Shown here: positions 1-57,291 of the stretch, piece by piece
Layout: each line of letters begins with the position of its first letter
How positions within the stretch are numbered: the first letter of the stretch is position 1
Assembly (NCBI GenBank): GCA_016209345.1
Contig: JACQWH010000029.1
Coordinates: 1 to 57,291, forward strand
DNA from: Candidatus Uhrbacteria bacterium
GTDB lineage: Bacteria; Patescibacteriota; Patescibacteriia; JACQRZ01
Direction of reading: 5' to 3'
Length of the DNA stretch: 57,291 nt
Notes under the pieces: generated by a model
Databases searched by the model: none
What the model saw: only the letters and a program-made list of their open reading frames with translations
What the model was told of the DNA's origin: nothing
Made by a program: the position numbers and the translations under genes

Positions 1-40
1 ATGACAACGCGGGCGTTATTGGCAGTTTCGTAATTCAAAG
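1..40. repeat. Right end of a type-1 MITE-like palindromic element, truncated by the window edge
   Basis: ATGACAACGCGGGCGTTATTGGCAGTTTCGTAATTCAAAG matches the right ends of the elements at 16734..16892 and 35845..36018 (GATGACA...GTTTCGTAATTCAAAG). Confidence 0.6.
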
Positions 41-70
41 TAATTAGGTCAATTGGGTGAATTCGTGCCG

Positions 71-147
71 CTTACGCTGCTTGCCGTCCCGCGACTCGGA
101 GCTGCCGCAACTCATTCTGCAAAATTTTTATCTTCTTCTTCTGCGCC
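71..147 (-). pseudogene. Relic 3' fragment of a paralog of CDS 14709..15239
   Basis: 71..147 is the reverse complement of 15164..15240, with 72 of 77 positions identical in my manual alignment. It encodes ...KIKILQNELRQLRVAGRQAA-stop and starts directly after the pheT stop codon, so it has no 5' part. Confidence 0.65.
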
Positions 148-2583
148 CTACTCTTTTTTGAGAATGTTCAAAACCTTTTCATGCGCCTCGTCGACTTCCC
201 GCGAAGTCAATGTCCTGTCGGGCGACTGATAGACAATATGAAAAGAGAAGCTTTTGTTGCCCGCGCCGATTTTTTTGTCCCGATAGACATCAAACGGTTC
301 TGCCGATACGATGAGCGGGTGGGCACAGGCAAGTCGGGCGGCGATATCGGCATACGCGCGCTTCTCGCCGACGCATAGCGTCATATCACGCTTCACGCCG
401 GGAAATGCGGGAAGCGGATGATACCTGACCGGAATTCGAGAACATTCGGCGAGCAGGGACACGTCAAACTCACATGCAAAAACAGGATCGTCGATGCCCA
501 GCGCGGCGCGCGTCTTCGGCGATACTTCACCGATATATCCGACACGCGTTCTTCCGCAATAAAGACCGGCGCTCCTTCCCGCGGCGCAGACAGGATCGCG
601 CCCGTCTTCTTTCCGCACGTCCAGAGCAATGCCGAGATCGGCGCATACGCGCGAGACGGTCTCGCGCACGAACGCGAAATGATTTCCCTCTTCCTTTGAG
701 ACATACACGCACGCGCAATACAGTGGCTGGCTCGGTATATCCAGCGTCTCATCGCCGGACGGGTCATGCTCGACGTTCCCTTTCAAAAAAACGCGCGATA
801 GCTGAAACAGCGCGATATTCTTTTCCCTCTGCTGATTTGTCACCACCGCCTCTAAAAGATTTGGGATAAGCGAGCGGCACAGCAGCGGGCGCTCGGCGGA
901 AAGGGGGTTTGCAAGCTCAAAATGCGCGTCGGGATTCAACCCGCACGCAAGCACTGTTTCTTTTCGAGAAAATGCGTACAACTGCACCTCATGAAAACCG
1001 TACTGATACACTAATCTTTTTTTAACCTCTGTCGCAATCTGTCGCTTTCTGTCGATTATCGGCTCACTCAAAGGCATTCGCGGCAAAACCGCGGGAATCG
1101 CATCGTATCCGATAAAACGCACCACCTCCTCAACAACATCTTCGACCGATGCGATATCCTTCCGTCGAAAACTCGGGATGCGCACGGACAGATGATCCGA
1201 TGTTTTTGTAATGTGAAATCCGAGCGCAGTGAGAATACCCGATGCGCGTGCCAATGAAATTGATACGCCCAACATTCTCTCGATCATGGCGACGGTCACT
1301 GTCAGCGGTCGTACCGAAGGGGGCCTGGCATATCGGTCGGCAACCGCGCTCATTACGCGCGCTGCTGGAAATTCATTTTTGAGAATCGAAACGGCTCTAG
1401 CGAGGGCGAGTGAGGGAAGCTCCGGATCAAGATGTTTTTCAAATCTGCGCGAACTTTCCGTTGCGATACCCACGGCGTTTGCCGTGCGGCGAATCGACGG
1501 TCCGTTAAAATTTGCCGCCTCAAGAATAATCGTCCGCGTCCCCTCGTTTACTGACGCATGAACACCGCCGATAATACCGGCGACGGCGACAGGATTATTC
1601 TCATCGGCAATAACAAGTGTCTCTGATGTGAGCGTATATTGTTTTCCGTCGAGCGCCTCGATTGTTTCTCCGTCACGCGCTCTTCGCACAATAATATGCG
1701 CCCCTCCTTTTCTTTCTGAAAGCGTATCATAATCGAACGCGTGCATGGGTTGTCCGTATTCAAGCATCACATAATTCGTCACGTCAACTAAACTGTTTAT
1801 CGGACGCAAGCCCGCAAGCGTAAGCCGTTTTTGCATCCATTCAGGCGATGGAGCCGATGATACTCCATCGACTACAACTCCCATGTATCGAGGGCAGAGT
1901 TCGTGATCTGCTACGTCAACAGTGAGTTGCTTTCCTTTTCCGTGTTTTATTTTTGGTATGGACTGCTCTTTGAAAGGCAGGCGAAACAATGCGGCTACTT
2001 CGCGCGCCATACCGCGATGCCCCCAAAGGTCGGGACGATGGCTTAACGACTTGTTGTCAATTTCAAACACAACTCCTTCATTGCCAAAAAGACGGGACAG
2101 CGGCATCCCGGGAATTGTTGATAGCGCGGAGAGATCTAAAATTTCATGATCATCCTTTGCGGGGAATCTATCACCAAGGCCGATTTCGGATGACGCGCAA
2201 ATCATTCCGTCGCTTTGCACGCCACGAATGGTTGTTTTCTCTAATACTATCGGCTCCCCCTCTCCGTGCCAACGAACCGAAGCACCCGGCAGTGCGACTG
2301 CGACACTCATGCCAACAGCCAGATTAGTTCCACCGCATACAATATGAGGAAGTTCTGCGCGCCCGACATCAACAAGCACGACGCGCAAACGATCCGCGTC
2401 CGGATGCGTCTGTATCTCCTTGATGATGCCGACAACGATAGCGTCAAGCGCGCGTTTTTCCATGTCGGACGATACGCCTTCCACTTCGACCGTGGCAAGC
2501 GACAAGAGGCGCATGATCTCTTCATCGGATACGTCCGAGGGAATATCGACAAATTCCGAGAGCCATTCTTTAACAATCTTCAT
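148..2583 (-). CDS. pheT: Phenylalanine--tRNA ligase beta subunit
   Basis: 811-aa ORF with the PheT architecture: N-terminal tRNA-binding domain (MKIVKEWLSEFVDI...), B3/4 and B5 domains, and a C-terminal anticodon-binding-like domain. Lies near pheS. Confidence 0.95.
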   Translation of the reverse strand: MKIVKEWLSEFVDIPSDVSDEEIMRLLSLATVEVEGVSSDMEKRALDAIVVGIIKEIQTHPDADRLRVVLVDVGRAELPHIVCGGTNLAVGMSVAVALPGASVRWHGEGEPIVLEKTTIRGVQSDGMICASSEIGLGDRFPAKDDHEILDLSALSTIPGMPLSRLFGNEGVVFEIDNKSLSHRPDLWGHRGMAREVAALFRLPFKEQSIPKIKHGKGKQLTVDVADHELCPRYMGVVVDGVSSAPSPEWMQKRLTLAGLRPINSLVDVTNYVMLEYGQPMHAFDYDTLSERKGGAHIIVRRARDGETIEALDGKQYTLTSETLVIADENNPVAVAGIIGGVHASVNEGTRTIILEAANFNGPSIRRTANAVGIATESSRRFEKHLDPELPSLALARAVSILKNEFPAARVMSAVADRYARPPSVRPLTVTVAMIERMLGVSISLARASGILTALGFHITKTSDHLSVRIPSFRRKDIASVEDVVEEVVRFIGYDAIPAVLPRMPLSEPIIDRKRQIATEVKKRLVYQYGFHEVQLYAFSRKETVLACGLNPDAHFELANPLSAERPLLCRSLIPNLLEAVVTNQQREKNIALFQLSRVFLKGNVEHDPSGDETLDIPSQPLYCACVYVSKEEGNHFAFVRETVSRVCADLGIALDVRKEDGRDPVCAAGRSAGLYCGRTRVGYIGEVSPKTRAALGIDDPVFACEFDVSLLAECSRIPVRYHPLPAFPGVKRDMTLCVGEKRAYADIAARLACAHPLIVSAEPFDVYRDKKIGAGNKSFSFHIVYQSPDRTLTSREVDEAHEKVLNILKKE

Positions 2584-2596
2584 ACATCCCTATTCT

Positions 2597-4060
2597 TTAA
2601 TTTTTATAATACTTCGACTCTCTAACCATCTCTTCATCGACCTCCGCAGCTGAAAAATCATGCTTATTCGCTACATTCTCCTTATTTTTTTTAAAAAATA
2701 CAAAACTTTTCATCATCGGTTCATATCGATACCATGAATGCCATACTTCGTCCGATGCATTACTATAACCGACATAAAAAGATGACTTCACTTCATCCCA
2801 TCCGGTACCATCAACGTCAAAAAACGATATATCGTGTCCTCGAAAAGCAGGAGCCGGACCAGATATCCCCGGCTCACCACTATTTGGAATAGACACCCAT
2901 TCACCCCCTCTATTCTGCAAAACATAGACAATTTTTGCTTGCGCTGACACTCCCTCAATGATAATTGCTTGATTTCTTTTCCCGCTCGCAGAGATATGTT
3001 CATTGCTGATTTCTTGGGAATAAAACGTTACTGTATCATCTTTTTCTATACCATAAAAATTGTCACCATTACTATATCGTGTCGTTATTGGAGTTTTGTG
3101 AGTGATAATGCCCCGCGTTTCATTGAGTGTCAGAACGTATGTTGCGCCTTCTTCTTGCGATTGATCAAACGAAAGCCAGAACATACCGTTGCTTTGATAC
3201 GCATACGCACCAATGCCGATACTGACAACCAAAGATGCAAAAAAAATTGTAATGACACTCCATAGGAGCAAATTCTTATTTTTGCGATCAACCCCTTTAA
3301 GTGTATATGGCCGAACATCTTGTTTTATAAAGAGTATCGGCTTTTTTTCCAGTGTTATTCGTATATTCTCGATGCAGGGAGTACCATCGGCGACAATATC
3401 GATACGAAACGGCCTGGTGTTCTCCGTAAACTCCTTTTGAAACTCCTTTTTTTTGCCCTTAAGAATCTTACCGCACCAATACCACGCCTTGTGTGCATTC
3501 AAGTCCTCATTCTTCACGATCTTTCCATCAATCTTCAACTGGATGTCATCGTCGTCTTTTTTTGATTGCGGCGCCATGGCACTTATTGATACTGAAGCAA
3601 TGCCGAGCTCCTGGTATGTCATAAAAACAAGCCATGGCGTCCTGTCTCGCTTTTCTGTTTTGAGTCCATTGAGCTCAACTGTTTTGTTTTCGAGGAGATA
3701 CACCGCAATCGAGGAGAGCAGTGGCTTGCCAAGAACGGAAAAAGAAAGCGTCTGCGCTCCGGCAGAAAACGATGCAACAATATATGCCGTTTGCGCTGCG
3801 CCTTTCAAAATATTTCCGTTCCACAAATCATTGACAAGCAGTTTGTTTTTCCCTCGTATCGAAATAACGTTTTTATTGTTTATGAGCGGCGTCATGCTGT
3901 CTTTTTTCAAAAACGCTCGCCCATTCACCGTATTCTGCCACCAGCTTTTCGCGGATGCATGGATTTCAATACAGTACATACCAGCGACCTGCGCATCGAT
4001 GTTCACAGAGAAATCACTGTTCAAAAAAATGCCGTGCTGTTTGGAGTAAATTTTTTTCAT
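2597..4060 (-). CDS. Hypothetical single-pass membrane protein (orphan, AT-rich)
   Basis: 487-aa ORF with one central TM helix (LLLWSVITIFFASLVVSIGIGAYAY) and no family recognisable by eye. Visibly more AT-rich than the flanking pheT and pheS. Confidence 0.6.
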   Translation of the reverse strand: MKKIYSKQHGIFLNSDFSVNIDAQVAGMYCIEIHASAKSWWQNTVNGRAFLKKDSMTPLINNKNVISIRGKNKLLVNDLWNGNILKGAAQTAYIVASFSAGAQTLSFSVLGKPLLSSIAVYLLENKTVELNGLKTEKRDRTPWLVFMTYQELGIASVSISAMAPQSKKDDDDIQLKIDGKIVKNEDLNAHKAWYWCGKILKGKKKEFQKEFTENTRPFRIDIVADGTPCIENIRITLEKKPILFIKQDVRPYTLKGVDRKNKNLLLWSVITIFFASLVVSIGIGAYAYQSNGMFWLSFDQSQEEGATYVLTLNETRGIITHKTPITTRYSNGDNFYGIEKDDTVTFYSQEISNEHISASGKRNQAIIIEGVSAQAKIVYVLQNRGGEWVSIPNSGEPGISGPAPAFRGHDISFFDVDGTGWDEVKSSFYVGYSNASDEVWHSWYRYEPMMKSFVFFKKNKENVANKHDFSAAEVDEEMVRESKYYKN

Positions 4061-4075
4061 AGTGGCTCACAATCC

Positions 4076-4250
4076 TAGTGCCCTAAGGCACTTTCACGAA
4101 ATAACCTCATCAATTTCATCCCGTCTTCATGTCATCTTTGACCGGAAAAAATCTTCAAAATATGCCCATATTCTTCAGCTTTTGTTCTGACAAATCTGAC
4201 ACGAATCCGGGCGAACTTGAAGATGTTATTTCGTGACAGTGCCTAAACGC
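4076..4250. repeat. Type-3 rod-like hairpin element, copy A
   Basis: Arms AGGCACTTTCACGAAATAAC (4086..4105) and GTTATTTCGTGACAGTGCCT (4225..4244) pair at 19/20 positions. The interior matches the reverse complement of copy B at 53750..53911. The right arm contains the pheS stop codon. Confidence 0.6.
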
Positions 4251-5271
4251 CCCCATAAAACTGCTTTAAAAATGCGAGGTCGCCGCTTTCAAAAAGGCGC
4301 ACATCATCGATGCCGTATTTCAGCATGGCAAGGCGCGTGAGACCGAACCCAAACGCGAGACCCGACCACTTTTTTGGATCAAGTCCGCCTTCTCGCAACA
4401 CGTTTGGATGAATGCGTCCGGCGCCGAATATTTCCAAAAACCCCGTTGACTTGCACAACCGACATCCATCACCGCGGCAAAAAAGACAGGTCACCTCACC
4501 GCTAACTCCCGGCTCAACAAAAGGATAATATTTGGGCCGCAAACGCACACGCGTATCCTGTCCGTACAGATAGCGCGCGGTTGCTTCAAGAATACCCTTC
4601 AAATGCGCAAATGTAATATCGTTGCCGACAATAAAACCCTCGAGCTGAAAAAATGTATGCTCGTGTCGAGCATCTGTTTCTTCATTTCTAAAACATCTGC
4701 CCAGACAAATGACTGCCAACGGCGCGCCATATTCACGCATTGCACGCACTTGCGCGGTAGATGTATGCGTGCGGAGCAGCCGGCCGGGCAAATTCTTAAT
4801 ATAAAACGTGTCCTGCATGTCGCGCGCGGGATGATCGGCGTCAAAATTTAACCCCTCAAAATTATAATAATCGGCTTCCAGCTCCGGACCGTCATATACG
4901 CGAAACCCCATACCCGCAAACATTTCTTCAAGCTCTTGAGAAATAAGCGTAATGGGATGAAGAGTACCGTGCGGCAGAGGCGGTATGAGACATTCCGTGA
5001 CGTCGATTGCTTCGATGGTTTGATGTTCAATAAGCTCTGCGCGCCGCGCGGCGATCGCCTCAAAAATCGCTTTCTTTGCGTCGTTTGCCAATTGTCCCTG
5101 CACCTTCCGTGCTTCCGGATCGAGATTCTTCAGCCCCTTCAAAATGTCCGTCATCACGCCTTTTTTTCGCCCAAACAAAGACAACTCGATTCTGTCGAGT
5201 TCGACTACCGTGCGTGCCTTTTGAATCTTCGTGAGCGCCCCTGACCGGAGTGCTTCTATCTTCTTTTGCAT
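4243..5271 (-). CDS. pheS: Phenylalanine--tRNA ligase alpha subunit
   Basis: 342-aa ORF with class II aaRS motifs typical of PheS (HPITLISQELEEMF..., FRNEETDARHEHTFFQLEG, GFGLTRLAML). Confidence 0.95.
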   Translation of the reverse strand: MQKKIEALRSGALTKIQKARTVVELDRIELSLFGRKKGVMTDILKGLKNLDPEARKVQGQLANDAKKAIFEAIAARRAELIEHQTIEAIDVTECLIPPLPHGTLHPITLISQELEEMFAGMGFRVYDGPELEADYYNFEGLNFDADHPARDMQDTFYIKNLPGRLLRTHTSTAQVRAMREYGAPLAVICLGRCFRNEETDARHEHTFFQLEGFIVGNDITFAHLKGILEATARYLYGQDTRVRLRPKYYPFVEPGVSGEVTCLFCRGDGCRLCKSTGFLEIFGAGRIHPNVLREGGLDPKKWSGLAFGFGLTRLAMLKYGIDDVRLFESGDLAFLKQFYGGV

Positions 5272-5281
5272 TGCCGCGCAG

Positions 5282-5308
5282 AAAAAAAATATGCTGTGAA
5301 CAGCATAT
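5282..5308 (-). terminator. Rho-independent terminator-like hairpin between pilB and pheS
   Basis: The minus strand reads ATATGCTG-TTCA-CAGCATAT followed by T8. It ends about 10 nt upstream of the pheS ATG. Confidence 0.55.
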
Positions 5309-5376
5309 CAAAGAAAAACCTGCCTGTGAAGCCCGACCGTGCCATAGTGTGAGCCGCGTATCGGGCTGCGTTGGGA

Positions 5377-7110
5377 TTATTCTCGCGTGACACGCAAAAG
5401 CTCTTCGAGCGATGTTTCGCCGCGCATCGCCTTGACGATGGTATCCTGCTTCATGGAAAGCAGTTTTTGACGGTTGCGCTCCTTTTGGAGCACATCGATA
5501 TTCACGCGCGTATTGAGAATCTCTTGAAGTTCGTTTGACATGGAAATCGCCTCCACCACCACTGTGCGCCCCTTGTACCCGCTCTTGTCGCAGTCATCGC
5601 ACCCAACCGGTCGAAAAAATTGCGGCTGCGTGCCCGGCGGCATGATTTGTTTCACGAATTCCTGATCGGGCATTGTTGCTATTTCCCCATCCACCTCCGC
5701 CTTGAGATATTCCGGCGTCTCGGTCGGTGCCTTGCATTTCTGACAGAGTTTCCGCACCAGGCGCTGCGCCGTAATGGTGTTGAGCGCCGCGCCGATCAAA
5801 AACGGCTCCACGTGCATATCGACAAGACGGGGAATGACGCCGAGCGCGTCCTTTGCGTGAATGGTCGAAAGCATGAAGTGCCCGGTAAGGGCTGTGTGAA
5901 TCGCCAGCTCGGCCGTCTCGCGGTCTCGGATTTCCCCAACCATAACAATGTTTGGATCCTGGCGCAAAATAGCGCGCAGCCCCGACGCAAACGTCAAGCC
6001 AACCTCCGTATTAATCTGAACCTGGTTCAGTCCGGGTGTTGCGTATTCAATCGGATCTTCGAGCGTGGTGATGTTCACTTTCTCGGTATTGAGCGCCGTG
6101 AGCATGGAATACAGCGTCGTCGACTTTCCCGATCCGGTCGGACCGCTGATAAGCAGCACGCCGGTCGGACGGGCAATGATCTTTTTCAGCACCTCCAGCA
6201 CATTCCCCCAAAACCCCAAATCCTCAAGCGTAATGATTTTTGTCGTGGTTGGCAAAATACGCATCACCACCTTTTCGTTTGCCATCATGGGCAATGTCGA
6301 CACGCGAAGATTAATCTCTTCTCCAAACACCTCGATGCGAATGCGCCCGTCTTGGGGAATACGGGTTTCGTCTATCTTGAGATTTGCCAATACTTTTATG
6401 CGCGCAACGATTGCCGAGTGCATGTGTGCGGGCAGCGCCAAATACGTGCGCATGACGCCATCGACGCGGAAGCGCACGCGTGTTTCTTTCTCGGACGGCT
6501 CGATGTGAATATCCGACGTCCCCACCCCGACCGCCTCTTCAACAATAAGTGTGACGATCTTTGCAACCGGGGCTTTGCGGATTGTTTCACTGATATTGGC
6601 CCGCTTTTTTTTACGCTCTTCGCGCTCAACGACCTTCCGCTCCTCTATTTGTTCGACGGCCTGGGTCACTTCGCTCTGAAACGCGGTATAGTTTTTCATC
6701 GCGTCGCGATACCCCTCCGCCGTCGTAATGTATTTTGACAACGTGTATCCTTCGCGCTTTGCCCAAAACTCAAGCGCTTCCAGCGCCCGGTAGTCGCCCG
6801 GATTGGTCAGGGCAACTTTCACATTCGATTCCTGTTTTTCAAACACAACGATACCGTAATTCTCGGCGACCTGCTGGGGGATAATGGTGAGCACCTCGCG
6901 AGGGATATCGCTGCGCTCCAGATCGATAAAAGGCACGTCATACAGCTCACCCTTCACTATGACGATATCTTTTTCGGCAACGACTCCGCTATCAAGGAGT
7001 ACCTGCTCAACGTCCTTCTTGTCCTTCGTCGCTGCATCCTGAGCTTGCGCGGCCTGCTCGGACGTGATGATTTTTTTGTCTAGAAGCGCTTGAAAAAGTC
7101 GGCTATCCAT
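5377..7110 (-). CDS. pilB: Type IV pilus assembly / type II secretion ATPase (PilB/GspE family)
   Basis: 577 aa with Walker A GPTGSGKSTT, Asp/His boxes, a C-terminal tetracysteine motif (CQKC...CDDC) and an N-terminal GspE-N-like domain. Confidence 0.9.
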   Translation of the reverse strand: MDSRLFQALLDKKIITSEQAAQAQDAATKDKKDVEQVLLDSGVVAEKDIVIVKGELYDVPFIDLERSDIPREVLTIIPQQVAENYGIVVFEKQESNVKVALTNPGDYRALEALEFWAKREGYTLSKYITTAEGYRDAMKNYTAFQSEVTQAVEQIEERKVVEREERKKKRANISETIRKAPVAKIVTLIVEEAVGVGTSDIHIEPSEKETRVRFRVDGVMRTYLALPAHMHSAIVARIKVLANLKIDETRIPQDGRIRIEVFGEEINLRVSTLPMMANEKVVMRILPTTTKIITLEDLGFWGNVLEVLKKIIARPTGVLLISGPTGSGKSTTLYSMLTALNTEKVNITTLEDPIEYATPGLNQVQINTEVGLTFASGLRAILRQDPNIVMVGEIRDRETAELAIHTALTGHFMLSTIHAKDALGVIPRLVDMHVEPFLIGAALNTITAQRLVRKLCQKCKAPTETPEYLKAEVDGEIATMPDQEFVKQIMPPGTQPQFFRPVGCDDCDKSGYKGRTVVVEAISMSNELQEILNTRVNIDVLQKERNRQKLLSMKQDTIVKAMRGETSLEELLRVTRE

Positions 7111-7206
7111 ACAGTGATGTTATTCGGGTAATTTGAGACTGGTGAAAAATGTTTTTTCCTCCTTCTTTTTTCTCCGTTTACAAACGTCTAACGCTTATTT
7201 TTCGTA

Positions 7207-7276
7207 CTGGATCCCGGACATTGCTCGCCATTTGGCGAGCTCCGGGATGGGTCTGTAGCATTTTTCTACAGACCCA
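7207..7276. repeat. Type-4 hairpin module (CTGGATCCCG..CGGGATG + GTCTGTAG hairpin)
   Basis: Shares the scaffold CTGGATCCCG-hairpin-CGGGATG-(G/A)GTCTGTAG-loop-CTACAGAC(C/T)CA with 54954..55009. Its final hairpin is GGGTCTGTAG/CTACAGACCC. Confidence 0.45.
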
Positions 7277-7595
7277 ATTTTTTCTCTACCGGCGGCTGAA
7301 ACGGCGTCCGATTGCCAATCGTGCCTTTTGTCAGGGGCTCTCCCAGGGGATTGCGAAGGCCTTTTATTATTGTATTCTCATAGAGCGCTTTCTGCCAGTT
7401 GACTTTCTTAATCGGGAGTTGCCGTTTTATCTCCAGTTCTGCCAGCGAGGGCGCTTCTTGCGGCGCGAAATAAGCGAGATAATAATATCCGCCGCCGCTT
7501 CCCAGAATGACAATAAAAAGAATGAGGAGGATTGTCTGGCGGGAAAATCCCTTCTTTTTTTTCTGGCCATGCACTGATGAAATGATTTCTGGCAT
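7266..7595 (-). CDS. Small membrane protein in the T4P cluster
   Basis: The start was moved to the Met (MPEIISSV...) lying 4 nt after the upstream gene's stop. One TM helix (ILLILFIVILGSGGGYYYLAY). Confidence 0.5.
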   Translation of the reverse strand: MPEIISSVHGQKKKKGFSRQTILLILFIVILGSGGGYYYLAYFAPQEAPSLAELEIKRQLPIKKVNWQKALYENTIIKGLRNPLGEPLTKGTIGNRTPFQPPVEKKLGL

Positions 7596-7599
7596 ATGG

Positions 7600-8184
7600 T
7601 TACTTCTTCGCGGAGGTGGCAAAATAATAGGTGTGCACCGAAAAACCTGCAACGTTGTTCGCCGGATCGAAAGAAAAGCTGTCTATCGTGGTGAGGCGGA
7701 TGTTCGACAAAAGCGCGGCGATGAGCCGCTGCAACCCGGCGTAGTCAACGTTGATAAATCGCAATGTAAGAGGGACCTCCCGTATTGCGCTTTTTGTGTT
7801 TTTTGCGTTTTCCGCGTTGTCTGAAATATCAATCACCTGCAAACCGACATCGACGTCTTTTGCTATTTTTTCAAACAGCGCGTACAGCGTGGGAATGTCT
7901 TTGTCTGTAGGAAGAATCATGGCAAGCGGATCCTGCTCGGCCTTTGCCGATGCGGTATAGAAGGCAAAAAGCCCCTTGAGGTCGTCACGGTATGCTTTCC
8001 TGCTTTTGAGCAATTCCTGTACGGACTCAACGTTGAGCGGCCCGCCCGCTATGTATTTTTGCAATTGGGGCTGAATGATATAGTAAAAAAACGAGACTAC
8101 AACCGCGGCAAAAATGCTCACGATGAGAAAGGGCGTAAGCGCCTCAAGGATACGAATGGATATTTTTTGCGTTTGGACCGTCAT
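7600..8184 (-). CDS. PilO-like pilus assembly protein
   Basis: The start was moved to MTVQTQ... to remove overlap with the upstream gene. N-terminal TM helix followed by a coiled-coil segment. Sits downstream of the pilM and pilN-like genes. Confidence 0.45.
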   Translation of the reverse strand: MTVQTQKISIRILEALTPFLIVSIFAAVVVSFFYYIIQPQLQKYIAGGPLNVESVQELLKSRKAYRDDLKGLFAFYTASAKAEQDPLAMILPTDKDIPTLYALFEKIAKDVDVGLQVIDISDNAENAKNTKSAIREVPLTLRFINVDYAGLQRLIAALLSNIRLTTIDSFSFDPANNVAGFSVHTYYFATSAKK

Positions 8185-8191
8185 AGAAATA

Positions 8192-8866
8192 TTATTGCGG
8201 GGGCGATACGGCAAAAAGCGCAGGGTCGATCTGGAGTGTGACATTGAAATCAACGCCGATGACATCACCCTGCTGGTCCAGGGACGATGCTATACCGCTA
8301 AACTGTACCGACGTGATGAATCCTTTCGACTCCTGAAACGCAAGGAGCTGGCGTCCGACATTGGTATAACTCGTGGTGCTTGCGGCAAGGGCGACCGTGC
8401 CGTCATCGGCCAGCGCAAGAGTGGAATAAAACACTTCAGGGAGCGTGTTTTTTTCAAGCGCGTTGAAAAAGGGCAGCACCGTCGTGTGCTCATCGAGCAG
8501 CGATTTTATCACGGAAAGCTTGTTTTGAAATGCGATAAGATTGGCGTTCTCCTTTTCCATCTTCGCGATTTCAATGTCAACGGAATCCAATTCCTGGCGG
8601 ATGACGGCAACCTTTTTCTGTTCCTGCGCCCCCCAGACAAACAGCACGCCGTATGCCGCAAGAGCGATTGCCAGCGCCATGACAAAACTGCCGACAAGCA
8701 AACCGATGTTCCGGCGGACAATGGCCCTGCTTGCCTCGCGCAGTACCTCTGACGTCATCAGATTCACTCCGACCGCCTTCTTTTTACCCATGCTGAAAAA
8801 ACCATGCTTCTTCTCTTCTGGTTTGTTTTTACCTTCTTGGGTGCTGTGTAGAAAATCGACTGCCAT
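8192..8866 (-). CDS. PilN-like fimbrial assembly protein
   Basis: 224 aa with a short cytoplasmic N-terminus, one TM helix and a coiled coil (IRQELDSVDIEIAKMEKENANL). Lies immediately downstream of pilM. Confidence 0.5.
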   Translation of the reverse strand: MAVDFLHSTQEGKNKPEEKKHGFFSMGKKKAVGVNLMTSEVLREASRAIVRRNIGLLVGSFVMALAIALAAYGVLFVWGAQEQKKVAVIRQELDSVDIEIAKMEKENANLIAFQNKLSVIKSLLDEHTTVLPFFNALEKNTLPEVFYSTLALADDGTVALAASTTSYTNVGRQLLAFQESKGFITSVQFSGIASSLDQQGDVIGVDFNVTLQIDPALFAVSPPQ

Positions 8867-8884
8867 AGAAAAATGAAAAGGTGT

Positions 8885-10003
8885 CTATTCGCGAAGCGCG
8901 AGCCCGATAGCGACGGAAAACTTCGGTCCTATTGTCTCCAACACCGGCTTGAGATCCGCGGGACACTGGATAAACGACCAGGGGTCGCCCACGAACACGC
9001 GAACATCAAGTGTCTGGGATAAAAACTCCGCTATGCCCGGCATGAGCGCGGTACCGCCGGTCAAAATAATCTTCTCGATAACGCCGGCGGCTTGGGCGGA
9101 GGGCGTAAGCGTATGACTTTTATACAGATCAATCGTGTAGCGGATTTCATGGACGACCGGCTCGAGCGCGGTCTTGATAATGTCGGGAATGCCGCCGGTG
9201 CCGGTAGCAGCGCCGTCTGTGCCCGACCGAATGCCGATATCCCGCTTGAGTTGTTCTGATCGTTTATCCGCGATATGCAAACTGTTGGAAATTGCCCGGG
9301 TAATCCCCGCGCCTCCGTGTTCCAAACTTCGTCCGAAAAACGGCACCCCGTTTTGCATAATGATAATATCCGTGACAGCCGAGCCAATCTCCACAATCAT
9401 AATCTCCCCGGGCTGTGACCCCACGATAGAGCGCGAGAGCGCGAACATCTCCGTTTCAATGCTCACCAGATTCAGCCCGCACATCCCGAATATCTCGGTA
9501 TATTTCTGCACCGTCTCCTTGGCCGCGCCGGTAATGAGTATTTTAAGCGTATCATTATTATTCGGGGATGGCGATGCTTGTTTTTTCCCGAAAGGAATTT
9601 TGAGAAGCGACTGCTCTTGTTTCGGGTTGAGGATTTTATAGTCAAGGATAATCTCATCAAGCGGCAGGGGAATAATTTTTTTCGCTTCCCAATGCACTGC
9701 CGAGTCAAGCTCATCGCCGGAAAGCGGCGGAACGGTAATCAGCGAGGTGAACACCGCGTATGTGGGAAGCGCGGCGGTTGCGCGTTTTGTCGTACAGCGC
9801 GCTTTTTTGACCACCGACTGTATCGCTTGTGCCGTGAGTCCCGAATCCTCTTTGCCAATGGTATGCAAATCGCGCTGAAAATCCTCAACAAACCCATACG
9901 TCACCAATGCATGGCCGTTTTTCACTCGCGCAACCTCCAGGACCTTGATGCTCGACGTACCGATATCGACACCGAGAATATTTGTTTCTTTCTTTTCAAA
10001 CAT
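8885..10003 (-). CDS. pilM: Type IV pilus assembly protein PilM (actin-like ATPase)
   Basis: N-terminal GVDIGTSSIKVLEV phosphate-1 motif and overall FtsA/PilM-like sequence. The ATG at 10003 is preferred over the TTG at 10021. Confidence 0.85.
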   Translation of the reverse strand: MFEKKETNILGVDIGTSSIKVLEVARVKNGHALVTYGFVEDFQRDLHTIGKEDSGLTAQAIQSVVKKARCTTKRATAALPTYAVFTSLITVPPLSGDELDSAVHWEAKKIIPLPLDEIILDYKILNPKQEQSLLKIPFGKKQASPSPNNNDTLKILITGAAKETVQKYTEIFGMCGLNLVSIETEMFALSRSIVGSQPGEIMIVEIGSAVTDIIIMQNGVPFFGRSLEHGGAGITRAISNSLHIADKRSEQLKRDIGIRSGTDGAATGTGGIPDIIKTALEPVVHEIRYTIDLYKSHTLTPSAQAAGVIEKIILTGGTALMPGIAEFLSQTLDVRVFVGDPWSFIQCPADLKPVLETIGPKFSVAIGLALRE

Positions 10004-10037
10004 AAAAACCCTGGGGGACAATTACATATTCATGCGA

Positions 10038-10046
10038 AGTATAGCA
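10038..10046 (-). promoter_or_regulatory. Candidate extended -10 box (TGCTATACT) upstream of pilM
   Basis: The minus strand reads TGCTATACT, 34 nt upstream of the pilM ATG. It belongs to the recurrent TG-n-TATACT motif family seen in this window. Confidence 0.35.
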
Positions 10047-10063
10047 TATATTTTCCGAACGCT

Positions 10064-12343
10064 CTACCACAGCGGGAGCGATTTTGAAAATTCCGCAAGG
10101 CCGGGGGGAGGGTTGACCAGCATGCGTCCGGTGTTGACGATGATCTCCGAACCGCGGTTGCGTCCGCGGTAGACCCGCTGAAACATCATATTCCGAGCGA
10201 CAACGATTCCTTCAATCTCCAGAGGAACATCATAATAGTTCGTTTGCAAAACCGTACATGACGCGCTCCCGTCCGGCTGCTCGCTTTGCGTTCCTGTACA
10301 CGTATCGCCGCGGTCGGGACGAATGGTATGCGTTGTTTCAAACGAAACGCCCAAAGCAGAACATTCGCCTGCGCCCTGTCCGCCGTGCCCCGTACCCGTT
10401 GCAAAGGCATGCTCGGCAAAAAACGTTCCCGCGATCCGCGCAAGCTGTTTTCCTTGAGCAACATCATTCTGCGTTGGCGTACTGCTTGAAGCAAGGCAGT
10501 CGTCAATACTGATATTCCCCCCCGCCTTCCAGTCATCATCCGATATGTCTGCCGGCTTGCCGGGAGGAAGCGCTACGGCAGGGGTCACTCGCTCAAGGAC
10601 GATCCAGGAAATTGATGCCAGCTGGCGTATGTCCTTGACCGCAAGGGAACTATACTCGAACGGACGCTTGATGATAAGGTTGCCGCGAACCACGACGGTT
10701 CCCGCGCCGGGCACGCCGTTCATCGAACTGTAGATAATCTTTTTATCCGCATCATCTTCCCCGAGCACCAAGTCACCATCGTGATAATAAATGACAGCGC
10801 CCAATCCGTTTGCCGAGCTTGTCGCGGCGCTCCAGATTGCCGCTTCGTCGGCAATCCTTCTGACAAGATTTCCTTTTGCGTTTTTCTGCGGCACAAACGC
10901 ATCGGATGCGGGCATAAACCCGGACGTGTCAACGGTGCCAAGCATACTGCGCTTGATAAAGGAACGATTGGCGTTTTGGGACGCGCGCGGAAATGAAAGA
11001 TCGGCCAGTGCGCCTCGCCGCTCTTCCGACGGTGCCCTCGCGCGCGGATCAAATTGTTCTCTTCCGACACGGGAGCATGTCGAATTATCCGGATTGTCGC
11101 ACTCCCCCTCCCATGGAGCAATGACGCCCCTTTTTGTCTCACCGCCCTGGGTATATCGTCCCGTAATAATGATGTAGGGAGTATTGACTTCGCCGGGGGG
11201 CGGGGCGACGCCCGCGAATCCTTTTTTTGCAAAAATGTTTCCGCCCAGGGTTTGAACCCATACACCCGTAAACGACGAGTTCCACTTGCTCCTCTTCGCT
11301 GTCGTGTCATAGCTAATCTCCGTGCATTTCGCTCCGCAGATATTGGGATTCTGCCACAATGAACGGAATGCGTAGCTTGTGCTTCCTGAAAATGATATCC
11401 AGCGAACGCGCGGACTCCACGCCCATCCGACAAATTCCTTTTGCCAGGGATCGTACATGACTTGGTAATGGCAGACGTTCTCTTCCGGATGCAGGATGCA
11501 GTTTTTTCGTTCGGGCCAATTCACATACTCAGCGCCCGGCTCTCTGCCGGGGACGGGAACGGGAACGCTCGCGCTGTAAATCCTGCCGCCAAGTTTTACC
11601 CACCCGTCTTCCTTGAGCTGGCGTATCTTCAACCATCCGTTCACCGGATAGCGGCAATACTTCAGCGTGCGCTTGTTTTTCGGAATATGCTGCGCCATGA
11701 CCTCCTCTGCCGTCATTATTTTTTTCTCCTCGTCCGGCAAGAGCGCTTCATATACTCGCTCGGGGTGGTCGTAATCAAGCTCAGCGTACGCGCCTTTCGC
11801 GACTTGCTGTGGGTAAGCGTCTCGGTCAAGCGGATAGTCATCCCACGGCGGACGCATGCACGTCTGCCCGTCCGGATTCGTGCAAAAATTCTCCGAGCCA
11901 TTATTCCATCCGTACTGATCGCTGTCTCTCTTGCCGCATGTCTTGCCCCAACAGATAGACGGACAGTTGTTTGGCGTTCCCCTTTTTCGCTCCGCGGCGC
12001 AGACAAGCCGGCTGTATGATGACCAGCCGTAAATCTCGGCGCCGCTTTGCGGAGGTTCGTTTTTTTCCGGCAATTTTTGAACGCGGAATGGTGACGACGT
12101 GTCGTCAGCGGGCCACTGATGATAGATCCATCCCAGCATCGTATTCCAGGCGTTCCCGCCGATTGTCGCCGATTCGCTTTTCAGTCGTTTGAGTTCGGGG
12201 CATGGCTCGTCGGCGACGACATCATCGACCGACTCATCTGCCCGAACGATTGCCGCACGACCCGCACCACCAAAAATGACGACCAGGAAAAAAATGATCG
12301 CGTATGCAGCCGTGATAGTATGCGGTATGGTTCGTTGTATCAT
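10064..12343 (-). CDS. Large secreted/anchored Cys- and Trp-rich protein, unknown function
   Basis: 759-aa ORF with an N-terminal hydrophobic anchor (AAYAIIFFLVVIFGGAG). Many Cys/Trp/Pro-rich segments. No family recognised. Confidence 0.6.
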   Translation of the reverse strand: MIQRTIPHTITAAYAIIFFLVVIFGGAGRAAIVRADESVDDVVADEPCPELKRLKSESATIGGNAWNTMLGWIYHQWPADDTSSPFRVQKLPEKNEPPQSGAEIYGWSSYSRLVCAAERKRGTPNNCPSICWGKTCGKRDSDQYGWNNGSENFCTNPDGQTCMRPPWDDYPLDRDAYPQQVAKGAYAELDYDHPERVYEALLPDEEKKIMTAEEVMAQHIPKNKRTLKYCRYPVNGWLKIRQLKEDGWVKLGGRIYSASVPVPVPGREPGAEYVNWPERKNCILHPEENVCHYQVMYDPWQKEFVGWAWSPRVRWISFSGSTSYAFRSLWQNPNICGAKCTEISYDTTAKRSKWNSSFTGVWVQTLGGNIFAKKGFAGVAPPPGEVNTPYIIITGRYTQGGETKRGVIAPWEGECDNPDNSTCSRVGREQFDPRARAPSEERRGALADLSFPRASQNANRSFIKRSMLGTVDTSGFMPASDAFVPQKNAKGNLVRRIADEAAIWSAATSSANGLGAVIYYHDGDLVLGEDDADKKIIYSSMNGVPGAGTVVVRGNLIIKRPFEYSSLAVKDIRQLASISWIVLERVTPAVALPPGKPADISDDDWKAGGNISIDDCLASSSTPTQNDVAQGKQLARIAGTFFAEHAFATGTGHGGQGAGECSALGVSFETTHTIRPDRGDTCTGTQSEQPDGSASCTVLQTNYYDVPLEIEGIVVARNMMFQRVYRGRNRGSEIIVNTGRMLVNPPPGLAEFSKSLPLW

Positions 12344-12367
12344 GCGTGATGGTTTATTTCCTCATTT

Positions 12368-12396
12368 TTGACGTCCTTGCATGATTAGTATATACT
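12368..12396 (+). promoter_or_regulatory. Sigma70-type promoter for the Clp ATPase gene
   Basis: TTGACG (12368..12373), a 17-nt spacer, then TATACT (12391..12396), 29 nt before the ATG at 12426. The -10 lies inside the perfect palindrome GATTAGTATATACTAATC (12383..12400). Confidence 0.5.
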
Positions 12397-12425
12397 AATC
12401 GCAGAAAAACGTGTAGTGTATCGCT

Positions 12426-14696
12426 ATGGAAACACTGTTAAAAAAATGCTCTGACAATCTTCTGCATATTTTCGTTCAGGCGGCAAAGCAGGCGGTTGCG
12501 CAAGGGAAGCGGACCATCGATCCGTGCCATCTTTTTTTCGGCCTTACCCATCCTGACGTGATGGCAGGAGCCGCAAACGGGGGTGCGGCAAGACCCGCGA
12601 AGAAAAAAGTGCGGATCGCCGCGCTGGATTTCTCGCCTCTCAGCGCGCATATTCTTACCCAGGCCGCTCTGTTGGCCGACTCATTGGACCACACAACGCT
12701 GGGCCCTGAACATCTGTTCGTCACGCTCTTGCACAGTACGAACCCGAGTGTCAAAAAAATTCTGAAAAAAAACGAGGTTGATACGCTGTCGCTCCAACAT
12801 CAGCTTTTGTCAATCGTCGACCACTCGACGAAAATACTTGACCTGCTGGACACGTTCGAGCCGCAAGGCGCGGAACATGCCGCGCATGACCACCACCATG
12901 CCCCGGCGCATGCGCCCGGCCCCCAGACCAAAGCCCCGTCTGCGCTCGCGTTTTTTTCCACCAATCTTACGGATGAAAAAAATGCCGCCCGACTCGATCC
13001 CGTCATCGGACGGGGTCCCGAGAGCGAACGCCTTATCCGCATCCTTGCGCGGCGCACAAAAAACAATCCCATTCTTGTCGGACCGCCCGGCGTTGGAAAA
13101 ACAGCTATTGTTGAGGGTCTCGCAAAACGCATTGCGCAGGGCGATGTTCCCCCGTATTTGGCAAACAAGCGCATTCACTCGGTCGATCTTGCTTTGCTCA
13201 TCGCCGGCTGTGCCTTTCGGGGCGAACTGGAAATACGCCTCAAGGCGCTCATAGATGAAGTGCGCGCAAATGAAAACGTTATTCTTTTCATCGATGAAAT
13301 ACATAATCTCGTCGGCGCAGGATCGTCAAATGGCTCAATGGATGTGGCAAATATCCTCAAACCCGCGCTCGCTCGAGGTGAGCTCCGCTGTATCGGCGCA
13401 ACGACCTTTGAAGAATACAAGCGGTATATCGAAGATGATTCCGCGCTTGAACGCCGGTTCCAGCCCATTATTATCAAACAGCCAAGCGCTGAGGAAACGC
13501 ACGCCATTCTCGAGGGCATTCTCCCCTCCTATGAACGCTATCACGGGGTGACGATCATGCCAGAAGCGCTTTCTCGCGCTGTGTATCTGACAGACCGCTA
13601 TGTGACGGAAAAATATTTTCCCGACAAAGCAATAGACGTTATCGACGAAGCGGCGGCGCAGGCAAAAATCGACCCTTCCCTGAATGCAACCATTACTCCG
13701 CAGATAATCGCCACCGTTCTTTCGGCAATGACAGGAGTCCCTCTTGCCGCGTTGAACCTGGAGGAAAAAGAAAAGTTTCTCACGCTTGAACACGCGCTTT
13801 CCCGCTCCATCGTCGGGCAGGATCATATAAAAAAGGAAGTGGCAAAAAGTTTTCAGCGCGCCTACGGCGGCCTGCGGGAAAAAGGGCGCCCGCTTGCATC
13901 GTTTCTCTTTCTCGGCCCCAGCGGCGTTGGCAAAACAGAATTGGCAAAAGTCATCGCGCAAGAGCTGTTCGGCGCCAATGGACTCATAAAACTGGACATG
14001 TCGGAATTTTCAGAGAGCTTTTCGGTCGCACGGCTTGTCGGCGCGCCAAGCGGCTATGTCGGATACAAAGAAGGAGGGCGGCTCACGGAGGGGGTTCGCA
14101 GAAATCCGCACTCGCTCATCCTCTTTGACGAAATCGAAAAGGCGCACCCGCGCGTGCTGAATGTATTGTTGCAAATTCTTGATGATGGCACTCTTACCGA
14201 CATGGCGGGACGCGCTGTTGATTTTTCCAATACCGCCATTGTCCTGACATCAAACATCGGATCGAGCGCATGGAACGGCAGTAGCTCGCTCGGATTTGCC
14301 GCCGGAAACGACACGCGCGCAAACGACACGCGCGGTCGCGTACTTGAAGAGCTCAAAAAAACCCTGAGCGCCGAGCTGCTCAATCGCCTCGATCACACCC
14401 TTGTCTTTCATCAGCTCGAAGAAAAAGATATCCGCGCCATTATTTGCCTACAACTCGAACGGCTCAGGGAAAAAGTATGCGGGATGAATGTCACTCTTTC
14501 ATGGAAGGACAGTGCGGTAAGCGCGCTCTGCAAAAACAGTGCGTTATCGGGTCACGGCGCGAGAGACATACGCCATCATATCGAAGAACATATCGAAGAC
14601 CTTCTTGCCGAATCGCTCCTCTCACGCAAAAATGACAATGAGGCGCTGCCGCTCACGCTCTCCTACCGCTCAGGGACATTTACCCTGCAACGATAA
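12426..14696 (+). CDS. ClpA/ClpC-type AAA+ chaperone ATPase (two AAA modules, no long middle domain)
   Basis: Contains a Clp-N repeat region, Walker A GPPGVGKTA and GPSGVGKTE, sensor motifs, and an LGF tripeptide (SSLGFAAG) resembling the ClpP-docking loop. Confidence 0.85.
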   Translation: METLLKKCSDNLLHIFVQAAKQAVAQGKRTIDPCHLFFGLTHPDVMAGAANGGAARPAKKKVRIAALDFSPLSAHILTQAALLADSLDHTTLGPEHLFVTLLHSTNPSVKKILKKNEVDTLSLQHQLLSIVDHSTKILDLLDTFEPQGAEHAAHDHHHAPAHAPGPQTKAPSALAFFSTNLTDEKNAARLDPVIGRGPESERLIRILARRTKNNPILVGPPGVGKTAIVEGLAKRIAQGDVPPYLANKRIHSVDLALLIAGCAFRGELEIRLKALIDEVRANENVILFIDEIHNLVGAGSSNGSMDVANILKPALARGELRCIGATTFEEYKRYIEDDSALERRFQPIIIKQPSAEETHAILEGILPSYERYHGVTIMPEALSRAVYLTDRYVTEKYFPDKAIDVIDEAAAQAKIDPSLNATITPQIIATVLSAMTGVPLAALNLEEKEKFLTLEHALSRSIVGQDHIKKEVAKSFQRAYGGLREKGRPLASFLFLGPSGVGKTELAKVIAQELFGANGLIKLDMSEFSESFSVARLVGAPSGYVGYKEGGRLTEGVRRNPHSLILFDEIEKAHPRVLNVLLQILDDGTLTDMAGRAVDFSNTAIVLTSNIGSSAWNGSSSLGFAAGNDTRANDTRGRVLEELKKTLSAELLNRLDHTLVFHQLEEKDIRAIICLQLERLREKVCGMNVTLSWKDSAVSALCKNSALSGHGARDIRHHIEEHIEDLLAESLLSRKNDNEALPLTLSYRSGTFTLQR

Positions 14697-14708
14697 CACT
14701 TATGGAGT

Positions 14709-15239
14709 ATGGAAGATACGTCTGAATTCCCCGACTCCCCTTCCTCGTCGCAATCGTCGCGTCGACAAATCATCCAACACATGAGTGTCGTCGAAAAGCA
14801 GATCCGCGAAGCCGAAAAAAAACAAAATCAGTTCAAGGATGAAGCGCGCGCCCACGAGCAGAAAAAAAATCTCTGCTCTGTTCTGGTTGGCGTTGCTATC
14901 GCAAACGACGGCATGACAGTACTCGCCGACGTCGTGAGCTTTGGGATGCTTGGGTCACTCACCGCTCCGACACCCGGCATACTGCGATTTATGGTATCGG
15001 CCTATGAACGAGAACAAAAGCCCGAACGCCTCCTGCGAACAGTTGCGGTGATGGGCTTGAAAGCAATACCGGTCATTAACGTCTTACCCGCGACTACATT
15101 TCTCATGGTTACCGATCTTGTTGAGGCAAGCGCAGACATGGACATGGCACGAAATAAAAAAGAGGCGCAGGAAAAGAAGATAAAAATTTTGCAGAATGAA
15201 TTGCGGCAGCTCCGAGTCGCGGGACAGCAAGCAGCGTGA
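14709..15239 (+). CDS. Hypothetical protein (coiled-coil ends, hydrophobic core)
   Basis: 176-aa ORF starting 12 nt after the Clp gene. Its last ~24 codons are duplicated in inverted orientation at 71..147. Confidence 0.55.
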   Translation: MEDTSEFPDSPSSSQSSRRQIIQHMSVVEKQIREAEKKQNQFKDEARAHEQKKNLCSVLVGVAIANDGMTVLADVVSFGMLGSLTAPTPGILRFMVSAYEREQKPERLLRTVAVMGLKAIPVINVLPATTFLMVTDLVEASADMDMARNKKEAQEKKIKILQNELRQLRVAGQQAA

Positions 15240-15262
15240 GGTGTGCACCATTTTTTGAAGTA

Positions 15263-15271
15263 TGGTATACT
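15263..15271 (+). promoter_or_regulatory. Candidate extended -10 box TGGTATACT
   Basis: The identical 9-mer occurs on the sense strand upstream of three other genes (20260..20268, 32063..32071, 49391..49399). Here it precedes the type-2 hairpin and the TolB-like gene. Confidence 0.35.
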
Positions 15272-15303
15272 GGAACAAATTCAGAAATTCATGCTCTGAT
15301 GAC

Positions 15304-15430
15304 TAAGCACCAAATCAAAAATCTTAAATCACAAATAAATCTGATCAAAATTCAAAACAATCAAAAAGCAGCGCTCTTTTGAATTTGAGATTTGGAACTT
15401 ATTTGGAGCTTGAGATTTTGGATTTGTAAT
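15304..15430. repeat. Type-2 AT-rich long hairpin element, copy X
   Basis: The left arm TAAGCACCAAATCAAAAATCTTAAATCACAAATAAATC... pairs imperfectly with the right arm ...GATTTGGAACTTATTTGGAGCTTGAGATTTTGGATTTG. Homologous in reverse orientation to 34396..34508. Confidence 0.55.
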
Positions 15431-15433
15431 TTA

Positions 15434-15483
15434 CCCCCCCCCCGAACCTACAACCTACCTCCTACCTCCTACCTCCTCCTTCT
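15434..15483 (+). repeat. C10 homopolymer followed by CCTAC-type short repeats in the 5' leader of the TolB-like gene
   Basis: CCCCCCCCCC (15434..15443) is followed by GAACCTACAACCTACCTCCTACCTCCTACCTCCTCCTTCT and then the ATG. Confidence 0.6.
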
Positions 15484-16719
15484 ATGCCCTGGAAACGCAT
15501 CCTCCTCATCATCGGATTCATTGTCGTCGTCATCCTGCTTGGCGCGTTGATTTGGTTTTTCTTTTTCCGTCCAACGCCAATCGCCATATCTCCTGTTCCG
15601 ACCCCGCCCACGCCGAGCCCGCTCCCCATACCCGGCCCGTATATCCCTTCGCCCGGGCCGCTCCCAACACCGACTCCGACACCCTCCCCCCTTCCTGAAC
15701 AGCCACAACTCCCAAAAACCGCCGAGGAAGCAAAAGGAGGGCCCGTCCAGACAACGCAGATTCAGCCGGATGCCAACATCGCACCAGCCCGTTCCTCTGA
15801 CGGCTCAAATGTCGTGACGTTCGACTCCTATACGGGAACATTCCACCGCATAAAGCCGGACGGCACTTCCGAACAGATCAGCGATCAAACATTTTCCGGC
15901 GCCACGAACGTGACGTGGTCGCCGAACGCGGACAAGGCAGTCATTGAATTTTTGGACGATACGAAAGTGGTGTATGATTTTTCGGGAAAAAAGCAGATTG
16001 CAACGCTTCCCAAACATTGGGAATCGTTTAACTTCTCTCCGGATGGAGAAAAAATTGCGTTCAAAAGCATCGCGTCAGACCCGGACAACAGATGGCTTGC
16101 AATAGCAAATGCCGACGGATCGGGCGGCACGCCTATCGAGCCGCTTGGTAAAAAATCCGAACAATTCACACCCCTCTGGTCGCCCTCCAACCAGATTATC
16201 GGTCTCTTTGAAGAAGGACTGGACGGCAATCGAAAAATGTTGTACTTCATCGGACAGAACAACGAAAATTTTAAGTCGGTGACTGTCGAAGGACGTGATA
16301 TCCAGGCGCAGTGGTCCCCGCTCGGTACCCAACTCCTGTACAGCGGCTATTCATCGCGCGCTGGCTTTCGTCCCGAATTATGGATTGTCGACGCGCTCGG
16401 GAGTACGATTGGAAACAATCGCAGAAAGTTTGACATCCAAACATGGGCGGAAAAATGCACATTTGCCAACAACGAGACGCTCTACTGCTCGGTACCAAAA
16501 ACACTTCCCGAGGGCGCGGGGCTTCTTCCCATTATCGCCGAACGCGACAGTACCGGAGAGGCCATTTATAAAATCGATTTGACGACAGGCGAGAAAAGAA
16601 AAATTGCCGAACCGGACGCAGCGCTTATTCTCACCAATCTTGTCGTCTCGACCGATCAGCAACAGCTGTACTTCACCGATAAATATTCCAAGAAACTCTA
16701 TACGATACAACTCCAATAA
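15484..16719 (+). CDS. TolB-like beta-propeller protein with N-terminal anchor and Pro-rich linker
   Basis: PD40-like repeats (WSPNADKAVIEF, FSPDGEKIAFKS, WSPSNQIIGLF, WSPLGTQLLYSG) follow a TM helix and a PTP-rich linker. Confidence 0.6.
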   Translation: MPWKRILLIIGFIVVVILLGALIWFFFFRPTPIAISPVPTPPTPSPLPIPGPYIPSPGPLPTPTPTPSPLPEQPQLPKTAEEAKGGPVQTTQIQPDANIAPARSSDGSNVVTFDSYTGTFHRIKPDGTSEQISDQTFSGATNVTWSPNADKAVIEFLDDTKVVYDFSGKKQIATLPKHWESFNFSPDGEKIAFKSIASDPDNRWLAIANADGSGGTPIEPLGKKSEQFTPLWSPSNQIIGLFEEGLDGNRKMLYFIGQNNENFKSVTVEGRDIQAQWSPLGTQLLYSGYSSRAGFRPELWIVDALGSTIGNNRRKFDIQTWAEKCTFANNETLYCSVPKTLPEGAGLLPIIAERDSTGEAIYKIDLTTGEKRKIAEPDAALILTNLVVSTDQQQLYFTDKYSKKLYTIQLQ

Positions 16720-16733
16720 ATGCAAATAAATTA

Positions 16734-16892
16734 CTTTGAATTACGAAACTACCAATAATGCCCCACGTTGTCATTCCCGCGAAGGCGGGAATCCAGTCCA
16801 TAAAATGATTTTTCTTGTTGGCTGGATCCCGGTCCCCGATCCAGTCGGGGACAGGCCCTCACGCGCCGGGATGACAGTTTCGTAATTCAAAG
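16734..16892. mobile_element. Type-1 MITE-like element (complete copy)
   Basis: Terminal inverted repeats CTTTGAATTACGAAAC / GTTTCGTAATTCAAAG. Internal hairpins TCCCGCGAAGGCGGGA and GGATCCCGG..CCGGGATG. No ORF. Copies at 1..40 and 35845..36018. Confidence 0.65.
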
Positions 16893-16921
16893 AAATTAAC
16901 CAAATTAGGTTAATTATTACC

Positions 16922-18130
16922 ATGAATATATCTCGTTCAGTTCACTTTATTGTCATTCTTGCAATGGCCGTCACCGCCCTTTTTGCTATCCCCGCCTTTG
17001 CCGCGCCACCTGCCGGTACCGGCAGCGTGCGCCTCTCCGGTGATACATTTCCGGATTTTACATTTCAGATACCGATTGGAAATATCGCCGTCATTAACAG
17101 CGATGAAATCGTCAACGGAACGGCAATCGCCATCTATATCGGCATCATCTATCAGTGGGCGGTGGCATTTGCGGCCGTATTGGCTGTCCTTGCGTTCACC
17201 TATGCCGGCGTGCTATGGCTTATTGCCGGCGGGGATAGCGGCAAAGTGACGGAATCGAAAAAAATCATGGGCAACGCGATCATCGGACTCCTGCTCGCGC
17301 TGGGGTCGTATGTGTTTCTCAACGCGATCAATCCAAATCTCGTTCATTTCCAGCCGCTCAAAGTACCGGCTGTCAAAACCATTTCCCTGAATCTTACCCC
17401 CGCGTCAATCACTTCCGGCGGCATCACGGCCACCTACGATGTCGGACATTTTACCGCTCTTGGATTTCCGGCGCCAAACACGGAGGATGACCCCGGTAAA
17501 AAAATCCCGCTCAAGGGTGAAGTTCTCAACAGATGGCAGACATTGCAGCCGCTCGCCATGAAAGCGGCCCAGGCAACCGGCACCGACGTTGGCTTTATCG
17601 GCATGTGGCCCCTCTATGAGAATGGATTTGATACATTTATGGACAACTGCCAAGATACGGACACCAATCAAAATACGCCGTGCAGCGCATGGGGAGACGG
17701 TTGGCAGGTTGGCCTTGGCGTTCATCCGGGCAATATGCTTTGGGCATACGATGGCGGCTTTACCGCGATGTACGGCGATGCAAGCGATGCCACCGTACAG
17801 AAAGTAGGACAAAGCGTTCTTGATGCCGCGAGAGCCGCGGGCAAACCGATTACCATTGTTTCCAATCCATTTCCAGCCGCTTCTCTTGCAACAACGATTC
17901 AGAGCGCAAAAAACGGAGATCAACAGGCCCGACTCCTTATCGCGACTCTTACGAAAGACCCTGCGCTGGGACTGTACCTTGTTGGCGCGCATTTCGGCTC
18001 ACGCGATCTGGGTGGCCGTGGAGCAGATCTTGCGCGCGTGATGGATATGTGGGATAAAAAGGAGAAGGATGGCTACTACCACCCCCAGCGTATCAGTAAT
18101 TATATTAAAGCGGTCTATGACGCAAAATAA
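16922..18130 (+). CDS. T4SS-pilin-like (TrbC/VirB2-like) domain fused to a C-terminal soluble domain (possible glycosidase/VirB1-like)
   Basis: Signal peptide, then two hydrophobic helices with the GDSGKVTESKK loop (IYQWAVAFAAVLAVLAFTYAGVLWLIAGGDSGKV...LLLALGSYVFLNAINPNLV), typical of CPR/Gram-positive T4SS pilin-like proteins. The ~230-aa C-terminal domain is unassigned. Confidence 0.6.
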   Translation: MNISRSVHFIVILAMAVTALFAIPAFAAPPAGTGSVRLSGDTFPDFTFQIPIGNIAVINSDEIVNGTAIAIYIGIIYQWAVAFAAVLAVLAFTYAGVLWLIAGGDSGKVTESKKIMGNAIIGLLLALGSYVFLNAINPNLVHFQPLKVPAVKTISLNLTPASITSGGITATYDVGHFTALGFPAPNTEDDPGKKIPLKGEVLNRWQTLQPLAMKAAQATGTDVGFIGMWPLYENGFDTFMDNCQDTDTNQNTPCSAWGDGWQVGLGVHPGNMLWAYDGGFTAMYGDASDATVQKVGQSVLDAARAAGKPITIVSNPFPAASLATTIQSAKNGDQQARLLIATLTKDPALGLYLVGAHFGSRDLGGRGADLARVMDMWDKKEKDGYYHPQRISNYIKAVYDAK

Positions 18131-19145
18131 AAACAAAACGGCAATAAAAAAATGCGTTCTCGCTTTTTTTGTATCGGCGGTTTTGGCTGGCGTTCTTTTT
18201 TCATCTTCGGTCAATGCCGCCGACAACATCACCGTCACGCTTCAGATCCCGATTATCGGAGAAACGAACGTTCCCGTATGCCAGACGACGATCGGACCGG
18301 GTGGAAATGAAATTCTTGAATGCACCGGCATTGCCCGATATATCGGTATTGTATATCAGTGGGCGGTCGCGTTTGCGGCCGTTTTGGCTGTCCTTGCGTT
18401 CACCTATGCCGGCGTGCTATGGCTTATTGCCGGCGGGGATAGCGGCAAGGTGACGGAATCGAAAAAGGTTATGGGCAACGCAATCATCGGCCTCCTTCTT
18501 GCGCTGGGGTCCTACGTGCTTCTCAATGCAATAAACCCGAACCTTGTCGGGTTTGACGTCCTTCGACTTCCGGGAATCGCAAAAATTGAGCTTGATCTTA
18601 AACAGGTCGAGGACCACGGAGAGGAAACCGGCGATACCGGAGGTGTCGGGGGAATAGAAATAGCCGGCGATGGCAACCTTGATCGCCTCGCCGGATTGGT
18701 GCGCGATAACAAGCAGTTTGGCCTTGAACCAAGCCACTGTCTTGGCTGGGTCCGAAGAGCGCTTGTCCACATCTACGGTGAAGCAAAGTTCGCCGGATCG
18801 CCGCTGATAGGATCGGGCGCGTATCCGGGCCTCGTTGCGAAAAAATTTCTGGATGCAAGCAAGTTCACCGTCGGACTCCAGGGCGTTAAAAATGGTGATG
18901 TTGTTTTTATGCAGACGCCAGGTTCGCATCTTATCGCCATCGGTCGTGATACGGATTTACCGGGATATTCTGTCACCCATATCGGCATTTACTATAATGG
19001 TTCTGTGTATCACCAATTCGGAAAAGCCCTGCGCATAAGCAAAGTCCAAAAAACCCCCTCCGTGGCAAATGAAGACAATGTATTTACTGAGTCGGAAGGC
19101 GCGAAAAAGCTAAAGGTCATCGGCTACGGAAGCATGGGGCTTTAA
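18117..19145 (+). CDS. T4SS-pilin-like domain fused to a CHAP/NlpC-P60-like peptidase domain
   Basis: Same pilin-like module as the upstream gene. The C-terminal domain has a candidate Cys (PSHCLGWV) and His (VTHIGIYYNG) arrangement. The start was moved to MTQNKNK with a signal peptide. Confidence 0.6.
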   Translation: MTQNKNKTAIKKCVLAFFVSAVLAGVLFSSSVNAADNITVTLQIPIIGETNVPVCQTTIGPGGNEILECTGIARYIGIVYQWAVAFAAVLAVLAFTYAGVLWLIAGGDSGKVTESKKVMGNAIIGLLLALGSYVLLNAINPNLVGFDVLRLPGIAKIELDLKQVEDHGEETGDTGGVGGIEIAGDGNLDRLAGLVRDNKQFGLEPSHCLGWVRRALVHIYGEAKFAGSPLIGSGAYPGLVAKKFLDASKFTVGLQGVKNGDVVFMQTPGSHLIAIGRDTDLPGYSVTHIGIYYNGSVYHQFGKALRISKVQKTPSVANEDNVFTESEGAKKLKVIGYGSMGL

Positions 19146-19153
19146 ATTATCGT

Positions 19154-19221
19154 ATGGCGACAACAATTTTCATCTGCTCGCAGTGCGATGCGCAAAGCCC
19201 AAAATGGGCCGGACGCTGTTT
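19154..19221 (+). pseudogene. Orphan duplicate of the radA 5' end
   Basis: ATGGCGACAACAATTTTCATCTGCTCGCAGTGCGATGCGCAAAGCCCAAAATGGGCCGGACGCTGTTT encodes MATTIFICSQCDAQSPKWAGRCL, against RadA MALSVYICSNCDAQSPKWAGRCL. Homology stops at 19221. Confidence 0.7.
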
Positions 19222-19253
19222 GTCAGGAAATAGTGGCAAGTCCGATTTTCTAC

Positions 19254-19931
19254 TCACATGCCGAGTTGATGGCTTCGAACGGCCTCGGTGATTGTCTTTT
19301 TGATTTTTTTCCACGTCACCGCTCTATCAAAAAGTTTTACTCTGTCAATATCGTCATCTTCCTCCGCGTCATTAAAATAGAGTAGCCCCCGAAGAAAAAA
19401 GAAGTGGTTATACATCGGATATTTTTCTAATCCGAAGCGGATCATCTCATCCAGTGAAAAAATGTGTAATAAATAATATATATCAACAAAATCTCGATGA
19501 CGACCACGTTGCGCTATTGCGATGAGCTTCATTGCCGCAATATCCTGCAACGATGCAACCAATACCCCCTGCATAGGTATTGGCGATGCAACAAGCGGAT
19601 ATTCATAATAGAAACAGCTCAAGTGAATATCCGGTTTTGCCAAAAGATCAAAATTATCCTTTATGTCACGCGTTATCTCAATCTGCCAACGTTCTGCCAT
19701 GTACGAATAAAAGAGTTTGCTCAATGTTCCTTTAGCAAAGTGGCGTTGCCGATAAAAATCAAAATCTACTGACGTCCGATGGCCAATCTGTAGTGCGAGC
19801 GCAGTCCCTCCGGCAAGATACATGCCCGTCTTTTTCGTCCACGTAAGCTGTGAAAAAAAACGAGCCCGTGCCGGTGAAAGGACACTGTCAATATAACATG
19901 TTTTCTGTTGTTTTCTGATCATCGTCTTCAT
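19254..19931 (-). CDS. Nucleotidyltransferase AbiEii/AbiGii-family toxin-like protein
   Basis: Has the N-terminal motif LAGGTALALQIGHRTSVDFDFY characteristic of the AbiEii family. 225 aa and AT-rich. Confidence 0.6.
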   Translation of the reverse strand: MKTMIRKQQKTCYIDSVLSPARARFFSQLTWTKKTGMYLAGGTALALQIGHRTSVDFDFYRQRHFAKGTLSKLFYSYMAERWQIEITRDIKDNFDLLAKPDIHLSCFYYEYPLVASPIPMQGVLVASLQDIAAMKLIAIAQRGRHRDFVDIYYLLHIFSLDEMIRFGLEKYPMYNHFFFLRGLLYFNDAEEDDDIDRVKLFDRAVTWKKIKKTITEAVRSHQLGM

Positions 19932-20251
19932 TTACTCATCTTTATTCGCGGCGGAGGAAGCCCTGTTGGCGTGAGAGAAAAAAGAGCTCGCGCATAATCT
20001 CCCTTCGATGGTTGGACATTATATATGGTGGTCCAATAAACAAGCGCATCCTCGCGCCATATTCCACGCGCTGGATATTTGATATACTTTATGAGTGTTC
20101 TCCTGGAAAATGTCCTTAATGCCCATTGAATCTGCTTCCATGTTCCGTAATTTAAAATTTGCGGAATAATGGTTCCTGCGTGCTTTCGCGCATCTATAAG
20201 CGAAAGGTCATACGACCAAAGCGCTGATTGTAAAAATTTTGGTACCGCCAT
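19928..20251 (-). CDS. Small partner protein of the AbiEii-like gene (putative antitoxin)
   Basis: 107 aa, with a 4-nt ATGA overlap onto the downstream toxin-like gene. The LWSYDLSLID...NYGTW...W motif recalls a family often found upstream of AbiEii-like genes (from memory, unverified). Confidence 0.5.
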   Translation of the reverse strand: MAVPKFLQSALWSYDLSLIDARKHAGTIIPQILNYGTWKQIQWALRTFSRRTLIKYIKYPARGIWREDALVYWTTIYNVQPSKGDYARALFSLTPTGLPPPRIKMSK

Positions 20252-20270
20252 ATACTATTAGTATACCATA
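20228..20270. promoter_or_regulatory. Divergent overlapping promoters (radA on +, toxin cassette on -)
   Basis: Plus strand: TTGTAA, 17 nt, then TATACT (20251..20256). Minus strand: TGGTATACT (20260..20268), 8 nt before the ATG at 20251. The two -10 boxes form the palindrome TATACTATTAGTATA. Confidence 0.4.
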
Positions 20271-20287
20271 TTTTAAGCAAAAAATCA

Positions 20288-21685
20288 ATGGCTCTTTCTG
20301 TCTATATTTGTTCAAACTGCGACGCGCAAAGCCCTAAATGGGCCGGACGCTGTTTGGAATGTGGCGGATGGGGAACGTTGTCGCAAGGCGTCGCTGACGG
20401 ACAAAAGAAAGCGACATCAACCGCTGCTCCAGCCGATGCTACCCCCTTCTCGCAAATCTCTCACGAAGATGTCCCGCGTCGCTCAACCGGCATTGCCGAA
20501 GTTGATCAGGTGCTTGGCGGCGGCATTGTTCCGGGGAGCTTGATTCTGCTCGGAGGAGAGCCGGGGATCGGGAAGTCAACTCTGCTTGGGGAAATCGCTT
20601 TGAAAATGGGGTCAGGCACAAATTCTCTTCGCGAAATTGAGCCAGACCCCATTTTCTACTGTTCGGGTGAAGAATCGGCACAGCAAGTCAAAATGCGGTT
20701 TGACCGCCTGATGTCATCCCGAGCGCAGTCGAGGGATCTGCTCTTCATCGGCGAAACGAATTGCGAAAAAATTTGTAGCGCACTCCGCCATCACAAGCCG
20801 GCGCTTGCCATTGTTGACTCCATACAAACGATCGCGTCATCAGATATTCCATCTGAAGCGGGAAGTATCGCACAAGTGCGCGCGTGCACTGTCAAACTCC
20901 TTGAAGTTGCAAAACAGGAAAACATCCCAATCATTATTACCGGCCACGTCACGAAAGAGGGTGGCGTTGCGGGTCCCAAAACACTCGAACACTTGGTAGA
21001 TACCGTCCTGTATCTTGAGGGTGATGCGAGCCAGTATTTTCGCCTTCTCAAAACAGTAAAAAACCGCTTCGGCTCAACCAACGAAATAGGTGTCTTTGAA
21101 ATGACGGGTCAAGGACTTGTCGAGGTAAAAAATCCATCGGAACTGTTTCTTTCGTCGGACAGCGAACACGCGGCGGGCACTGCGACCACCTGCGTCGTGG
21201 AAGGATCGCGCGCCTTTCTCGTTCCCATTCAAGCATTGACGAGCAAAACCTACTTTGGGTATCCTCAAAGAAAAAGCATCGGCATCGATGCAAACCGGCT
21301 GGGACTTCTTGTCGCGGTGCTTTCAAAGCGACTCGGCGTCAATCTCGGCGATCAAGATATTCACGTCAACGTTGTCGGCGGATTGAAAATCAGCGAGCCG
21401 GCAGCTGACTTAGCGGTGTGCGCCAGCATCTTGTCCTCATACAAAAACAAAATGGTGTCTGGTTCCATTTCTTCAAAAATGGTACCTGACACCATTTTGC
21501 CGACTATTTTCTTTGGCGAAGTGGGTCTCACCGGCGAAGTGCGGCCCGTGAGCCATACCGAGAAACGACTCAAGGAGGCGGAAAAGCTCGGCTTCAAGGT
21601 TGCGTATATTCCAAAACAATCAAAGAAAATCTCAACAAGTATTCAGCTTGTTGAGATTAAAAACATTCGCGATCTCGAAATTTAG
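20288..21685 (+). CDS. radA: DNA repair protein RadA
   Basis: N-terminal zinc ribbon (CSNCDAQSPKWAGRCLECGGWG), Walker A GEPGIGKST, the KNRFG motif and a C-terminal Lon-like domain. Confidence 0.95.
   Translation: MALSVYICSNCDAQSPKWAGRCLECGGWGTLSQGVADGQKKATSTAAPADATPFSQISHEDVPRRSTGIAEVDQVLGGGIVPGSLILLGGEPGIGKSTLLGEIALKMGSGTNSLREIEPDPIFYCSGEESAQQVKMRFDRLMSSRAQSRDLLFIGETNCEKICSALRHHKPALAIVDSIQTIASSDIPSEAGSIAQVRACTVKLLEVAKQENIPIIITGHVTKEGGVAGPKTLEHLVDTVLYLEGDASQYFRLLKTVKNRFGSTNEIGVFEMTGQGLVEVKNPSELFLSSDSEHAAGTATTCVVEGSRAFLVPIQALTSKTYFGYPQRKSIGIDANRLGLLVAVLSKRLGVNLGDQDIHVNVVGGLKISEPAADLAVCASILSSYKNKMVSGSISSKMVPDTILPTIFFGEVGLTGEVRPVSHTEKRLKEAEKLGFKVAYIPKQSKKISTSIQLVEIKNIRDLEI
20602..20656 (+). repeat. 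In-frame palindromic insertion element P1 (55 nt)
   Basis: GAAAATGGGGTC...GACCCCATTTTC has 12-nt terminal inverted repeats. It is 100% identical to P3 in recG and encodes (K)MGSGTNSLREIEPDPIF just after the RadA P-loop. Confidence 0.8.
21448..21499 (+). repeat. In-frame palindromic insertion element P2 (52 nt)
   Basis: CAAAATGGTGTC T GGTTCCATTT CTTC AAAATGGTACC T GACACCATTTTG is a nested palindrome. It encodes KMVSGSISSKMVPDTIL in the RadA Lon-like domain, where E. coli RadA is about 12 aa shorter (from memory). Confidence 0.7.
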
Positions 21686-23619
21686 TTTTTGCTCACCAGA
21701 AACGGCAAGAGCCATTTTGCGACATCGTCAGGGCGCGTAGCATCATTCGGGTTGAGCGGGTTGTAGTAATTTTCTATTTCAAGTCCATCGATGAAGCCGT
21801 CACCGTCGGTGTCGGGATTCCCCGGGTCAGTACCAAATTGCTTCTCATCCTGATCGGCAAGAAGATCTTTGTCAGTATCGGGTTTTCTGGTCGCTCCTGA
21901 GTAGGTAATCGCCTGCATGATATTCCACTCCTCCGTAGTCTGGGGAACCTTCCCGTAGACACCCTTAAAAATTTCAATGCCACGCCGTTCGCTGTTGAGG
22001 TTCCGATGCTCGGCGGCCTGGCGCAATCCATAGGCCATAACCATAACGGCGGCCGTATCATTTTTGTTATTCTTAAGATTGGCAACACGCTTATACAACT
22101 GCTTAAAAACGGCTATTGCTTTTTTCTCGGCATCCGCATTACGTTCGGACGGATAGCGGCCGTTTGCAATTTTAATCATGTCTGAAAGGTCTGCATCTGT
22201 TTCGGGTAACTTGCTATATGCAGTTTTGTAAGAATAGGCAACCGCGGCACGCTCGCCAGCGCCAAGTTTTTCTGAATTTGCGTCAACGCCATAGGTGATA
22301 AACTGCGTAAGGGCAGATTTCGTTTGCTCGTTAACAGATTTCACGTCTTGGGTAAGACCCTGCAGATATTTTATTTCTGACTCTTGCTCTTTTACGACAG
22401 AACGCAACTGCTTCAACTCGGCCAAGATGTCATCGTATCGCTTGTCGGCAATAAGCTGTGTCTTTTTTTCAATATCGGCAAGCTGCGTATCGATATCCTT
22501 TGATTGTCCTACCTTTTCTCCGGCAGAGACCGTGCTCGTAGATTCTTGTTTTTTGTTGTCTGGCTCCTTTCCATCAACGCTGATTATAACGGTCTTGACG
22601 GTCTGCTTTCCCGAGAGCGCGCAATTAAGAAAATATTTTGTCGTAATGGCCGGGCGAACTACTGCCGACCCATTCGTCAGCCGCGTCAAACCCGATGACG
22701 CCCATTCGCTGTTCATGTCCCAAAGGAACGTATTGTCCTCCTGTAATACATCGGCGTATGACTGACAGACATCTGCGTTTGTTTTCCATGAGAGGCTGAC
22801 GGTTGCCCCTTTTTGGAGTGACGTCGCGTCGCTGATAAATTCTACCGTTGGCGCGGGGTTTTCTGCATTCACTGTGCTCTCAACATCTATCTCAACCATC
22901 GCCGATTGCTGCTTGGTGCTATTATGGCAAGAGAGCGCATAGAGGGATACCGCTTCGGAGGGCACAACAGCTTCCGAACCGCCCAATGGATTTTTTGTCC
23001 CCGTCCAGTTCGGACCTGATGCGGTACAGGTGTCAGCGTTTGTTACAAACCAGGTAAGCACAGTGCTCTCGCCCTGCTTGATTAACGATTTTGACGACGT
23101 AAGCCTCACGTCAATTGACTCTGTTTTTTCTGTCTTCTTTGTTTCTGTTTTCTGCGTATCCGCAGCAGCAGTAAAGTTCGACGTGGTGAACTGCCGGTCA
23201 TAACCGGTATTCATGTCGGCAGACGCGCCCCGCTTCCATGCCTTGACCTCATAGGTGTACGTTGTATTTGGTTTGAGCTTCTTGGAGAACCACTCGCCGG
23301 GACTCATATAAAAAGACTTGAGGGTTTCGTTTCCTTGGATTGTCGTCGTGAGATAGGGCGTATCGTGCAGAATCGAGATGTTCGGCGATTCCCAGAGAGA
23401 GATGGTGATCTTTTCAACGGGGTGCGAGACGGAGATACCGAACGAACGAACGTCCTCGGCGGTGTTACCCAATGCGTCAACTTTGTCGAGCGTGACGCTA
23501 GTGATCTGGAATTGAGTTTCGTCAGCGTACGCGAATTGAATCGTTGGATATACGGGAACCGAGAGAAGAAAGGTACCGACTATAAAAACGAGCGCGGAAG
23601 AAAAAAATGAAATACGCAT
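21682..23619 (-). CDS. Secreted protein with C-terminal thrombospondin-type-3-like Ca-binding repeats
   Basis: The start was moved to MRISFFSSALVFIV (signal peptide). The C-terminus reads DTDKD...DPGNPDTDGDGFIDGLEIENYYNPLNPND. Confidence 0.65.
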   Translation of the reverse strand: MRISFFSSALVFIVGTFLLSVPVYPTIQFAYADETQFQITSVTLDKVDALGNTAEDVRSFGISVSHPVEKITISLWESPNISILHDTPYLTTTIQGNETLKSFYMSPGEWFSKKLKPNTTYTYEVKAWKRGASADMNTGYDRQFTTSNFTAAADTQKTETKKTEKTESIDVRLTSSKSLIKQGESTVLTWFVTNADTCTASGPNWTGTKNPLGGSEAVVPSEAVSLYALSCHNSTKQQSAMVEIDVESTVNAENPAPTVEFISDATSLQKGATVSLSWKTNADVCQSYADVLQEDNTFLWDMNSEWASSGLTRLTNGSAVVRPAITTKYFLNCALSGKQTVKTVIISVDGKEPDNKKQESTSTVSAGEKVGQSKDIDTQLADIEKKTQLIADKRYDDILAELKQLRSVVKEQESEIKYLQGLTQDVKSVNEQTKSALTQFITYGVDANSEKLGAGERAAVAYSYKTAYSKLPETDADLSDMIKIANGRYPSERNADAEKKAIAVFKQLYKRVANLKNNKNDTAAVMVMAYGLRQAAEHRNLNSERRGIEIFKGVYGKVPQTTEEWNIMQAITYSGATRKPDTDKDLLADQDEKQFGTDPGNPDTDGDGFIDGLEIENYYNPLNPNDATRPDDVAKWLLPFLVSKN

Positions 23620-23647
23620 AGATAATATACGACAGTTAAAAATTATT

Positions 23648-25819
23648 TTACTTCCGCAGCAGTCCGCCCCACTCAACGACTGTAAAGCCGTTGCGCACAA
23701 CACTGCTTAATACTTGTGATTGTAGGGCAACCGGTTCTGTGAGTCCCTCGAAATCAAGGAAGATGCGAATCACTGTGTCTGGTTTTGGTATTACGGAAAG
23801 CGGTGCGAGCGCATTCATCTCACGTGTGCCAAGCCAGCTTAGCCGTGTGTAGGGTGTCGTAGGCATTTTTGACAGCCAGAATTCTAAGAAATCAGCGGCT
23901 TCTTTTTCGTTAAGTCCGAGCTGTGTGAGCTGAAATCTCAGTGTTCCTTCAAGCTGGTCGCGTGCGACAACCGTCCCTCGCGTGATTGTCGGATACTGCT
24001 TCCCGGTCCCCTCCCAAAACAGAGAGTCGTATGTGCCACTCTTGTGCTGTAGCGTTCCATCGGGATACGCACGCACCTGCCAACCGTTGCCATACGCAGG
24101 CTCAGAGATGCGGATCTGCGCATCCACCTTTACTAACACATCTGTTGGCGTTGTCGGATACAGGTAGATGACCGGCTTGCCACACTCAACCGCAGGACCG
24201 TAGCGTGTGTTATTGTATACGACATACCGATTCAACGCATCTTTGAACAAAATGGCAGGATACTTTGCGGTGAACTGTTCGTAGGTGAGTTTTTTGCTAT
24301 CTCCATTCTCATAATATGCCCCACCTGACATCTCATACAGCGCGCGGGCAACAGGATTTGATGATGCCTTAAACCCATAGATTATTTTTTCGGATGCGCC
24401 GACAGTGCCTATTTTGGTGATATCGGCAAGCGAAGCATCGCCGAGTACCGGCGTAAACGATCCGCCGCCACAGCCTCCTGTTGCAAGTTCCTGATACCCG
24501 TCTGTATTTCGTGTGCCGTTACTCCAACGGATACTTGGAACACCGTCATCACCCGCAAGCTCATTCTTGGTGTAATCGTAGGTATATTCAATGCCATTTA
24601 GCGCTTTTAACACAAAGGTCTGCACGCGCAAGGGCTTGATTGATGCTGGACCATCCACTAAATACAGCGTGCCATGTGCGGTAATCGCAACCTGCGTGCG
24701 TGTTTCCTTAAATCCCGGATCACTATACCGAAACCCACCGCGGTCAAGCGCGACCCCCCTATATGTAAGCGTCTCGGGCGCCTTTATCGATGAATACAGT
24801 GTATTTGTGTTGATGCGCACGCCGCGACCAACTGTGCCGCCAAATACTTTCCCGCTTTCCTTGTCGTAAATCTCCGAGTTGCGCGCAATAAATTCATAGG
24901 TTCCGCCCGTGTCTAAAAAGTACGCGTGGTAATCTTGAAGAGAAGGCCCGTCGGAAGGAATCTCTGCAAGAAGAATATCGCGTCCGTTGTCGTTGCCCGT
25001 TTTGTAATAGGTGATGGTCTCCCCATTTGTCTGCATGAACAAAAATGGCGGATTAGATAGTTTTTGCGGCTTGGACAGCCACGCGACGCCCGGATCCCAT
25101 GTCGACGGCGGCGTATATGTCTGTTGCAAGTTGGGGCTGCTGCTGGGCGTTGGAATAATTTGGTTGTCGATGACATATGCTTGCGGGATGTTGCTGATAT
25201 CTCGATTGGTGATGCCAAGCCCGAGCTCGCGCATGATGTTAAACGCATCAGATGGTCGTCCAAGAAAGTAACGTCGGCTGTCTACGGGATTGACATACCA
25301 AGCTTCCCCGTTTCGCTGAGTCTGAAGCAAAATTTTTCCGTGAAGACGCCGCGTAAGGATCATGTCAGTGGGCAGCACCCCCTGTCCCAATGGATCAAAA
25401 TTTTCTTGAAGTTCAATATCGTCGCTATATCCGTCATAATCCGTATCCGTGGCTTGCGGATTCATGCCAAGGGCTTCCTCTACGTTATTTGGAACTCCGT
25501 CCATGTCGGCATCGTCGAACCTGCCGCCGCCCATGGTGTTACGCGCAACACCAACCTGAATTTTACGCAAATTTGTATTTGAGATGCCGAGGCCCAAGCT
25601 GCGCATGAGTACAAATGCGTCAGAAGGTCGCCCCATCGATACACGCGCTCCTGTGTCCGGTCGTACGTACCAAGCTTCACCAAGACTTTCGGTCTGAAGA
25701 AGGATGCGACCCTTGAGGCGATCGGGCAATGCCGCCGCGCTTGCTGAGAGCGTGGGAAGGACTGAGGAAAAAATCATAACGGCAATGATGCCGACACGGA
25801 AAAAGCGAATATACGCCAT
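23648..25819 (-). CDS. Secreted protein with two copies of the GRILLQ..GEAWY ~55-aa domain
   Basis: The start was moved to MAYIRFF (signal peptide). Domain copies begin LKGRILLQTESLGEAWYVRPDTG... and LHGKILLQTQRNGEAWYVNPVDS..., separated by DxDxDG repeats. Confidence 0.65.
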   Translation of the reverse strand: MAYIRFFRVGIIAVMIFSSVLPTLSASAAALPDRLKGRILLQTESLGEAWYVRPDTGARVSMGRPSDAFVLMRSLGLGISNTNLRKIQVGVARNTMGGGRFDDADMDGVPNNVEEALGMNPQATDTDYDGYSDDIELQENFDPLGQGVLPTDMILTRRLHGKILLQTQRNGEAWYVNPVDSRRYFLGRPSDAFNIMRELGLGITNRDISNIPQAYVIDNQIIPTPSSSPNLQQTYTPPSTWDPGVAWLSKPQKLSNPPFLFMQTNGETITYYKTGNDNGRDILLAEIPSDGPSLQDYHAYFLDTGGTYEFIARNSEIYDKESGKVFGGTVGRGVRINTNTLYSSIKAPETLTYRGVALDRGGFRYSDPGFKETRTQVAITAHGTLYLVDGPASIKPLRVQTFVLKALNGIEYTYDYTKNELAGDDGVPSIRWSNGTRNTDGYQELATGGCGGGSFTPVLGDASLADITKIGTVGASEKIIYGFKASSNPVARALYEMSGGAYYENGDSKKLTYEQFTAKYPAILFKDALNRYVVYNNTRYGPAVECGKPVIYLYPTTPTDVLVKVDAQIRISEPAYGNGWQVRAYPDGTLQHKSGTYDSLFWEGTGKQYPTITRGTVVARDQLEGTLRFQLTQLGLNEKEAADFLEFWLSKMPTTPYTRLSWLGTREMNALAPLSVIPKPDTVIRIFLDFEGLTEPVALQSQVLSSVVRNGFTVVEWGGLLRK

Positions 25820-25839
25820 ACACAAGTGGTTACGATTAT

Positions 25840-27642
25840 TTATTTTATTATTATAGCACACAATTGGGATGCGGGAAAGTGGAAAGCTGTCCCGAACGGC
25901 GTGTTCTGCCGATATGGCGCCACACCGGAGGTTATTGTATCGATAATTTTCTTCTTATCCTTACCCCGTAGCAGGCGAGGTTTTGCGCGCACGGATTCGT
26001 GCCCAAGCAACACGAGCGATAATCCCTTATCGGTAAATTCACCGGCAACAATCAATCCCTGCTGAGTTTCTTTTGAGAATGTTTGATCAAAGACAAAGTT
26101 ACCAAGAGAGTATACAATAGGCTTCCCTTGGTACACGCCAATATCTTGAATAACATGGGGGTGCGCGCCAATAACCGCATCAGCGCCCGCATCGATCCAC
26201 TGTTTTGCGAGCTGCTCTTGCTCGGGTGAGTGTTTCGGTTGATATTCGACACCCCAATGGGGAAACACAATGACTCGGCTCGCGTCATTTTTCTTTAATT
26301 CCCGAATGGCGTCAATGATCGGCCGCTGTTTTGGATGCGACAACACGTTCACGCCGATAATGGAAAGCTTCAAATTCTGTCCCTGGAATTCGCAGACGAT
26401 CTGTTCCTTCACCTCCCGCGGATCGCCAATCGGACAGATGCTCTGTTTACGCAAAAGAGTGCGCGTTGTCAGAAGACCGTTCGCTCCCTGATTTAAGGTA
26501 TGATTGTTTGCCAAACTCACGGCCCCAAGTTTGAGATACCGAAGCGCAGATATACCTTGAGGAGAAAAATTAAATGACACATTATTTGCTTTTGGATTTG
26601 ATCGCAGGGGCATATCGCTGATGGGTCCTTCGAGGTTGGCTACGGGCGCATCAACGCCCCAAAAAACACGGTTGCCAAAATCAGAAAACAGGCGGCGGAA
26701 TGAATCCTGTTCGTACCAATACCCTACCGCACGTCCCAGTATGATATCGCCGGCAAACGCAAATGAAACCGACGGCTCCGGCGCGGCCGGCTCGCCCTCC
26801 TCGTACCAACCGAACATATGAGACGTACTCTCAGCGTCAGAATTACCAATAATAACGCCGCTATTGGTGTGATCAAATACGACAAAACGTTTCGTGTCGT
26901 GCCGCACCGCCCACGTTGCAAGAAATGAGAGAACCGCGGGCGCGTCAACCTCCGCTTTTCTCATCAGCAATGGACTGTCGCGACTCACAAGCGCGCGCAA
27001 CGTCAATCGATCGTGAAGATCGGCAAGCGCAGCGGGTTGATAGTGAGAAAAATCAACCGAGGCGACAACCAGACACGCGGGGCAATGCCCATTGAGCGCA
27101 TCGGCAAGCGCCGTAACTTCTTCTTGCGGTGTTTCCATCTTGACGATGATGGGAACAATGCGCGCGTCAGGAAATGTTTGCTTGATGTCGCGAACAATGA
27201 GGTAAATGCTGTGCTCGCCATTGAAACTTTTTGGCTCCTCGCGAACCGTTTTGTTACTTGCAAGTGCATCAATAACACCGACATCTGGCTCAAGTATGCC
27301 AACGCTGGTATTCCACGAGCGCCGGGTTGTCTGAATGTTTGCAATGCCTCGCTCAAAATGATTGGGTCCAATAAGAACAATGGTTTCGGGTTTTCCGACA
27401 TTCTCATATCGCGCTCCTATTGTGCGAAACATCTCCGTCCGCGTCGCGCCAACAATCTCATGATGTGGCACAACTATGCCGGATATGCGCGGTGTGAGAG
27501 ATGGCTGTACTGCTTCAACACGCCCTGATTCAACCGGCACAGCAACCATCGGGGCCACAACGCCAACAATCAGCACACCGACAACGCCCACAGGGATCAC
27601 GAAACAAAGAAACAATATCTTCAGAACAGGATGTACGCGCAT
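25840..27642 (-). CDS. Membrane-anchored fusion of a Memo-like (AmmeMemoRadiSam system protein B family) domain and a CapA/PGA-synthesis metallophosphatase-like domain
   Basis: N-terminal TM helix. Memo-like motifs are VVPHHEIVG, LIGPNHF, EHSIYL and VDFSHY. CapA-like motifs are FAGDIILGR, LANNHTLNQG, FPHWGVEYQ, GAHPHVIQ and SLGNFVFDQ. Confidence 0.7.
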   Translation of the reverse strand: MRVHPVLKILFLCFVIPVGVVGVLIVGVVAPMVAVPVESGRVEAVQPSLTPRISGIVVPHHEIVGATRTEMFRTIGARYENVGKPETIVLIGPNHFERGIANIQTTRRSWNTSVGILEPDVGVIDALASNKTVREEPKSFNGEHSIYLIVRDIKQTFPDARIVPIIVKMETPQEEVTALADALNGHCPACLVVASVDFSHYQPAALADLHDRLTLRALVSRDSPLLMRKAEVDAPAVLSFLATWAVRHDTKRFVVFDHTNSGVIIGNSDAESTSHMFGWYEEGEPAAPEPSVSFAFAGDIILGRAVGYWYEQDSFRRLFSDFGNRVFWGVDAPVANLEGPISDMPLRSNPKANNVSFNFSPQGISALRYLKLGAVSLANNHTLNQGANGLLTTRTLLRKQSICPIGDPREVKEQIVCEFQGQNLKLSIIGVNVLSHPKQRPIIDAIRELKKNDASRVIVFPHWGVEYQPKHSPEQEQLAKQWIDAGADAVIGAHPHVIQDIGVYQGKPIVYSLGNFVFDQTFSKETQQGLIVAGEFTDKGLSLVLLGHESVRAKPRLLRGKDKKKIIDTITSGVAPYRQNTPFGTAFHFPASQLCAIIIK

Positions 27643-27651
27643 AACCTTATC

Positions 27652-27921
27652 TTACGGATTGCGGACAATACCCATGAACAGCGGTTCACTTGTTTGGTCA
27701 TCGCGAATGGCGAAGAAAAATGGGCAATTGACTTCCATATAAAATATCTTTTTTGCGGGTTCGGCCGATGTAATGCCCATGCCGATGCCCGTTACGGCGG
27801 TGACTTCGGTTGCTTCTTCGTTGACATCGACGTATGTTTTATGCATGACTTCGCTGATTTTTAGGTAATCGCCTATGCCGGTAAAATCAGTGCTGTCCTC
27901 AATTCGCGAGCTCGAAATATA
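27652..27921 (-). pseudogene. Serpin C-terminal remnant
   Basis: ...DFTGIGDYLKISEVMHKTYVDVNEEATEVTAVTGIGMGITSA....FYMEVNCPFFFAIRDDQTSEPLFMGIVRNP matches the serpin hinge/RCL and C-terminal signature. The ~300 aa normally upstream are absent. Confidence 0.65.
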
Positions 27922-27928
27922 ACATTCT

Positions 27929-29125
27929 CTAAAACGATTCGATAGTTTTCAGTATCTTCTCAAATGTTTTATCGGAACTGTCCTTAAATTTCATTTCTAA
28001 AAGTACTATACGGGAACCAGAAAAAAGAAAACCCATTGCGGAGCAATACTCTCCGCATTCATCTATGACAATCGCTTTCTTGCCCTCTATCACAACCTCT
28101 TTTGCTTTGACCAATTCATCCTTAATAGAGGTCTTCTCTTTTACTGTTTCATACGTGAGCGCAGACGCCGGATAAACGTATATTCGGGAAAGATAGTCAT
28201 CATCTCCCTCCAGAGCTCCTCCTGTTGTTTTGCGACCAAGCGCAAAACTCCAGAGCGTAGCTGATGATTCTCCAAATATGCCCGAGTATCTCGGCCATTG
28301 TGGCGGCTGCTCGATGATTGGGGTCGGATAGTTCTGCGGGTATTGAAAACGTATGCCGGCTTTCTGATTTTCAAATACGCTGTATGCGACCGATTCATTA
28401 ATTTCGTTATCTATTTTTATTTTTTCAAGGTCGTCATTGGAAATCCCCAGCCCAAACCCGCGCATCATGGCAAACGCATCTGAGGGCCGGCCGAGAAAGT
28501 ATCGCCGGCCGATCCTTGGCTCGACGTACCATGCCTCGCCTCTTTCTTCCACTTGAAGCAAAATTTTACCACGAAGTTTTTTTGTAAACGCTTCGTCAAT
28601 AGGCATTTTACCCGGACCGTATGGATTGTAATTGTTGGCAATTTCTATCGCATCCGAGTATCCATCTCCGTCGCTATCTTTTTGGAGATCGTATCCAAGA
28701 AGATTGCTCATCGCTTTTGTAAAACAGTCGGCATAGCCCTTTCCTGCCGAGCCGGCAAAAAGATCAGAGATACAGGGCTGCACCTCTGCTATGCCGGCAT
28801 TCACCCCCTCTGACGCGTCGCTATACTTTGTCATTTCCGGTGTTACGATACCTATGGGTATCTTTGCCAAATTTACGTTTGTAATGCCAAGACCAAAAGA
28901 ACGCATCATACCAAACGCGTCTGCAGGCCGGCCGAGATAGACGCGCGTGCCCGTGTCGGGACGCAGGTACCACGCCTCTCCTTTGTTTTCTACTTGAAGA
29001 AGAATACGTCCTTTCAATTTCTCGGCCGTCGTTGCGCCGCGTGCGAATTGTGTGACAGAAAAAAACAAAACCCCGCCACCAAACGAAAGAATCAGCGCAC
29101 AATAAAAAACCTTCTTCATATTCAT
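27929..29125 (-). CDS. Secreted protein with two GRILLQ..GEAWY domains
   Basis: Signal peptide. Domain copies begin LKGRILLQVENKGEAWYLRPDTG... and LRGKILLQVEERGEAWYVEPRIG..., with a DSDGDGYSD Ca-binding-like linker. Confidence 0.65.
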   Translation of the reverse strand: MNMKKVFYCALILSFGGGVLFFSVTQFARGATTAEKLKGRILLQVENKGEAWYLRPDTGTRVYLGRPADAFGMMRSFGLGITNVNLAKIPIGIVTPEMTKYSDASEGVNAGIAEVQPCISDLFAGSAGKGYADCFTKAMSNLLGYDLQKDSDGDGYSDAIEIANNYNPYGPGKMPIDEAFTKKLRGKILLQVEERGEAWYVEPRIGRRYFLGRPSDAFAMMRGFGLGISNDDLEKIKIDNEINESVAYSVFENQKAGIRFQYPQNYPTPIIEQPPQWPRYSGIFGESSATLWSFALGRKTTGGALEGDDDYLSRIYVYPASALTYETVKEKTSIKDELVKAKEVVIEGKKAIVIDECGEYCSAMGFLFSGSRIVLLEMKFKDSSDKTFEKILKTIESF

Positions 29126-29190
29126 ATGGTTTCAGTGAATAGTATGGATATAGAGCCCTCTGCAAAAGGGCTCTATAGTATAGCGTGCCG

Positions 29191-31323
29191 CTACTCAAGA
29201 TGCACCGTACCCTGGAATTTTATGATATGATCTTTCAGTTCCGGATACGTTTCAAGAATGCCGACATACTCTTGCGCATACGTTCGTGCTTTTTCAATGA
29301 GCTCGGTATCAAACAATGTTGCGATTTTTAAGCTTGGCATACCGGACTGGCGCAAGCCGCGGACATCACCCTCTCCGCGCAATTCGAGATCTTTCTCGGC
29401 CAACGCAAAGCCGTCATTAGAGGCAACAACCGCTTTGAGGCGCGCAATCTGCTCCCTCTCCTCATTGGTTGGAGCCAAGAAGCAATACGACTGGTGCTCC
29501 GCTCTTCCGACGCGTCCGCGCAATTGATGAAGCTGTGCGAGGCCGAATCGTTCCGCGCCTTCAATAAACATCACGTTGGCATTTGGTACGTCAACGCCAA
29601 CTTCTACGACCGACGTTGTGACAATGATATCGACTTCATGGTCGCGAAATGCGGTCATGATCCTCTCTTTGTCGGCTGGCTTCAGCTTGCCGTGGAGCAT
29701 GGCAACGCGTTCGCATCGAAACGGTCCCTCTGTCAGCCGCTTATATTCCTCGGTCACCGACCGTACGCCAAGCGTGTCTGTAGGATTGATAATGGAACAG
29801 ATAACAAATGCCTGCCGTCCCCTGCCGATCTGTTTTCGGATAAAATCATAGGTCCATCCGCGATAGGATTGAGGGACGATTTTTGTAATGATTTTCTTTC
29901 GCCCTTTGGGCAGGGAGCGGATGGTGGAAATATCAACATCGCCATATACCGTAAGAGCGAGCGAGCGCGGAATGGGCGTCGCGGTCATCGACAACAAGTG
30001 CGGCATCAGTGAGTCGCGATTTTTTTCCCGCAGAACCTTTCTCTGCATGACACCGAAACGATGTTGTTCGTCTATGACTGCGAGCGCAAAATTTTTGAAA
30101 AAAATCTTTTCTTGCAAAAGCGCGTGCGTGCCGATGATGATATCAACACCACCGGTTGCTATCGTAGCTCTTACTTCTTGATTCTTAATTCTTGATTCGT
30201 GATTCTGCGCTGTCAAAAACGCAATGCGAACATCAAAATCCGCAAACAGCTTTTTTAATGTAGTAAAATGTTGCCGCGCCAATACTTCCGTCGGCGCCAT
30301 AAGCGCGCACTGATACCCCGCGCGCACGACGTTAAGCATCACCAGTACGGCGACAATGGTCTTCCCTGCGCCGACATCCCCTTGAAGCAGACGATTCATG
30401 GGCATTGAATGTTCGATATCGCGAAAAATCTCCCACGCCACTTCCTTCTGTTCTCTTGTCAGAGAAAACGGCAAAGATGCGATGAATGTTTTTGTCGCCT
30501 TCGCATCAAAAGGAATGGCGTGCGCAGACAGTTTCGCAAGCGAGTTTTTTACTCTTAAACTTGAGAGCTGATAAAGAAATAATTCTTCGAATTTGAATCG
30601 CCGCTCTGCGGCACGCGCATCCTCCAACCGATCCGGAAAATGAATATCCTCAAGCGCGTCGTATAATGAGGTCATCTGCTCGTTTGCAAGCAGATGGGCG
30701 GGAAGCCATTCACGTACGTCGCCACCACCACACGCATCAAGAGCGTTTCTCATGAGTGTTCGGAATTGTTTCTGGGTGATGCCGGATGGAAGCGAATAAA
30801 CCGGCACCAGGCGAGCGGTATGGAGGAAAATGGGGTCTGGCTCAATTTCGCGAAGAGAATTTGTGCCTGACCCCATTTTCTCATATACAGGACTGACCAT
30901 CTGAAGATCATAGTAACTATCGTTGGTCTTCCCGCTCAGAGAAACATATTCCCCGACATGAAGATTTTTTATCAAAAACGGCTGATTGAACCATATCGCC
31001 TTTATACTCCCGCTCTCGTCAGATATGAGCGCCTCCGTGACGATCATGCGCCTGTTCCGCGATCTTCTATTGCCAATCATATCAATACGCCCATGGATTG
31101 TTGCGCGTGTTCCGATGCTCAGATCGGCAATGGACGCGCTGTATGAAAAATCGTCGAACCGATAGGGAAAATAAAAAATGAGATCCTTGCAGGTCTCAAT
31201 TCCCATCTTCGCTAATTGCTTTTGGAGTACTGTGCCCACTCGAGGCAAGCTCGAAACGGGCATGTCGCTATCCGCCATACGCATTATGAGAGTGGTGAAA
31301 AATAGCTTCCCGGTCAGTTCCAT
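29191..31323 (-). CDS. recG: ATP-dependent DNA helicase RecG
   Basis: Wedge domain plus SF2 helicase motifs (GDVGAGKT, DEQHRFG, SMTATPIPR, the TTSVVEVGVDVPNA region, HQLRGRVGR). The true start is probably a downstream Met (MADSD or MPVSS). Confidence 0.9.
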   Translation of the reverse strand: MELTGKLFFTTLIMRMADSDMPVSSLPRVGTVLQKQLAKMGIETCKDLIFYFPYRFDDFSYSASIADLSIGTRATIHGRIDMIGNRRSRNRRMIVTEALISDESGSIKAIWFNQPFLIKNLHVGEYVSLSGKTNDSYYDLQMVSPVYEKMGSGTNSLREIEPDPIFLHTARLVPVYSLPSGITQKQFRTLMRNALDACGGGDVREWLPAHLLANEQMTSLYDALEDIHFPDRLEDARAAERRFKFEELFLYQLSSLRVKNSLAKLSAHAIPFDAKATKTFIASLPFSLTREQKEVAWEIFRDIEHSMPMNRLLQGDVGAGKTIVAVLVMLNVVRAGYQCALMAPTEVLARQHFTTLKKLFADFDVRIAFLTAQNHESRIKNQEVRATIATGGVDIIIGTHALLQEKIFFKNFALAVIDEQHRFGVMQRKVLREKNRDSLMPHLLSMTATPIPRSLALTVYGDVDISTIRSLPKGRKKIITKIVPQSYRGWTYDFIRKQIGRGRQAFVICSIINPTDTLGVRSVTEEYKRLTEGPFRCERVAMLHGKLKPADKERIMTAFRDHEVDIIVTTSVVEVGVDVPNANVMFIEGAERFGLAQLHQLRGRVGRAEHQSYCFLAPTNEEREQIARLKAVVASNDGFALAEKDLELRGEGDVRGLRQSGMPSLKIATLFDTELIEKARTYAQEYVGILETYPELKDHIIKFQGTVHLE
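30826..30880 (-). repeat. In-frame palindromic insertion element P3 (55 nt)
   Basis: The reverse complement is identical at 55/55 positions to P1. It sits in the same codon phase and encodes the same peptide, (K)MGSGTNSLREIEPDPIF, in the RecG N-terminal region. Confidence 0.8.
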
Positions 31324-31454
31324 GACAATGGCCGGGCGACGAGTTCAGCGCATTTTTGGGACGAAATTTGCTGGAAATGAGCCGGAAGAAACTCACACGT
31401 GATATTTTTCACCACTCTCATTATATTCATCGGAACCCATCACCATCTCTTCAC

Positions 31455-31526
31455 TGCACCCGGTAGGAATCGAACCTGCATTGCGGGATCCGCAATCCCG
31501 TGTCCTATCCGTTGAACGACGGGTGC
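31455..31526 (-). tRNA. tRNA-Arg (anticodon GCG)
   Basis: Manual cloverleaf: acceptor GCACCCG/CGGGTGC, anticodon stem CGGGA/TCCCG, loop TTGCGGA, and a T-arm GCAGG-TTCGATT-CCTAC with one mismatch. 72 nt, with no encoded CCA. Confidence 0.9.
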
Positions 31527-31583
31527 AAAAAAGAACTGTCATGTGCTCCTGCCCATGAAATCAAATGAATCTGCCAAAAGCGC

Positions 31584-32054
31584 CTAGAGTTTAAGCGCTC
31601 GCATGAGCCAATCGAGTATCGGCTCCTGCTCATGCTCTCCGTTTTCCTGGAGAAAATCACGTAAAAACATTCTAACGGATTCCGGCTGACAGTCAATGAG
31701 GGGGATGGGTACGATACTTCGCAGCCCGCGCGCTTCATGAAGATAAAGCACCGGCATACCATCGTCGCGCTTGAGAAGCGAAAACGAGTCAAGGTCGGAA
31801 AATGAATATTTTTTATTCCCGATAACAATACCTTCATCAGTCAGCGTACATTCGATACGCGACGGTTCCTGCATTTGCCGCGCAAAAAGCACGATGACGG
31901 TAATGACGGTAATGACGGTAAAAAGAAAATTGTTCGTCGCAACACTATATACCACAAGGAGCGCGACGACAAGCCCGGCAATGCCATACCACCACGTACC
32001 CCGCTCGTGTTTTTCAAATTCCTGAAATGTCCAGCGAAATGATTGATCTTCCAT
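31584..32054 (-). CDS. Small membrane protein (two TM helices plus a soluble C-terminal domain)
   Basis: The start was moved to MEDQSFRW. The TM region contains VITVITVIT, encoded by a GACGGTAAT x3 tandem repeat. Confidence 0.55.
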   Translation of the reverse strand: MEDQSFRWTFQEFEKHERGTWWYGIAGLVVALLVVYSVATNNFLFTVITVITVIVLFARQMQEPSRIECTLTDEGIVIGNKKYSFSDLDSFSLLKRDDGMPVLYLHEARGLRSIVPIPLIDCQPESVRMFLRDFLQENGEHEQEPILDWLMRALKL

Positions 32055-32062
32055 ATAACAAA

Positions 32063-32071
32063 AGTATACCA
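32063..32071 (-). promoter_or_regulatory. Extended -10 box TGGTATACT, 8 nt upstream of the ATG (leaderless arrangement)
   Basis: The minus strand reads TGGTATACT-TTTGTTAT-ATG, with the ATG at 32054. Confidence 0.4.
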
Positions 32072-32144
32072 TGACTGGAAAACGATACAATGTTCGATCG
32101 GAAAAGGATATATCCACAGCGTCGTTCTCTATAAAAAATAGATG

Positions 32145-32153
32145 TGCTATAAT
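32145..32153 (+). promoter_or_regulatory. Extended -10 box TGCTATAAT, 6 nt upstream of the ATG at 32160
   Basis: TGTGCTATAAT-GGAGAC-ATG. The ORF-track start at 32142 would lie inside this box. Confidence 0.45.
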
Positions 32154-32159
32154 GGAGAC

Positions 32160-33164
32160 ATGGTAGAACTGCTTATGGAAAAACGCATCCTATTTAAAAA
32201 GGGGGAGCAAAGGGAACTGCTCGACCAAATACTCGACCACCTTTCTGTTAAAGACATGGCATTGGCTTGCCGTTGTTCCGAAAGAACAATACGAGATTGG
32301 CATCGTGAAAAATTTTCTATTGATTTTGATTCATTACGAAAACTGTGCGATACAACCGGTGTCACATTTCCCGAAGAAGGTGTTGAAATTAAAAATCGCT
32401 ATTGGTACACATCTATTGGAGCACAACTCGGCGGAATAGCAGCGATGCAAAAATATGGGCGCGTAGGCGGAGATCCAAATCATCGTAAGAAAAAATGGCG
32501 CGAATGGTGGGAGCGAGAGGGAAAATTTAGAAAGGACCTCATCACGAACAATCCTTTATCGATTCAACTTCCAAAACCGTCTCCGGCGTTAGCGGAGTTC
32601 GTTGGCATAGTGCTCGGCGATGGTGGCATAACAAAAAATCAGGTTACCATTACACTCCATAGATTTGATGATAAGAAATATGGAACATTTGTAGCGCGCC
32701 TTATTGCATCTCTATTTAAAGTACCTGTTGGTATTTATCAGGATATGAATGCTCTTGCTACAAGCTATGTTATATCTCGAGTTATACTCGTCAACTTTTG
32801 CGAAAAGCAACTCGGACTTCAAAGAGGAAATAAAATAAAACATCAGGTTGATATTCCTGAATGGATTAAAACAAACAAAAAATTTTCTGTCAGCTGTGTT
32901 CGTGGTCTTATAGATACCGACGGAAGCATATTTGCTCATCGGTATCGCGTAGGCAGGAAGGATTATTCTTACAAAAAACTACAGTTTGTTTCTCGATCAC
33001 AACCGCTAAGGCAATCCGTATTCCACATACTGCAAAATAGCGGGTTAACTGCACGCCTTGGCAGACAGTATGACATATGGATCGATAATCAAAAAGAATT
33101 AACGAAATATTTTAAAATTATAGGGACTCACAATCCGAAACATTTGAATAATTATTTAAAATAG
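32160..33164 (+). CDS. Free-standing LAGLIDADG-family homing-endonuclease-like protein
   Basis: Two LAGLIDADG-type motifs (FVGIVLGDGGI and VRGLIDTDGSI) plus an N-terminal HTH-like region. AT-rich. Confidence 0.7.
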   Translation: MVELLMEKRILFKKGEQRELLDQILDHLSVKDMALACRCSERTIRDWHREKFSIDFDSLRKLCDTTGVTFPEEGVEIKNRYWYTSIGAQLGGIAAMQKYGRVGGDPNHRKKKWREWWEREGKFRKDLITNNPLSIQLPKPSPALAEFVGIVLGDGGITKNQVTITLHRFDDKKYGTFVARLIASLFKVPVGIYQDMNALATSYVISRVILVNFCEKQLGLQRGNKIKHQVDIPEWIKTNKKFSVSCVRGLIDTDGSIFAHRYRVGRKDYSYKKLQFVSRSQPLRQSVFHILQNSGLTARLGRQYDIWIDNQKELTKYFKIIGTHNPKHLNNYLK

Positions 33165-33185
33165 GGTAGCATTCCTAAATCATAG

Positions 33186-33276
33186 GGAGAGGTGAGTGAG
33201 TGGCTGAAACTAGCAGGTTGCTAACCTGCCATACGAGTTTTTTCTCGTATCGAGGGTTCGAATCCCTCCCTCTCCG
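33186..33276 (+). tRNA. tRNA-Ser (anticodon GCT)
   Basis: Acceptor GGAGAGG/CCTCTCC, anticodon arm GCAGG-TTGCTAA-CCTGC, long variable arm (CATACGAGTTTTTTCTCGTATC), and T-arm GAGGG-TTCGAAT-CCCTC. Confidence 0.9.
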
Positions 33277-33425
33277 AATTGAAAAATGAAAAGGGATTCG
33301 AACGGGTAGCAGTCCCAATACTTATCAGGACGCCGATCGAACAGCCGGCGGCTGTTTGGGCGCTACCCCGGGCAAACGACCGAAGGGAGAGCGGAAATCC
33401 CCCCCTCCCCGATTCCAAATATCTA

Positions 33426-34385
33426 TCAATGCATAATAAGCACGCGGCCTATTTTCTCGTCGAAGTGTTTCTCAACGGCTGTCTTAAAAAACACAAATGC
33501 AAACGTCCAGATAATAAACGCCACAACGGTCAATAATGGCGTCGGATATTCGGGAAAATACCGCGACGCGACATACACGGCCAGAACGACATTCATGTAC
33601 GCCAAGCTCGCAGTGTATGCAATGCGTTCGGCGCGCGGCCTCCCTATGCCTACCGCATAGCCGGCGGCATGGGCAAGCACCCCGAACAACAGCAAAATAC
33701 CAATATGCCCCAGCAGCGACAGGTGGATGTTTGCGCGTATCTGTTCGGCATACTGTGCCACGACACCGGCGATAAGCAGGGCAAGCAGCGTGGTTGAAGT
33801 CGGTTTTGCCAAGGGAAGGATCCTGTCGACAGTGCGGCCGCCGACGCACACGCGCAGTACTTGCGCAAGCGCAAGGGGCAGGATCATAATGAGTACCAAA
33901 TTTTGAATCATTGAAACAAAATCAATCGCAACGGTCTGCCCAACCGTAATCGCGGCAACAAGCGGAATGGTAAACGGCGCAAGCACGGAGGTGCTCACGG
34001 TGAGCGCAAGCGCAATCTCAAGCGACCCGTTCGCAAGGGCTGTAAAAAACGGCGCGGACATCGCGGTAGGCATCGCGCCAAGCAGCATAATCGCCGTGGC
34101 AGATGAAGGCGATATCACTCGCGCAATCCAATACGCGCAGACGGGAAAGACAATAAGCATTACCACATTGGCGCACAAAAAACGGACCGGCTGGGCAAGC
34201 GCGTGTTTGCTGTCCTTCGGGTGGAGAGAAAGACCCGCAAGAAAAAATATCCCTTGAAGGAAAAGCGAACTCTGCGAAGAAAGAATCCCTGTCCATGCGG
34301 GGAACAGTAATCCCGCCCCGACCGCCAGAATCATAAGGGACGCATAGGAGAAAATGACTGCTCCTATTCTTTTCAGAAATGCCAT
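33426..34385 (-). CDS. Bile acid:sodium symporter (BASS/SBF-like) family transporter
   Basis: 319-aa polytopic membrane protein whose length and helix pattern resemble the BASS family. Assigned by eye only. Confidence 0.55.
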   Translation of the reverse strand: MAFLKRIGAVIFSYASLMILAVGAGLLFPAWTGILSSQSSLFLQGIFFLAGLSLHPKDSKHALAQPVRFLCANVVMLIVFPVCAYWIARVISPSSATAIMLLGAMPTAMSAPFFTALANGSLEIALALTVSTSVLAPFTIPLVAAITVGQTVAIDFVSMIQNLVLIMILPLALAQVLRVCVGGRTVDRILPLAKPTSTTLLALLIAGVVAQYAEQIRANIHLSLLGHIGILLLFGVLAHAAGYAVGIGRPRAERIAYTASLAYMNVVLAVYVASRYFPEYPTPLLTVVAFIIWTFAFVFFKTAVEKHFDEKIGRVLIMH

Positions 34386-34395
34386 AGTGTATTGG

Positions 34396-34508
34396 AAAAA
34401 ATCACAAATTCAAAATTCCAAGCTCAAAATAAATCTCAAATCAAAAATTCAAAAAGGGGACAAACCTTTCGATTTATTTGTGATTTGTAATTTTGAATTT
34501 GGTGCTTA
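34396..34508. repeat. Type-2 AT-rich long hairpin element, copy Y
   Basis: The right arm GATTTATTTGTGATTTGTAATTTTGAATTTGGTGCTTA is the reverse complement of the left arm of copy X (15304..), allowing a few mismatches. Confidence 0.55.
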
Positions 34509-34626
34509 CTAGTATATACTGCCTGTAGAAGACCTCAACATCTTAGTAGCATACCATATAAAAAAGCTTCTTAAAACACTTATTCCCCCCCTGCTCATCA
34601 ACGCGCTCTGGCATTTCCCCCGCGCG

Positions 34627-35787
34627 GTGTGCGCCGCCGCCCTGTTTGGCTTTCCCGCGCGCCGCCTTTCCTGTATCGCCATTGCGGGCACCAAAGGAAA
34701 AACAAGTACGGCATATTTCCTCCATGGCATACTCCAGCATGCCGGTCACCCGTGCGCGCTCTTTACAACCTCGGGCGGAAAAATAAAAAATGATGCGTTT
34801 CTCAACACCTGGAAGATGACAACGCCAGATCCTTTTTCCTTGCAACGATTCCTCGCCTCAGCGGTTCGCGCGGGCTGCTCACACGCCGTCATAGAGGTGT
34901 CGTCCCACGCGCTCAAGCAGCATCGAACCGTCCTCATTCCGTTTGCTGTTGTCCTTATCACAAACCTTGCGCCCGACCATCTGGAATATCACGCATCCGC
35001 GGATGAGTATATTCGCGTTCATGAAAAAATTCTGTCAAAACATACGCGCGCGATTCTCATCAATGCCGATGATGCGCACAGCGCGTTCTTTGCAAAAGAC
35101 CCGCGAACAATCCCTTTTTCACAATCAACTATTCATGCCGACTGCGCCAAGCCCCCTCCCCAGTGGTGGGCAGCGCTCCAGAAGCCAAATCTTGCCGCGG
35201 CATGCGCGGCGGCGCGTGCGCTTGGAAAAACAAATGAAGACATCTGTTCCGCGCTTTTGACCCTTACCGCACCGCCCGGACGATTTGAAGAAATCATCAA
35301 GGGGCAGGACTTTCGTGTTATTGTCGACTATGCGCACTCGCCCGAATCGCTCATGTTTTTTTTCAAGGCGGTCCGCCCGCTTATTTCACAAAAAATAATT
35401 GTCGTATTCGGGGCTTGCGGCGATAGAGACCCTGTCCAGCGACCACGTATGGGTGCGGTGCTCCAACGCTACGCAGACATGATTATTCTCACCAGCGACG
35501 ACCCCTATTCTGAACAGCCGGCGGATATTGCGCGCCAAGTACAGACAGGCATTACCGACGAATCAAAAGAACTTCTCACTATTCTCGACCGAAAAGAAGC
35601 GATACGAAAAGCTCTGGAAATCGCGCGGAAAAACGACTGCGCTTGCATCCTGGGCAAGGGGGCTGAACAATTTCAAGTGTTCAAAAACAAAAAAATCCCA
35701 TGGGATGACCGTGTAATTACAAAAGTTTTACTTGCCGAGCAATGTGGAAAAAAAACCATGCTTAATCTTACTAATCCGAAGAATTAA
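34627..35787 (+). CDS. murE: Mur ligase, MurE-like (UDP-MurNAc-tripeptide synthetase)
   Basis: P-loop AGTKGKTST, DHLEYH, PGRFE, VDYAHSP, FGACGDRD and a SDDPYSEQP tail. The reading frame is open upstream to 34513 and looks coding (IKKLLKTLIPPLL...), so the listed GTG start is probably too far downstream. Confidence 0.8.
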   Translation: MCAAALFGFPARRLSCIAIAGTKGKTSTAYFLHGILQHAGHPCALFTTSGGKIKNDAFLNTWKMTTPDPFSLQRFLASAVRAGCSHAVIEVSSHALKQHRTVLIPFAVVLITNLAPDHLEYHASADEYIRVHEKILSKHTRAILINADDAHSAFFAKDPRTIPFSQSTIHADCAKPPPQWWAALQKPNLAAACAAARALGKTNEDICSALLTLTAPPGRFEEIIKGQDFRVIVDYAHSPESLMFFFKAVRPLISQKIIVVFGACGDRDPVQRPRMGAVLQRYADMIILTSDDPYSEQPADIARQVQTGITDESKELLTILDRKEAIRKALEIARKNDCACILGKGAEQFQVFKNKKIPWDDRVITKVLLAEQCGKKTMLNLTNPKN

Positions 35788-35844
35788 GAGGTAAGAATTA
35801 TGAATGAACGAAATCAAATCAATGGGTCCCTTAATTCTTAATTT

Positions 35845-36018
35845 CTTTGAATTACGAAACGCCACTTTTGTCATTCCGACCCCGTTCGGCTCACGGTGCT
35901 GTTCGCTCAGGGCAAGCTAGTAAGAAGTGGAGGAATCTATGCAGTTGAAAGGAAAATGTAGATCCCTCGACTTCGCTCGGGATGACAACACGGGCGTTAT
36001 TGCAGTTTCGAAATTCAA
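35845..36018. mobile_element. Type-1 MITE-like element (third copy)
   Basis: CTTTGAATTACGAAAC...GGGATGACAACACGGGCGTTATTGCAGTTTCGAAATTCAA. Its right end matches window bases 1..40. Confidence 0.6.
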
Positions 36019-36043
36019 CATTCTTCATTCAAAATTTCTTACC

Positions 36044-36760
36044 CTACCCGTGCGCGAAGGTAAGCGCGTATATGTCGCCAGCCCCGCCATGTTTCAATGC
36101 GCGTGCCGCTTCCTGCAGCGTTGCGCCGGTCGTATAAACATCGTCTATCAATACTATATCAAATCCGCGAACGCTTTCGGGTTTTATGCACGAAAATGCG
36201 CCGCTCATATTTACCCGACGGTCTTGGCGAGAACGTTCGGTTTGCGGAGATGTCGGTCGGATGCGAACAAGCACGTCGCTCACGCAGACAATGCCTGCGC
36301 GGCTTGAAAACTCGCGAGCGAGAAGCTCTGCCTGGTTGAATCCACGTTCCCGCTCTCGAGAAGGATGGAGCGGAATGGGAACACACAGCGCGCAAGAGGC
36401 GCTGCCAAGCCCGCTCCATACCTGCGCCATGAACGATCCAAGGGCAGGCGCGCTCTTTGTGACAAAGTCGTATTTTAACGAATGTACCATGCGCGCGACA
36501 CGCGCATCTGCATACTGAAAGGCGGCAACGCACTGGAGGAGCGCCGAATCATGGGTGCATCGCGGACAAAAAAATCCGCGCCAAAATGGCGCGGCGCACT
36601 CCGGACATCGGGCATTGGAATGAAATACGAGCGAGCGAGCGCAAGAAACGCATACCCACGCGCCTTCCCGTCCGCAACCGGTGCATTGGGGAGGAAATAT
36701 CAGATCAACCACACCGTCCAAAGCGCTGATAAAAAACCGCCTTATCCCCCCTGATTTCAT
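36044..36760 (-). CDS. comFC: ComF family protein (ComFC-like phosphoribosyltransferase)
   Basis: N-terminal double zinc ribbon (CTGCG..CVSC, CPEC..CPRC) plus a PRTase motif (VLIDDVYTTGATL). Confidence 0.8.
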   Translation of the reverse strand: MKSGGIRRFFISALDGVVDLIFPPQCTGCGREGAWVCVSCARSLVFHSNARCPECAAPFWRGFFCPRCTHDSALLQCVAAFQYADARVARMVHSLKYDFVTKSAPALGSFMAQVWSGLGSASCALCVPIPLHPSRERERGFNQAELLAREFSSRAGIVCVSDVLVRIRPTSPQTERSRQDRRVNMSGAFSCIKPESVRGFDIVLIDDVYTTGATLQEAARALKHGGAGDIYALTFAHG

Positions 36761-36797
36761 ACGTGTATGATTCTGACACCTGGCACCTGAGCCGGCA

Positions 36798-37412
36798 TCA
36801 CTGCCAATATGCGCCGTCCACGATCCATGCAGTGTCTTCCTTTACCAATTTTATAACGATGTCCTGATTATATACGCGGGCATTCGTACTGGTTCCAATA
36901 AGCTCTTTGCGCTGGGTTGCCACTTTCATCTCCGCAATCCCTTTCGCATCGTCAAATATCGAAAGCGTATACTGCAACGACTTGGTCGTCACGCCGTGGT
37001 ACACCGTCTGAAACGTTTTCCTTTTCTGCTCATCAATTTGTTTCTGCGCCCATGCCTTCATGCCGTCCGACATTACCGGCAAAAGCTCTGAAAGGTTTTC
37101 CAGATTCCCCTGGTTCGAGTAGCTGCCAAACCGTTCGACAAACGGCAATACCAAAGAAACCACTTCATTCCCCGGCTTTGCGGAGACGGACGCGACGCCG
37201 GTGTTTGGCGGCGTCAGCACGGCTTGCGTCGTCTCAATTTTTTCGGTACCCCCCGACACTGGCAGGGGTGCCGGCTGTTCGCCGACCAGTTGCTGCCCTT
37301 CCTGCCCCGATTGTTTTTTAAAAAATCCAATAACGGCGATGGAAGAAAATACCACCAACAACACAACGACTATGCCCAGCCCGGCAAGAATAATTTTAAG
37401 ACGTAATGTCAT
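36798..37412 (-). CDS. Membrane-anchored hypothetical protein (position and topology compatible with a VirB8-like component)
   Basis: 204 aa, with an N-terminal TM helix, a linker, and a compact ~130-aa C-terminal domain. Lies directly downstream of the VirB4-like gene. The VirB8 analogy is inference from topology only. Confidence 0.55.
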   Translation of the reverse strand: MTLRLKIILAGLGIVVVLLVVFSSIAVIGFFKKQSGQEGQQLVGEQPAPLPVSGGTEKIETTQAVLTPPNTGVASVSAKPGNEVVSLVLPFVERFGSYSNQGNLENLSELLPVMSDGMKAWAQKQIDEQKRKTFQTVYHGVTTKSLQYTLSIFDDAKGIAEMKVATQRKELIGTSTNARVYNQDIVIKLVKEDTAWIVDGAYWQ

Positions 37413-37415
37413 TTC

Positions 37416-37450
37416 TTAGGGGTTAGGGGTTAGGGGTTAGGGGTTAGGGG
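37416..37450. repeat. (TTAGGGG)x5 tandem heptamer
   Basis: Five perfect units. The sense strand (CCCCTAA)n supplies the last codons and the stop of the VirB4-like gene (..QTPNP-stop). Confidence 0.9.
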
Positions 37451-40400
37451 TCTGCCTCTTCTCATCTTCAAACTCCTTCTTTGCCGCCTCTATTTCCAGG
37501 AGTTGGCGCGGATCGGTGGTGATAAGCTGGTCTTCGGAATACGATGCAACCACCTTGATGGCAACATGTTTTGACCCGGCAAAGAAAATCCCTTCGCCCG
37601 GCCCTCCTTCTAATAATAGATACTTCTCACCCTCTGTCAATAAGAAGGTCTTTTGTACCGCATCGATCGCTGCCGATGATTGTTTGAGCAGAAGTTGAAT
37701 GGCCGAATTTGTCAGGATGGCGCGGCCGTATTGCGAGTTGAGAAAATCATTAACGTCCTGCGTAATGGTCGTCACTCCCAGATAATATTTGCGGCACCGC
37801 TTGGCAAGCGCAAAAATAAATCTGGCTGAGTCCTCATGCTGCATGAGCCACCACGCCTCGTCGATGACCAAAATCCTGCGCTTGATTTGAGATCGCACGA
37901 CATTCCAGATGTAGTTGATGATGGTGTAGATTGCGATAGGGCGCAGCTCGTCTTCCAAGTCGCGCACGGAGAACACGACAAGCTGGTTTTTTGTCTCGAC
38001 ATTCGTCGGCTTATTGAGCAGCCCCGCAAACGTCCCTTCGGTATATTTTTTCAGCTTTCCGGAAAGTCCCGCGCCGCCCTCCATGCCATCGAGCACATCC
38101 TGCAAATCGGTCAGTGTTGGGGGCTCAACGCCGGCGGACAGATCGGTTTGCGGCGTAATGTCTTTCTTCGCGTAGGCCTCCAGGAGCGCGCGATCAATAG
38201 TCGAATCCTCTTCTTGAGAAAACGCTCCCAGCATCAGCCGCATCAGCCCCTTGAGCGTAATGACCGCACTGCGAATAATGTCGGCGGTCGATACTTGCTC
38301 GCCAACCGGCCGCGGCAGATCAAACGGATTGATGCGACTTGTCGAGGAAAGAGATATGTTGACATAGGTACCCCCCACCGCATCGCAAAGATGCTTATAT
38401 TCGCGCTCCGGGTCTATCACCATAATCTCGGTTCCCATCATCATCGAGCGTAAAATTTCCAATTTTATGGCAAACGAGTTGTGTACAAAAAGTCCGCCGT
38501 GTCCTGCAAGAAACACTTCATTGTCGACGGTAAGATCGTACACGTACCGATCGGTATTTTTTATTCTTTTTATTGACGCTATTGGATCCCATATCAGATC
38601 GGCATCTGCAAGATTCTTCAGCTTTGCAATGAGCGCCTTCACGCGAGGAAGGCGAGACGCAATGCGCTGGTATTCGGATAATACATGGTGCGCAGCACTG
38701 CGCAACCGGCCGTATCGCATGTCGCCCCTCTCGCAAAGCCCCGTACGAAGAGAGCGATCGAAATCCTTCATCGAAAGGTTAAGCTGTCGAAATCCATAAT
38801 GAACAGCGTGCTTTACTTGTTCAAAATCTATGCTGTTGTACGAACTATATGACCACGCCCTCAATACATTTGTCGCGTACGGTGATACCCTCTGCTGCTT
38901 TATGTTGTTCCAGGTATGCCCCATCTCTTTCCAAAGAATGCCGTTTGTATTCTTATCGCAAACCCCCATGCCGATAACGGATGACATGTGGGGAAGCGCG
39001 GCTAACACCTCAAGCTCGTCTCTCAATACCTCAAAACGCCGCACCGCCTCATTCATCTGATCAATGACGGCATGGAGCTTCTCGCGCGATGGCTGATACG
39101 ACCCGTTTTTCAGCTCAATACAGTCCTGCATGCCGCGCAGATGAGATGGCAAAAGTTCATAGAGCTCCTGAAAAACGGTTTGGACGGGAATGGTGTCACT
39201 ATTTGTGTTGCTCTTCAAACCGAGAAGCCGCTTCAGCTTTGTATTCTTGCGTTGTGTGACAAATCCTATCGACTCAGCGTAGCGTGAAAGGTTTTCTTGG
39301 CCTGAAAGCGATAGCTGCCAATATGTTCTTCGCGTCTTCCTTGCGGTGTTGGTTGCATATTTATTTTTCTTCGACAAACGAACATGAATACCAAAACGAA
39401 GAAATACATATGCGAGATCGGAAACAAGCGCTTTTGATTTTGAAGTGGCGGTGACGGCATGGTTCTCGGCACACCCGTCTCCTTCAAAATAGGCCTTGAG
39501 AAATTCTGACAGTATGGACGATGACGCCCCAAACAATACTCCGGGAATTCGTTTGTCCGCTGATGTTTTTCCAATACCAAGCGCTTTAATATATTCCACG
39601 ATTACCCGACCGTGAATAACAAATGAGCCATCATCCTTGCGACGATAAAAAGAAAATCCTAGAGTGTTCAGACAATGGATAATATCGCTAACCACCGGTT
39701 TGTCCTCGTTTGAAATAAGAATATACCGTTCACGAATCGCGCCTTCACTCACAATATACCCCATCAATCGAGCTAATTCTGCCGTGAGATGCATAATGGG
39801 CGGCAGTGATGTCCCCTTCAAGCTGGTTGTCTTTGAACACAACCGAACTTCGGAATAGACGGCATGCGGATCAATGCCAAGATACGCAAGTATTTTCGAG
39901 AAATACCCAAGCGGAATCAGGCGACCGGTCCTATAGTTGTACCGGTAGCGATCAAAACGAGGATCGATGATCGCCCCTGCAAGGCGCGCGTAGTTCCTGG
40001 CTAGTACATACTGCCCGCCATCTATGTAGATTCTGCTATTATTCTCCAGCACTGCATATATGTCTTGCGTCGTGGTCGGATGTTCCGACTCCGACAACTC
40101 TCGTGCGAGAGGAATTGATTCGCCCGCGGAAATATCGGCACTCTTGTCTGCAACGACGACTCCATTGCGCAACACGAGCATATTATGGTCGCCCGTCACA
40201 GTAATTTCGCGCCCGCTCTTCATGGTAAACACGAAGAGATCGTCCGGCGCTTCTTTCCGAGCGGCGATGCTCACCGGGCTCCATTCGCCTTTTAATTCTT
40301 TATTAAAAGAATAGACCTGAATACCCGGATCAACGACACCTTCAAGATCATCATCGATCTTCTCAAAAACATGCTTTCTGGCGAGCGCGTCGATGGCAGG

Positions 40401-41306
40401 ACCGATCTGAACGAGCTTAATAGCACCGTCGCTATCCTTCATTAAAACCGGGGAAGATGATACTATGGACTTTCCTGCGCCGCTCGTTGCGAACACGACC
40501 TCGTTCGCGTTTTGCATGCTGAACCGGTCAAAGAGAATCAAGCTGTTATTGTGGCGATTGATGCCGTACAAAATGCCGTTGTCAGACGTGAGATCCGAAG
40601 AAATGAACGGAAACGCGGCAGCGGCAGGAGAGGTGTTCATATTAAATCCTATTGCCACCTCGTCGTTGCATAATGGCAATGTTGAGTTGAACCCCTGTTC
40701 CGCCTGGTAATAAACCCGCTTGGTGAAAATAAGTTTCGACCCGAACAGCCCCTCAATGTCTTCGGTGAGTTTGTCCAGCTCCTCAAGCGAGTTTGCAAGC
40801 AGCGTCATGTACACGCCGACCGTGAAAAAGTGCTCAATGCCCTGCGTGAGATCGTCACGCAAGCGCTCCATGTCGCGCAATGCCGTTTCCGCCATCGGAT
40901 CGCGCGGCTTTCCCTTTTCTTGTCCCGATGATATTTCCGCTTCAACCCTTCCCACTTTATTCCGCAGTTGTTTGAGAACAAGGGGAGTGCCGAGCGGTGC
41001 GAAAAAAATCGAGATGTCAAACGAGGCGGCGTAATTAATGATTGGCGCAAACCACCCGACATTGATATATCGAGGATACCCGATGACAAACACGGTTCGC
41101 GCGTATTTCGCGCCGACGCGCACGTACGACGGCTGTACCTCGAATGACGCGGGGCTGATTAAATCTTTCACGGCAACAAGTCCGCGGCGGTAAGCAAGCT
41201 CCTCTGCGATTGTCTGCTTTTGCTCCTCTTCTTTTTTCTGCGCAAGAACTTTCTTCTCTTGGGTCGGAGCTTTTTTTACCGCTTTTGCAATGGGTCGAAA
41301 GGCCAT
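37437..41306 (-). CDS. virB4: VirB4/TrbE-like T4SS ATPase interrupted by an intein
   Basis: Walker A ATSGAGK|S is split by the insert. Walker B RRILVIDEAWWLM. Also a RKYYLGVTTITQD motif and a VirB4-type region upstream (TVFVIGYPRYINVGWF). Confidence 0.85.
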   Translation of the reverse strand: MAFRPIAKAVKKAPTQEKKVLAQKKEEEQKQTIAEELAYRRGLVAVKDLISPASFEVQPSYVRVGAKYARTVFVIGYPRYINVGWFAPIINYAASFDISIFFAPLGTPLVLKQLRNKVGRVEAEISSGQEKGKPRDPMAETALRDMERLRDDLTQGIEHFFTVGVYMTLLANSLEELDKLTEDIEGLFGSKLIFTKRVYYQAEQGFNSTLPLCNDEVAIGFNMNTSPAAAAFPFISSDLTSDNGILYGINRHNNSLILFDRFSMQNANEVVFATSGAGKSIVSSSPVLMKDSDGAIKLVQIGPAIDALARKHVFEKIDDDLEGVVDPGIQVYSFNKELKGEWSPVSIAARKEAPDDLFVFTMKSGREITVTGDHNMLVLRNGVVVADKSADISAGESIPLARELSESEHPTTTQDIYAVLENNSRIYIDGGQYVLARNYARLAGAIIDPRFDRYRYNYRTGRLIPLGYFSKILAYLGIDPHAVYSEVRLCSKTTSLKGTSLPPIMHLTAELARLMGYIVSEGAIRERYILISNEDKPVVSDIIHCLNTLGFSFYRRKDDGSFVIHGRVIVEYIKALGIGKTSADKRIPGVLFGASSSILSEFLKAYFEGDGCAENHAVTATSKSKALVSDLAYVFLRFGIHVRLSKKNKYATNTARKTRRTYWQLSLSGQENLSRYAESIGFVTQRKNTKLKRLLGLKSNTNSDTIPVQTVFQELYELLPSHLRGMQDCIELKNGSYQPSREKLHAVIDQMNEAVRRFEVLRDELEVLAALPHMSSVIGMGVCDKNTNGILWKEMGHTWNNIKQQRVSPYATNVLRAWSYSSYNSIDFEQVKHAVHYGFRQLNLSMKDFDRSLRTGLCERGDMRYGRLRSAAHHVLSEYQRIASRLPRVKALIAKLKNLADADLIWDPIASIKRIKNTDRYVYDLTVDNEVFLAGHGGLFVHNSFAIKLEILRSMMMGTEIMVIDPEREYKHLCDAVGGTYVNISLSSTSRINPFDLPRPVGEQVSTADIIRSAVITLKGLMRLMLGAFSQEEDSTIDRALLEAYAKKDITPQTDLSAGVEPPTLTDLQDVLDGMEGGAGLSGKLKKYTEGTFAGLLNKPTNVETKNQLVVFSVRDLEDELRPIAIYTIINYIWNVVRSQIKRRILVIDEAWWLMQHEDSARFIFALAKRCRKYYLGVTTITQDVNDFLNSQYGRAILTNSAIQLLLKQSSAAIDAVQKTFLLTEGEKYLLLEGGPGEGIFFAGSKHVAIKVVASYSEDQLITTDPRQLLEIEAAKKEFEDEKRQTPNP
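38478..40469 (-). mobile_element. 664-aa intein with LAGLIDADG homing endonuclease domain in the VirB4 P-loop
   Basis: Begins with Ser (SIVSSSPVLMKD...). Block B TVTGDHNML. LAGLIDADG motifs LMGYIVSEGAI and FLKAYFEGDGCA. Ends ...VFLAGHGGLFVHN, followed by a +1 Ser. Removal restores GAGKSFAIKL. Confidence 0.8.
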
Positions 41307-41393
41307 AGGAATAGGGGTCAGTTGTCAGGGTATAGGTGTCAGAAAGTATTAGGAATGGGTTCTTACTGATAGCTGGAGCATGCAACCTGATTA

Positions 41394-42113
41394 CTAGGAT
41401 AGGGGTACTTCTTCGTCTCCTTCTACCTGAAGATCACTCAGGGGCGCCATACGCTGATTGGATGATGTTTCAGGGTTATAGGTAGTATAGTAAAGTTCTA
41501 TGAGGGACTGCGTATCAAGGCGGACGGTGTTGAGCCCCATGCCGACAAGACCGCCGGCAACGTTGCCGATGCGCTGGTCGAGCATATGCTTACGTTTAAG
41601 AAATTGTTCGTTTTTCAAACGCAGCTCGCCTGCGGCAAAAAAGACCTCATAAAGTTGTTTGAAAAATCCTCGCTTCATATCCGTAGCCGGATCGTATGGA
41701 ATCACGGCATAAAACTTTTTATCCATAATATCACCAAGCTGAACAAGTTCGGCGACGAATTGCCGATAGTCGGCCATCTGCATTTTAAGCAGATCGTTTG
41801 TCTGCTGCGCTTCGAGTTGCTCAAGACGCTTAATATATGTTGTGATGTCGTACTTGCGCGACTGGACCAGCACCTGGAGTGGGTAGTCGATGGTGTTGAG
41901 AAACTGCATATAGGACTGGATCGTCGCGTTCTGTTCGTCTTCCGACTTCAGAAAAAAATTGATGGAAGACACCAGCAGCACGCCGCGCAGGGTGCCGTCT
42001 TTGAGAATGACGGTATCGTTTTTTATCTCGGCAATTTCAAGATGTTTCTGCGTTGATGGCGTACCGCGATTCGCTTTCGGATTGGGCTCTGTTGTTTGTT
42101 TTTTCTTGGGCAT
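41394..42113 (-). CDS. Protein resembling the N-terminal domain of Gram-positive-type VirB4 (possible split-off VirB4 N-domain)
   Basis: HLEIAEIKNDTVILKDGTLRGVLLVSSINFFLKSEDEQNATIQSYMQFLNTIDYPLQVLVQSRK resembles the first domain of PrgJ/TcpF-type VirB4 proteins (from memory). 239 aa plus 625 aa of spliced VirB4 gives a typical VirB4 length. Confidence 0.5.
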   Translation of the reverse strand: MPKKKQTTEPNPKANRGTPSTQKHLEIAEIKNDTVILKDGTLRGVLLVSSINFFLKSEDEQNATIQSYMQFLNTIDYPLQVLVQSRKYDITTYIKRLEQLEAQQTNDLLKMQMADYRQFVAELVQLGDIMDKKFYAVIPYDPATDMKRGFFKQLYEVFFAAGELRLKNEQFLKRKHMLDQRIGNVAGGLVGMGLNTVRLDTQSLIELYYTTYNPETSSNQRMAPLSDLQVEGDEEVPLS

Positions 42114-42117
42114 AGAT

Positions 42118-42158
42118 CAGGTGTCAGGTTGCAGGTGTCAGGTTGCAGGTGTCAGGTT
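42118..42158. repeat. (CAGGTGTCAGGTTG) x ~2.9 tandem 14-mer
   Basis: Direct tandem copies. The sense strand encodes the C-terminal KPDTCNLTPAT-stop of the four-helix-bundle gene. Confidence 0.85.
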
Positions 42159-42516
42159 TATTACCGAGTTTTGTTATGAGGGTATTCAAAATTTTCATAA
42201 CCTCTATGAGTATTGTGTCAACATCATTATACTGGAGGTTCACACCAAAAGGCAATTTCTTTACGACGGCTATCTGTGTTTGCAGTTCAGCGCCCGATCC
42301 ATATGAAATATAAAGAAAGTGCCTATAATCCTTCCGCGTACCCCTCATACTTCCCTCAGCTATGTTTGACGGAATAGAAACTGCCGCTCGTTTCATTTGA
42401 GATGCTAGTCCGAAAACCTCTTCCCGGGGAAAATGACTCGTAAGTTCGTAGATTGCCAGAACCAGCTCAATACCCTTCTTCCATACTATCAAATCCTGAA
42501 ATGACTGTACTTTCAT
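42124..42516 (-). CDS. Four-helix-bundle protein (23S rRNA intervening-sequence protein family), copy 1
   Basis: FQDLIVWKKGIELVLAIYELTSHFPREEVFGLASQMKRAAVSIPSNIAEG...GSGAELQTQ matches the signature of this family. Confidence 0.8.
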   Translation of the reverse strand: MKVQSFQDLIVWKKGIELVLAIYELTSHFPREEVFGLASQMKRAAVSIPSNIAEGSMRGTRKDYRHFLYISYGSGAELQTQIAVVKKLPFGVNLQYNDVDTILIEVMKILNTLITKLGNKPDTCNLTPAT

Positions 42517-42529
42517 AAATTAATTTTTC

Positions 42530-42655
42530 TGATCACTGAAACCTGATCACTGAAACCTGATCACTGAAACCTGATCACTGAAACCTGATCACTGAAACCT
42601 GATCACTGAAACCTGATCACTGAAACCTGATCACTGAAACCTGATCACTGAAACC
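42530..42655. repeat. (TGATCACTGAAACC)x9 perfect tandem 14-mer
   Basis: 126 nt made of nine identical units. Each unit contains the palindrome TGATCA (with GATC) and TGA triplets on both strands. Confidence 0.95.
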
Positions 42656-43110
42656 TAAAACAACTCCGTCTCCTTCTCCTTTGCTTCACCCATATATGCC
42701 CCTCCGGTATCGACAATAAGCGCGAGATCGGCGAGCCGATGCCCGCTCACGCGCGGCGGTAAGGGCGGCGGGGTTTCCTTCAAGGCCTTTTCCTCCTTCG
42801 TCTCTTTTGCCGTGTGAATGACGCGGCGCACATCCTTTCTCCATACGCGCAGTGTCGGCCGGCTTGCCGTGCGCAGCGTATTGAGGAGAAAAAAATGGAA
42901 GGGCTGTCCGTTGATCCGCACAAACCCAAGCACGCCCGCGCATCCCCCGACAAGAATGGCGACAAAAATGAAGGCGGTCAGGTCTGTTGTTTTGTACGCA
43001 ACGAACAACAGCGCGCAGGCAACGAGGATGATCACAAACTGCCGAACGGTAATCGGCCCGAGTATGCGGTCTTCATTTTCAATAAATTGCGGAACGGTTA
43101 TTTGGTCCAT
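42655..43110 (-). CDS. PrgI-family (VirB3-like) T4SS membrane protein
   Basis: The start was moved to MDQITVPQFIENEDRILGPITVRQF, followed by two TM helices, the pattern typical of PrgI-family proteins. Confidence 0.65.
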   Translation of the reverse strand: MDQITVPQFIENEDRILGPITVRQFVIILVACALLFVAYKTTDLTAFIFVAILVGGCAGVLGFVRINGQPFHFFLLNTLRTASRPTLRVWRKDVRRVIHTAKETKEEKALKETPPPLPPRVSGHRLADLALIVDTGGAYMGEAKEKETELF

Positions 43111-43135
43111 GTCAACAAGAATTAAGAAACAAGAA

Positions 43136-43531
43136 TTAAGAATTACGAACAATCGATTTTGTGCCCTTAATAAGCCCGTTTGTTATTTTACTTACTGTTA
43201 TAGTATGCTGTGCGAGCGCTTGAAATATCTCCTTTTCAATATATCCGATATCACGCGCAATGAGTAACTGATTCTAAACTTCTGTAAGTGATCCGAGTGC
43301 TATCGAGTAGAACTGTGCCTTCTCCTTATATGACCCCCTGCCAAAACCCTCAGCAATGTTTGATGTTAATGAAACGGCAGCCCTACGAAGTTGATTTGTT
43401 AACCCAAACTGTTCTTCCTTTGGAAAGGATTGGGTTATCTTGTATATTTTCAGAACAAGGGTGTGGCCTTCTTGCCATGCTTTCAAATCTGTAAATGACC
43501 GGATCGTATGCTTGCTTAATTCTTGATTCAT
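43136..43531 (-). pseudogene. Four-helix-bundle protein, copy 2, with one in-frame TAG
   Basis: An 85-aa ORF, then TAG (43274..43276), then 45 more in-frame codons (NQLLIARDIGYIEKE...IVRNS-stop). The TAG aligns with Gln (CAG) of copy 1 (GAELQTQ against LTEV*NQ). Confidence 0.7.
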
Positions 43532-43555
43532 GATTCTTGATTCCTTTCTGCAAAT

Positions 43556-43564
43556 AGTATATCA
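43556..43564 (-). promoter_or_regulatory. Candidate extended -10 box TGATATACT upstream of four-helix-bundle copy 2
   Basis: On the minus strand, TGATATACT lies 24 nt upstream of the ATG at 43531. Confidence 0.35.
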
Positions 43565-43586
43565 TCGTTTTCCCGTACTCACAAAG

Positions 43587-46049
43587 CTAGAACCGTAGCT
43601 TTTCATTCAACTCCAACAGCGCGTCAAACTCTTCCGCCGTGAGATATTCTTTTCCGGCTGTTTTTCTTTCTTCAACCAGCTTGTTCATATCCACGCCGAT
43701 ATTGATTTGCCCAATCTCAAGATAGAGCGCGTAGACATCGCTTTCCTTCCATGCCTTTATCGCTTCTGCCTTTTTCGTCAGCGATTGTTTTTCAAGCGCC
43801 TGAATTTTTTCATAGATACGCTTTACCGACTCTTTCGGGTCTTGGGAAAGCCGGCGAAAATCCTTAATGGTAAGCGCGCGAATCTCATCAATCACGCCAA
43901 CGAGCCGCGGCGCTGCTTTCACATCCGCAACTTTCGTTTTCGGGGCGCCCGCCGTCGGCGTTGCGCGAACCGTCACGGGAATGGGAATAGGTTTCAGGTT
44001 ATAGGTTTCAGGTTTCAGGGGGGGTGCAGTACTAGGGGCTAGGGTAGAGGGTTTAGGGGTTAGTTGGGGACCAACAGGGGTTGCGGGTGGGGTCTGTACC
44101 TCCCCTTGATTCGTGATTCTTGATTCTTGATTCTGTCCCGTGATTCGTGATTCTTGATTCTGCCCCTGCCCTCCTCTTGCCTCCCCTTGATTCGTAATTC
44201 GTGGTTCTTGATTCGTGATTCCTGTTTCCTGTTTCTCCGTCTTTTCCAGCGATAATTTTTCGTTTTTCATTTTTCGTTTTGCGCTTGACTGCACCAGCAT
44301 CGGCACGCCATCCACTTCTTTAATGACCATCACTGGCTCAGGTTTCAGGTTATAGGTTTGAGGTTTCAGGGGTGGCTCAGGAACAGGTTGCAGGTCATAG
44401 GTTTCAGGTTTCAGGGATGGTGTGGCTGACCCCATTTCTGCCATTGATTCGTGATTCGTGATTCTTGATTCCTGCTTCTGTGCCCCCCCTTGATTCGTGA
44501 TTCTTGATTCCTGATTCTGCCCCGTGATTCGTGATTCCTGCTTCTGTGCCCCCCCTTGATTCGTGATTCGTGATTCTTGATTCTGCCCCGTGATTCTTGA
44601 TTCTTGATTCTGCCCCGTGATTCCTGAATCGTAAAGCTGTTCTAACCCCTTCCCCGCCACAATCGCCTGCGCTGCCACGTTCGCCTCTTTCAAAAGTTTC
44701 TCGGCATCCTCAGGAGACAATCCGGCGCCGCCATCGGCAAGCGCCGCTTTCAGCCGTTCGCTCGTATCAATACTGTTGCGAATATTGCGCACGCGCGATG
44801 AAAGAATCGGCTTTACCCGGCTAGTGACATCGTCGGAAAGTTTTACCGCAGCCGCCTCAAGAATATGTGTGATAACCCTGTCATAATCAACCACCAAGGC
44901 AGGTTGTAGGTTGTAGGTTGTAGGTTGTAGTAAGGGCTCGGGGTGTACCGACGCCACGGCAGCAACGTCATTGCGGGGAAGCGCAGCGACCGCAGGGAGA
45001 GATCCCTCTTTCTCTTGATTCGTAATTCGTGATTCTTGATTCTGTCCCGTGATTCTTGATTCTTGATTCTGTCCCGTGATTCTTGATTCTTGATTCTGTC
45101 CCGTGATTCTTGATTCTTGATTCTGTTCCTCCCCCGGCACCCCCGGCAGCTCTCGCGCGGTTTTCGCCTCAAGTTCCGCCAAGTGATATGGGATAACCAT
45201 CCAGTGTTCCGGCGATGTCTTCTGAAAACTTTCCGGAAAATTTTTCAACACCGTAAATGTTTCAAACAGCCGCCGCAATGCCTCTTTGTCCTTTTCCGAT
45301 AGCTTCTTTGCGTTCGCGTTATCTGTCATGTACTGCGCGATTTTAATGCTTGACGCAGTCCCGCCGGAAAATCCCAAAAGATCCTGAATCCAATTGCCAA
45401 CGGTCGGCGGCTGCCCGTCTTTTTCCCCAACGCGCATCGTCTCTTTGCCAATATGCTCCTCGTTTGCGTAGAGCGATTTAAGAAGCGTATCAACGAATCC
45501 CTCGATGTTTGAAATGAGAAAAATGATGGTGTTGTTCAGTGACACTTTGTACGGATCGTCGGGGGCATAAAAATGACAGGTAAGATTTTTCTCAAAAAGC
45601 GCCGCCATGTCTACCGCTCCCTTTTCTCTATTGGCATCAAGATCTTCAATCTCTGCCGCTTTTTCGCGCAACGCCTCATTTATCGTTTTCAACAACAATG
45701 GCATGGTCTTGCTCTCTTCAAGCGCTTTTTCCGGATCACCGTATTTTTTTTGAAAATACTCAATGTGATTCCCAAAAAAATCAATAAATGGCAGAACGAG
45801 ATTAATAAAAAATGTCCGCTCGAGTGCTGTTGCTTGCTCCTCCGAAATGCCCAAACGCTGCAAAAATATTCCCCTAAGATCTTCAGGCCGTATATTTTTT
45901 TTGAACAATTCCTCAATGATATCATTGAGAGCATCCTGCTCCTTTGTAAAAAGATTGAGCTGCGACTTTACCGAATCTATCCAATAATAAAACTCCGGCG
46001 ACAGTAAAATCGATCGAATATATTGTGGTATGTTTTCAAGATATGACAT
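43587..46049 (-). CDS. 820-aa protein with globular ends and long low-complexity repeat linkers
   Basis: Long ORF in operon orientation. The N-terminal ~290 aa and C-terminal ~120 aa look globular. The middle is made of GQNQESRIT, PETYNLKP and P/T/A-rich repeats. Confidence 0.6.
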   Translation of the reverse strand: MSYLENIPQYIRSILLSPEFYYWIDSVKSQLNLFTKEQDALNDIIEELFKKNIRPEDLRGIFLQRLGISEEQATALERTFFINLVLPFIDFFGNHIEYFQKKYGDPEKALEESKTMPLLLKTINEALREKAAEIEDLDANREKGAVDMAALFEKNLTCHFYAPDDPYKVSLNNTIIFLISNIEGFVDTLLKSLYANEEHIGKETMRVGEKDGQPPTVGNWIQDLLGFSGGTASSIKIAQYMTDNANAKKLSEKDKEALRRLFETFTVLKNFPESFQKTSPEHWMVIPYHLAELEAKTARELPGVPGEEQNQESRITGQNQESRITGQNQESRITGQNQESRITNQEKEGSLPAVAALPRNDVAAVASVHPEPLLQPTTYNLQPALVVDYDRVITHILEAAAVKLSDDVTSRVKPILSSRVRNIRNSIDTSERLKAALADGGAGLSPEDAEKLLKEANVAAQAIVAGKGLEQLYDSGITGQNQESRITGQNQESRITNQGGAQKQESRITGQNQESRITNQGGAQKQESRITNHESMAEMGSATPSLKPETYDLQPVPEPPLKPQTYNLKPEPVMVIKEVDGVPMLVQSSAKRKMKNEKLSLEKTEKQETGITNQEPRITNQGEARGGQGQNQESRITGQNQESRITNQGEVQTPPATPVGPQLTPKPSTLAPSTAPPLKPETYNLKPIPIPVTVRATPTAGAPKTKVADVKAAPRLVGVIDEIRALTIKDFRRLSQDPKESVKRIYEKIQALEKQSLTKKAEAIKAWKESDVYALYLEIGQINIGVDMNKLVEERKTAGKEYLTAEEFDALLELNEKLRF
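45029..45129. repeat. 27-nt tandem repeat (GTGATTCTTGATTCTTGATTCTGTCCC) x3 plus a shortened unit
   Basis: Units at 45049..45075 and 45076..45102 are identical, and 45103..45129 has one mismatch. The sense strand encodes (TGQNQESRI)n. Confidence 0.9.
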
Positions 46050-46058
46050 AGCATTACA

Positions 46059-49000
46059 TTAACTGCCAAGAGATCTCTGCGCAACATCTTGAATGTCAGT
46101 ACTTGCCGTGCCAAACGTTCCTGCCCTCGCACGATCCAGTACTTCCTGGGTAAATGCCGTAATATTCGAAGATGCCCTTCCCTTATTAATATAGTTCTCA
46201 GCGCCACCACGTACAAGCCGTGAAAATGCACCAAGATTAAGTCGGGGAACTCTTAGCTGGACTTGACTTGTACGATTTGTGAGTGTTTCCCGAGTCATAC
46301 CCGCCAATACGCTCGAGTTCGCTGAGTCGGTCAGAATGCCTTCTATGGCAAGCCCGTGGGTAGCAGGATTGAATGCACCGGGAATCGCACGGCCATTATT
46401 ATCCATTGCAAATAGTGCGTTAACGGCTCCATCCCCCGCAGCGCCAGAAAATTGACGTAAATCACGCGCAAAAACTGCATTGAAATCAACTCCTCCGCTC
46501 GCATTTCTCGTAACTGCAGTTCCGGCGGCTAATTGAGCTTCGAGACGAGTCCTGTACACGTCAAGCATACGATTGCGTACATTCGCCGAAACCTTTCTAG
46601 TATAATCACCAAGCTTGTCAACTGTTGGGTCAGCTAGATTATCAATAAAATCATTGTTCACGTCGGTTTCTCGAATTTGGGCTGGCGCCAGCTCTTCTGT
46701 GCGCAATAATTCCTGCCACTGTGCGTTATTCAGCCGTGAAAGCGTCTCACGGCGCACGTCGGCATCGGCATCTTTCAAAAAAGGGCCCATCTTATTGACA
46801 TCGGGGTGCATCAAATTTGCAGGAGAAAAATTCGGCGCCGCATTTGCTCCGGTAATATCAGCAATTTTAATATCTTTTGCGGTAACTTGTCCTGTTTTAA
46901 ATAACTGCTGCCACTGTTCATCGGTCAATGCTCGCATCATGCGAGTCCGAACATCTGCGGTCACTTTCTTAAGATATTCGCCGAGCCGATCAACTGTTGG
47001 ATCTGCAAGGGCTCCTATAAGCGCTTGAGCCTGGGCGTTGTCATTCGGATTTCCCGGGACCGTAATATCTGCCATTTTAATATCCTCCGGTTTCCACTTT
47101 CCCGAGCGAAATGATTCAATTCGTTGATCGTGTGTCATGGGGCGCAAGGCGTCTTGCGGGCGTTTAGTTTTGATAAGCCGATCAAACGACTCTACGGTCC
47201 CTGACATAGCATTATGCCCCTGAACCATGCGTCGTATTTCGTCCGCCGGACGATCGCGCAATCCATCTTCTTCTATCAATGATTTTAATAGCCCCATTCT
47301 TTCTTCATCGGTATCGGCATGTCCCGGTATTACTCCTGTATACATTTCCCATTTTTCTTCATTTGATTTGCCCGCATGTTTCTTTGCAATTGCGTCAACG
47401 GCATTTGCCTGTGCTTCATTTGCATCAACTTTCTGTACCTCCCCCCAGCGCCCCAACCTGCTTAATTGTGATGGTCCAACAACCGCGGCAGCCATCAATC
47501 CGCCCGGAAGTGCACCAGCGGCAGCTCCGCCCAAACCAGCAACACCCGACCCCGCCCAACCAAGAGCAGCAGTACGAACCGATGCACCAAAAAATCCCGC
47601 AAACCCTCTCCGCAGCGTTGCTAAAAGCCCTCGAAACTCTGCCGCTTGCACAAGATTATCATGGTGATCGGCAGAAGCATTATGCTGTTCAATGATTTGA
47701 TTATTTTGATCGATTCGTGTTTGTAGGCGCGTTGCCTCATTTTCATGAGTTGTCGCAAGTGGAATGTTGCCTTGACCACGTGCCTCCTGCGCAAGTCGAA
47801 TATGCTCATCGCGTTCACGCTCATCAGCTTGAACCGTATTCTGTCGTTGTACGACGTCGGCGCGCAGCGTTCCCGCCGCCTGACGATTTGTATCTGCCTC
47901 AAGACTATTGTTCCTTTTCTGCTCCTCAATGCGGGTACGAAAATCCCTCCCAAACCCAAGCTCAAAATGTCCGCCGGTCAATGCGCCGGTACTCGTTCGA
48001 ATAACATTATCAAGTCCGTGTTCAACTTGCCTGTACCCTCGAGCAACCGCCTGACCCGCTTCTGTCTGCATGGCCCCGCGAATTAATTGCTGTGCACCCT
48101 TACGAGGTGCGGACGCGACAACACCAATCGCGCTTTGCACCCGATCGGTAAGCCGTTCAACGCGCTCCTTTCTTCTCTTCTCCCACCTACTCCCCAACCC
48201 TCCCAGTACTTCGCGACCGGTACGAAGCGGATTAAACGGTCCGCGTTTTCCTTGCATATAGTCCTTAAATCCGCTAATCGCCCCGCCGGCCATACTCCCG
48301 CCAACCGAGGAAAGCTGCTGGGCAGCCATCAGTGATCCTATCAACAGACCAATGCCAAGGATGTATCCGGCCATACCGCCAATGGTTGAAATACCGCTCT
48401 GTCCAACGTCTGCCAGCTCTCCGGCTAAAAACTTTCTATCCTCAAAATGAACGCCGAGCTCTGTAGCGATATAGATATCGTTTGAATCGTTGATACCATT
48501 TCCAGCAACTGCAACGATTGTAAAGGAAAGCCAGAGAAAAAATGCCATGACCGGCCCCACCAAAAGATAATTGATAAACTGATCCCACCATTTTGAAGCA
48601 TACCCCCTATCTTGGGGAAGCGACATAAGAAAAAATGCGGCGGGTGAAAGAATGATGAGAAACCACAACGCAATAATACGGATAACAAGAATTGCTACCA
48701 TGATGGCGATGACAATGAGTGCCAAACTGACAAAAATAAGCGCGAGAACCATCCCCATTAAAGCTGACTCGGCTTGCACCTGTTTCGCCTCTCCGGATCC
48801 GCTAAAAAGCACCATTGACAACAGCCGATTGAGTCCGATAAGCACGGCAAAATTACCGCCGCCGGCTTGTGAAAACGCCCCGACAAATGTCATCATTACT
48901 ATTTGGGCAAAGTCGATAAACAGTCCACAAATTGTCTTGGAAAAATTTACAAGAATTGCCGCGGCGAGAAATTTCGGCAATGTTTGAGAATAGCTGTATT

Positions 49001-49367
49001 GCTGCTGTTGTAAAATGGTGCCTAGTGCTATTGCCAGGAGCACCACGACAAAAAACATATTGACCACATCGCGAACCACCACCCATCCGGTCGTCACGGC
49101 TGTTGACGCAAGAAACTGGTTATACTGCGCTATGGCAAGAAGCAGGTACATCAGATTGACAACCAGTCCGCCGATGAGCTGGACGAGCAACGCGATGAAC
49201 CCACCCAAAACCATGCCAAACGCCCGCGCAGTAGCATCACCAACCCAAGAAAAAATCCCCGCACTGGCAGAAGTGCGAAATCCAAAAACGCCAACAATAA
49301 TAATGAGCACAACAATAACACTCGTCGTGCTGACAAGCCGCTTGTTCTGTAAAAATTTGTGCATCAC
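46059..49367 (-). CDS. VirB6/TrbL-like polytopic membrane protein with a long soluble C-terminal region
   Basis: The first ~400 aa carry many TM helices. The C-terminal ~650 aa are hydrophilic and hold three ~50-aa internal repeats (TVDRLGEYLKKVTADVRTRM.., DVNKMGPFLKDADADVRRET.., TVDKLGDYTRKVSANVRNRM..). Confidence 0.6.
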   Translation of the reverse strand: MMHKFLQNKRLVSTTSVIVVLIIIVGVFGFRTSASAGIFSWVGDATARAFGMVLGGFIALLVQLIGGLVVNLMYLLLAIAQYNQFLASTAVTTGWVVVRDVVNMFFVVVLLAIALGTILQQQQYSYSQTLPKFLAAAILVNFSKTICGLFIDFAQIVMMTFVGAFSQAGGGNFAVLIGLNRLLSMVLFSGSGEAKQVQAESALMGMVLALIFVSLALIVIAIMVAILVIRIIALWFLIILSPAAFFLMSLPQDRGYASKWWDQFINYLLVGPVMAFFLWLSFTIVAVAGNGINDSNDIYIATELGVHFEDRKFLAGELADVGQSGISTIGGMAGYILGIGLLIGSLMAAQQLSSVGGSMAGGAISGFKDYMQGKRGPFNPLRTGREVLGGLGSRWEKRRKERVERLTDRVQSAIGVVASAPRKGAQQLIRGAMQTEAGQAVARGYRQVEHGLDNVIRTSTGALTGGHFELGFGRDFRTRIEEQKRNNSLEADTNRQAAGTLRADVVQRQNTVQADERERDEHIRLAQEARGQGNIPLATTHENEATRLQTRIDQNNQIIEQHNASADHHDNLVQAAEFRGLLATLRRGFAGFFGASVRTAALGWAGSGVAGLGGAAAGALPGGLMAAAVVGPSQLSRLGRWGEVQKVDANEAQANAVDAIAKKHAGKSNEEKWEMYTGVIPGHADTDEERMGLLKSLIEEDGLRDRPADEIRRMVQGHNAMSGTVESFDRLIKTKRPQDALRPMTHDQRIESFRSGKWKPEDIKMADITVPGNPNDNAQAQALIGALADPTVDRLGEYLKKVTADVRTRMMRALTDEQWQQLFKTGQVTAKDIKIADITGANAAPNFSPANLMHPDVNKMGPFLKDADADVRRETLSRLNNAQWQELLRTEELAPAQIRETDVNNDFIDNLADPTVDKLGDYTRKVSANVRNRMLDVYRTRLEAQLAAGTAVTRNASGGVDFNAVFARDLRQFSGAAGDGAVNALFAMDNNGRAIPGAFNPATHGLAIEGILTDSANSSVLAGMTRETLTNRTSQVQLRVPRLNLGAFSRLVRGGAENYINKGRASSNITAFTQEVLDRARAGTFGTASTDIQDVAQRSLGS

Positions 49368-49390
49368 AGTGCTCTAATCGTGATATGCAC

Positions 49391-49399
49391 AGTATACCA
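49391..49399 (-). promoter_or_regulatory. Candidate extended -10 box TGGTATACT upstream of the VirB6-like gene
   Basis: The same 9-mer as at three other sites, about 26 nt upstream of the start codon. Confidence 0.35.
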
Positions 49400-49484
49400 C
49401 AGGGAAAATGCAAGGGGAACAGTATGTATTCACTATTTTTCAAATAAAACTCTGCCAAAAATTGTAAAAGTATGGACTTAAATT

Positions 49485-51089
49485 TTACAGCCCCCATAAT
49501 CCCAACTCATAATCGGTCGTTACTTCTGCGTCAATCAATGCCTGCCGTTCTACTATTGGCACGGCACTTCTCCCTAATCGTGCGCGTATAATAGGAATAA
49601 GATACATATTCCGAAATGTAGAGTCGTGTAATGTTTTTAAGTCAACGAGTTGATATACATACGAAATGTTTGGCATTGTACGTATTTTTAATACCTCCGC
49701 CCTCATTGTTTTATATGAATCAATACCCTCAAGTAGCGAATGACAGAGCTGCTGAAATAAAAGCGGTCGTACCCGGATCCTTAGAAAGGATCCAAATTGT
49801 GGAACACTCATACGAGAAATTCTTTCAAACAGCGTATCGACTGTATGCTGATGGCGCAGAGTATCTGCTGAATATCGCGTGATATCGGCTCCATTCCCTG
49901 CGGCTCGCGCCTTATCAAGATTTTTTTTTGCCGTTTCGAGTTCTGCGCGAGCGGTGCTTAAAGTAGCTCTATCTGCGATGGTAAGAGCCGCGAATGGCTC
50001 AAAAACCTCTTTCTGAACAGCATCTACAAAACCCTCAATATTCTTCAATCGATCGGGAAGCCGATCATAGCGCCCCTGACGTTCAGCAAACCGCCTGCGA
50101 CTTTCATTGGGAAATCGTATCTTCGGTTGCGGTGTATCGTCGAGCAAATCAAGGAGACGACTTTGTTCGGGATCAATCGCCTCTACCTGTCCAACAAGAG
50201 TATTGTAACCACTTGTACGAGTACCCGGTCGTGATAGCACGCGCGCCTGTTCTTCAAATGATGCCGTCTGCTCTCCCATAAGCTCACTCCCTCTCTCTCC
50301 GGCAAACTGTCGCGCCACCCTATCAACACCTGGATCAATACTTCCGGGCGCAACTAGATTAAGTCGGAGCGCTTCGTATACCTTTGGTCGAACGCCTGAA
50401 CCTGCCTGCGTGCCGAGCAGGGTGTTGATCTGCGCCTGAAGCCCTGCATTGCCAGTCACTGCCACAGGATCAATAGGAATCTGTTCAAGCGTCATATCGT
50501 GCATGATCTTTGAAATTCCGGCGAACATATCCGCAAACGTAGCTGCATCTGCCGGATCCGGTCCCCCGCCGGGATTCCGCGGATCAGGACTCAGCAAATC
50601 GGCTATTCGCCTCTCGATAATTGTTTTTAAATAATTTTGAAGTCGACCATTATATCGCGGGGCTGCTTTGCTTTCAAAAAAATTCGTAAATCTTCGCATA
50701 CCATAGCGATCGGGATCTTCATATATTTGATTAACCAGCTCATAGTTACCAGCATCCAATGCTTTTTTAAAGTCGGTGATCACTTCGTAAAAACGATCAC
50801 CCTCTTTTTTCCCTTCTGGAATCATCGACATGACCGCTCGACGGATAAGATCTTCATCAATGTTCACATGACGACCATGCAGCGTTGCCTTCTGCAACTC
50901 ATGAATCACAAGCTCGTTGATAAGATCTGTCTGCCGCACCTCCTTTTCTCGATCAAGCCGACACGCAAGCTGACCCAGCGCTTCTTTATTTTCCTTTTTC
51001 AATTTTTGGAAAATCTCCCCGGTAATTCTACCCTCATTTGTCGTCGGAGTATACCGCGGCATGCTCAGTTTATCTGGTGAAAGAATCAT
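49485..51089 (-). CDS. Hypothetical soluble protein (534 aa)
   Basis: Long ORF co-directional with the operon. No TM segment or recognisable motif. Confidence 0.6.
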   Translation of the reverse strand: MILSPDKLSMPRYTPTTNEGRITGEIFQKLKKENKEALGQLACRLDREKEVRQTDLINELVIHELQKATLHGRHVNIDEDLIRRAVMSMIPEGKKEGDRFYEVITDFKKALDAGNYELVNQIYEDPDRYGMRRFTNFFESKAAPRYNGRLQNYLKTIIERRIADLLSPDPRNPGGGPDPADAATFADMFAGISKIMHDMTLEQIPIDPVAVTGNAGLQAQINTLLGTQAGSGVRPKVYEALRLNLVAPGSIDPGVDRVARQFAGERGSELMGEQTASFEEQARVLSRPGTRTSGYNTLVGQVEAIDPEQSRLLDLLDDTPQPKIRFPNESRRRFAERQGRYDRLPDRLKNIEGFVDAVQKEVFEPFAALTIADRATLSTARAELETAKKNLDKARAAGNGADITRYSADTLRHQHTVDTLFERISRMSVPQFGSFLRIRVRPLLFQQLCHSLLEGIDSYKTMRAEVLKIRTMPNISYVYQLVDLKTLHDSTFRNMYLIPIIRARLGRSAVPIVERQALIDAEVTTDYELGLWGL

Positions 51090-51131
51090 ATGATAAATTT
51101 ATTCTTCAAATGTAATGATGTTTGCAGCGGA

Positions 51132-52586
51132 TTACTCAGGAAACAAAGAATCGTATGCATCATTGAGGCGGCTGACATTGTCTGCGTATGTTTTTACGGC
51201 ATCATAATATACGCGAACGGCGTTTGTATAATCCGTTGCGAATGTTTTTTGCATAGCACTATCAGGTGAATGCTCTCCCTGTAAAAAATTTACTGACCGC
51301 TCCTCATATAAAGATGCCACCTTTCTTTCAGAGTCCAGAATGCGCATACGTGCCTCTTCGATGATCCCGTGGTCGCCGTTTTCACCTTTCAATATATCAA
51401 TAAGATACGCCGTACGACGCCGTTCGTCATCGGGATTAATAATCGCTTTCAGGGCATGTAACTCATTTTGTTTTTGCGCAATGTTATCGAACAATTCAAT
51501 TGCTTGCCACCGTGCGTTTAAGAACAACGCGTCAGCTTTTTCTTTAAGCTCATCATGTAGAGATTGCTTGCGCTCCTGTTTCGCTCCGCCTCCCGAATAT
51601 CTGTTAACTATAGCAATCAACTGCCGCGCATCATCCTGGAGAGAGCGCGTCATTTCTTTGAACGTACCGGCGAGCTGATTCGCCGAAGCACTATCATTCT
51701 GTTCGAGCCGTTCACGCGCTTTATTTCTATAATATCGCGTAAACGCGGCCTTTTTATCGAGTGCCATATAGAGTTCTTCGAGGTGCTCCCTGGTGCTTGG
51801 GGTCATACGCCCAAACTCTTCTCCATCAAGCCGCATGCGTATATCCGCAACCAAATTCCTGCACCCTGCAAATGCGATTTCAGTTTGAAAAATATTGTCA
51901 TGAATTTGATCTGCGCGTTGCTCTGGAGTTTTTTTTGGGACTCCGATGTCAATGATCTCAGAAATACTTTTTCGAGTGCGTGCCGCTTTTTGGTCAATTG
52001 ATTCCTCCTGATTTTCATTTCCAACAATTGATTCTGCGCGATCTTCCAGTTTAAAAAAATCTCCGTGGAGCCGAACCAAGCGCAAGCGCAATTTTGCCAA
52101 TGTACCCAAATAAATATCATCAAGTATACCCATAAGATCGGGCCGCACCTTATGGGAGAGCAGCTTCTTGCATTTTTCATAAACGTCTGCCAATATCGCT
52201 TCCGTCATTTCGCACTTTTTGTTTTGTTCCGCATACTCTCGGCCAAACAGCTCGCCCACACTGGCCAGATCACCCAAAACCATCCGCTCTTCATGCGGTC
52301 GTTGTCCCGCCATAAACTCCCCGACAACCTCATCCAGTATTTCATGGTCAATCCAATCCATTTCATGAACATTGCCATACTGCCTCTGAAAAATATCACG
52401 ACTTTTCGAAATAAAATCCTCTATTTGTTTTAGATCTTGAAATTTTCCTCGGTAAACTTCATCGGCAACAAGACCATCGAATATCATTTTTATTTTTTGA
52501 TATTTGTACGCAATGTTTGGATCATCCATACTTCTCATCTTCCACGTACCAACTCTTAAACTGTCGCGATCTGATAATATCTTCAT
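51132..52586 (-). CDS. Hypothetical soluble, helix-rich protein (484 aa)
   Basis: Long ORF whose start overlaps the upstream small ORF by 4 nt (ATGA). No recognisable motif. Confidence 0.6.
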   Translation of the reverse strand: MKILSDRDSLRVGTWKMRSMDDPNIAYKYQKIKMIFDGLVADEVYRGKFQDLKQIEDFISKSRDIFQRQYGNVHEMDWIDHEILDEVVGEFMAGQRPHEERMVLGDLASVGELFGREYAEQNKKCEMTEAILADVYEKCKKLLSHKVRPDLMGILDDIYLGTLAKLRLRLVRLHGDFFKLEDRAESIVGNENQEESIDQKAARTRKSISEIIDIGVPKKTPEQRADQIHDNIFQTEIAFAGCRNLVADIRMRLDGEEFGRMTPSTREHLEELYMALDKKAAFTRYYRNKARERLEQNDSASANQLAGTFKEMTRSLQDDARQLIAIVNRYSGGGAKQERKQSLHDELKEKADALFLNARWQAIELFDNIAQKQNELHALKAIINPDDERRRTAYLIDILKGENGDHGIIEEARMRILDSERKVASLYEERSVNFLQGEHSPDSAMQKTFATDYTNAVRVYYDAVKTYADNVSRLNDAYDSLFPE

Positions 52587-52798
52587 ATATGATTGCGCAA
52601 TGATGATCGAACCTTCTTTGCCGCGGACTCATCTGCTTTGTTCTGCAGTGCGGCAATATCCTGCATATATGTTTTCTTAAGCGCGCGAATATCCGCATCA
52701 TATGCTTTTGCGGCGTCTTTCAGTGCGTCTAATAATTGCCTTTCGGTCATGTGCCCGGTTTTCATAGAAAAATTGGTGATAATGTATGATAATGGCAA
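52583..52798 (-). CDS. Small coiled-coil protein (start uncertain)
   Basis: 71-aa ORF translationally coupled to the 484-aa gene. Alternative starts at 52765 or 52750. Confidence 0.45.
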   Translation of the reverse strand: MPLSYIITNFSMKTGHMTERQLLDALKDAAKAYDADIRALKKTYMQDIAALQNKADESAAKKVRSSLRNHI

Positions 52799-52799
52799 T

Positions 52800-52818
52800 A
52801 ATGGGGTCAGTCCCCATT
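52800..52818. repeat. 19-nt palindrome AATGGGGTCAGTCCCCATT resembling fused termini of the P1/P3 element
   Basis: The left half AATGGGGTCAG is identical to the P1 left end, and the right half CCCCATTT resembles the P1 right end. It overlaps the HepT-like stop codon. Confidence 0.5.
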
Positions 52819-53232
52819 TCGTTCAACCATGCGTTCTATGACGGCAACGTAATCTTGTATGTCTTCCTTTTCGCGTCCTATCATCCTCAGCATGAGTTCT
52901 CTATCAACTGTCTCATATCGATGTACGAGCCGATTGCGCAACCCAACAATTGGGGCGAGGCGCTCGGCTAATTTTTCTGACACTATATTGTTGTCCGCAA
53001 GTACCCGAAATGTTGATTGAAAATCATCGGGAACCGAGAATGCTAAGGCACTGATAAGATGATTATTCATATCAATGACCTCATCGACGATGAGCTGAAT
53101 CACACGTTCAACGGCATAGTAAAAAAAGATTTTTCGAGACATACCATCCGCCATTGCCAAAAGCTCAGTCAAATCATTATAATACCCTCTCACTCGTTCA
53201 ATGCGTCTTTGGAGAAAAATTTTATCGATCAT
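52807..53232 (-). CDS. hepT: HepT-like (DUF86/HEPN) RNase toxin
   Basis: R-x4-H HEPN motif in GLRNRLVHRY. 141 aa. 4-nt overlap with the upstream nucleotidyltransferase gene. Confidence 0.75.
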   Translation of the reverse strand: MIDKIFLQRRIERVRGYYNDLTELLAMADGMSRKIFFYYAVERVIQLIVDEVIDMNNHLISALAFSVPDDFQSTFRVLADNNIVSEKLAERLAPIVGLRNRLVHRYETVDRELMLRMIGREKEDIQDYVAVIERMVERNGD

Positions 53233-53633
53233 ATATTCTTGTCAAAAAAGCGCCTGACTGCGGCATCAGTCATCGCAAAAATAGGCGCTGCCTCTGAAAA
53301 CCTTTGTTTGGCATAGACAAAAAAATCCGTATACGCTGTCGGCTCTTCTTGATAGAGGACGTGATTATTCTTAATGACCTCCATGAGAAGAAGTGGTGGC
53401 GCTTTATACAAATTCGTAAAATCCGCCGTCATGCCAAATATATTGATAAACTCCGTCGCGAGGTATACTTCGTCGGTAAATGAAAGCGCCTTTTGAGGGA
53501 GGACACCGATATCAATATCGCTTTCACGATGCGTCCGTCCATGTACCTGTGAACCAAAAAGCAGCACGAGCTTCAGCCCATACTTCTCGGCTACTTCCGC
53601 GATCTTCTTTTCTTGTTTTTCTGTTATTTCCAT
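53229..53633 (-). CDS. mntA: MntA-like minimal nucleotidyltransferase antitoxin
   Basis: Has LFGSQVHGRTHRESDIDIGV, the GS-x(n)-DxD motif of minimal nucleotidyltransferases. Confidence 0.75.
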   Translation of the reverse strand: MEITEKQEKKIAEVAEKYGLKLVLLFGSQVHGRTHRESDIDIGVLPQKALSFTDEVYLATEFINIFGMTADFTNLYKAPPLLLMEVIKNNHVLYQEEPTAYTDFFVYAKQRFSEAAPIFAMTDAAVRRFFDKNI

Positions 53634-53749
53634 TGTTCTACTCTATCAAATGTATGTTCGTTCCGCAACGCTTTATACATCCCGCCATGTTTATTCCCGT
53701 GCGTAGTTGCTTTATCGAAGAAATCATACGGGGTGTGTATGAGTATTGC

Positions 53750-53911
53750 TTAGGGTTTGGAAACAAATAACCGCTCCAAGTTCGCTCATAGTTACGTCAG
53801 ATTTATGTTAAAAAATCTGAAGAATATAGTCATATTTTGAGGATTTTTTTACGTAAAGATGATGTGAATATGAGATGAGATTGGAGTGGTTATTTGTTTC
53901 CATGCCCTAAG
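53750..53911. repeat. Type-3 rod-like hairpin element, copy B
   Basis: Arms CTTAGGGTTTGGAAACAAATAACCGCTCCAA and TTGGAGTGGTTATTTGTTTCCATGCCCTAAG pair at about 28/31 positions. The interior is the reverse complement of copy A's interior (AAAAAATC.TCAAAATATG.C.ATATTCTTCAG). Confidence 0.6.
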
Positions 53912-54082
53912 ACGGTTCTGATTCAACGGGATTCCAGATATACTCTGGTTTGTTTGGTTGTAAGGATGATGCCAAATTTCTTAAATGATATTTTACCGTG
54001 CCGCCACAAGAAACGCAAATCAAGATGGGATTAATAACACAACTCTCGTGGGGTCAGACACCTTTTACTCTAAGCCGGGAGA

Positions 54083-54868
54083 TTACTGGTACCATTCTGC
54101 TGGCCGGGCAAATGCATGCAACCCATCGAATAGTGCTGCTAAAGATTCTGCAATGTTGCGGTGCGTAATGGTTACAACGAGATTCGTGTCAGGAAAAAGG
54201 AAAGCGATTTTATCGCCATAGATAAAAAGGAGCTGCTGAAAAGGAAGAATTTCCTTGGGAAGTGTCCGCATGCTCCAGTCACGCGCGGTAAGGACTTCGA
54301 AATTTCGTTTGCTGAGCATTTTTTTCGGAACTGAGATTGATTCTTCCGTAAAGATCGCTTTAGCGACAATATGCCGATCGGCGTTTTTTCGAAAAAATGC
54401 GCCTAACTCCTCTTCAGAAAGGAGAAGAAATTCGGCACCAATTGCTTTTTTCCCTTCAATGACCCGAAAAAGAGATCCTGGCTCTTGAGCGGACACCTCT
54501 TCGTAAATTTTATAAAAACCTTCCTTTGATTCTGTAATCTCTACAACAGGGGTTTGGCGCTCAATTTTTTCAAGCGACTCCAGACGCGGAACAATGCGTC
54601 TGAGGTCAGCGGCAACAGAGCTCATTGATGATGCCAAATCAGAGGGAGGCAGTGGAATAAATCGAAGCTTTTTTCCACGCCGCGTTTCTTTTAGTAGCCC
54701 CTTTCTGACCAAGTTTTTAATATGGAAGTAAGTTGCGGTTCTGTTTTTGCCGATTTTTTTTGCTATGTCAGAAGCCCCGGGATCGGCAAGCGAAAGCGCG
54801 GCAAGATAAATCGTGCTTTCAATTTCTGAAAAACCAAATTTCTGTAAAATTGTTTTTACGTGTTCCAT
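54083..54868 (-). CDS. TrmB-like transcriptional regulator
   Basis: The start was moved to MEHVKTILQKFGFSEIESTIYLAAL. N-terminal winged HTH (ASDIAKKIGKNRTATYFHIKNLVRKGLL) plus a C-terminal effector-like domain. Confidence 0.6.
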   Translation of the reverse strand: MEHVKTILQKFGFSEIESTIYLAALSLADPGASDIAKKIGKNRTATYFHIKNLVRKGLLKETRRGKKLRFIPLPPSDLASSMSSVAADLRRIVPRLESLEKIERQTPVVEITESKEGFYKIYEEVSAQEPGSLFRVIEGKKAIGAEFLLLSEEELGAFFRKNADRHIVAKAIFTEESISVPKKMLSKRNFEVLTARDWSMRTLPKEILPFQQLLFIYGDKIAFLFPDTNLVVTITHRNIAESLAALFDGLHAFARPAEWYQ

Positions 54869-54953
54869 GACACTATATTGAGACTGGTGAAAAACGGTTT
54901 TTACCGACCTATTGAGGGCTTTCATTGAATAAAAGCCCTTACAGATAACGCCT

Positions 54954-55009
54954 CTGGATCCCGCAACCATGTGCGGGATGAGTCTGTAGAACAAAATTCT
55001 ACAGACTCA
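54954..55009. repeat. Type-4 hairpin module, second copy
   Basis: CTGGATCCCGCAACCATGTGCGGGATG followed by GAGTCTGTAGAA-CAAAA-TTCTACAGACTC. Confidence 0.45.
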
Positions 55010-55038
55010 TATTAGCACATTGGAATATAAGGAAACCG

Positions 55039-56337
55039 CTATTGGGCAGATGAGGATGCCTGCGGAACCGCTGAGAGATTATCATTTGTGATGCCCAGCC
55101 CCCTTTTTCGCATAATGTCAAAGGCGTCGGAAGGCCGCCCGAGAAAATAGGCGGTCATAGTGGCGGGATCGATGTAATACGCCTCGCCATTTTGCTCAAC
55201 GTGGAGCACGATGGCACCGGCAAGCCGTTGTCCGAGCATGATATCTTTTACTTTCAGTTGCTTTTCACCGCTTGGCACAATCCCAAAGAGCCGTTTGAGG
55301 TCGTTGTTGCTTATGCCAATGCCCTGCTTTCGCATAACAGCGAAGGCATCTGCGGGCCGCCCCAAAAACGTGCGATCCCCGGTATTGGGATTGACATACC
55401 ACGCCTCGCCTGCCGACTGCACCTGGAGAAGAATTCTCCCTTTGAGGTGGGAAAGTTTTTTTGGGAGCGGTTGTTGTACGTGCTGCTGTTGTTCCCCGCG
55501 CGGTTGCACTTTTACCTCGTATCCAAGCGGCAGCTTCTCCCAGCCGGCAGGAATAGCGCAGGGCGTTGGAAATTCTTTTATCTCGCCTGTTGATTTATTC
55601 CGCGCTCGCGCAATAATTTGAATACAAAAGAGGGATTCTTTTTTTTCATCTGCAATCGCCTCCACCTTCTCCTCCTTTTTTATCTCATCCTCCGGATATA
55701 TAACGGCAGATGCGTCGCGTGGCACATCACACCATTGTGCGCGATATTCTTTTGTTTGAGTAACGCCCTCCTTCGTATACGTATCGCGTATCACGCATAT
55801 GTCTTTTTCTCTTGGATCCTTCACGTCAATAACAACTTGTTGGTATGGTATGAGCTTATTCCTGACCGAGTACGTGCCGGGACGCTGGAAGATATAGCTG
55901 TACACGGGTTCTTGACTTAAGGGGGCGGGTTCACTCATGCCAAAGTTTGCAAGCTTCCCGTCGGCGCTTTCGACAAGAAGCGACCGGCTACTCCTATTAA
56001 AAAAATACAACCTCGTACCTGCGAGCGTTTTCACAGTTTCTGTCTTGATCAATTCTGCGGCAGTGATGGTGTCGCTGTATGGTCGATAGGAAAATTTTTC
56101 AAACCCTTTCTCGTTATACGTGATATCGCGATTGCTATACGTTACGCGAATTGATGAAACACCGGCAACGATTTGGCTCCCGAACATCCCCGGGTTCGAG
56201 AGCGGCGGAATGTCGCGCAGATCTTCCGCGCGATTGGGAAGATTGATAGAGAAATCATTGTTATACGTATTCGGCTCCCCTGCCGCAAATACCGCGATTG
56301 GGAAAAATGCAATGATGCCAATAATGATTTTTTTCAT
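55039..56337 (-). CDS. Secreted protein with two C-terminal GRILLQ..GEAWY domains
   Basis: The start was moved to MKKIIIGIIAFFPIAVFA (signal peptide). Domain copies begin LKGRILLQVQSAGEAWYVNPNTG... and LAGAIVLHVEQNGEAYYIDPATM... Confidence 0.65.
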   Translation of the reverse strand: MKKIIIGIIAFFPIAVFAAGEPNTYNNDFSINLPNRAEDLRDIPPLSNPGMFGSQIVAGVSSIRVTYSNRDITYNEKGFEKFSYRPYSDTITAAELIKTETVKTLAGTRLYFFNRSSRSLLVESADGKLANFGMSEPAPLSQEPVYSYIFQRPGTYSVRNKLIPYQQVVIDVKDPREKDICVIRDTYTKEGVTQTKEYRAQWCDVPRDASAVIYPEDEIKKEEKVEAIADEKKESLFCIQIIARARNKSTGEIKEFPTPCAIPAGWEKLPLGYEVKVQPRGEQQQHVQQPLPKKLSHLKGRILLQVQSAGEAWYVNPNTGDRTFLGRPADAFAVMRKQGIGISNNDLKRLFGIVPSGEKQLKVKDIMLGQRLAGAIVLHVEQNGEAYYIDPATMTAYFLGRPSDAFDIMRKRGLGITNDNLSAVPQASSSAQ

Positions 56338-56715
56338 ATAGAGATTGTTAATAGTTATCGCCCGAAGGACGCGATTCTGCATTTTTGTTTGCAAACCTGC
56401 CCCTGATGGATAAAATTCGAACTTTTTTCAAGGAAAATCCTGACGCTGACTTCTGACTAGCACCGCGCCGTAGCTTTAGCGATGATTGCGCGAGCAAATA
56501 TCGCGTGAATACGAAAACATCACATACTGGCTTTCATCACCACAGACCCAGCTATCGCAACACTCTGTATTATATCTCGGTTTTTTGGATTTGCGCACAA
56601 TCCAGATGACGGGATGTTCTGATTTTTCTTGTTAGTTTTCTTTATTGTTTTTTGCATAGTGAAAATAAATTCTCTCAAAAGTGCATAGTTTAAACGAGGG
56701 AAATGCTCTTTCTTG

Positions 56716-57291
56716 TCATGCCATCAATAAGAAAAACCATAGAGGGATTGAGAGTCGGTTATCGCGATAGGTGAAGTCGTGGTCACGGGTAACAAGCGCG
56801 CTTTCCCGCAATCCCCATTTAGCACAGAGACGGTCAAGCGATTTGAGAGCGGGTACGTCGCGGCGCCATTTCACTTCAAGGGGCAAAAGAGAGTCGGCCT
56901 CTTTGACTATGAAATCAACTTCGTATCGGTCGGATTCGCGATAATACCATATCCCACTGTTGATCCGACCCGATAAGCGGCGCCGTACCGCGGATGCGAC
57001 AAGATTCTCCGCGTATATGCCCATTTCAGTAGTGTCATCGTAAATATCCATTCTACTCTTGAGCACTGCCGCGCGCACCGCGGAATCCATCGCGTAAAAT
57101 TTGACCTTACTCGCGCGCCTTTGCCGCAAAACCCTTTTTGTCTTCGTCCTTTCAACTGAAAAAATGAGAAATGTCTGTATGAGATACCGTAAGTATTTTT
57201 CCAGAATCGACGGAGATATGTTGATGTTCCGCGCCAATTTGCTAAACACTATTTCCTCACCGGCGCAATCAAGAATGCTGACATACAACGC
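56716..57291 (-). CDS. C-terminal part of an AAA+ ATPase with a DUF4143-type domain (5' end outside the window)
   Basis: KFYAMDSAV...GIYAENLVASAVRRRL...YEVDFIV...LPLEVKW matches the pattern of the COG1373-type ATPase C-terminal domain. The ORF is open to the window edge. Confidence 0.6.
   Translation of the reverse strand, partial: ALYVSILDCAGEEIVFSKLARNINISPSILEKYLRYLIQTFLIFSVERTKTKRVLRQRRASKVKFYAMDSAVRAAVLKSRMDIYDDTTEMGIYAENLVASAVRRRLSGRINSGIWYYRESDRYEVDFIVKEADSLLPLEVKWRRDVPALKSLDRLCAKWGLRESALVTRDHDFTYRDNRLSIPLWFFLLMA

Follow-up and report, generated by a model that had tools for sequence, protein, structure and literature searches.

An interrupted ATPase gene in a T4SS locus

Within the 57,291-nucleotide stretch of Candidatus Uhrbacteria DNA analysed here (hereafter the window), one long CDS raises the question of what has been inserted into the nucleotide-binding loop of a type IV secretion system (T4SS) ATPase, and of how such a gene could yield an ATP-binding protein. 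This CDS, taken from the ORF list (37437..41306, minus strand, as for all features below), encodes the precursor of a VirB4-like ATPase, a product of 1289 aa matched by the Pfam profiles P-loop_TraG, AAA_10, Intein_splicing and LAGLIDADG_3. Its translation reads ..VFATSGAGK, is interrupted by an insert opening with SIVSSSPVLMKD and closing with VFLAGHGGLFVHN, and resumes with SFAIKLEIL... The N-extein (aa 1-279; 40470..41306) aligns without gaps with intein-free orthologs up to its last residues, the GAGK part of the Walker A motif (40470-40481). The C-extein (aa 944-1289 plus stop codon; 37437..38477), delimited by ortholog alignment and the P-loop_TraG profile, begins with the Walker A serine at position +1 (38475-38477) and carries the Walker B motif RILVIDEAW (aa 1144-1152; 37851-37877). 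Between them lies a 664-aa intein (protein aa 280-943, Ser1 to Asn664; 38478..40469), recognised by Pfam and TIGRFAM profiles as well as by sequence and fold matches.

Twelve orthologs without the intein, with identities reaching 95%, were aligned and have no residue in the insert columns. The insertion thus splits Walker A exactly between K and S (GAGK/S), and the GAGKS sequence is recovered only upon excision, which in silico leaves a protein of 625 aa. These coordinates and lengths are identical to those given in a first-pass annotation of the sequence, which had also foreseen that removing the insert would restore a canonical GAGKS P-loop in a VirB4-like ATPase; the ortholog alignment it had suggested as a check now fixes the insertion point. 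Its naming of the host was borne out by the in-silico spliced extein, which scored 349.9 bits (cut-off 325) with NCBIfam NF045971 (VirB4-like, CD1110 family), and by sequence the host protein can be assigned to the VirB4-like T4SS ATPases of this family, in a Patescibacteria MPF-FATA-related clade. The chance that an assembly or frameshift artefact joined unrelated sequence to virB4 is practically negligible: no point supports it, the frame is continuous and the junctions are residue-exact, and such an origin is refuted by the same architecture in 80 independent species-level assemblies together with the exact ortholog junction.

The neighbourhood of virB4 includes, directly upstream, a TrsD/TraC-like gene (41394..42113), whose syntenic counterparts in four related loci (L001-L004) have the TraC-like profile PF26593, followed by a PrgI/VirB3-like gene (42655..43152; PF12666, 41 bits) and a gene for a large VirB6/TrbL-like membrane protein (46059..49367), syntenic in L001 and L004, with a weak PF04610 match of 18.6 bits that lies below the cut-off. 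This chromosomal arrangement agrees with the T4SS described in PMC12102498, where the association of TrsD with VirB4 in Patescibacteria is documented. No relaxase was found in the part of the ORFs that was scanned. Inteins usually favour conserved sites in indispensable proteins. Consistent with this preference, the host T4SS is chromosomal, and a cultured relative was reported to depend on the system to grow as an epibiont (PMC12102498).

The splicing domain

The N-terminal part of the HINT domain (intein 1-135; 40065..40469) contains the nucleophile Ser1 of block A (Ser280 of the precursor; 40467-40469) and block B, with the TGDH motif (T92-G-D-H95; 40185-40196) in the context TVTGDHNML, and aligns with residues 12-133 of PI-PkoII and 9-132 of a TFIIB mini-intein. 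The C-terminal part (intein 623-664; 38478..38603), which aligns with the C-termini of the same two inteins, comprises block F (YVYDLTVDNEVFLAG; 38502-38546) and block G (GLFVHN; 38478-38495), the terminal HN being followed by the +1 Ser. All three relevant profiles passed their curated cut-offs, namely Pfam Intein_splicing PF14890 (56.6-59.4 bits; cut-off 35.8), TIGR01445 for the N-terminal part (34.2 bits; cut-off 24.5) and TIGR01443 for the C-terminal part (22.4 bits; cut-off 15.6). Sequence matches to PI-PkoII (E 3e-21), TFIIB mini-inteins and VMA inteins together covered the N-HINT, endonuclease and C-HINT parts, and with these scores the intein signal is far above chance. The AF2 model of the intein (pLDDT 86.2, pTM 0.82; low confidence in the last 13 residues) retrieved 2cw7 (E 1e-22), 7qss, 1dq3, PI-SceI and I-DmoI as best Foldseek matches, and superposed on the mini-inteins 5o9i, 4e2t and 6rpp with an rmsd of about 2 A over 120-130 columns. 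In an alignment of 10 relatives, S1, T92, D94, H95, E242, K306, D331, H663 and N664 are invariant.

Its sequence features (Ser1, TGDH, HN, +1 Ser, in-frame position and lack in orthologs) mark the insert as a canonical intein of class 1. The Hint blocks and the Ser rather than Cys at the first residue had both been read correctly in the first-pass annotation, Ser1 being usual in this intein lineage, and the intein and Hint profile searches it had advised proved positive. The outcome against which it had cautioned, an insert lacking Hint matches or a conserved domain lacking the Ser...HN-Ser residues, was not encountered, since relatives keep Ser1...HN-Ser. A conserved non-splicing VirB4 domain, either permanent or of a BIL/Hint type that only cleaves, is extremely improbable. 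Hint-like domains without full splicing exist in general, and nothing more specific speaks for such a domain here, whereas a split Walker A loop retaining its insert could not bind nucleotide, all four positions for splicing nucleophiles and assisting residues are present and conserved, and VirB4 orthologs without the insert number in the thousands. BIL domains are devoid of a nested homing endonuclease, usually lack a +1 nucleophile and occur in variable hosts; the nested LAGLIDADG domain, the +1 Ser and the highly conserved host site found here speak against them.

Combining known intein chemistry with the residues found here, we infer the following sequence of events. The 1289-aa precursor, owing to its split P-loop, would be unable to bind ATP. 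At Ser280 (Ser1) the HINT domain would promote an N-O acyl shift, aided by Thr92 and His95 of block B, and the resulting ester would be attacked by the hydroxyl of the +1 residue, Ser944. Cyclisation of Asn943, aided by His942, would then release the intein, and a final O-N shift would create the native K279-S944 bond, yielding a 625-aa VirB4 with an intact GAGKS and a free 664-aa intein.

The nested endonuclease, linker and accessory domain

The central part of the intein (229-420; 39210..39785) is a LAGLIDADG homing endonuclease domain, identified by PF14528 (LAGLIDADG_3; two stretches matched, 69-72 bits, cut-off 22.5), by its invariant residues and by Foldseek matches to PI-PfuI, I-DmoI and I-Tsp061I. 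Its duplicated alpha-beta-beta-alpha-beta-beta-alpha fold was matched to I-DmoI and I-Tsp061I with TMt values of 0.62-0.67. Both LAGLIDADG motifs announced in the first-pass annotation were found, LMGYIVSEG (intein 235-243; 39741-39767) and LKAYFEGDG (intein 324-332; 39474-39500), each with an acid at position 8 (E242 and D331), and Lys306 of block D lies within 39543-39560. On the further point of whether the catalytic acidic residues were kept, E242 and D331 are intact and, like G243, K306 and G332, invariant among the 10 relatives aligned. With these catalytic residues, the free intein is predicted to cut an intein-less virB4 allele at the sequence coding for GAGK/S, and repair of the cut allele would copy the intein in (homing).

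HINT-N is joined to the endonuclease by a variable linker (intein 136-228; 39786..40064) with AF2-predicted helices and a partial match to PI-PkoII from residue 213 onward; it is missing or shorter in several members of the family alignment. This second variable helical stretch, 5' of the endonuclease domain, was absent from the earlier description of the locus.

The extra region that had been estimated at about 250 aa is present, but is closer to 200 aa in size (intein 421-622; 38604..39209). Defined by the AF2 model and by the position of accessory domains (ACD) in other inteins, it follows the LAGLIDADG_3 match, which ends near residue 402-420, precedes the HINT-C strands found from 625 onward, and comprises the stretch NTNSDTIP (39186-39209), an HTH-like stretch (39054-39128) and then an all-helical bundle. 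Modelled alone, this domain reached a pLDDT of 91.4, and a fold search of the whole domain found no relative in PDB or BFVD. Only 13 representative clusters were detected in 1.84 billion proteins, all within P-loop inteins. A true HTH_3 occurs in the equivalent segment of one relative, P0129 (28.8 bits vs 23), HTH_3 was weakly matched by two of 15 accessory modules, and the HTH link reached an hhalign probability of 84% over the first 76 columns only. On these models and alignments, the start of the domain appears to be a degenerate HTH and the remainder an orphan helical fold, and its position and HTH-like start make it the apparent counterpart of the ACD of archaeal inteins (PMC8966425). With the indirect HTH link, a mildly basic character (pI 9.15) and this analogy, the domain most likely adds DNA contacts to the endonuclease.

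Distribution and evolution of the intein family

The same intein family occupies the same P-loop site at loci of 80 GTDB species, spanning Patescibacteria and DPANN archaea. By pattern reading, GxGK/S...HN/S occurs in about 70 of these 80 loci; Ser1 was found at all family junctions read, the sole exception being Thr1 in L013. The family hosts are VirB4/CedB/HerA-type ATPases that are mutually only ~20% identical, and the accessory domain, confined to their P-loop inteins, is found in 69 of the 80 loci. Within the lineage, a second GK/S insertion site is located five residues upstream. At 0.506, GC3 in the intein falls below the 0.62 of the exteins, but it lies within the gene-to-gene range of the window (0.518 +/- 0.075). 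Taken as a whole, this locus very probably holds a class-1 intein, which nests a LAGLIDADG homing endonuclease and bears a large accessory domain, at the GAGK/S site of a chromosomal VirB4-like ATPase belonging to a Patescibacteria (Uhrbacteria-like) T4SS.

Whether the endonuclease is still active is a separate matter. The intein may be splicing-competent with an endonuclease that has ceased to function, a resident, vertically inherited passenger retained only because imprecise loss would destroy the essential P-loop; this is a real possibility, though we consider it the less probable course. Divergence of the intein goes largely in step with that of its host (Mantel r 0.68, p 0.001), a result that fits long vertical residence as well as active mobility. 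The closest intein relative is only ~46% identical and no filled or empty allele of the same species was found among the relatives searched; there is therefore no evidence of recent homing. Shortened endonucleases occur in relatives P0124, P0127, L084 and L080, and PhoVMA provides a published case of an inactive nested endonuclease (PMC8966425); degenerate and mini versions are also what the homing cycle leads one to expect. Against an inactive enzyme, E242, D331 and Lys306 have all been retained, with no variation across the aligned relatives, the full 664-aa frame is open, and both LAGLIDADG motifs are kept in 64 of the 80 loci. The distribution is also sporadic: orthologs 94-95% identical and with conserved synteny lack the intein, a pattern that calls for a recent gain or else for numerous precise losses.

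Domestication is a further reading, in which signal-gated splicing would act as a T4SS switch or the released intein would have acquired a host function. In favour of such a role are the finding that a relative needs the host system to grow as an epibiont (PMC12102498), the strikingly fixed length of the accessory domain in the loci that carry it (221-228 aa, from NTN to YVYDL) and the general case made by Novikova et al. (PMC4760082) for functional retention of P-loop inteins. We nevertheless judge it very unlikely: most orthologs, some of them 95% identical, function without the intein, the Ser/Ser nucleophiles provide no means of redox control, the analysis revealed no regulatory feature, and the distribution resembles that of a selfish element. 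A bolder proposal, which we consider unlikely, is that the accessory domain, taken as a degenerate XRE-type HTH joined to an orphan helical bundle of constant length, could be a new DNA-targeting module for the GK/S-coding site in ATPases as divergent as ~20% identity or, more speculatively, that the intein or its released HTH-bearing product might have been co-opted to gate or regulate an essential episymbiont T4SS. Such a targeting module, if real, would explain both the jumps between CPR and DPANN and the jump to the second GK/S site.

Implications for annotation and use

An annotation as intein-containing is appropriate for the virB4 gene described here and for its counterparts in at least 80 further species of Patescibacteria and DPANN archaea; to call it a fusion, a pseudogene or a hypothetical protein of 1289 aa would be mistaken. 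T4SS surveys of Patescibacteria in which genes are filtered on length or on the order of domains may overlook such copies or misread them. A selfish homing element sits in the motor of a system reported to be essential for epibiotic growth, and the occurrence of one intein lineage in ultra-small members of both Bacteria and Archaea hints at gene flow between the two. With Ser at both junctions (Ser1 and +1 Ser), the splice-junction chemistry is cysteine-independent, a property of possible value as a tool, and the confidently predicted orphan-fold accessory domain may be of use in meganuclease targeting studies.

Comparison with known inteins

PI-PkoII (also PI-TkoII; 2cw7), intein-2 of the Thermococcus kodakarensis DNA polymerase, is the best match by both sequence (E 3e-21, in three segments) and fold (E 1e-22). 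The two share the order HINT-N, linker, double-motif LAGLIDADG, accessory region and HINT-C, and the PI-PkoII motifs LLGYYVSEG and LEGYFIGDG align directly with LMGYIVSEG and LKAYFEGDG. They differ in host protein and insertion site, overall identity is 16%, and PI-PkoII has about 11 residues where the VirB4 intein has its ~200-aa helical accessory domain. The VMA-b inteins of Thermococcus litoralis and Pyrococcus horikoshii (7qss, 7qst; PMC8966425) likewise occupy an ATPase P-loop and have a HINT-HEN-ACD organization, in which the ACD follows HEN and precedes HINT-C; their match to the VirB4 intein has a Foldseek E of 7e-18. A modulating effect on DNA cleavage is described for the HTH-like ACD of TliVMA (Beyer et al. 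2022, PMC8966425). In contrast to the orphan domain described above, VMA-b ACDs are small, and their host is the V-ATPase A subunit of archaeal hyperthermophiles instead of a T4SS ATPase of Patescibacteria. By analogy only, WhiA (3hyi; fold search E 5e-5) also combines a LAGLIDADG fold with a following HTH DNA-binding domain, but it is a non-catalytic transcription factor without a HINT domain.

The first-pass annotation had regarded an intein at this site of a secretion ATPase as not commonly described. Inteins of secretion ATPases were in fact already on record in 2016, with five in VirB4 (COG3451), 21 in archaeal VirB11 and five in CpaF among the entries tabulated by Novikova et al. (PMC4760082). 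The VirB4 inteins tabulated there belong to Firmicutes and Proteobacteria, unlike the Patescibacteria intein, and are likened to it here by host protein, not by site. The literature searched yielded no paper pairing inteins with Patescibacteria VirB4. The intein is part of a little-described lineage present in at least 80 species. Other P-loop NTPases whose Walker A loop is likewise interrupted by an intein are DnaB (site b), MCM (site a) and RFC-S (site a). P-loop inteins are established, as are LAGLIDADG endonucleases nested in inteins and the presence of accessory domains; current understanding stands, and the VirB4 intein is a genuine, well-formed case of a known type of selfish element.

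An intein in the Walker A loop of a VirB4-like ATPase

The precursor ORF of 1289 aa (37437-41306, minus strand), taken from the ORF list of the window, translates as ...VFATSGAGK-SIVSSSPVLMKD...VFLAGHGGLFVHN-SFAIKLEIL... and contains an insert of 664 aa (38478-40469, minus strand; precursor residues 280-943). In-silico removal of this insert leaves a host protein of 625 aa, and the coordinates and both lengths proposed in the first-pass annotation were thus reproduced. The assignment of the host as a VirB4-like ATPase was upheld by the spliced sequence, which scored 349.9 bits against NCBIfam NF045971 (VirB4-like conjugal transfer ATPase, CD1110 family; cut-off 325); Pfam P-loop_TraG, AAA_10 and DUF87 were also present. 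Searching 5.8 billion proteins with the spliced host returned at least 8000 candidates, the best 120 of which were inspected. These were 520-676 aa long, none carried the insert, and the organisms named among them were Candidatus Uhrbacteria, Buchananbacteria, Parcubacteria and Patescibacteria. The closest among the matches listed, the intein-free orthologs P0001-P0004, were 94-95% identical to the spliced host. Alignment with 12 intein-free orthologs fixed the exact insertion point at GAGK↓S (arrows mark intein junctions), as all 12 read GAGK↓S(F/Y)A(I/V)KLE and had no residue in any of the 664 insert columns. The reconstructed empty site is 5'-GCAACGAGCGGCGCAGGAAAG↓TCGTTTGCCATAAAATTGGAA-3', and its versions in the intein-free loci L001 and L004 vary at wobble positions.

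The insert is a real, well-formed intein, in agreement with the first-pass annotation, as profile searches, matches to solved structures, the predicted fold and a full set of catalytic residues agree on a LAGLIDADG intein in the VirB4 Walker A loop. Scores exceeded the cut-offs for Pfam Intein_splicing (56.6-59.4 bits, cut-off 35.8) and LAGLIDADG_3 (69-72 bits, cut-off 22.5), as well as for TIGR01445 and TIGR01443, which model the intein N-terminal and C-terminal regions, respectively. The strongest NCBIfam alignments involved the intein portions of the archaeal RpoA'', Tes, DnaB, PolII, RFC and aIF2 models. Among solved structures, sequence matches were found with PI-PkoII (E 3e-21, in separate N-HINT, endonuclease and C-HINT segments), TFIIB mini-inteins and VMA inteins. 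The AlphaFold2 model of the intein, built from a 10-sequence alignment, reached a mean pLDDT of 86.2 and a pTM of 0.82; its best Foldseek matches in the PDB were 2cw7 (E 1e-22), the TliVMA intein 7qss, PI-PfuI 1dq3 and PI-SceI, followed by mini-inteins and I-DmoI.

The splicing residues (intein numbering) comprise Ser1, block B T92-G-D-H95, block F YVYDLTVDNEVFLAG, block G GLFVH663N664 and a +1 Ser that is also the Walker A serine of VirB4. Those of the endonuclease are found in motif 1 (LMGYIVSE242G), block D (Lys306) and motif 2 (LKAYFEGD331G). This catalytic inventory is complete, and every position, including the acidic residues E242 and D331, is invariant among ten relatives. Since the P-loop is split in the precursor, no ATPase activity would be possible before splicing, on which the function of the protein would depend. 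The residues present support, at the level of sequence, a standard four-step class-1 pathway, in which Ser1 would undergo an N-O shift, the +1 Ser would carry out transesterification, the Asn would cyclise and a final O-N shift would regenerate GAGKS. Empty alleles may be cut by the nested double-motif LAGLIDADG enzyme where the sequence encodes GAGK↓S; their recombinational repair would then install a copy of the intein.

Genomic neighbourhood

The surroundings of virB4 correspond to a Patescibacteria-type T4SS, with a TrsD/TraC-like gene (41394-42113), a PrgI/VirB3 gene (42655-43152) and a large VirB6/TrbL-like protein (46059-49367; weak match, below cut-off). The cluster is flanked by housekeeping genes encoding PheT, a ClpB-like ATPase, RecG, a Mur ligase and a PilB-type ATPase, and gene order is the same in the four intein-free alleles L001-L004. 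T4SSs of this type are widespread and chromosomal in Patescibacteria, show kinship with the monoderm MPF-FATA class and in most cases have no relaxase; in Ca. Southlakia epibionticum, the system was found to be indispensable for epibiotic growth, and inteins go unmentioned in that study (PMC12102498).

Between the PrgI/VirB3 and TrsD/TraC-like genes lies a gene for a 23S rRNA-intervening-sequence protein (42124-42516, minus strand), a four-helix bundle (PF05635, 118.7 bits) with a low GC3 of 0.42. Since PrgI directly adjoins the TraC-like gene in L001-L004, the operon holds, besides the intein, a further insertion with a presence/absence pattern. Elsewhere in the window, two adjacent plus-strand ORFs (16922-18130 and 18069-19145) gave weak T4SS-pilin (PF18895) matches below cut-off, and ORFs at 8885-10021, 5377-7110 and 19254-19931 (all minus strand) were noted together with this pair. 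Also in the window are an AbiEii toxin gene of low GC and the type IV pilus genes for PilM and a T2SSE ATPase of the PilB type.

No further intein was seen among the 31 ORFs scanned in the window. The ORF scan revealed a low-GC ORF of 340 aa (32142-33164, plus strand; GC 0.395, GC3 0.334) with two LAGLIDADG motifs, LGDGGI and LIDTDGSI (PF14528, 21.1 bits, just under the cut-off of 22.5), and an N-terminal Cro/C1-type HTH (PF13443, 20.4 bits for a cut-off of 22). Flanked by tRNA-Arg(gcg) (31454-31527, minus strand) and tRNA-Ser(gct) (33186-33276, plus strand), it resembles a homing-endonuclease gene standing on its own. BLASTP detected no kinship between its product and the intein endonuclease (E 1.6).

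Distribution and inheritance of the intein family

Searching the protein database with the intein only gave 14 matches, nine of them at 27-46% identity, and eight of these nine were in Patescibacteria VirB4 at the same site. Family members are mostly named "hypothetical protein" or "LAGLIDADG family homing endonuclease" in their source records. A GTDB scan combining a pattern with tblastn, at one genome per species, recovered 85 relatives, and 80 loci were retained from these. Most span residues 1-664, with 30-58% identity, and they represent numerous Patescibacteria lineages as well as DPANN archaea with the labels Micrarchaeota, Altiarchaeota or "archaeon". The junctions in about 70 of the 80 loci read GxGK↓S...HN↓S, followed by Y.VKLE.LR. 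In three loci (L055, L060 and L073) the intein occupies a second site five residues upstream in the P-loop, VVFGK↓S[intein]HN↓SGGGKSY, which is the remaining GK↓S in a loop that reads GKSGGGKS; this arrangement suggests that homing was ectopic, to a sequence of local similarity. In one locus, L013, the intein apparently has Thr1 in place of Ser (GSGK↓TIHGNEPV...), which is uncommon as a nucleophile at the N-terminus. Several loci are shortened to 391-530 aa; both LAGLIDADG motifs were found in 64 of the 80, and a near-full accessory domain (ACD) in 69.

Members labelled archaeal, an assignment made from record titles only, are L044, L045, L046, L059, L067, L079, L082 and the protein match P0142. 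At 341 bits, the host of L044 exceeds the threshold of the VirB4 CD1110 model; the remaining hosts are CedB/HerA-like ATPases that share only about 20% identity with the window C-extein, and the Micrarchaeota hosts are VirB4/CedB/HerA-superfamily ATPases that come nearest to CedB but fall under its cut-off. Among loci L006-L085 are also 'binchicken' TPA assemblies, several of which are titled Gammaproteobacteria, Pseudomonadales or Saccharibacteria, yet have a Patescibacteria-type VirB4. One of these assemblies, L008, shares its junction sequence with the protein P0121, assigned to Uhrbacteria by NCBI. Such titles look unreliable.

Across 65 complete loci, intein identity follows C-extein identity (Spearman 0.77; Mantel r 0.68, p 0.001), with faster divergence in the intein than in the host (ca. 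45% versus 75% identity). Compared with archaeal CedB-like hosts, inteins are still 38-43% identical while exteins drop to about 20%. These data fit an old lineage that is passed on mostly by descent within clades, is often lost, and has now and then moved between ATPase families and domains. Even the nearest alleles free of the intein share only 78-80% identity at the DNA level, so that no direct presence/absence polymorphism emerged. A 29-nt N-junction string, used to look for a same-species filled or empty allele, had no match in JGI metagenomes, and neither a closer intein nor a same-species allele was found in the protein database, the GTDB scan or the JGI metagenomes, the genome of the window itself not being among them. 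There is no evidence of travel on known viruses or plasmids: IMG/VR viral contigs gave generic intein and LAGLIDADG matches only (20-30% identity), and PLSDB a single match to an unrelated Streptomyces LAGLIDADG gene. The GC3 of the intein (0.506) is lower than that of the exteins (0.62) but ordinary for the window (0.518 +/- 0.075), and is at most weak evidence of foreign origin.

The accessory domain and comparison with known inteins

The first-pass annotation rightly recognized an extra region but overestimated its size at about 250 aa; it measures about 200 aa (intein 421-622), running from a conserved NTNxDxIP motif to the HINT-C strands. The spacing from NTN to YVYDL is constant (221-228 aa) in complete members. 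Modelled alone, this mildly basic region (pI 9.15) folds into 13 helices (pLDDT 91.4, pTM 0.84), with no meaningful match in the PDB (best E 0.26, TM 0.22 or less) and nothing significant in BFVD (best E 0.46). A Pfam scan of the window's own copy returned noise only. When 1.84 billion representative proteins were scanned in full by HMMER for the ACD alone, 13 clusters emerged, none with a non-intein domain; all nine members long enough for a Pfam domain were inteins, and the visible hosts were TraG/VirB4-type or DUF87/HerA-type ATPases in which the intein interrupts the GxGK↓S P-loop. P0129, a distant relative of short version in a HerA/DUF87 ATPase, has an HTH_3 at the ACD position (28.8 bits, cut-off 23), and the first 76 ACD columns align to this segment in profile comparison (probability 84%, E 8e-6). 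Weak HTH_3 matches occurred in two of 15 ACD modules, and short Micrarchaeota forms keep just the HTH-like start (first ca. 55-64 columns; about intein 421-480). The most fitting interpretation of the extra region is an ACD of unusually large size whose core resembles an HTH. Upstream of the endonuclease there is another variable helical stretch (intein 136-228), which several relatives lack.

P-loop insertion, Ser/Ser junctions, nested LAGLIDADG enzymes and ACDs are each already established, the Psp-GBD Pol intein being a precedent for Ser at both junctions, and the sole unfamiliar component of the intein is its large orphan-fold accessory domain. VirB4 has been tabulated as an intein host (5 inteins, in Firmicutes and Proteobacteria), together with archaeal VirB11 (21) and CpaF (5) (Novikova et al. 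2016, PMC4760082). Our literature search on inteins with VirB4, Patescibacteria, CPR or DPANN found no pairing of an intein with Patescibacteria VirB4. ACDs located between the homing endonuclease and HINT-C were described in TliVMA, PhoVMA, PI-TkoII and PI-PfuI, where they have diverse structures, two of them HTH-like, and modulate DNA cleavage; the VMA-b inteins of that study likewise occupy a P-loop (Beyer et al. 2022, PMC8966425). The ACD of the window is best read as filling this known architectural slot with an undescribed fold.

Follow-up and report, generated by a model that had tools for sequence, protein, structure and literature searches.

Genes of one four-helix-bundle (4HB) protein family were first described inside 23S rRNA intervening sequences (IVSs). 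Two genes of this family flank a PrgI-like gene in a T4SS-like operon of an ultra-small groundwater bacterium, and the question is what they are doing between the protein-coding genes of an operon. An initial annotation of this DNA proposed that they are IVS-type selfish modules, each bracketed by inverted repeats. The coordinates and sequences given for them are correct on rechecking, and the proposal is supported by the protein family, a design like that of the Coxiella IVS, filled and empty sites in relatives, and the inverted flanks. A point that had been missed is that the arms of both cassettes are inverted tandem arrays of 7-nt units. Both genes probably belong to a class of compact insert, ~0.43–0.54 kb in length, that comprises a heptamer array, a PF05635 ORF and a complementary array.

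Structure of the two cassettes

The window, i.e. the whole stretch of 57,291 nucleotides that was analyzed, contains these two 4HB genes only, with a mutual identity of 42%. Rfam found two tRNAs and no rRNA over the window. There was no transposase, integrase, reverse transcriptase or RNase III among the 37 large window ORFs plus five more compared with Pfam, and a motif scan of the window for the RNase III signature was negative. The features of the locus are:

41394..42113, minus strand: TraC-like (VirB4 N-domain) host gene, downstream of cassette 1; PF26593 in all relatives
42118..42656, minus strand: cassette 1 as a whole (5′ arm, 12-nt spacer, ORF, 3′ arm), filling the PrgI/TraC-like junction exactly
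42529..42656, minus strand: cassette 1 5′ arm, sense (GGTTTCAGTGATCA)x9.1, G>C, the unit being two heptamers; 100% matches by TRF
42124..42516, minus strand: cassette 1 ORF, an intact 130-aa four-helix-bundle protein; PF05635, TIGR02436
42118..42158, minus strand: cassette 1 3′ arm, sense (CAACCTGACACCTG)x2.9, C>G; a perfect array
42655..43110, minus strand: PrgI-like host gene between both cassettes; PF12666, E=2.4e-10; start in agreement with relatives
43114..43546, minus strand: cassette 2 as a whole, flanked by a conserved promoter-like box and the PrgI-like ATG (43110)
43515..43546, minus strand: cassette 2 5′ arm, sense GGAATCAAGAATCATGAATCAAGAATTAAG (AAGAATY heptamers), including the ATG of the ORF (43529-43531)
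43136..43531, minus strand: cassette 2 ORF, 131 codons, with an in-frame TAG at 43274-43276; PF05635, TIGR02436
43114..43152, minus strand: cassette 2 3′ arm, sense CGTAATTCTTAATTCTTGTTTCTTAATTCTTG, in which the ORF ends with its final codons (..VRNS) and TAA
43556..43584, minus strand: extended −10 promoter-like site, TTGTGA-17-TG-TATACT, upstream of cassette 2 (the TGATATACT box)

Cassette 1 is fitted closely between its neighbors. Its 5′ arm begins within the PrgI stop codon TAG (42655-42657), its 3′ arm contains the last 12 codons and TGA stop of the ORF, and that arm ends 4 nt before the TraC-like ATG (42113). Cassette 1 lacks its own promoter. The encoded protein matches PF05635 with 118.7 bits (cutoff 33.8, E=1.6e-34) and TIGR02436 with 112.2 bits (cutoff 24, E=1.3e-32), and has the RxxxSxxxNxxE motif as KRAAVSIPSNIAEG. 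By sequence match it is related to the solved structures PDB 2gsc and 2rld (E=1.3e-20 and 1.8e-4, respectively), both of which were deposited as five chains. Copy 2 matches PF05635 with 133.1 bits (cutoff 33.8, E=5.6e-39) and TIGR02436 with 124.9 bits (cutoff 24), with the motif as RRAAVSLTSNIAEG. Its in-frame TAG, absent from the initial annotation, is aligned to a Gln of the ortholog in the related genome L005. Copy 2 is a fresh pseudogene, with a newly gained nonsense codon.

The arms were compared by cofolding and against shuffled sequences, and the flanks pair in both cassettes. The stem proposed to enclose the whole of gene 2, in which CTTAATTCTTGATTC (43515-43529) is complementary to GAAACAAGAATTAAG (43126-43140) at 14 of 15 positions, is confirmed, with an ungapped score of 16 that none of 500 dinucleotide shuffles reached. 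The match covers 27 nt at 85% (43119-43145 with 43517-43543) or 42 nt at 74%, with an RNA duplex energy of −24.8 kcal/mol (z −3.0). Cassette 1 had been described as bracketed by nine and three repeat units. Both arrays are indeed perfect, but their complementarity is weaker than was implied. The arms are 74% complementary over 43 nt, in several registers, and the ungapped score of 10 is marginal, being reached by 46 of 500 dinucleotide shuffles. By energy the pairing is clear, at −53.8 kcal/mol compared with −30.3 ± 4.2 kcal/mol for shuffled arms (z −5.6, reached by 0 of 300). The predicted stem is a chain of 10-bp helices with 4-nt internal loops between them. The flanks also pair with each other in the minimum-energy folds of the complete cassette RNAs, through 44 and 50 long-range pairs. 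The arms of each cassette are matched within their own array family, while cross-pairs score at background, and both cassettes have the polarity of the family with a G-rich 5′ array and a C-rich 3′ array.

The TGATATACT box had been assigned to copy 2 as its own. The box exists, but probably does not belong to the cassette, because the cassette-free sister genome L004 has an equivalent, TGGTATAAT, at the corresponding position behind the upstream stop; L005 has TGGTATACT. The comparison suggests that this is a host promoter internal to the operon and older than the insert.

Related arrays are found elsewhere in the window:

35779..35858, plus strand: ORF-less mini-element of the cassette 2 arm family, AAGAATTAAGAGGTAAGAATTATGAAT ... 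CTTAATTCTTAATTTCTT; hairpin fold of −10.2 kcal/mol
37416..37450, minus strand: solo heptamer array, sense (CCCCTAA)x5, at the junction of VirB4 and a 204-aa gene; provides the VirB4 stop codon

The 5′ arm of the mini-element begins on the stop codon of a Mur ligase. Homology between its loop and a 4HB gene could not be demonstrated, the aligned blocks being too short to trust. Further arrays without a 4HB gene lie in frame in recG (30175-30206) and in an 820-aa ORF. L005 has a (CCCTAAA)-type array at the equivalent VirB4/204-aa gene junction, and one of its ORF-less elements retains a C-terminal 4HB remnant, which suggests that such hairpins arise by decay. A single array family is spread across the genome and the community, with a word depth of up to 18,000 at the AAGAATT arms.

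The locus is present in four DNA groundwater runs only, and no population variants lacking the cassettes were seen. Logan contigs of the locus stop ~40–100 nt from the 9x array of cassette 1, an example of heptamer arrays breaking assemblies. Apparent joints between arms were considered as excision products of the locus and rejected, because 35 other letters lie between the arms; joints of this kind are classed as replacement and not as excision.

Filled and empty sites, and the wider family

Both filled and empty sites occur among relatives. In the phylogenetic tree the window and L004 are sisters (support 100/99), and neither L004 nor L007 contains either cassette. The cassette 1 site is empty in L004, L007, L168, L169 and L170 and filled in L171, where the ortholog has 76% amino acid identity compared with 75% for the neighboring gene. 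The 5′ arm of that ortholog has only ~2 degenerate units, so the 9.1x array of cassette 1 is a recent expansion. Cassette 2 has an ortholog at the same junction in L005, aligned without gaps at 79% amino acid identity, compared with 74% for the neighboring gene. Between these two copies pN is 0.13 and pS 0.76, which shows the signature of purifying selection on copy 2. Both proteins have diverged about as much as the neighboring gene, and by this measure long residence in the operon is shown. The cassettes are absent without scar from the sister genome and other relatives, and no target-site duplication is visible at the filled and empty junctions of either cassette. The operon regions of L004, L007, L169 and L170 contain no heptamer array, that of L168 one and that of L005 seven.

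We surveyed ~155 relatives from many phyla, archaea included, comprising 79 genes from genomes and 76 from metagenomes. The sample consists of the closest relatives of both copies (two protein subfamilies), scored by loose criteria, and in it about half to two-thirds of the 4HB genes have period-7 arrays at their flanks. These arrays are present in 36 5′ flanks and 41 3′ flanks of the 79 genomic genes, where each of the other periods from 3 to 12 is found in 0–8 flanks, and in 48 5′ and 53 3′ flanks of the 76 metagenomic genes. An inverted-repeat score of at least 10 was obtained for 73% of the 79-gene sample compared with 10.6% of permuted flank pairs. Inverted flanks are therefore the rule in the two sampled subfamilies, and the objection that cassettes in other loci might lack them fails. 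Array density is 2.89/kb near 4HB genes and 0.15/kb elsewhere, a 19-fold difference, with 41 arrays lying >190 nt away from 4HB genes in the sampled loci. The arrays are polar, with G>C by 22:6 among 5′ arrays and C>G by 25:7 among 3′ arrays. Two loci (L054 and L078) that encode proteins of 94% identity have unrelated contexts, and their homology stops at the outer array edges. The arms begin at a median of 2 nt past the upstream stop codon and finish 7–11 nt before the downstream start. Orientation is the same as that of both neighbors in 106 cases and opposite to both in 2. This co-orientation is not universal, since 2 of 4 cassettes on cyanobacterial plasmids are antisense to their neighbors; the plasmid 4HB genes also carry heptamer arms. 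No rRNA motifs were found in the ~160 sampled cassette loci. No relatives were found on phages in IMG/VR (two pattern sets) or INPHARED, in searches of limited sensitivity. Literature searches on the family name and heptamer repeats gave no description of arms outside rRNA.

These data bear on two other explanations of the locus. The arrays could be independent genome-wide microsatellites, like STRRs, that occur at any junction, so that their pairing with 4HB genes is coincidental. The arrays lacking a 4HB gene (37416-37450, recG and the 820-aa ORF), together with the 41 distant arrays of the sampled loci, could be read in this way, and the published heptamer repeats of cyanobacteria, Xanthomonas and Beggiatoaceae are not tied to any gene family in the relevant passages. 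Yet the density of arrays is raised 19-fold beside 4HB genes, the enrichment is confined to period 7, and the flanks of a given gene pair far better than permuted ones. Moreover, each cassette in the window has its own matched arms with cross-pairs at background, the arrays travel with the ORF in L054 and L078, and cassette-free relatives of the operon are essentially free of arrays. Coincidence is thus very improbable.

We give similarly little credence to a role for the 4HB proteins as non-selfish components of the host T4SS-like or competence operon, or as Avd-type cofactors of a DGR. The divergence of both proteins in step with the neighboring gene and the purifying selection on copy 2 are what a host component would display, and there is weak similarity to the Avd models PF22296 and NF033474. 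Against this, the genes are missing from the sister genome and from most relatives with the same operon, one copy (copy 2) is a pseudogene, and the PF05635 family is found in unrelated operons in many phyla. The bAvd protein (PDB 4DWL) does have a homologous four-helix-bundle fold, with 2gsc and 2rld being nearer homologs of our proteins. Both copies are far below the Avd cutoffs, however (NF033474 has a cutoff of 80 bits, and the scores are 16.9 and 22), and there is no reverse transcriptase in the scanned window ORFs, so that a DGR/Avd identity was rejected. We know of no heptamer arms at Avd genes.

Possible roles of the arms in DNA and RNA

In the preferred reading as an IVS-type cassette, a G-rich tandem heptamer array is followed by the 4HB ORF and then by the complementary C-rich heptamer array. 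The start and stop codons of the ORF lie in or beside the arrays, and the unit exactly occupies the gap between genes in the orientation of the operon. The arrays change in length by expansion and contraction. The cassette would be transcribed by read-through within the polycistronic mRNA, whereupon the arms could pair as a long RNA stem that loops out the ORF and again sets the stop codon of the gene before it beside the start codon of the gene after it. Ribosomes on the ORF would compete with a stem that holds its start and stop codons. Such a stem would be the type of substrate that is cut by RNase III in the homologous 23S rRNA IVS, and we regard cleavage of this kind at the present cassettes as a tentative possibility. 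The initial annotation had suggested that the cassettes could in this way be removed from the polycistronic RNA or divide it into segments. Clean loss of a cassette would be most simply explained by hairpin-stimulated deletion.

Two comparisons looked for a bias toward pairing in the sense RNA. Mismatches between arms were G:U versus A:C in ratios of 63:70 and 60:82 (123:152 overall), giving no excess of G:U, and the duplex energies of sense and antisense arms did not differ. As both were negative, the complementarity is strand-symmetric, as for a feature acting at the DNA level. There was no matching RNA run for the locus of an ANME-1 carrier, and for that of a Chloroflexota carrier metatranscriptome contigs cover just ~35–48 nt at the upstream end of the stretch.

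It may be asked if the arms act in DNA only, as terminal inverted repeats or single-stranded DNA hairpins used in insertion, gene conversion and hairpin-stimulated deletion, with the transcript unprocessed and the RNA stem an unselected by-product. The strand symmetry is as would be expected, as are the end of homology between near-identical copies at the outer array edges and the clean loss of cassettes from sister genomes. The wide spread of one array family, with its AAGAATT depth, could moreover provide portable homology. On the other hand no recombinase or transposase was found in the scanned window ORFs and there is no target-site duplication, while the 106:2 co-orientation with host transcription points to dependence on the transcript. 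In addition, the stem of the homologous Coxiella element is a demonstrated RNase III substrate (PMC4990558). We therefore consider a role confined to DNA rather unlikely. Function of the arms in DNA is in any case compatible with the RNA model.

Relation to known elements

The closest counterpart is the S23p IVS in helix 45 of Coxiella burnetii, with a 28-bp inverted-repeat stem, mapped RNase III cuts, and a strain-dependent number of GACAGAT heptamers (Warrier et al. 2016, PMC4990558). The IVS of Leptospira also contains an ORF (Ralph & McClelland 1993, cited in PMC4990558). In these IVSs as in the present cassettes, a PF05635 ORF of ~120–130 codons lies within stem-forming terminal inverted repeats, is oriented with the host transcript, is sporadic among relatives and is subject to decay. 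The tandem heptamers 5′ of the ORF and their variable number are shared with Coxiella. The design is the same, and the present units are therefore IVS-type cassettes riding an mRNA operon. They differ in lying between protein-coding genes rather than in a 23S rRNA helix (9, 25 or 45), and in having heptamer arrays as both arms. Moreover, RNase III excision has been shown for the rRNA elements, whereas the present cassettes are known from DNA sequence.

Similar 23S_rRNA_IVP genes have been noted inside cas operons, e.g. cmr3/cmr2, where position was taken as functional association with CRISPR-Cas; the passages on these genes do not mention repeat arms (Zhang et al. 2013, PMC3936711). Like ours, they are wedged between the genes of an unrelated operon and have the RxxxSxxxNxxE motif (Zhang 2013; Lin 2006). 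We find heptamer arms at the 4HB examples of Anabaena sp. 90 (cas6/cas4) and Picosynechococcus (cmr2/cmr3). The STRRs of cyanobacteria are another type of heptamer tandem repeat. Intergenic heptamers have also been described as GGGNATC in Xanthomonas and Nostoc (PMC4692102), and as TAACTGA in Beggiatoaceae, cyanobacteria and Bacteroidetes in passages that name no associated gene family (PMC4679880). These share with our arrays a 7-nt unit in 2–26 copies of variable number and a position in the gaps between ORFs of the same direction, near their stops and starts, and sometimes in frame within ORFs. The present arrays differ in being inverted pairs around a 4HB gene. MITEs, Rickettsia palindromic elements and REP-like inserts resemble the cassettes in their inverted termini, ORF-less derivatives and insertion at gene junctions, occasionally in frame. 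Unlike MITEs, the cassettes have neither a transposase (in the scanned window ORFs) nor a target-site duplication, and their termini are tandem heptamer arrays that differ in sequence between cassette lineages.

A broader, speculative proposal is that the PF05635 proteins and inverted heptamer arrays form one cross-domain system that colonizes rRNA helices and the gene boundaries of operons. The oligomeric protein would recognize the array of its own unit in the form of RNA or single-stranded DNA, and would help that unit to spread or to be maintained. In the present operon the folded arms would restore the stop–start coupling of the host genes that was split by the insert. The excess of heptamer tandem repeats in prokaryotes would be the footprint of the system, and would include solo arrays and ORF-less hairpins along with arrays that are read in frame as disordered protein linkers. 

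Our findings connect a protein family of unknown function that is related to Avd with the heptamer repeats, which have long been noted to be in excess in bacteria.

For annotation, 4HB genes should not be taken as functional partners of the operons that host them (T4SS or CRISPR-Cas, for instance). Where rRNA IVSs come from, how they move and what their conserved ORF does are questions that date from the early 1990s. Should the rRNA copies be just the rare members of a much larger, operon-borne class, these questions would become genetically addressable; filled and empty sites, matched arm–protein pairs and cultivable carriers among the cyanobacteria and Bacteroidota are available for the purpose.

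The operon, its two cassettes and their arms

The window is part of a groundwater Patescibacteria genome that its nearest named relatives mark as Uhrbacteria-like. A T4SS-like operon on its minus strand runs in the order 1102-aa protein, 820-aa protein, cassette 2, PrgI-like protein, cassette 1, TraC-like protein (VirB4 N-domain) and VirB4 with an intein, followed by further genes. The features discussed here are:

41394-42113, minus strand: TraC-like gene
42118-42656, minus strand: cassette 1, with four-helix-bundle (4HB) gene copy 1 at 42124-42516
43114-43546, minus strand: cassette 2, with 4HB gene copy 2 at 43136-43531
43587-46049, minus strand: 820-aa ORF, with in-frame heptamer arrays of the cassette-arm families
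29191-31323, minus strand: recG (RecG helicase), with an in-frame array of these families, GATTCTT-type, at 30175-30206
after VirB4: solo (CCCCTAA)x5 array, also of these families
35779-35858: ORF-less hairpin of the same heptamer families
19254-19931: AbiEii-type toxin gene
52807-53633: HepT/MNT (HEPN-nucleotidyltransferase) toxin-antitoxin pair

Copies 1 and 2 are both clear members of PF05635/TIGR02436; they are the only 4HB genes in the window and are 42% identical. The copy 1 protein matches in sequence the solved structure 2gsc of XCC0516, which was deposited as five chains. Copy 2 is interrupted by a single in-frame TAG, at a codon for Gln in its ortholog. The TraC-like gene is stand-alone in 7/7 fetched relatives, so the 'split VirB4' goes back to the ancestor of the lineage and does not reflect a local disruption.

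The complementarity of the flanks claimed in the initial annotation was found exactly where it had been placed. What had been overlooked is that every arm of both cassettes consists of 7-nt units in tandem. The upstream arm of cassette 2 is built of AAGAATY heptamers and the downstream arm of their complement; cassette 1 has GGTTTCA/GTGATCA upstream, as nine perfect 14-mers, and CAACCTG/ACACCTG downstream. Both have G>C in the 5' arm and C>G in the 3' arm. Start or stop codons of the ORFs lie within or next to the arms; the 5' arm of cassette 1 has its first bases inside the PrgI stop codon, and the 3' arm stops 4 nt short of the next ATG. Against dinucleotide shuffles the inverted repeat of copy 2 was secure, exceeding 500/500, but the ungapped score of copy 1 was marginal (reached by 46/500), despite a duplex energy far outside the shuffle range. 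Arms of one cassette paired with those of the other at background score, so the arm families are cassette-specific. When folded in silico, each cassette's sense RNA pairs its flanks.

Filled and empty sites in relatives

Seven relatives were reached by way of TraC-like and copy 1 homologs.

Cassette sites in the seven relatives (locus; TraC-like identity; cassette 1 site; cassette 2 site; arrays)
L004, sister; 88%; empty (stop-T-ATG); empty (130-nt spacer); 0
L007; 79%; empty; empty; 0
L171; 75%; filled, ortholog 76% aa, ~2 degenerate 5' units; contig starts in PrgI
L005; 74%; solo array; filled, ortholog 79% aa; 7
L168; 63%; empty; empty; 1
L169; 61%; empty; empty; 0
L170; 65%; empty; empty; 0

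The same operon is thus found with filled and with empty sites. L004 is the sister of the window in the TraC-like tree (support 100/99), and its junctions at both sites are clean. From the ortholog identities, both cassettes have diverged about as much as the neighboring gene. In L005 the copy 2 ortholog is flanked by arms of the same family, and its comparison with copy 2 gives pN of 0.13 and saturated pS, which shows purifying selection on cassette 2. To explain the patchy distribution, cassettes must either have been lost several times without a scar or have been transferred between relatives.

An extended −10 box ahead of cassette 2 had been taken as copy 2's own. That assignment is probably wrong: counterparts are present in cassette-free L004 (TGGTATAAT) and in L005 (TGGTATACT), and the box is therefore best read as a putative internal promoter of the host.

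Arrays apart from a complete 4HB gene

At the TraC-like/VirB4 junction of L005, an Uhrbacteria relative, lies an ORF-less inverted heptamer-array element (7708-7866). It looks like a decayed cassette, because its loop still encodes ..LINGLISSIENQK*, similar to the 4HB C-terminus.

In the 820-aa protein the QNQESRITG and KPETYNLKP linkers (window 43975-45130) are in-frame arrays of the cassette-arm families; arrays in L005 and L168 lie at 5064-5093 and 4649-4683 respectively. Homolog length is 643-774 aa in the relatives with none or one array (L004, L007 and L168-L170), while the window and L005 have proteins of 820-911 aa; the arrays thus appear to add length to the protein. The array at 43986-44014 is longer by one 14-nt unit, ATAGGTTTCAGGTT, in one Logan contig of sequencing run X2, and the added unit would truncate the protein at residue 689 with loss of the conserved C-terminal domain. 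It reflects strain or phase-like variation or, alternatively, an error of assembly.

In groundwater DNA runs the summed contig word depth of AAGAATT-type arms reaches ~18,000 (window 43120-43210) and ~670 (43484-43574), with ~4-15 for the genes around them, and one high-depth contig has two such arms with 35 nt between. Hence the community contains this arm family in great abundance, also in ORF-less form.

The wider family and the level of action

We sampled 79 4HB genes from genomes of Saccharibacteria, Parcubacteria, Bacteroidales, Omnitrophota, Chloroflexota, Acidobacteriota, ANME-1 archaea and others. The family samples are the nearest relatives of the window's two copies, with loose thresholds. 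Of the 79 genes, 36 have a period-7 array in the 5' flank and 41 in the 3' flank, and each other period is seen in 0-8. It had been considered that cassettes elsewhere might lack inverted flanks, but an inverted-repeat score of at least 10 was reached by 73% of own flanks and 10.6% of permuted flank pairs. Array density within 170 nt of the 4HB gene is 19 times that in the rest of the same loci. A metagenome sample of 76 copy-2 relatives replicated these results. The heptamer varies by lineage (TTAGGGG, GGTTTAG, GAGTTAC, CAGTGGT, GGCATTA and others), yet arm-to-arm complementarity is kept. Loci L054 and L078 encode proteins 94% identical in unrelated contexts, and share DNA only from outer array edge to outer array edge. 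The arms lie a median of 2 nt from the upstream stop, and 7-11 nt separate them from the downstream start. No rRNA motif was found in the sampled cassette loci.

Between co-directional neighbors, called by ORF heuristics, 106 cassettes are co-oriented and 2 antisense. Annotated cyanobacterial plasmids carry 4HB genes with the same kind of arms, some within cas operons, and 2/4 of these are antisense to their neighbors. The exceptions lie between two co-directional toxin-secretion genes on a Calothrix plasmid and between RNR alpha/beta on a Nostoc edaphicum plasmid (L172 and L174 respectively); the 4HB gene on the Calothrix plasmid comes with its own TATAAT-like box.

The homologous Coxiella IVS (intervening sequence of 23S rRNA) has a 28-bp terminal stem, GACAGAT heptamers that vary among strains, and mapped RNase III cuts (PMC4990558). 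In the parts of the literature searchable here, the armed-4HB design appears only for rRNA IVS, and heptamer arrays only without a 4HB gene. G:U is no commoner than A:C among the arm mismatches of the cassettes, and the duplex energy is the same in sense and in antisense; both count against a specific RNA-level constraint. That the cassettes may be cut out of RNA is a reasonable inference, to which we give somewhat less than even credence. The co-orientation bias indicates a dependence on host transcription, which does not necessarily imply cleavage. No recombinase or reverse transcriptase was present among the window ORFs scanned, and no target-site duplication was found at the cassettes. The family match, the inverted arms and the filled and empty sites support the original reading of these elements as IVS-type selfish cassettes in an mRNA operon.

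Follow-up and report, generated by a model that had tools for sequence, protein, structure and literature searches.

How do the linkers of a conserved bacterial protein come to be encoded mostly by the same short DNA repeats that lie between genes? The question is raised by an ORF of 820 amino acids in a 57,291-nucleotide stretch of DNA (the window, analysed here at its full length) from a Candidatus Uhrbacteria bacterium. The host is an ultra-small groundwater bacterium with an Uhrbacteria-like CPR genome of 1.06 Mb. A preliminary description, made from the sequence alone, had reported that three families of short motifs occur both in this ORF and in intergenic DNA, and had proposed that slippage-prone spacer DNA was recruited as, or expanded into, flexible linkers of the protein.

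The ORF (43587..46049, minus strand) belongs to a T4SS-like operon, and its product is a conserved protein of several domains. In the syntenic operon of the relative L013, a VirB6-like gene lies upstream and PrgI, TraC-like and VirB4 genes lie downstream. Profile searches of Pfam, NCBIfam and PDB returned no family match, and the AF2 model of the protein has a mean pLDDT of 45, too low overall to support a meaningful comparison of folds. The N-terminal helical domain (aa 1-305, minus strand 45135..46049) aligns without gaps to its counterpart in the orthologue P0002, with 75% amino acid and 73% nucleotide identity; AF2 models it as helices, and pLDDT reaches values of up to 90 for aa 1-130. 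The middle helical domain (aa 385-470, minus strand 44640..44897) is also gap-free relative to P0002 (74% amino acid identity) and is kept in relatives. It is followed by a mini-block (aa 572-603, minus strand 44241..44336) containing the MVIKEVDGVP beta-hairpin, which is conserved in relatives except that its basic tail is replaced here by a short (CGAAAAA)n tract at 44256-44280. The C-terminal helical domain (aa 690-820, minus strand 43587..43982; 87% amino acid identity to P0002, no gaps) is the family's widely conserved signature and lies at the C-terminus of most of 2,633 cluster representatives. Among metagenome contigs we found no near-identical strain, only distant relatives with 44-52% identity, mostly matching in the C-domain only.

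Between these blocks are three linkers, which behave very differently from the domains. Linker 1 (aa 306-384, minus strand 44898..45134) has 33% amino acid identity to P0002 with 28 gap columns, linker 2 (aa 471-571, minus strand 44337..44639) has 23%, and linker 3 (aa 604-689, minus strand 43983..44240) has 37% with 29 gap columns, as against 74-87% identity and no gaps in the domain blocks. Among homologues, linker lengths range from 34 to 84 aa (linker 1), 13 to 105 aa (linker 2) and 43 to 125 aa (linker 3), and all indels of the ORF relative to its orthologues keep the frame. The expectation that the globular parts would be conserved while the linkers vary is thus borne out: linker sequence and length change freely, the opposite of linkers conserved at the nucleotide level without length variation. 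All three linkers are coil in the AF2 model (pLDDT 21-31; 23-30 in linker 1) and disorder-promoting residues make up 71-81% of them, so they are predicted to be disordered, in agreement with their initial designation as flexible.

The three motif families in the linkers are all period-7 arrays. Tandem Repeats Finder (TRF) rows of period 7, 14 or 21 occur throughout 43987-45126, tracts of 3-4 near-identical 7-nt units interrupted by 6-nt spacers are present at 13 places in the ORF, and period-7 self-similarity covers 64-72% of every linker but 0% of the three large domains. Each three units (21 nt) encode a 7-residue peptide, ESRITNQ from GAATCAN and PETYNLK from CCTNNAA. In linker 1, a 27-nt unit (GGACAG plus three GAATCAN) is repeated 3.9 times at 97% identity (45013-45126; TRF 45021-45126), and CCTACAA is repeated 4.3 times at 44901-44930. 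This linker also contains an LPRNDV segment that has no other copy in the genome and that matches linker modules of two orthologues, G001 and L013; we treat it as a putative inherited relic. Linker 2 contains GAATCAN arrays at 44445-44632, with a 66-nt super-unit present in 2.4 copies (TRF 44457-44612), two CCTGAAA/CCTATNA arrays at 44338-44415 and, as a fourth repeat element, an arm (44421-44437) of the hairpin repeat that is dispersed in the genome, the (CGAAAAA)n tract of the mini-block being a fifth. Linker 3 has GAATCAN arrays at 44105-44236, a degenerate CCCTNNN array at 44030-44070 and a CCTGAAA/CCTATAA array at 43987-44019.

Each of the three families recurs elsewhere in the window, at counts far above those in shuffled sequence, and most of the kinships first proposed hold. 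The GAATCAN-family motif GAATCANGAATCA has 39 matches with at most one mismatch, versus 0.57 expected from shuffles: 33 in the ORF linkers, three at 43517-43543 and three in frame in recG at 30179-30205. The latter belong to a GAATYAN array (30169..30206, minus strand) that encodes the peptide NHESRIKNQ. The matches at 43517-43543 lie in a non-coding GAATCAN array (43515..43543, minus strand), about 45 nt downstream of the ORF, which is one arm of a neighbouring decayed 23S-IVP (four-helix-bundle) cassette; the opposite arm (43114..43149, plus strand) has AAGAATT/GAATTAA units. Non-coding GAATCAN relatives are present at all three places where they had been noted (43113-43150, 43514-43543 and 35790-35845). 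The AACCTNN-family motif AACCTNNAACCTNNAACC has 10 matches versus none expected, located at 43990-44014, 44341-44410 and 44902-44926 in the ORF and at 42127-42158 in the AACCTGACACCTGC 14-mer array (42117..42158, minus strand) that flanks an intact IVP cassette. An exact 14-mer match to the ORF, AACCTACAACCTAC, is found at 15445-15458 in a non-coding CCTACAA/CCTACCT array (15445..15477, plus strand) just upstream of a gene starting at 15484. Of the relatives suggested for the PETYNLKP-type repeats, the 14-mer array at 42118 and the site at 15447 are thus confirmed, but the array at 42530 (42529-42656, 9.1 copies of CTGATCACTGAAAC) is only loosely related. The CCCT-family motif CCCTNNNCCCTNNNCCCT has five matches versus 0.07 expected, and it links the ORF (44034-44058) to the CCCCTAA array (5.1 copies; 37416..37451, minus strand) at the junction of VirB4 and the next gene, as had been claimed. 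That array is closed in all three frames, and its position and unit family recur in L013 at 17566-17595. The CCCT copy in the ORF also has 13-mers in common with CTAGGGG-type arrays on other contigs.

The same repeats dominate the genome as a whole. Period 7 is its main class of tandem repeat (176 of 632 TRF rows, plus 58 rows of period 14), and arrays occupy 39.9 bases per kb of non-coding DNA versus 2.8 per kb of coding DNA, a difference of about 14-fold that is approximate because genes were called crudely as longest ORFs. No other gene has an array load as large as that of the 820-aa ORF (561 nt). Its linker region ranks first among 2,164 coding windows in its content of 11-mers common to intergenic DNA (23.5%; median 7.0%, 99th percentile 12.9%), and the number of intergenic matches per 60 nt is 42-303 in linker bins versus about 7 in domain bins. 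Dozens of arrays on other contigs, most of them intergenic, have exact matches of at least 13 nt to the linkers, with 13-mer matches to GAATCAN, CCTGAAA and CTAGGGG arrays on more than 25 contigs. Outside genes, heptamer units occur in both orientations. Single-linkage clustering places 100 of the 110 heptamer units in one network, which we judged to be uninformative because chaining is expected. Several contigs of this short-read MAG end in heptamer arrays, and the assembled arrays may be collapsed or mis-sized, with exact copy numbers uncertain. The linkers are not the only coding sequences involved: the repeats also appear in frame in unrelated housekeeping genes (RarA-like, RluD-like and recG), and the RarA-like and RluD-like genes have in common an element consisting of the hairpin plus GAATNAN, over 33 aa only.

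Inside the ORF, the arrays carry marks of the reading frame. All four ORF arrays of at least 50 nt have a best period divisible by three (27, 21, 66 and 27), compared to 5 of 24 non-coding arrays (Fisher p = 0.006), and intergenic arrays are mostly of period 7 or 14. In three of three CCTGAAA-type coding arrays, the unit whose phase would read TGA has TAT, whereas pure CCTGAAA arrays in spacers retain TGA. The GAATCAN-family variants that the ORF uses, GAATCAA, GAATCAC and GAATTAC, are free of stops and occur in the sense orientation only; read antisense, these units are closed in all frames. The sense strand inside the ORF is A-rich because stops are avoided.

Our interpretation, which we regard as probable, is that the linkers of one beads-on-a-string protein have been filled by the genome's dispersed heptanucleotide repeats, in stop-free form and subject to a frame filter. 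The beads would be the N-domain, the middle domain, the small beta-hairpin block and the C-domain, conserved in Uhrbacteria-type CPR bacteria, and the string would be disordered linkers under little sequence constraint that, in this lineage, became filled by the unit families of spacers and of the neighbouring four-helix-bundle (23S-IVP) cassette arms. The direction was probably from spacer to linker, because the repeats are 14-fold denser in non-coding DNA and the same ones occur in frame in unrelated housekeeping genes. As 7 is not a multiple of three, three units traverse all frames before the peptide repeats, so a gene can keep an array only if the array's orientation and unit variant leave every phase free of stops. 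Once inside the gene, arrays would lengthen or shorten by slipped-strand mispairing or unequal recombination, with slippage the presumed mechanism of expansion, and only length changes divisible by three would persist, which would account for the super-units of 27, 66 and 21 nt in the ORF versus the periods of 7 and 14 in spacers. The inserts were presumably neutral or nearly so, rather than adaptive. What stands of the original proposal is that spacers and linkers have repeats in common, that within the protein these are limited to the linkers, and that spacer-type repeats expanded there, the 27- and 66-nt in-frame super-units showing recent expansion in this lineage. If adaptive recruitment is meant, its suggestion of recruitment is no better supported than tolerated colonisation, which fits the data equally well.

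Comparison with orthologues bears on how the arrays arose. Linker 1 opens with a GAAT-type array and GGACAG behind it, and closes with a CCTA-type array, in both the 820-aa protein (P0001) and P0002, and related arrays are found at matching positions in P0002 but not in P0003-P0006. These correspondences show that some arrays are, to judge from the sequences, old residents evolving in place, and for any individual array the transfer from a spacer is thus something that we infer. In orthologues from other genera (L013, L004, L005, L008 and L011) the linkers have different period-7 arrays, and some orthologues have no heptamer arrays. The spacers of L013 carry the unit family of L013's own linkers, and the linker hairpin repeat of a same-genus orthologue is present at at least 8 other sites of its genome, of which the two that were checked are both intergenic. 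Among 147 family representatives we found no 7-residue periodicity; the peptide period of P0001 is 9 residues, and P0001 is the only member that has such a tract.

The local persistence of arrays and of the GGACAG junction between P0001 and P0002 could also be read as a sign that the arrays were born in place, by slippage on chance proto-repeats and without any intergenic input, in which case their likeness to spacers would reflect a shared mutational bias toward heptamers. Expansion of the 27- and 66-nt units clearly took place locally, and a tendency of polymerases to slip by 7 nt was proposed by Mrazek and colleagues, according to the summaries of their work in PMC4679880 and PMC4692102. 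Nevertheless, we consider an origin wholly in place to be unlikely. The linkers have exact matches of 13 to 34 nt to other loci, including a non-repeat junction, GAAATGGGGTCAGCAACAGGACAGAATCAAGAAT, on contig C46; the presence of an almost identical composite element in two unrelated genes implies copying between loci; and other-genus orthologues have unrelated heptamers or none.

Rather improbable, in our estimation, is a broader proposal in which the arrays are more than passive filler: either frame-shift switches, one in each linker, that give graded truncated isoforms of a protein of a secretion or competence machine, or products of an active array-seeding mechanism, associated with the four-helix-bundle cassettes, that would maintain identical unit families in linkers and spacers. 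Some 560 nt separate the nearest linker array from the cassette arm at 43515-43543, whose GAATCAN units are those of the ORF arrays and have the same orientation. Inside the ORF there is neither a PF05635 (23S-IVP) gene nor an inverted arm, and the PF05635 matches, at 42184-42498 and 43175-43489, are outside it. Taken by itself, a phase-variation or truncation switch is very unlikely. Gain or loss of 7-nt units would yield isoforms of a secretion-machine component comprising the N-domain only, the N- and middle domains, or these two plus the mini-block. Our simulations of +7 and -7 nt slips gave products of 362-399, 543-550 and 660-667 aa that end shortly past a linker. No phase of the arrays contains a stop, so that a shifted ribosome reads to the linker end, and heptanucleotide repeats drive phase variation in other bacteria (PMC8262952). 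But the longest uninterrupted heptamer tracts in the ORF have only 3-4 units, versus up to 21 in spacers, and none of the newest expansions disturbs the frame, a pattern that suggests that frame shifts are selected against.

We give little credence to the idea that the peptides QNQESRIT and PxTYNLxP were selected as short linear motifs whose intergenic DNA copies are incidental or derived from coding sequence. Both P0001 and P0002 do have peptides resembling P-x-(T/P)-Y-x-L-x-P ahead of the middle domain, the mini-block and the C-domain, but P0003-P0006 and almost all of the 147 family representatives lack them, the DNA units are far commoner outside genes (and are there in both orientations), the same units are present in unrelated proteins, and the Y codon occupies precisely the phase in which the array would read TGA. 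Finally, although heptamer arrays that are open in all frames could fuse neighbouring genes by chance and arrays break the assembly at several contig ends, there is next to no likelihood that the ORF is an artefact, whether of assembly errors in the linker arrays or of a chance fusion of small genes over stop-free spacers, and the fusion idea is largely refuted. Of 41 relatives, 39 keep the four conserved blocks, unchanged in their order, within a single open frame, orthologues without heptamer arrays among them, and indels relative to orthologues all preserve the frame. The conservation of the blocks argues that the ORF is a genuine single protein, probably translated as one product.

Dispersed heptanucleotide repeats of this general kind, called STRR, were reportedly described in cyanobacteria by Mazel et al. 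in 1990. Others are GGGAATC in Xanthomonas and GGGGAYT in Nostoc (PMC4692102), and TAACTGA in Beggiatoaceae (PMC4679880). Like STRR-type heptamers, the repeats described here are tandem 7-nt units in genome-wide excess, mostly intergenic and near gene ends, with turnover of both length and sequence between related species; they have at least three head-to-tail copies, are concentrated in non-coding DNA, and belong to unit families present at many loci. They differ from such systems in that a single CPR genome of 1 Mb has many unit families side by side, and in that about 570 nt of arrays from at least three families are in frame in one conserved protein, where they make up most of all three linkers. 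In the literature that we searched, we found no description of heptamer arrays in Patescibacteria.

A closer parallel to the coding arrays is provided by the repeats (aaTRs) of Borgs, which occur between genes and inside ORFs, where they encode disordered regions (Schoelmerich et al., bioRxiv 10.1101/2022.05.18.492195). All Borg repeat units in ORFs are divisible by three, versus 14-38% of intergenic ones; the disordered regions are missing from homologues, and the repeats break assemblies (bioRxiv 10.1101/2022.05.18.492195). The 820-aa ORF likewise has periods divisible by three, unlike intergenic arrays, and encodes regions whose disorder is here a prediction only. Borg repeat sequences, however, are reported to be essentially locus-specific, and their units measure about 18-21 nt or more (bioRxiv 10.1101/2022.05.18.492195), whereas the basic unit here is 7 nt, its families are present at dozens of loci, and divisibility by three appears only in the super-units (21, 27 and 66 nt). 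The intergenic arrays also show no transcript-strand A/T bias of the kind seen in Borg repeats (23 vs 27). Rickettsia palindromic elements and REP/MITE-type repeats, too, are found in frame inside genes as well as between them (reviewed in PMC10969869 and PMC3733652). The resemblance to these elements is that they are selfish or neutral dispersed repeats whose presence in surface loops or linkers is tolerated. They are also absent from orthologues; the ORF arrays are absent from P0003-P0006, but P0002 has related ones at matching positions. The palindromic elements are fixed-length hairpins, whereas the ORF arrays are direct repeats that vary by unit number, with all GAATCAN units in one orientation and a single hairpin arm (44421-44437) embedded among them. 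A hairpin architecture of that type is ruled out for the linker arrays, because linker RNAs fold no better than shuffled sequences (z = +2.06, +1.25 and +0.36 for linkers 1, 2 and 3, linker 1 being less structured).

The locus is therefore a clear and extreme example of slippery repeat DNA that is tolerated and read through inside a gene, and not a new kind of system. It shows how non-coding repeat DNA turns into protein sequence: a unit whose length is not divisible by three can persist in a gene provided that it is stop-free in every phase, and arrays in genes then evolve under a frame filter that is visible in the 27- and 66-nt super-units and in a TGA phase changed to TAT. In practical terms, heptamer arrays break short-read assemblies, inflate the apparent divergence of proteins and put misleading low-complexity segments into homology searches, and orthologous linkers could be sensitive strain markers. 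The finding extends dispersed heptanucleotide repeats, formerly known mainly from cyanobacteria, Xanthomonas and Beggiatoaceae, to the ultra-small genomes of CPR bacteria.

The genome to which the window belongs (1.06 Mb in 84 contigs, 93% complete; the window is contig C22) encodes proteins whose close homologs carry the label Candidatus Uhrbacteria. The 820-aa ORF (43587..46049, minus strand) is a member of a co-directional T4SS-like operon. Upstream of it lies the gene for a 1102-aa membrane protein with a weak match to TrbL/VirB6, and downstream are a PrgI gene, a 239-aa gene whose counterpart in the syntenic locus L013 of a related organism matches a TraC-like family, and an intein-containing VirB4-like ATPase gene. 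Two 23S-IVP (PF05635) four-helix-bundle cassettes, one of them decayed, are inserted directly downstream of the ORF. At the site of the decayed cassette (43175-43531), between the 820-aa gene and PrgI, L013 has an NYN-domain gene (11562-12083); small genes seem to insert at this junction preferentially, as at a hot spot.

Judged by comparison, the ORF encodes one protein: in 39 of 41 related genomes the N-terminal, middle and C-terminal blocks are matched within one open frame, about 700-1,020 aa long. The protein has no relative in Pfam, NCBIfam or PDB. Its C-domain marks out a large family, as yet uncharacterised, with 2,633 cluster representatives at E ≤ 1e-3. Alignment of seven homologs reveals conserved blocks at residues 1-305, 385-470, 572-603 and 690-820. 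Between them lie three linkers that cannot be aligned, with lengths of 34-84, 13-105 and 43-125 aa, respectively. The expectation that the globular ends are conserved among orthologs while the linkers vary was borne out: compared to the L013 ortholog, the domains have 74-87% amino acid and 71-79% nucleotide identity with no gaps, whereas the linkers have 23-37% amino acid identity and many gaps. Support for linker hypervariability comes only from such comparisons between species, and searches of metagenome contigs found no close strain of the window organism. AlphaFold2, with a shallow alignment, predicts helical domains and coil (pLDDT 21-31) at residues 301-388, 466-574 and 587-718. Disorder-promoting residues make up 71-81% of linker residues, and 64-72% of each linker is self-similar at period 7, as against 0% of the three large domains.

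The preliminary description held that these linkers are built from motifs of the intergenic spacers. All the repeats it listed are present, and each motif family far exceeds expectation from shuffled sequence: allowing up to one mismatch, the window contains 39 matches to GAATCANGAATCA (0.57 expected), 10 to AACCTNNAACCTNNAACC (0 expected) and 5 to CCCTNNNCCCTNNNCCCT (0.07 expected). What it lacked is the feature common to all the families, which is that they are heptanucleotide arrays. Three 7-nt units span 21 nt and traverse all three frames, giving a 7-residue peptide–for example, GAA TCA NGA ATC ANG AAT CAN encodes E-S-R-I-T-N-Q, and CCT GAA ACC TAT AAC CTG AAA encodes P-E-T-Y-N-L-K. Inside the ORF, TRF identifies a 27-nt unit (3.9 copies, 97% matches, 45021-45126) and a 66-nt unit (2.4 copies, 44457-44612). 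Also embedded in it are one arm (GCTGACCCCATTTC, 44421-44437) of a hairpin repeat that is dispersed through the genome, and a (CGAAAAA)n tract (44256-44280) encoding KRKMKNEK, at the place where all the homologs have a conserved KKNGNGKKK tail on the block at residues 572-603. Repeat DNA has apparently overwritten this conserved basic motif with one of similar composition.

Tandem repeats across the genome are dominated by period 7 (176 of 632 TRF rows; 58 have period 14 and 18 have period 21). With genes called crudely as longest ORFs (89.6% coding), there are 39.9 array bases per kb of non-coding DNA versus 2.8 in coding DNA, and on the same calls the 820-aa ORF has the highest array load of any gene (561 bases), followed by a gene with 165 bases in a 21/42-nt coiled-coil repeat. 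By 11-mers in common with intergenic DNA, the segment starting at 43987 ranks first among 2,164 coding segments of equal size (23.5%; median 7.0%, 99th percentile 12.9%), and intergenic 11-mer matches per 60 nt of the ORF number 42-303 in linker bins versus about 7 in domain bins. Dozens of arrays elsewhere in the assembly, on other contigs and mostly intergenic, match the linkers over at least 13 nt. When intergenic arrays are oriented by the direction of transcription, they have no A/T strand bias.

Each linker array could have had a purely local origin, but we regard this as unlikely. Two unrelated housekeeping genes, RarA-like (C46 561-1937) and RluD-like (C78 162-1151), have as their sole commonality a 33-residue insert with 79% identity, encoded in frame by a nearly identical composite element (C46 1130-1240; C78 865-965) with hairpin arms GGAAATGGGGTC...GACCCCATTTCC and a loop of five GAATNAN units. 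In the window, recG (29191..31323) contains a GAATYAN array (30169-30206) read in frame as NHESRIKNQ, and the composite element's junction, GGACAG, is also the 6-nt spacer heading the ORF's 27-nt unit. Repeats in this genome are therefore copied from one locus to another. Linker 1 of both the window protein and its L013 ortholog has GAAT-type units followed by GGACAG at its start and a CCTA-type array at its end, which shows that some linker arrays are old residents. The 27-nt block was amplified to four copies in the window lineage, adding about 28 residues. An LPRNDV-coding module (…GTCGCTGCGCTTCCCCGCAATGAC…) is common to the linkers of three orthologs (44940-45000 in the window, L002 2997-3088 and L013 about 10740-10790). 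Because no second copy exists in the genome of the window, the module is probably left over from a family of hairpin repeats lost in this lineage.

Among arrays of at least 50 nt in the ORF, the best period is divisible by three in all four (27, 21, 66 and 27), compared to 5 of 24 non-coding arrays (Fisher P = 0.006), the others having periods of 7, 14, 25 or 28 and up to 21 pure units. Pure CCTGAAA arrays are closed in every frame because one phase reads TGA; all three CCTGAAA-type coding arrays have TAT in that phase and stay CCTGAAA-like in the others. The ORF's GAATCAN-family variants are the stop-free GAATCAA, GAATCAC and GAATTAC, in sense orientation only, their antisense being closed in all frames, and GAATTAA, a common spacer variant, is closed in both orientations. 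These signatures of period, TAT and orientation are as expected for array DNA that undergoes translation and selection for an uninterrupted reading frame. A frameshift-based truncation switch, for which simulated slips of +7 or -7 nt yield products of 362-399, 543-550 or 660-667 aa, is a distinctly poor candidate, as the heptamer tracts in the ORF are just 3-4 units long.

Period-7 arrays also occur inside the linkers of orthologs at L013, L004, L005, L008 and L011, with differing units, but were not found in those at L002, L006 and L010. CCCTAAC-type units are present in the L013 linkers and in L013 spacers at 13629 and 17566. The same-genus ortholog, L002, has 92-nt modules in place of period-7 arrays; one of their components is a small hairpin (GGATCCCCGAACAAGTCGGGGATGAC) that recurs at no fewer than 8 other sites of that genome, both of the two inspected being intergenic. 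Among 147 family representatives, such signatures are confined to close relatives and a long tandem tract to the window protein. That the repeats are selected peptide motifs strikes us as very improbable.

Heptamer arrays also mark the ORF's surroundings. A five-unit CCCCTAA array (37416-37451), with none of its three frames open, extends across the VirB4 stop codon to within 4 nt of the start of the next gene. L013 has units of this family at the same gene junction (17566-17595), and the array may thus be a conserved 'universal stop' spacer. Ahead of the VirB4 start, the spacer (41306-41394) is a degenerate array (CTGACAC CTATACC CTGACAA CTGACCC CTATTCC). Gene-free intergenic hairpins at 15311-15411, 34397-34501 and 35790-35850 have inverted heptamer arrays as arms (CAAATCA/TTTGGAA, AAAATTC/ATTTGTA and AAGAATT/CTTAATT types), and similar pairs flank the orthologous genes in L004, L011 and L013. 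Several contigs start inside long heptamer arrays (C13 1-114, C54 1-125, C76 1-84, C25 1-23 and C35 1-22), so these repeats break assembly, and array copy numbers in this short-read MAG may be unreliable. We give almost no credence to the ORF being an artefact.

In the literature searched we found no description of heptamer arrays in Patescibacteria. Heptanucleotide SSRs of cyanobacteria, Xanthomonas and Beggiatoaceae (PMC4692102, PMC4679880) resemble the ORF arrays in period, genome-wide dispersal and stop/orientation logic, but are not described as making up entire linkers in a conserved protein. Borg tandem repeats (10.1101/2022.05.18.492195) similarly follow a divisible-by-three rule and create disordered regions, but are locus-specific. 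Rickettsia palindromic elements (PMC10969869, PMC3733652) are likewise selfish DNA in frame within genes, but form hairpins. A hairpin architecture for the linker RNAs was rejected (folding z = +2.06, +1.25 and +0.36 relative to shuffles), so the ORF arrays are unlike both these palindromic inserts and the neighboring hairpin-armed cassettes. We consider it probable that permissive disordered linkers host heptamer arrays, in stop-free forms only and with frame-keeping changes of length. The linkers would be the permissive part of the gene, where dispersed arrays would enter or persist; only their stop-free forms would survive there, and slippage or unequal recombination would change their length in steps that keep the frame.
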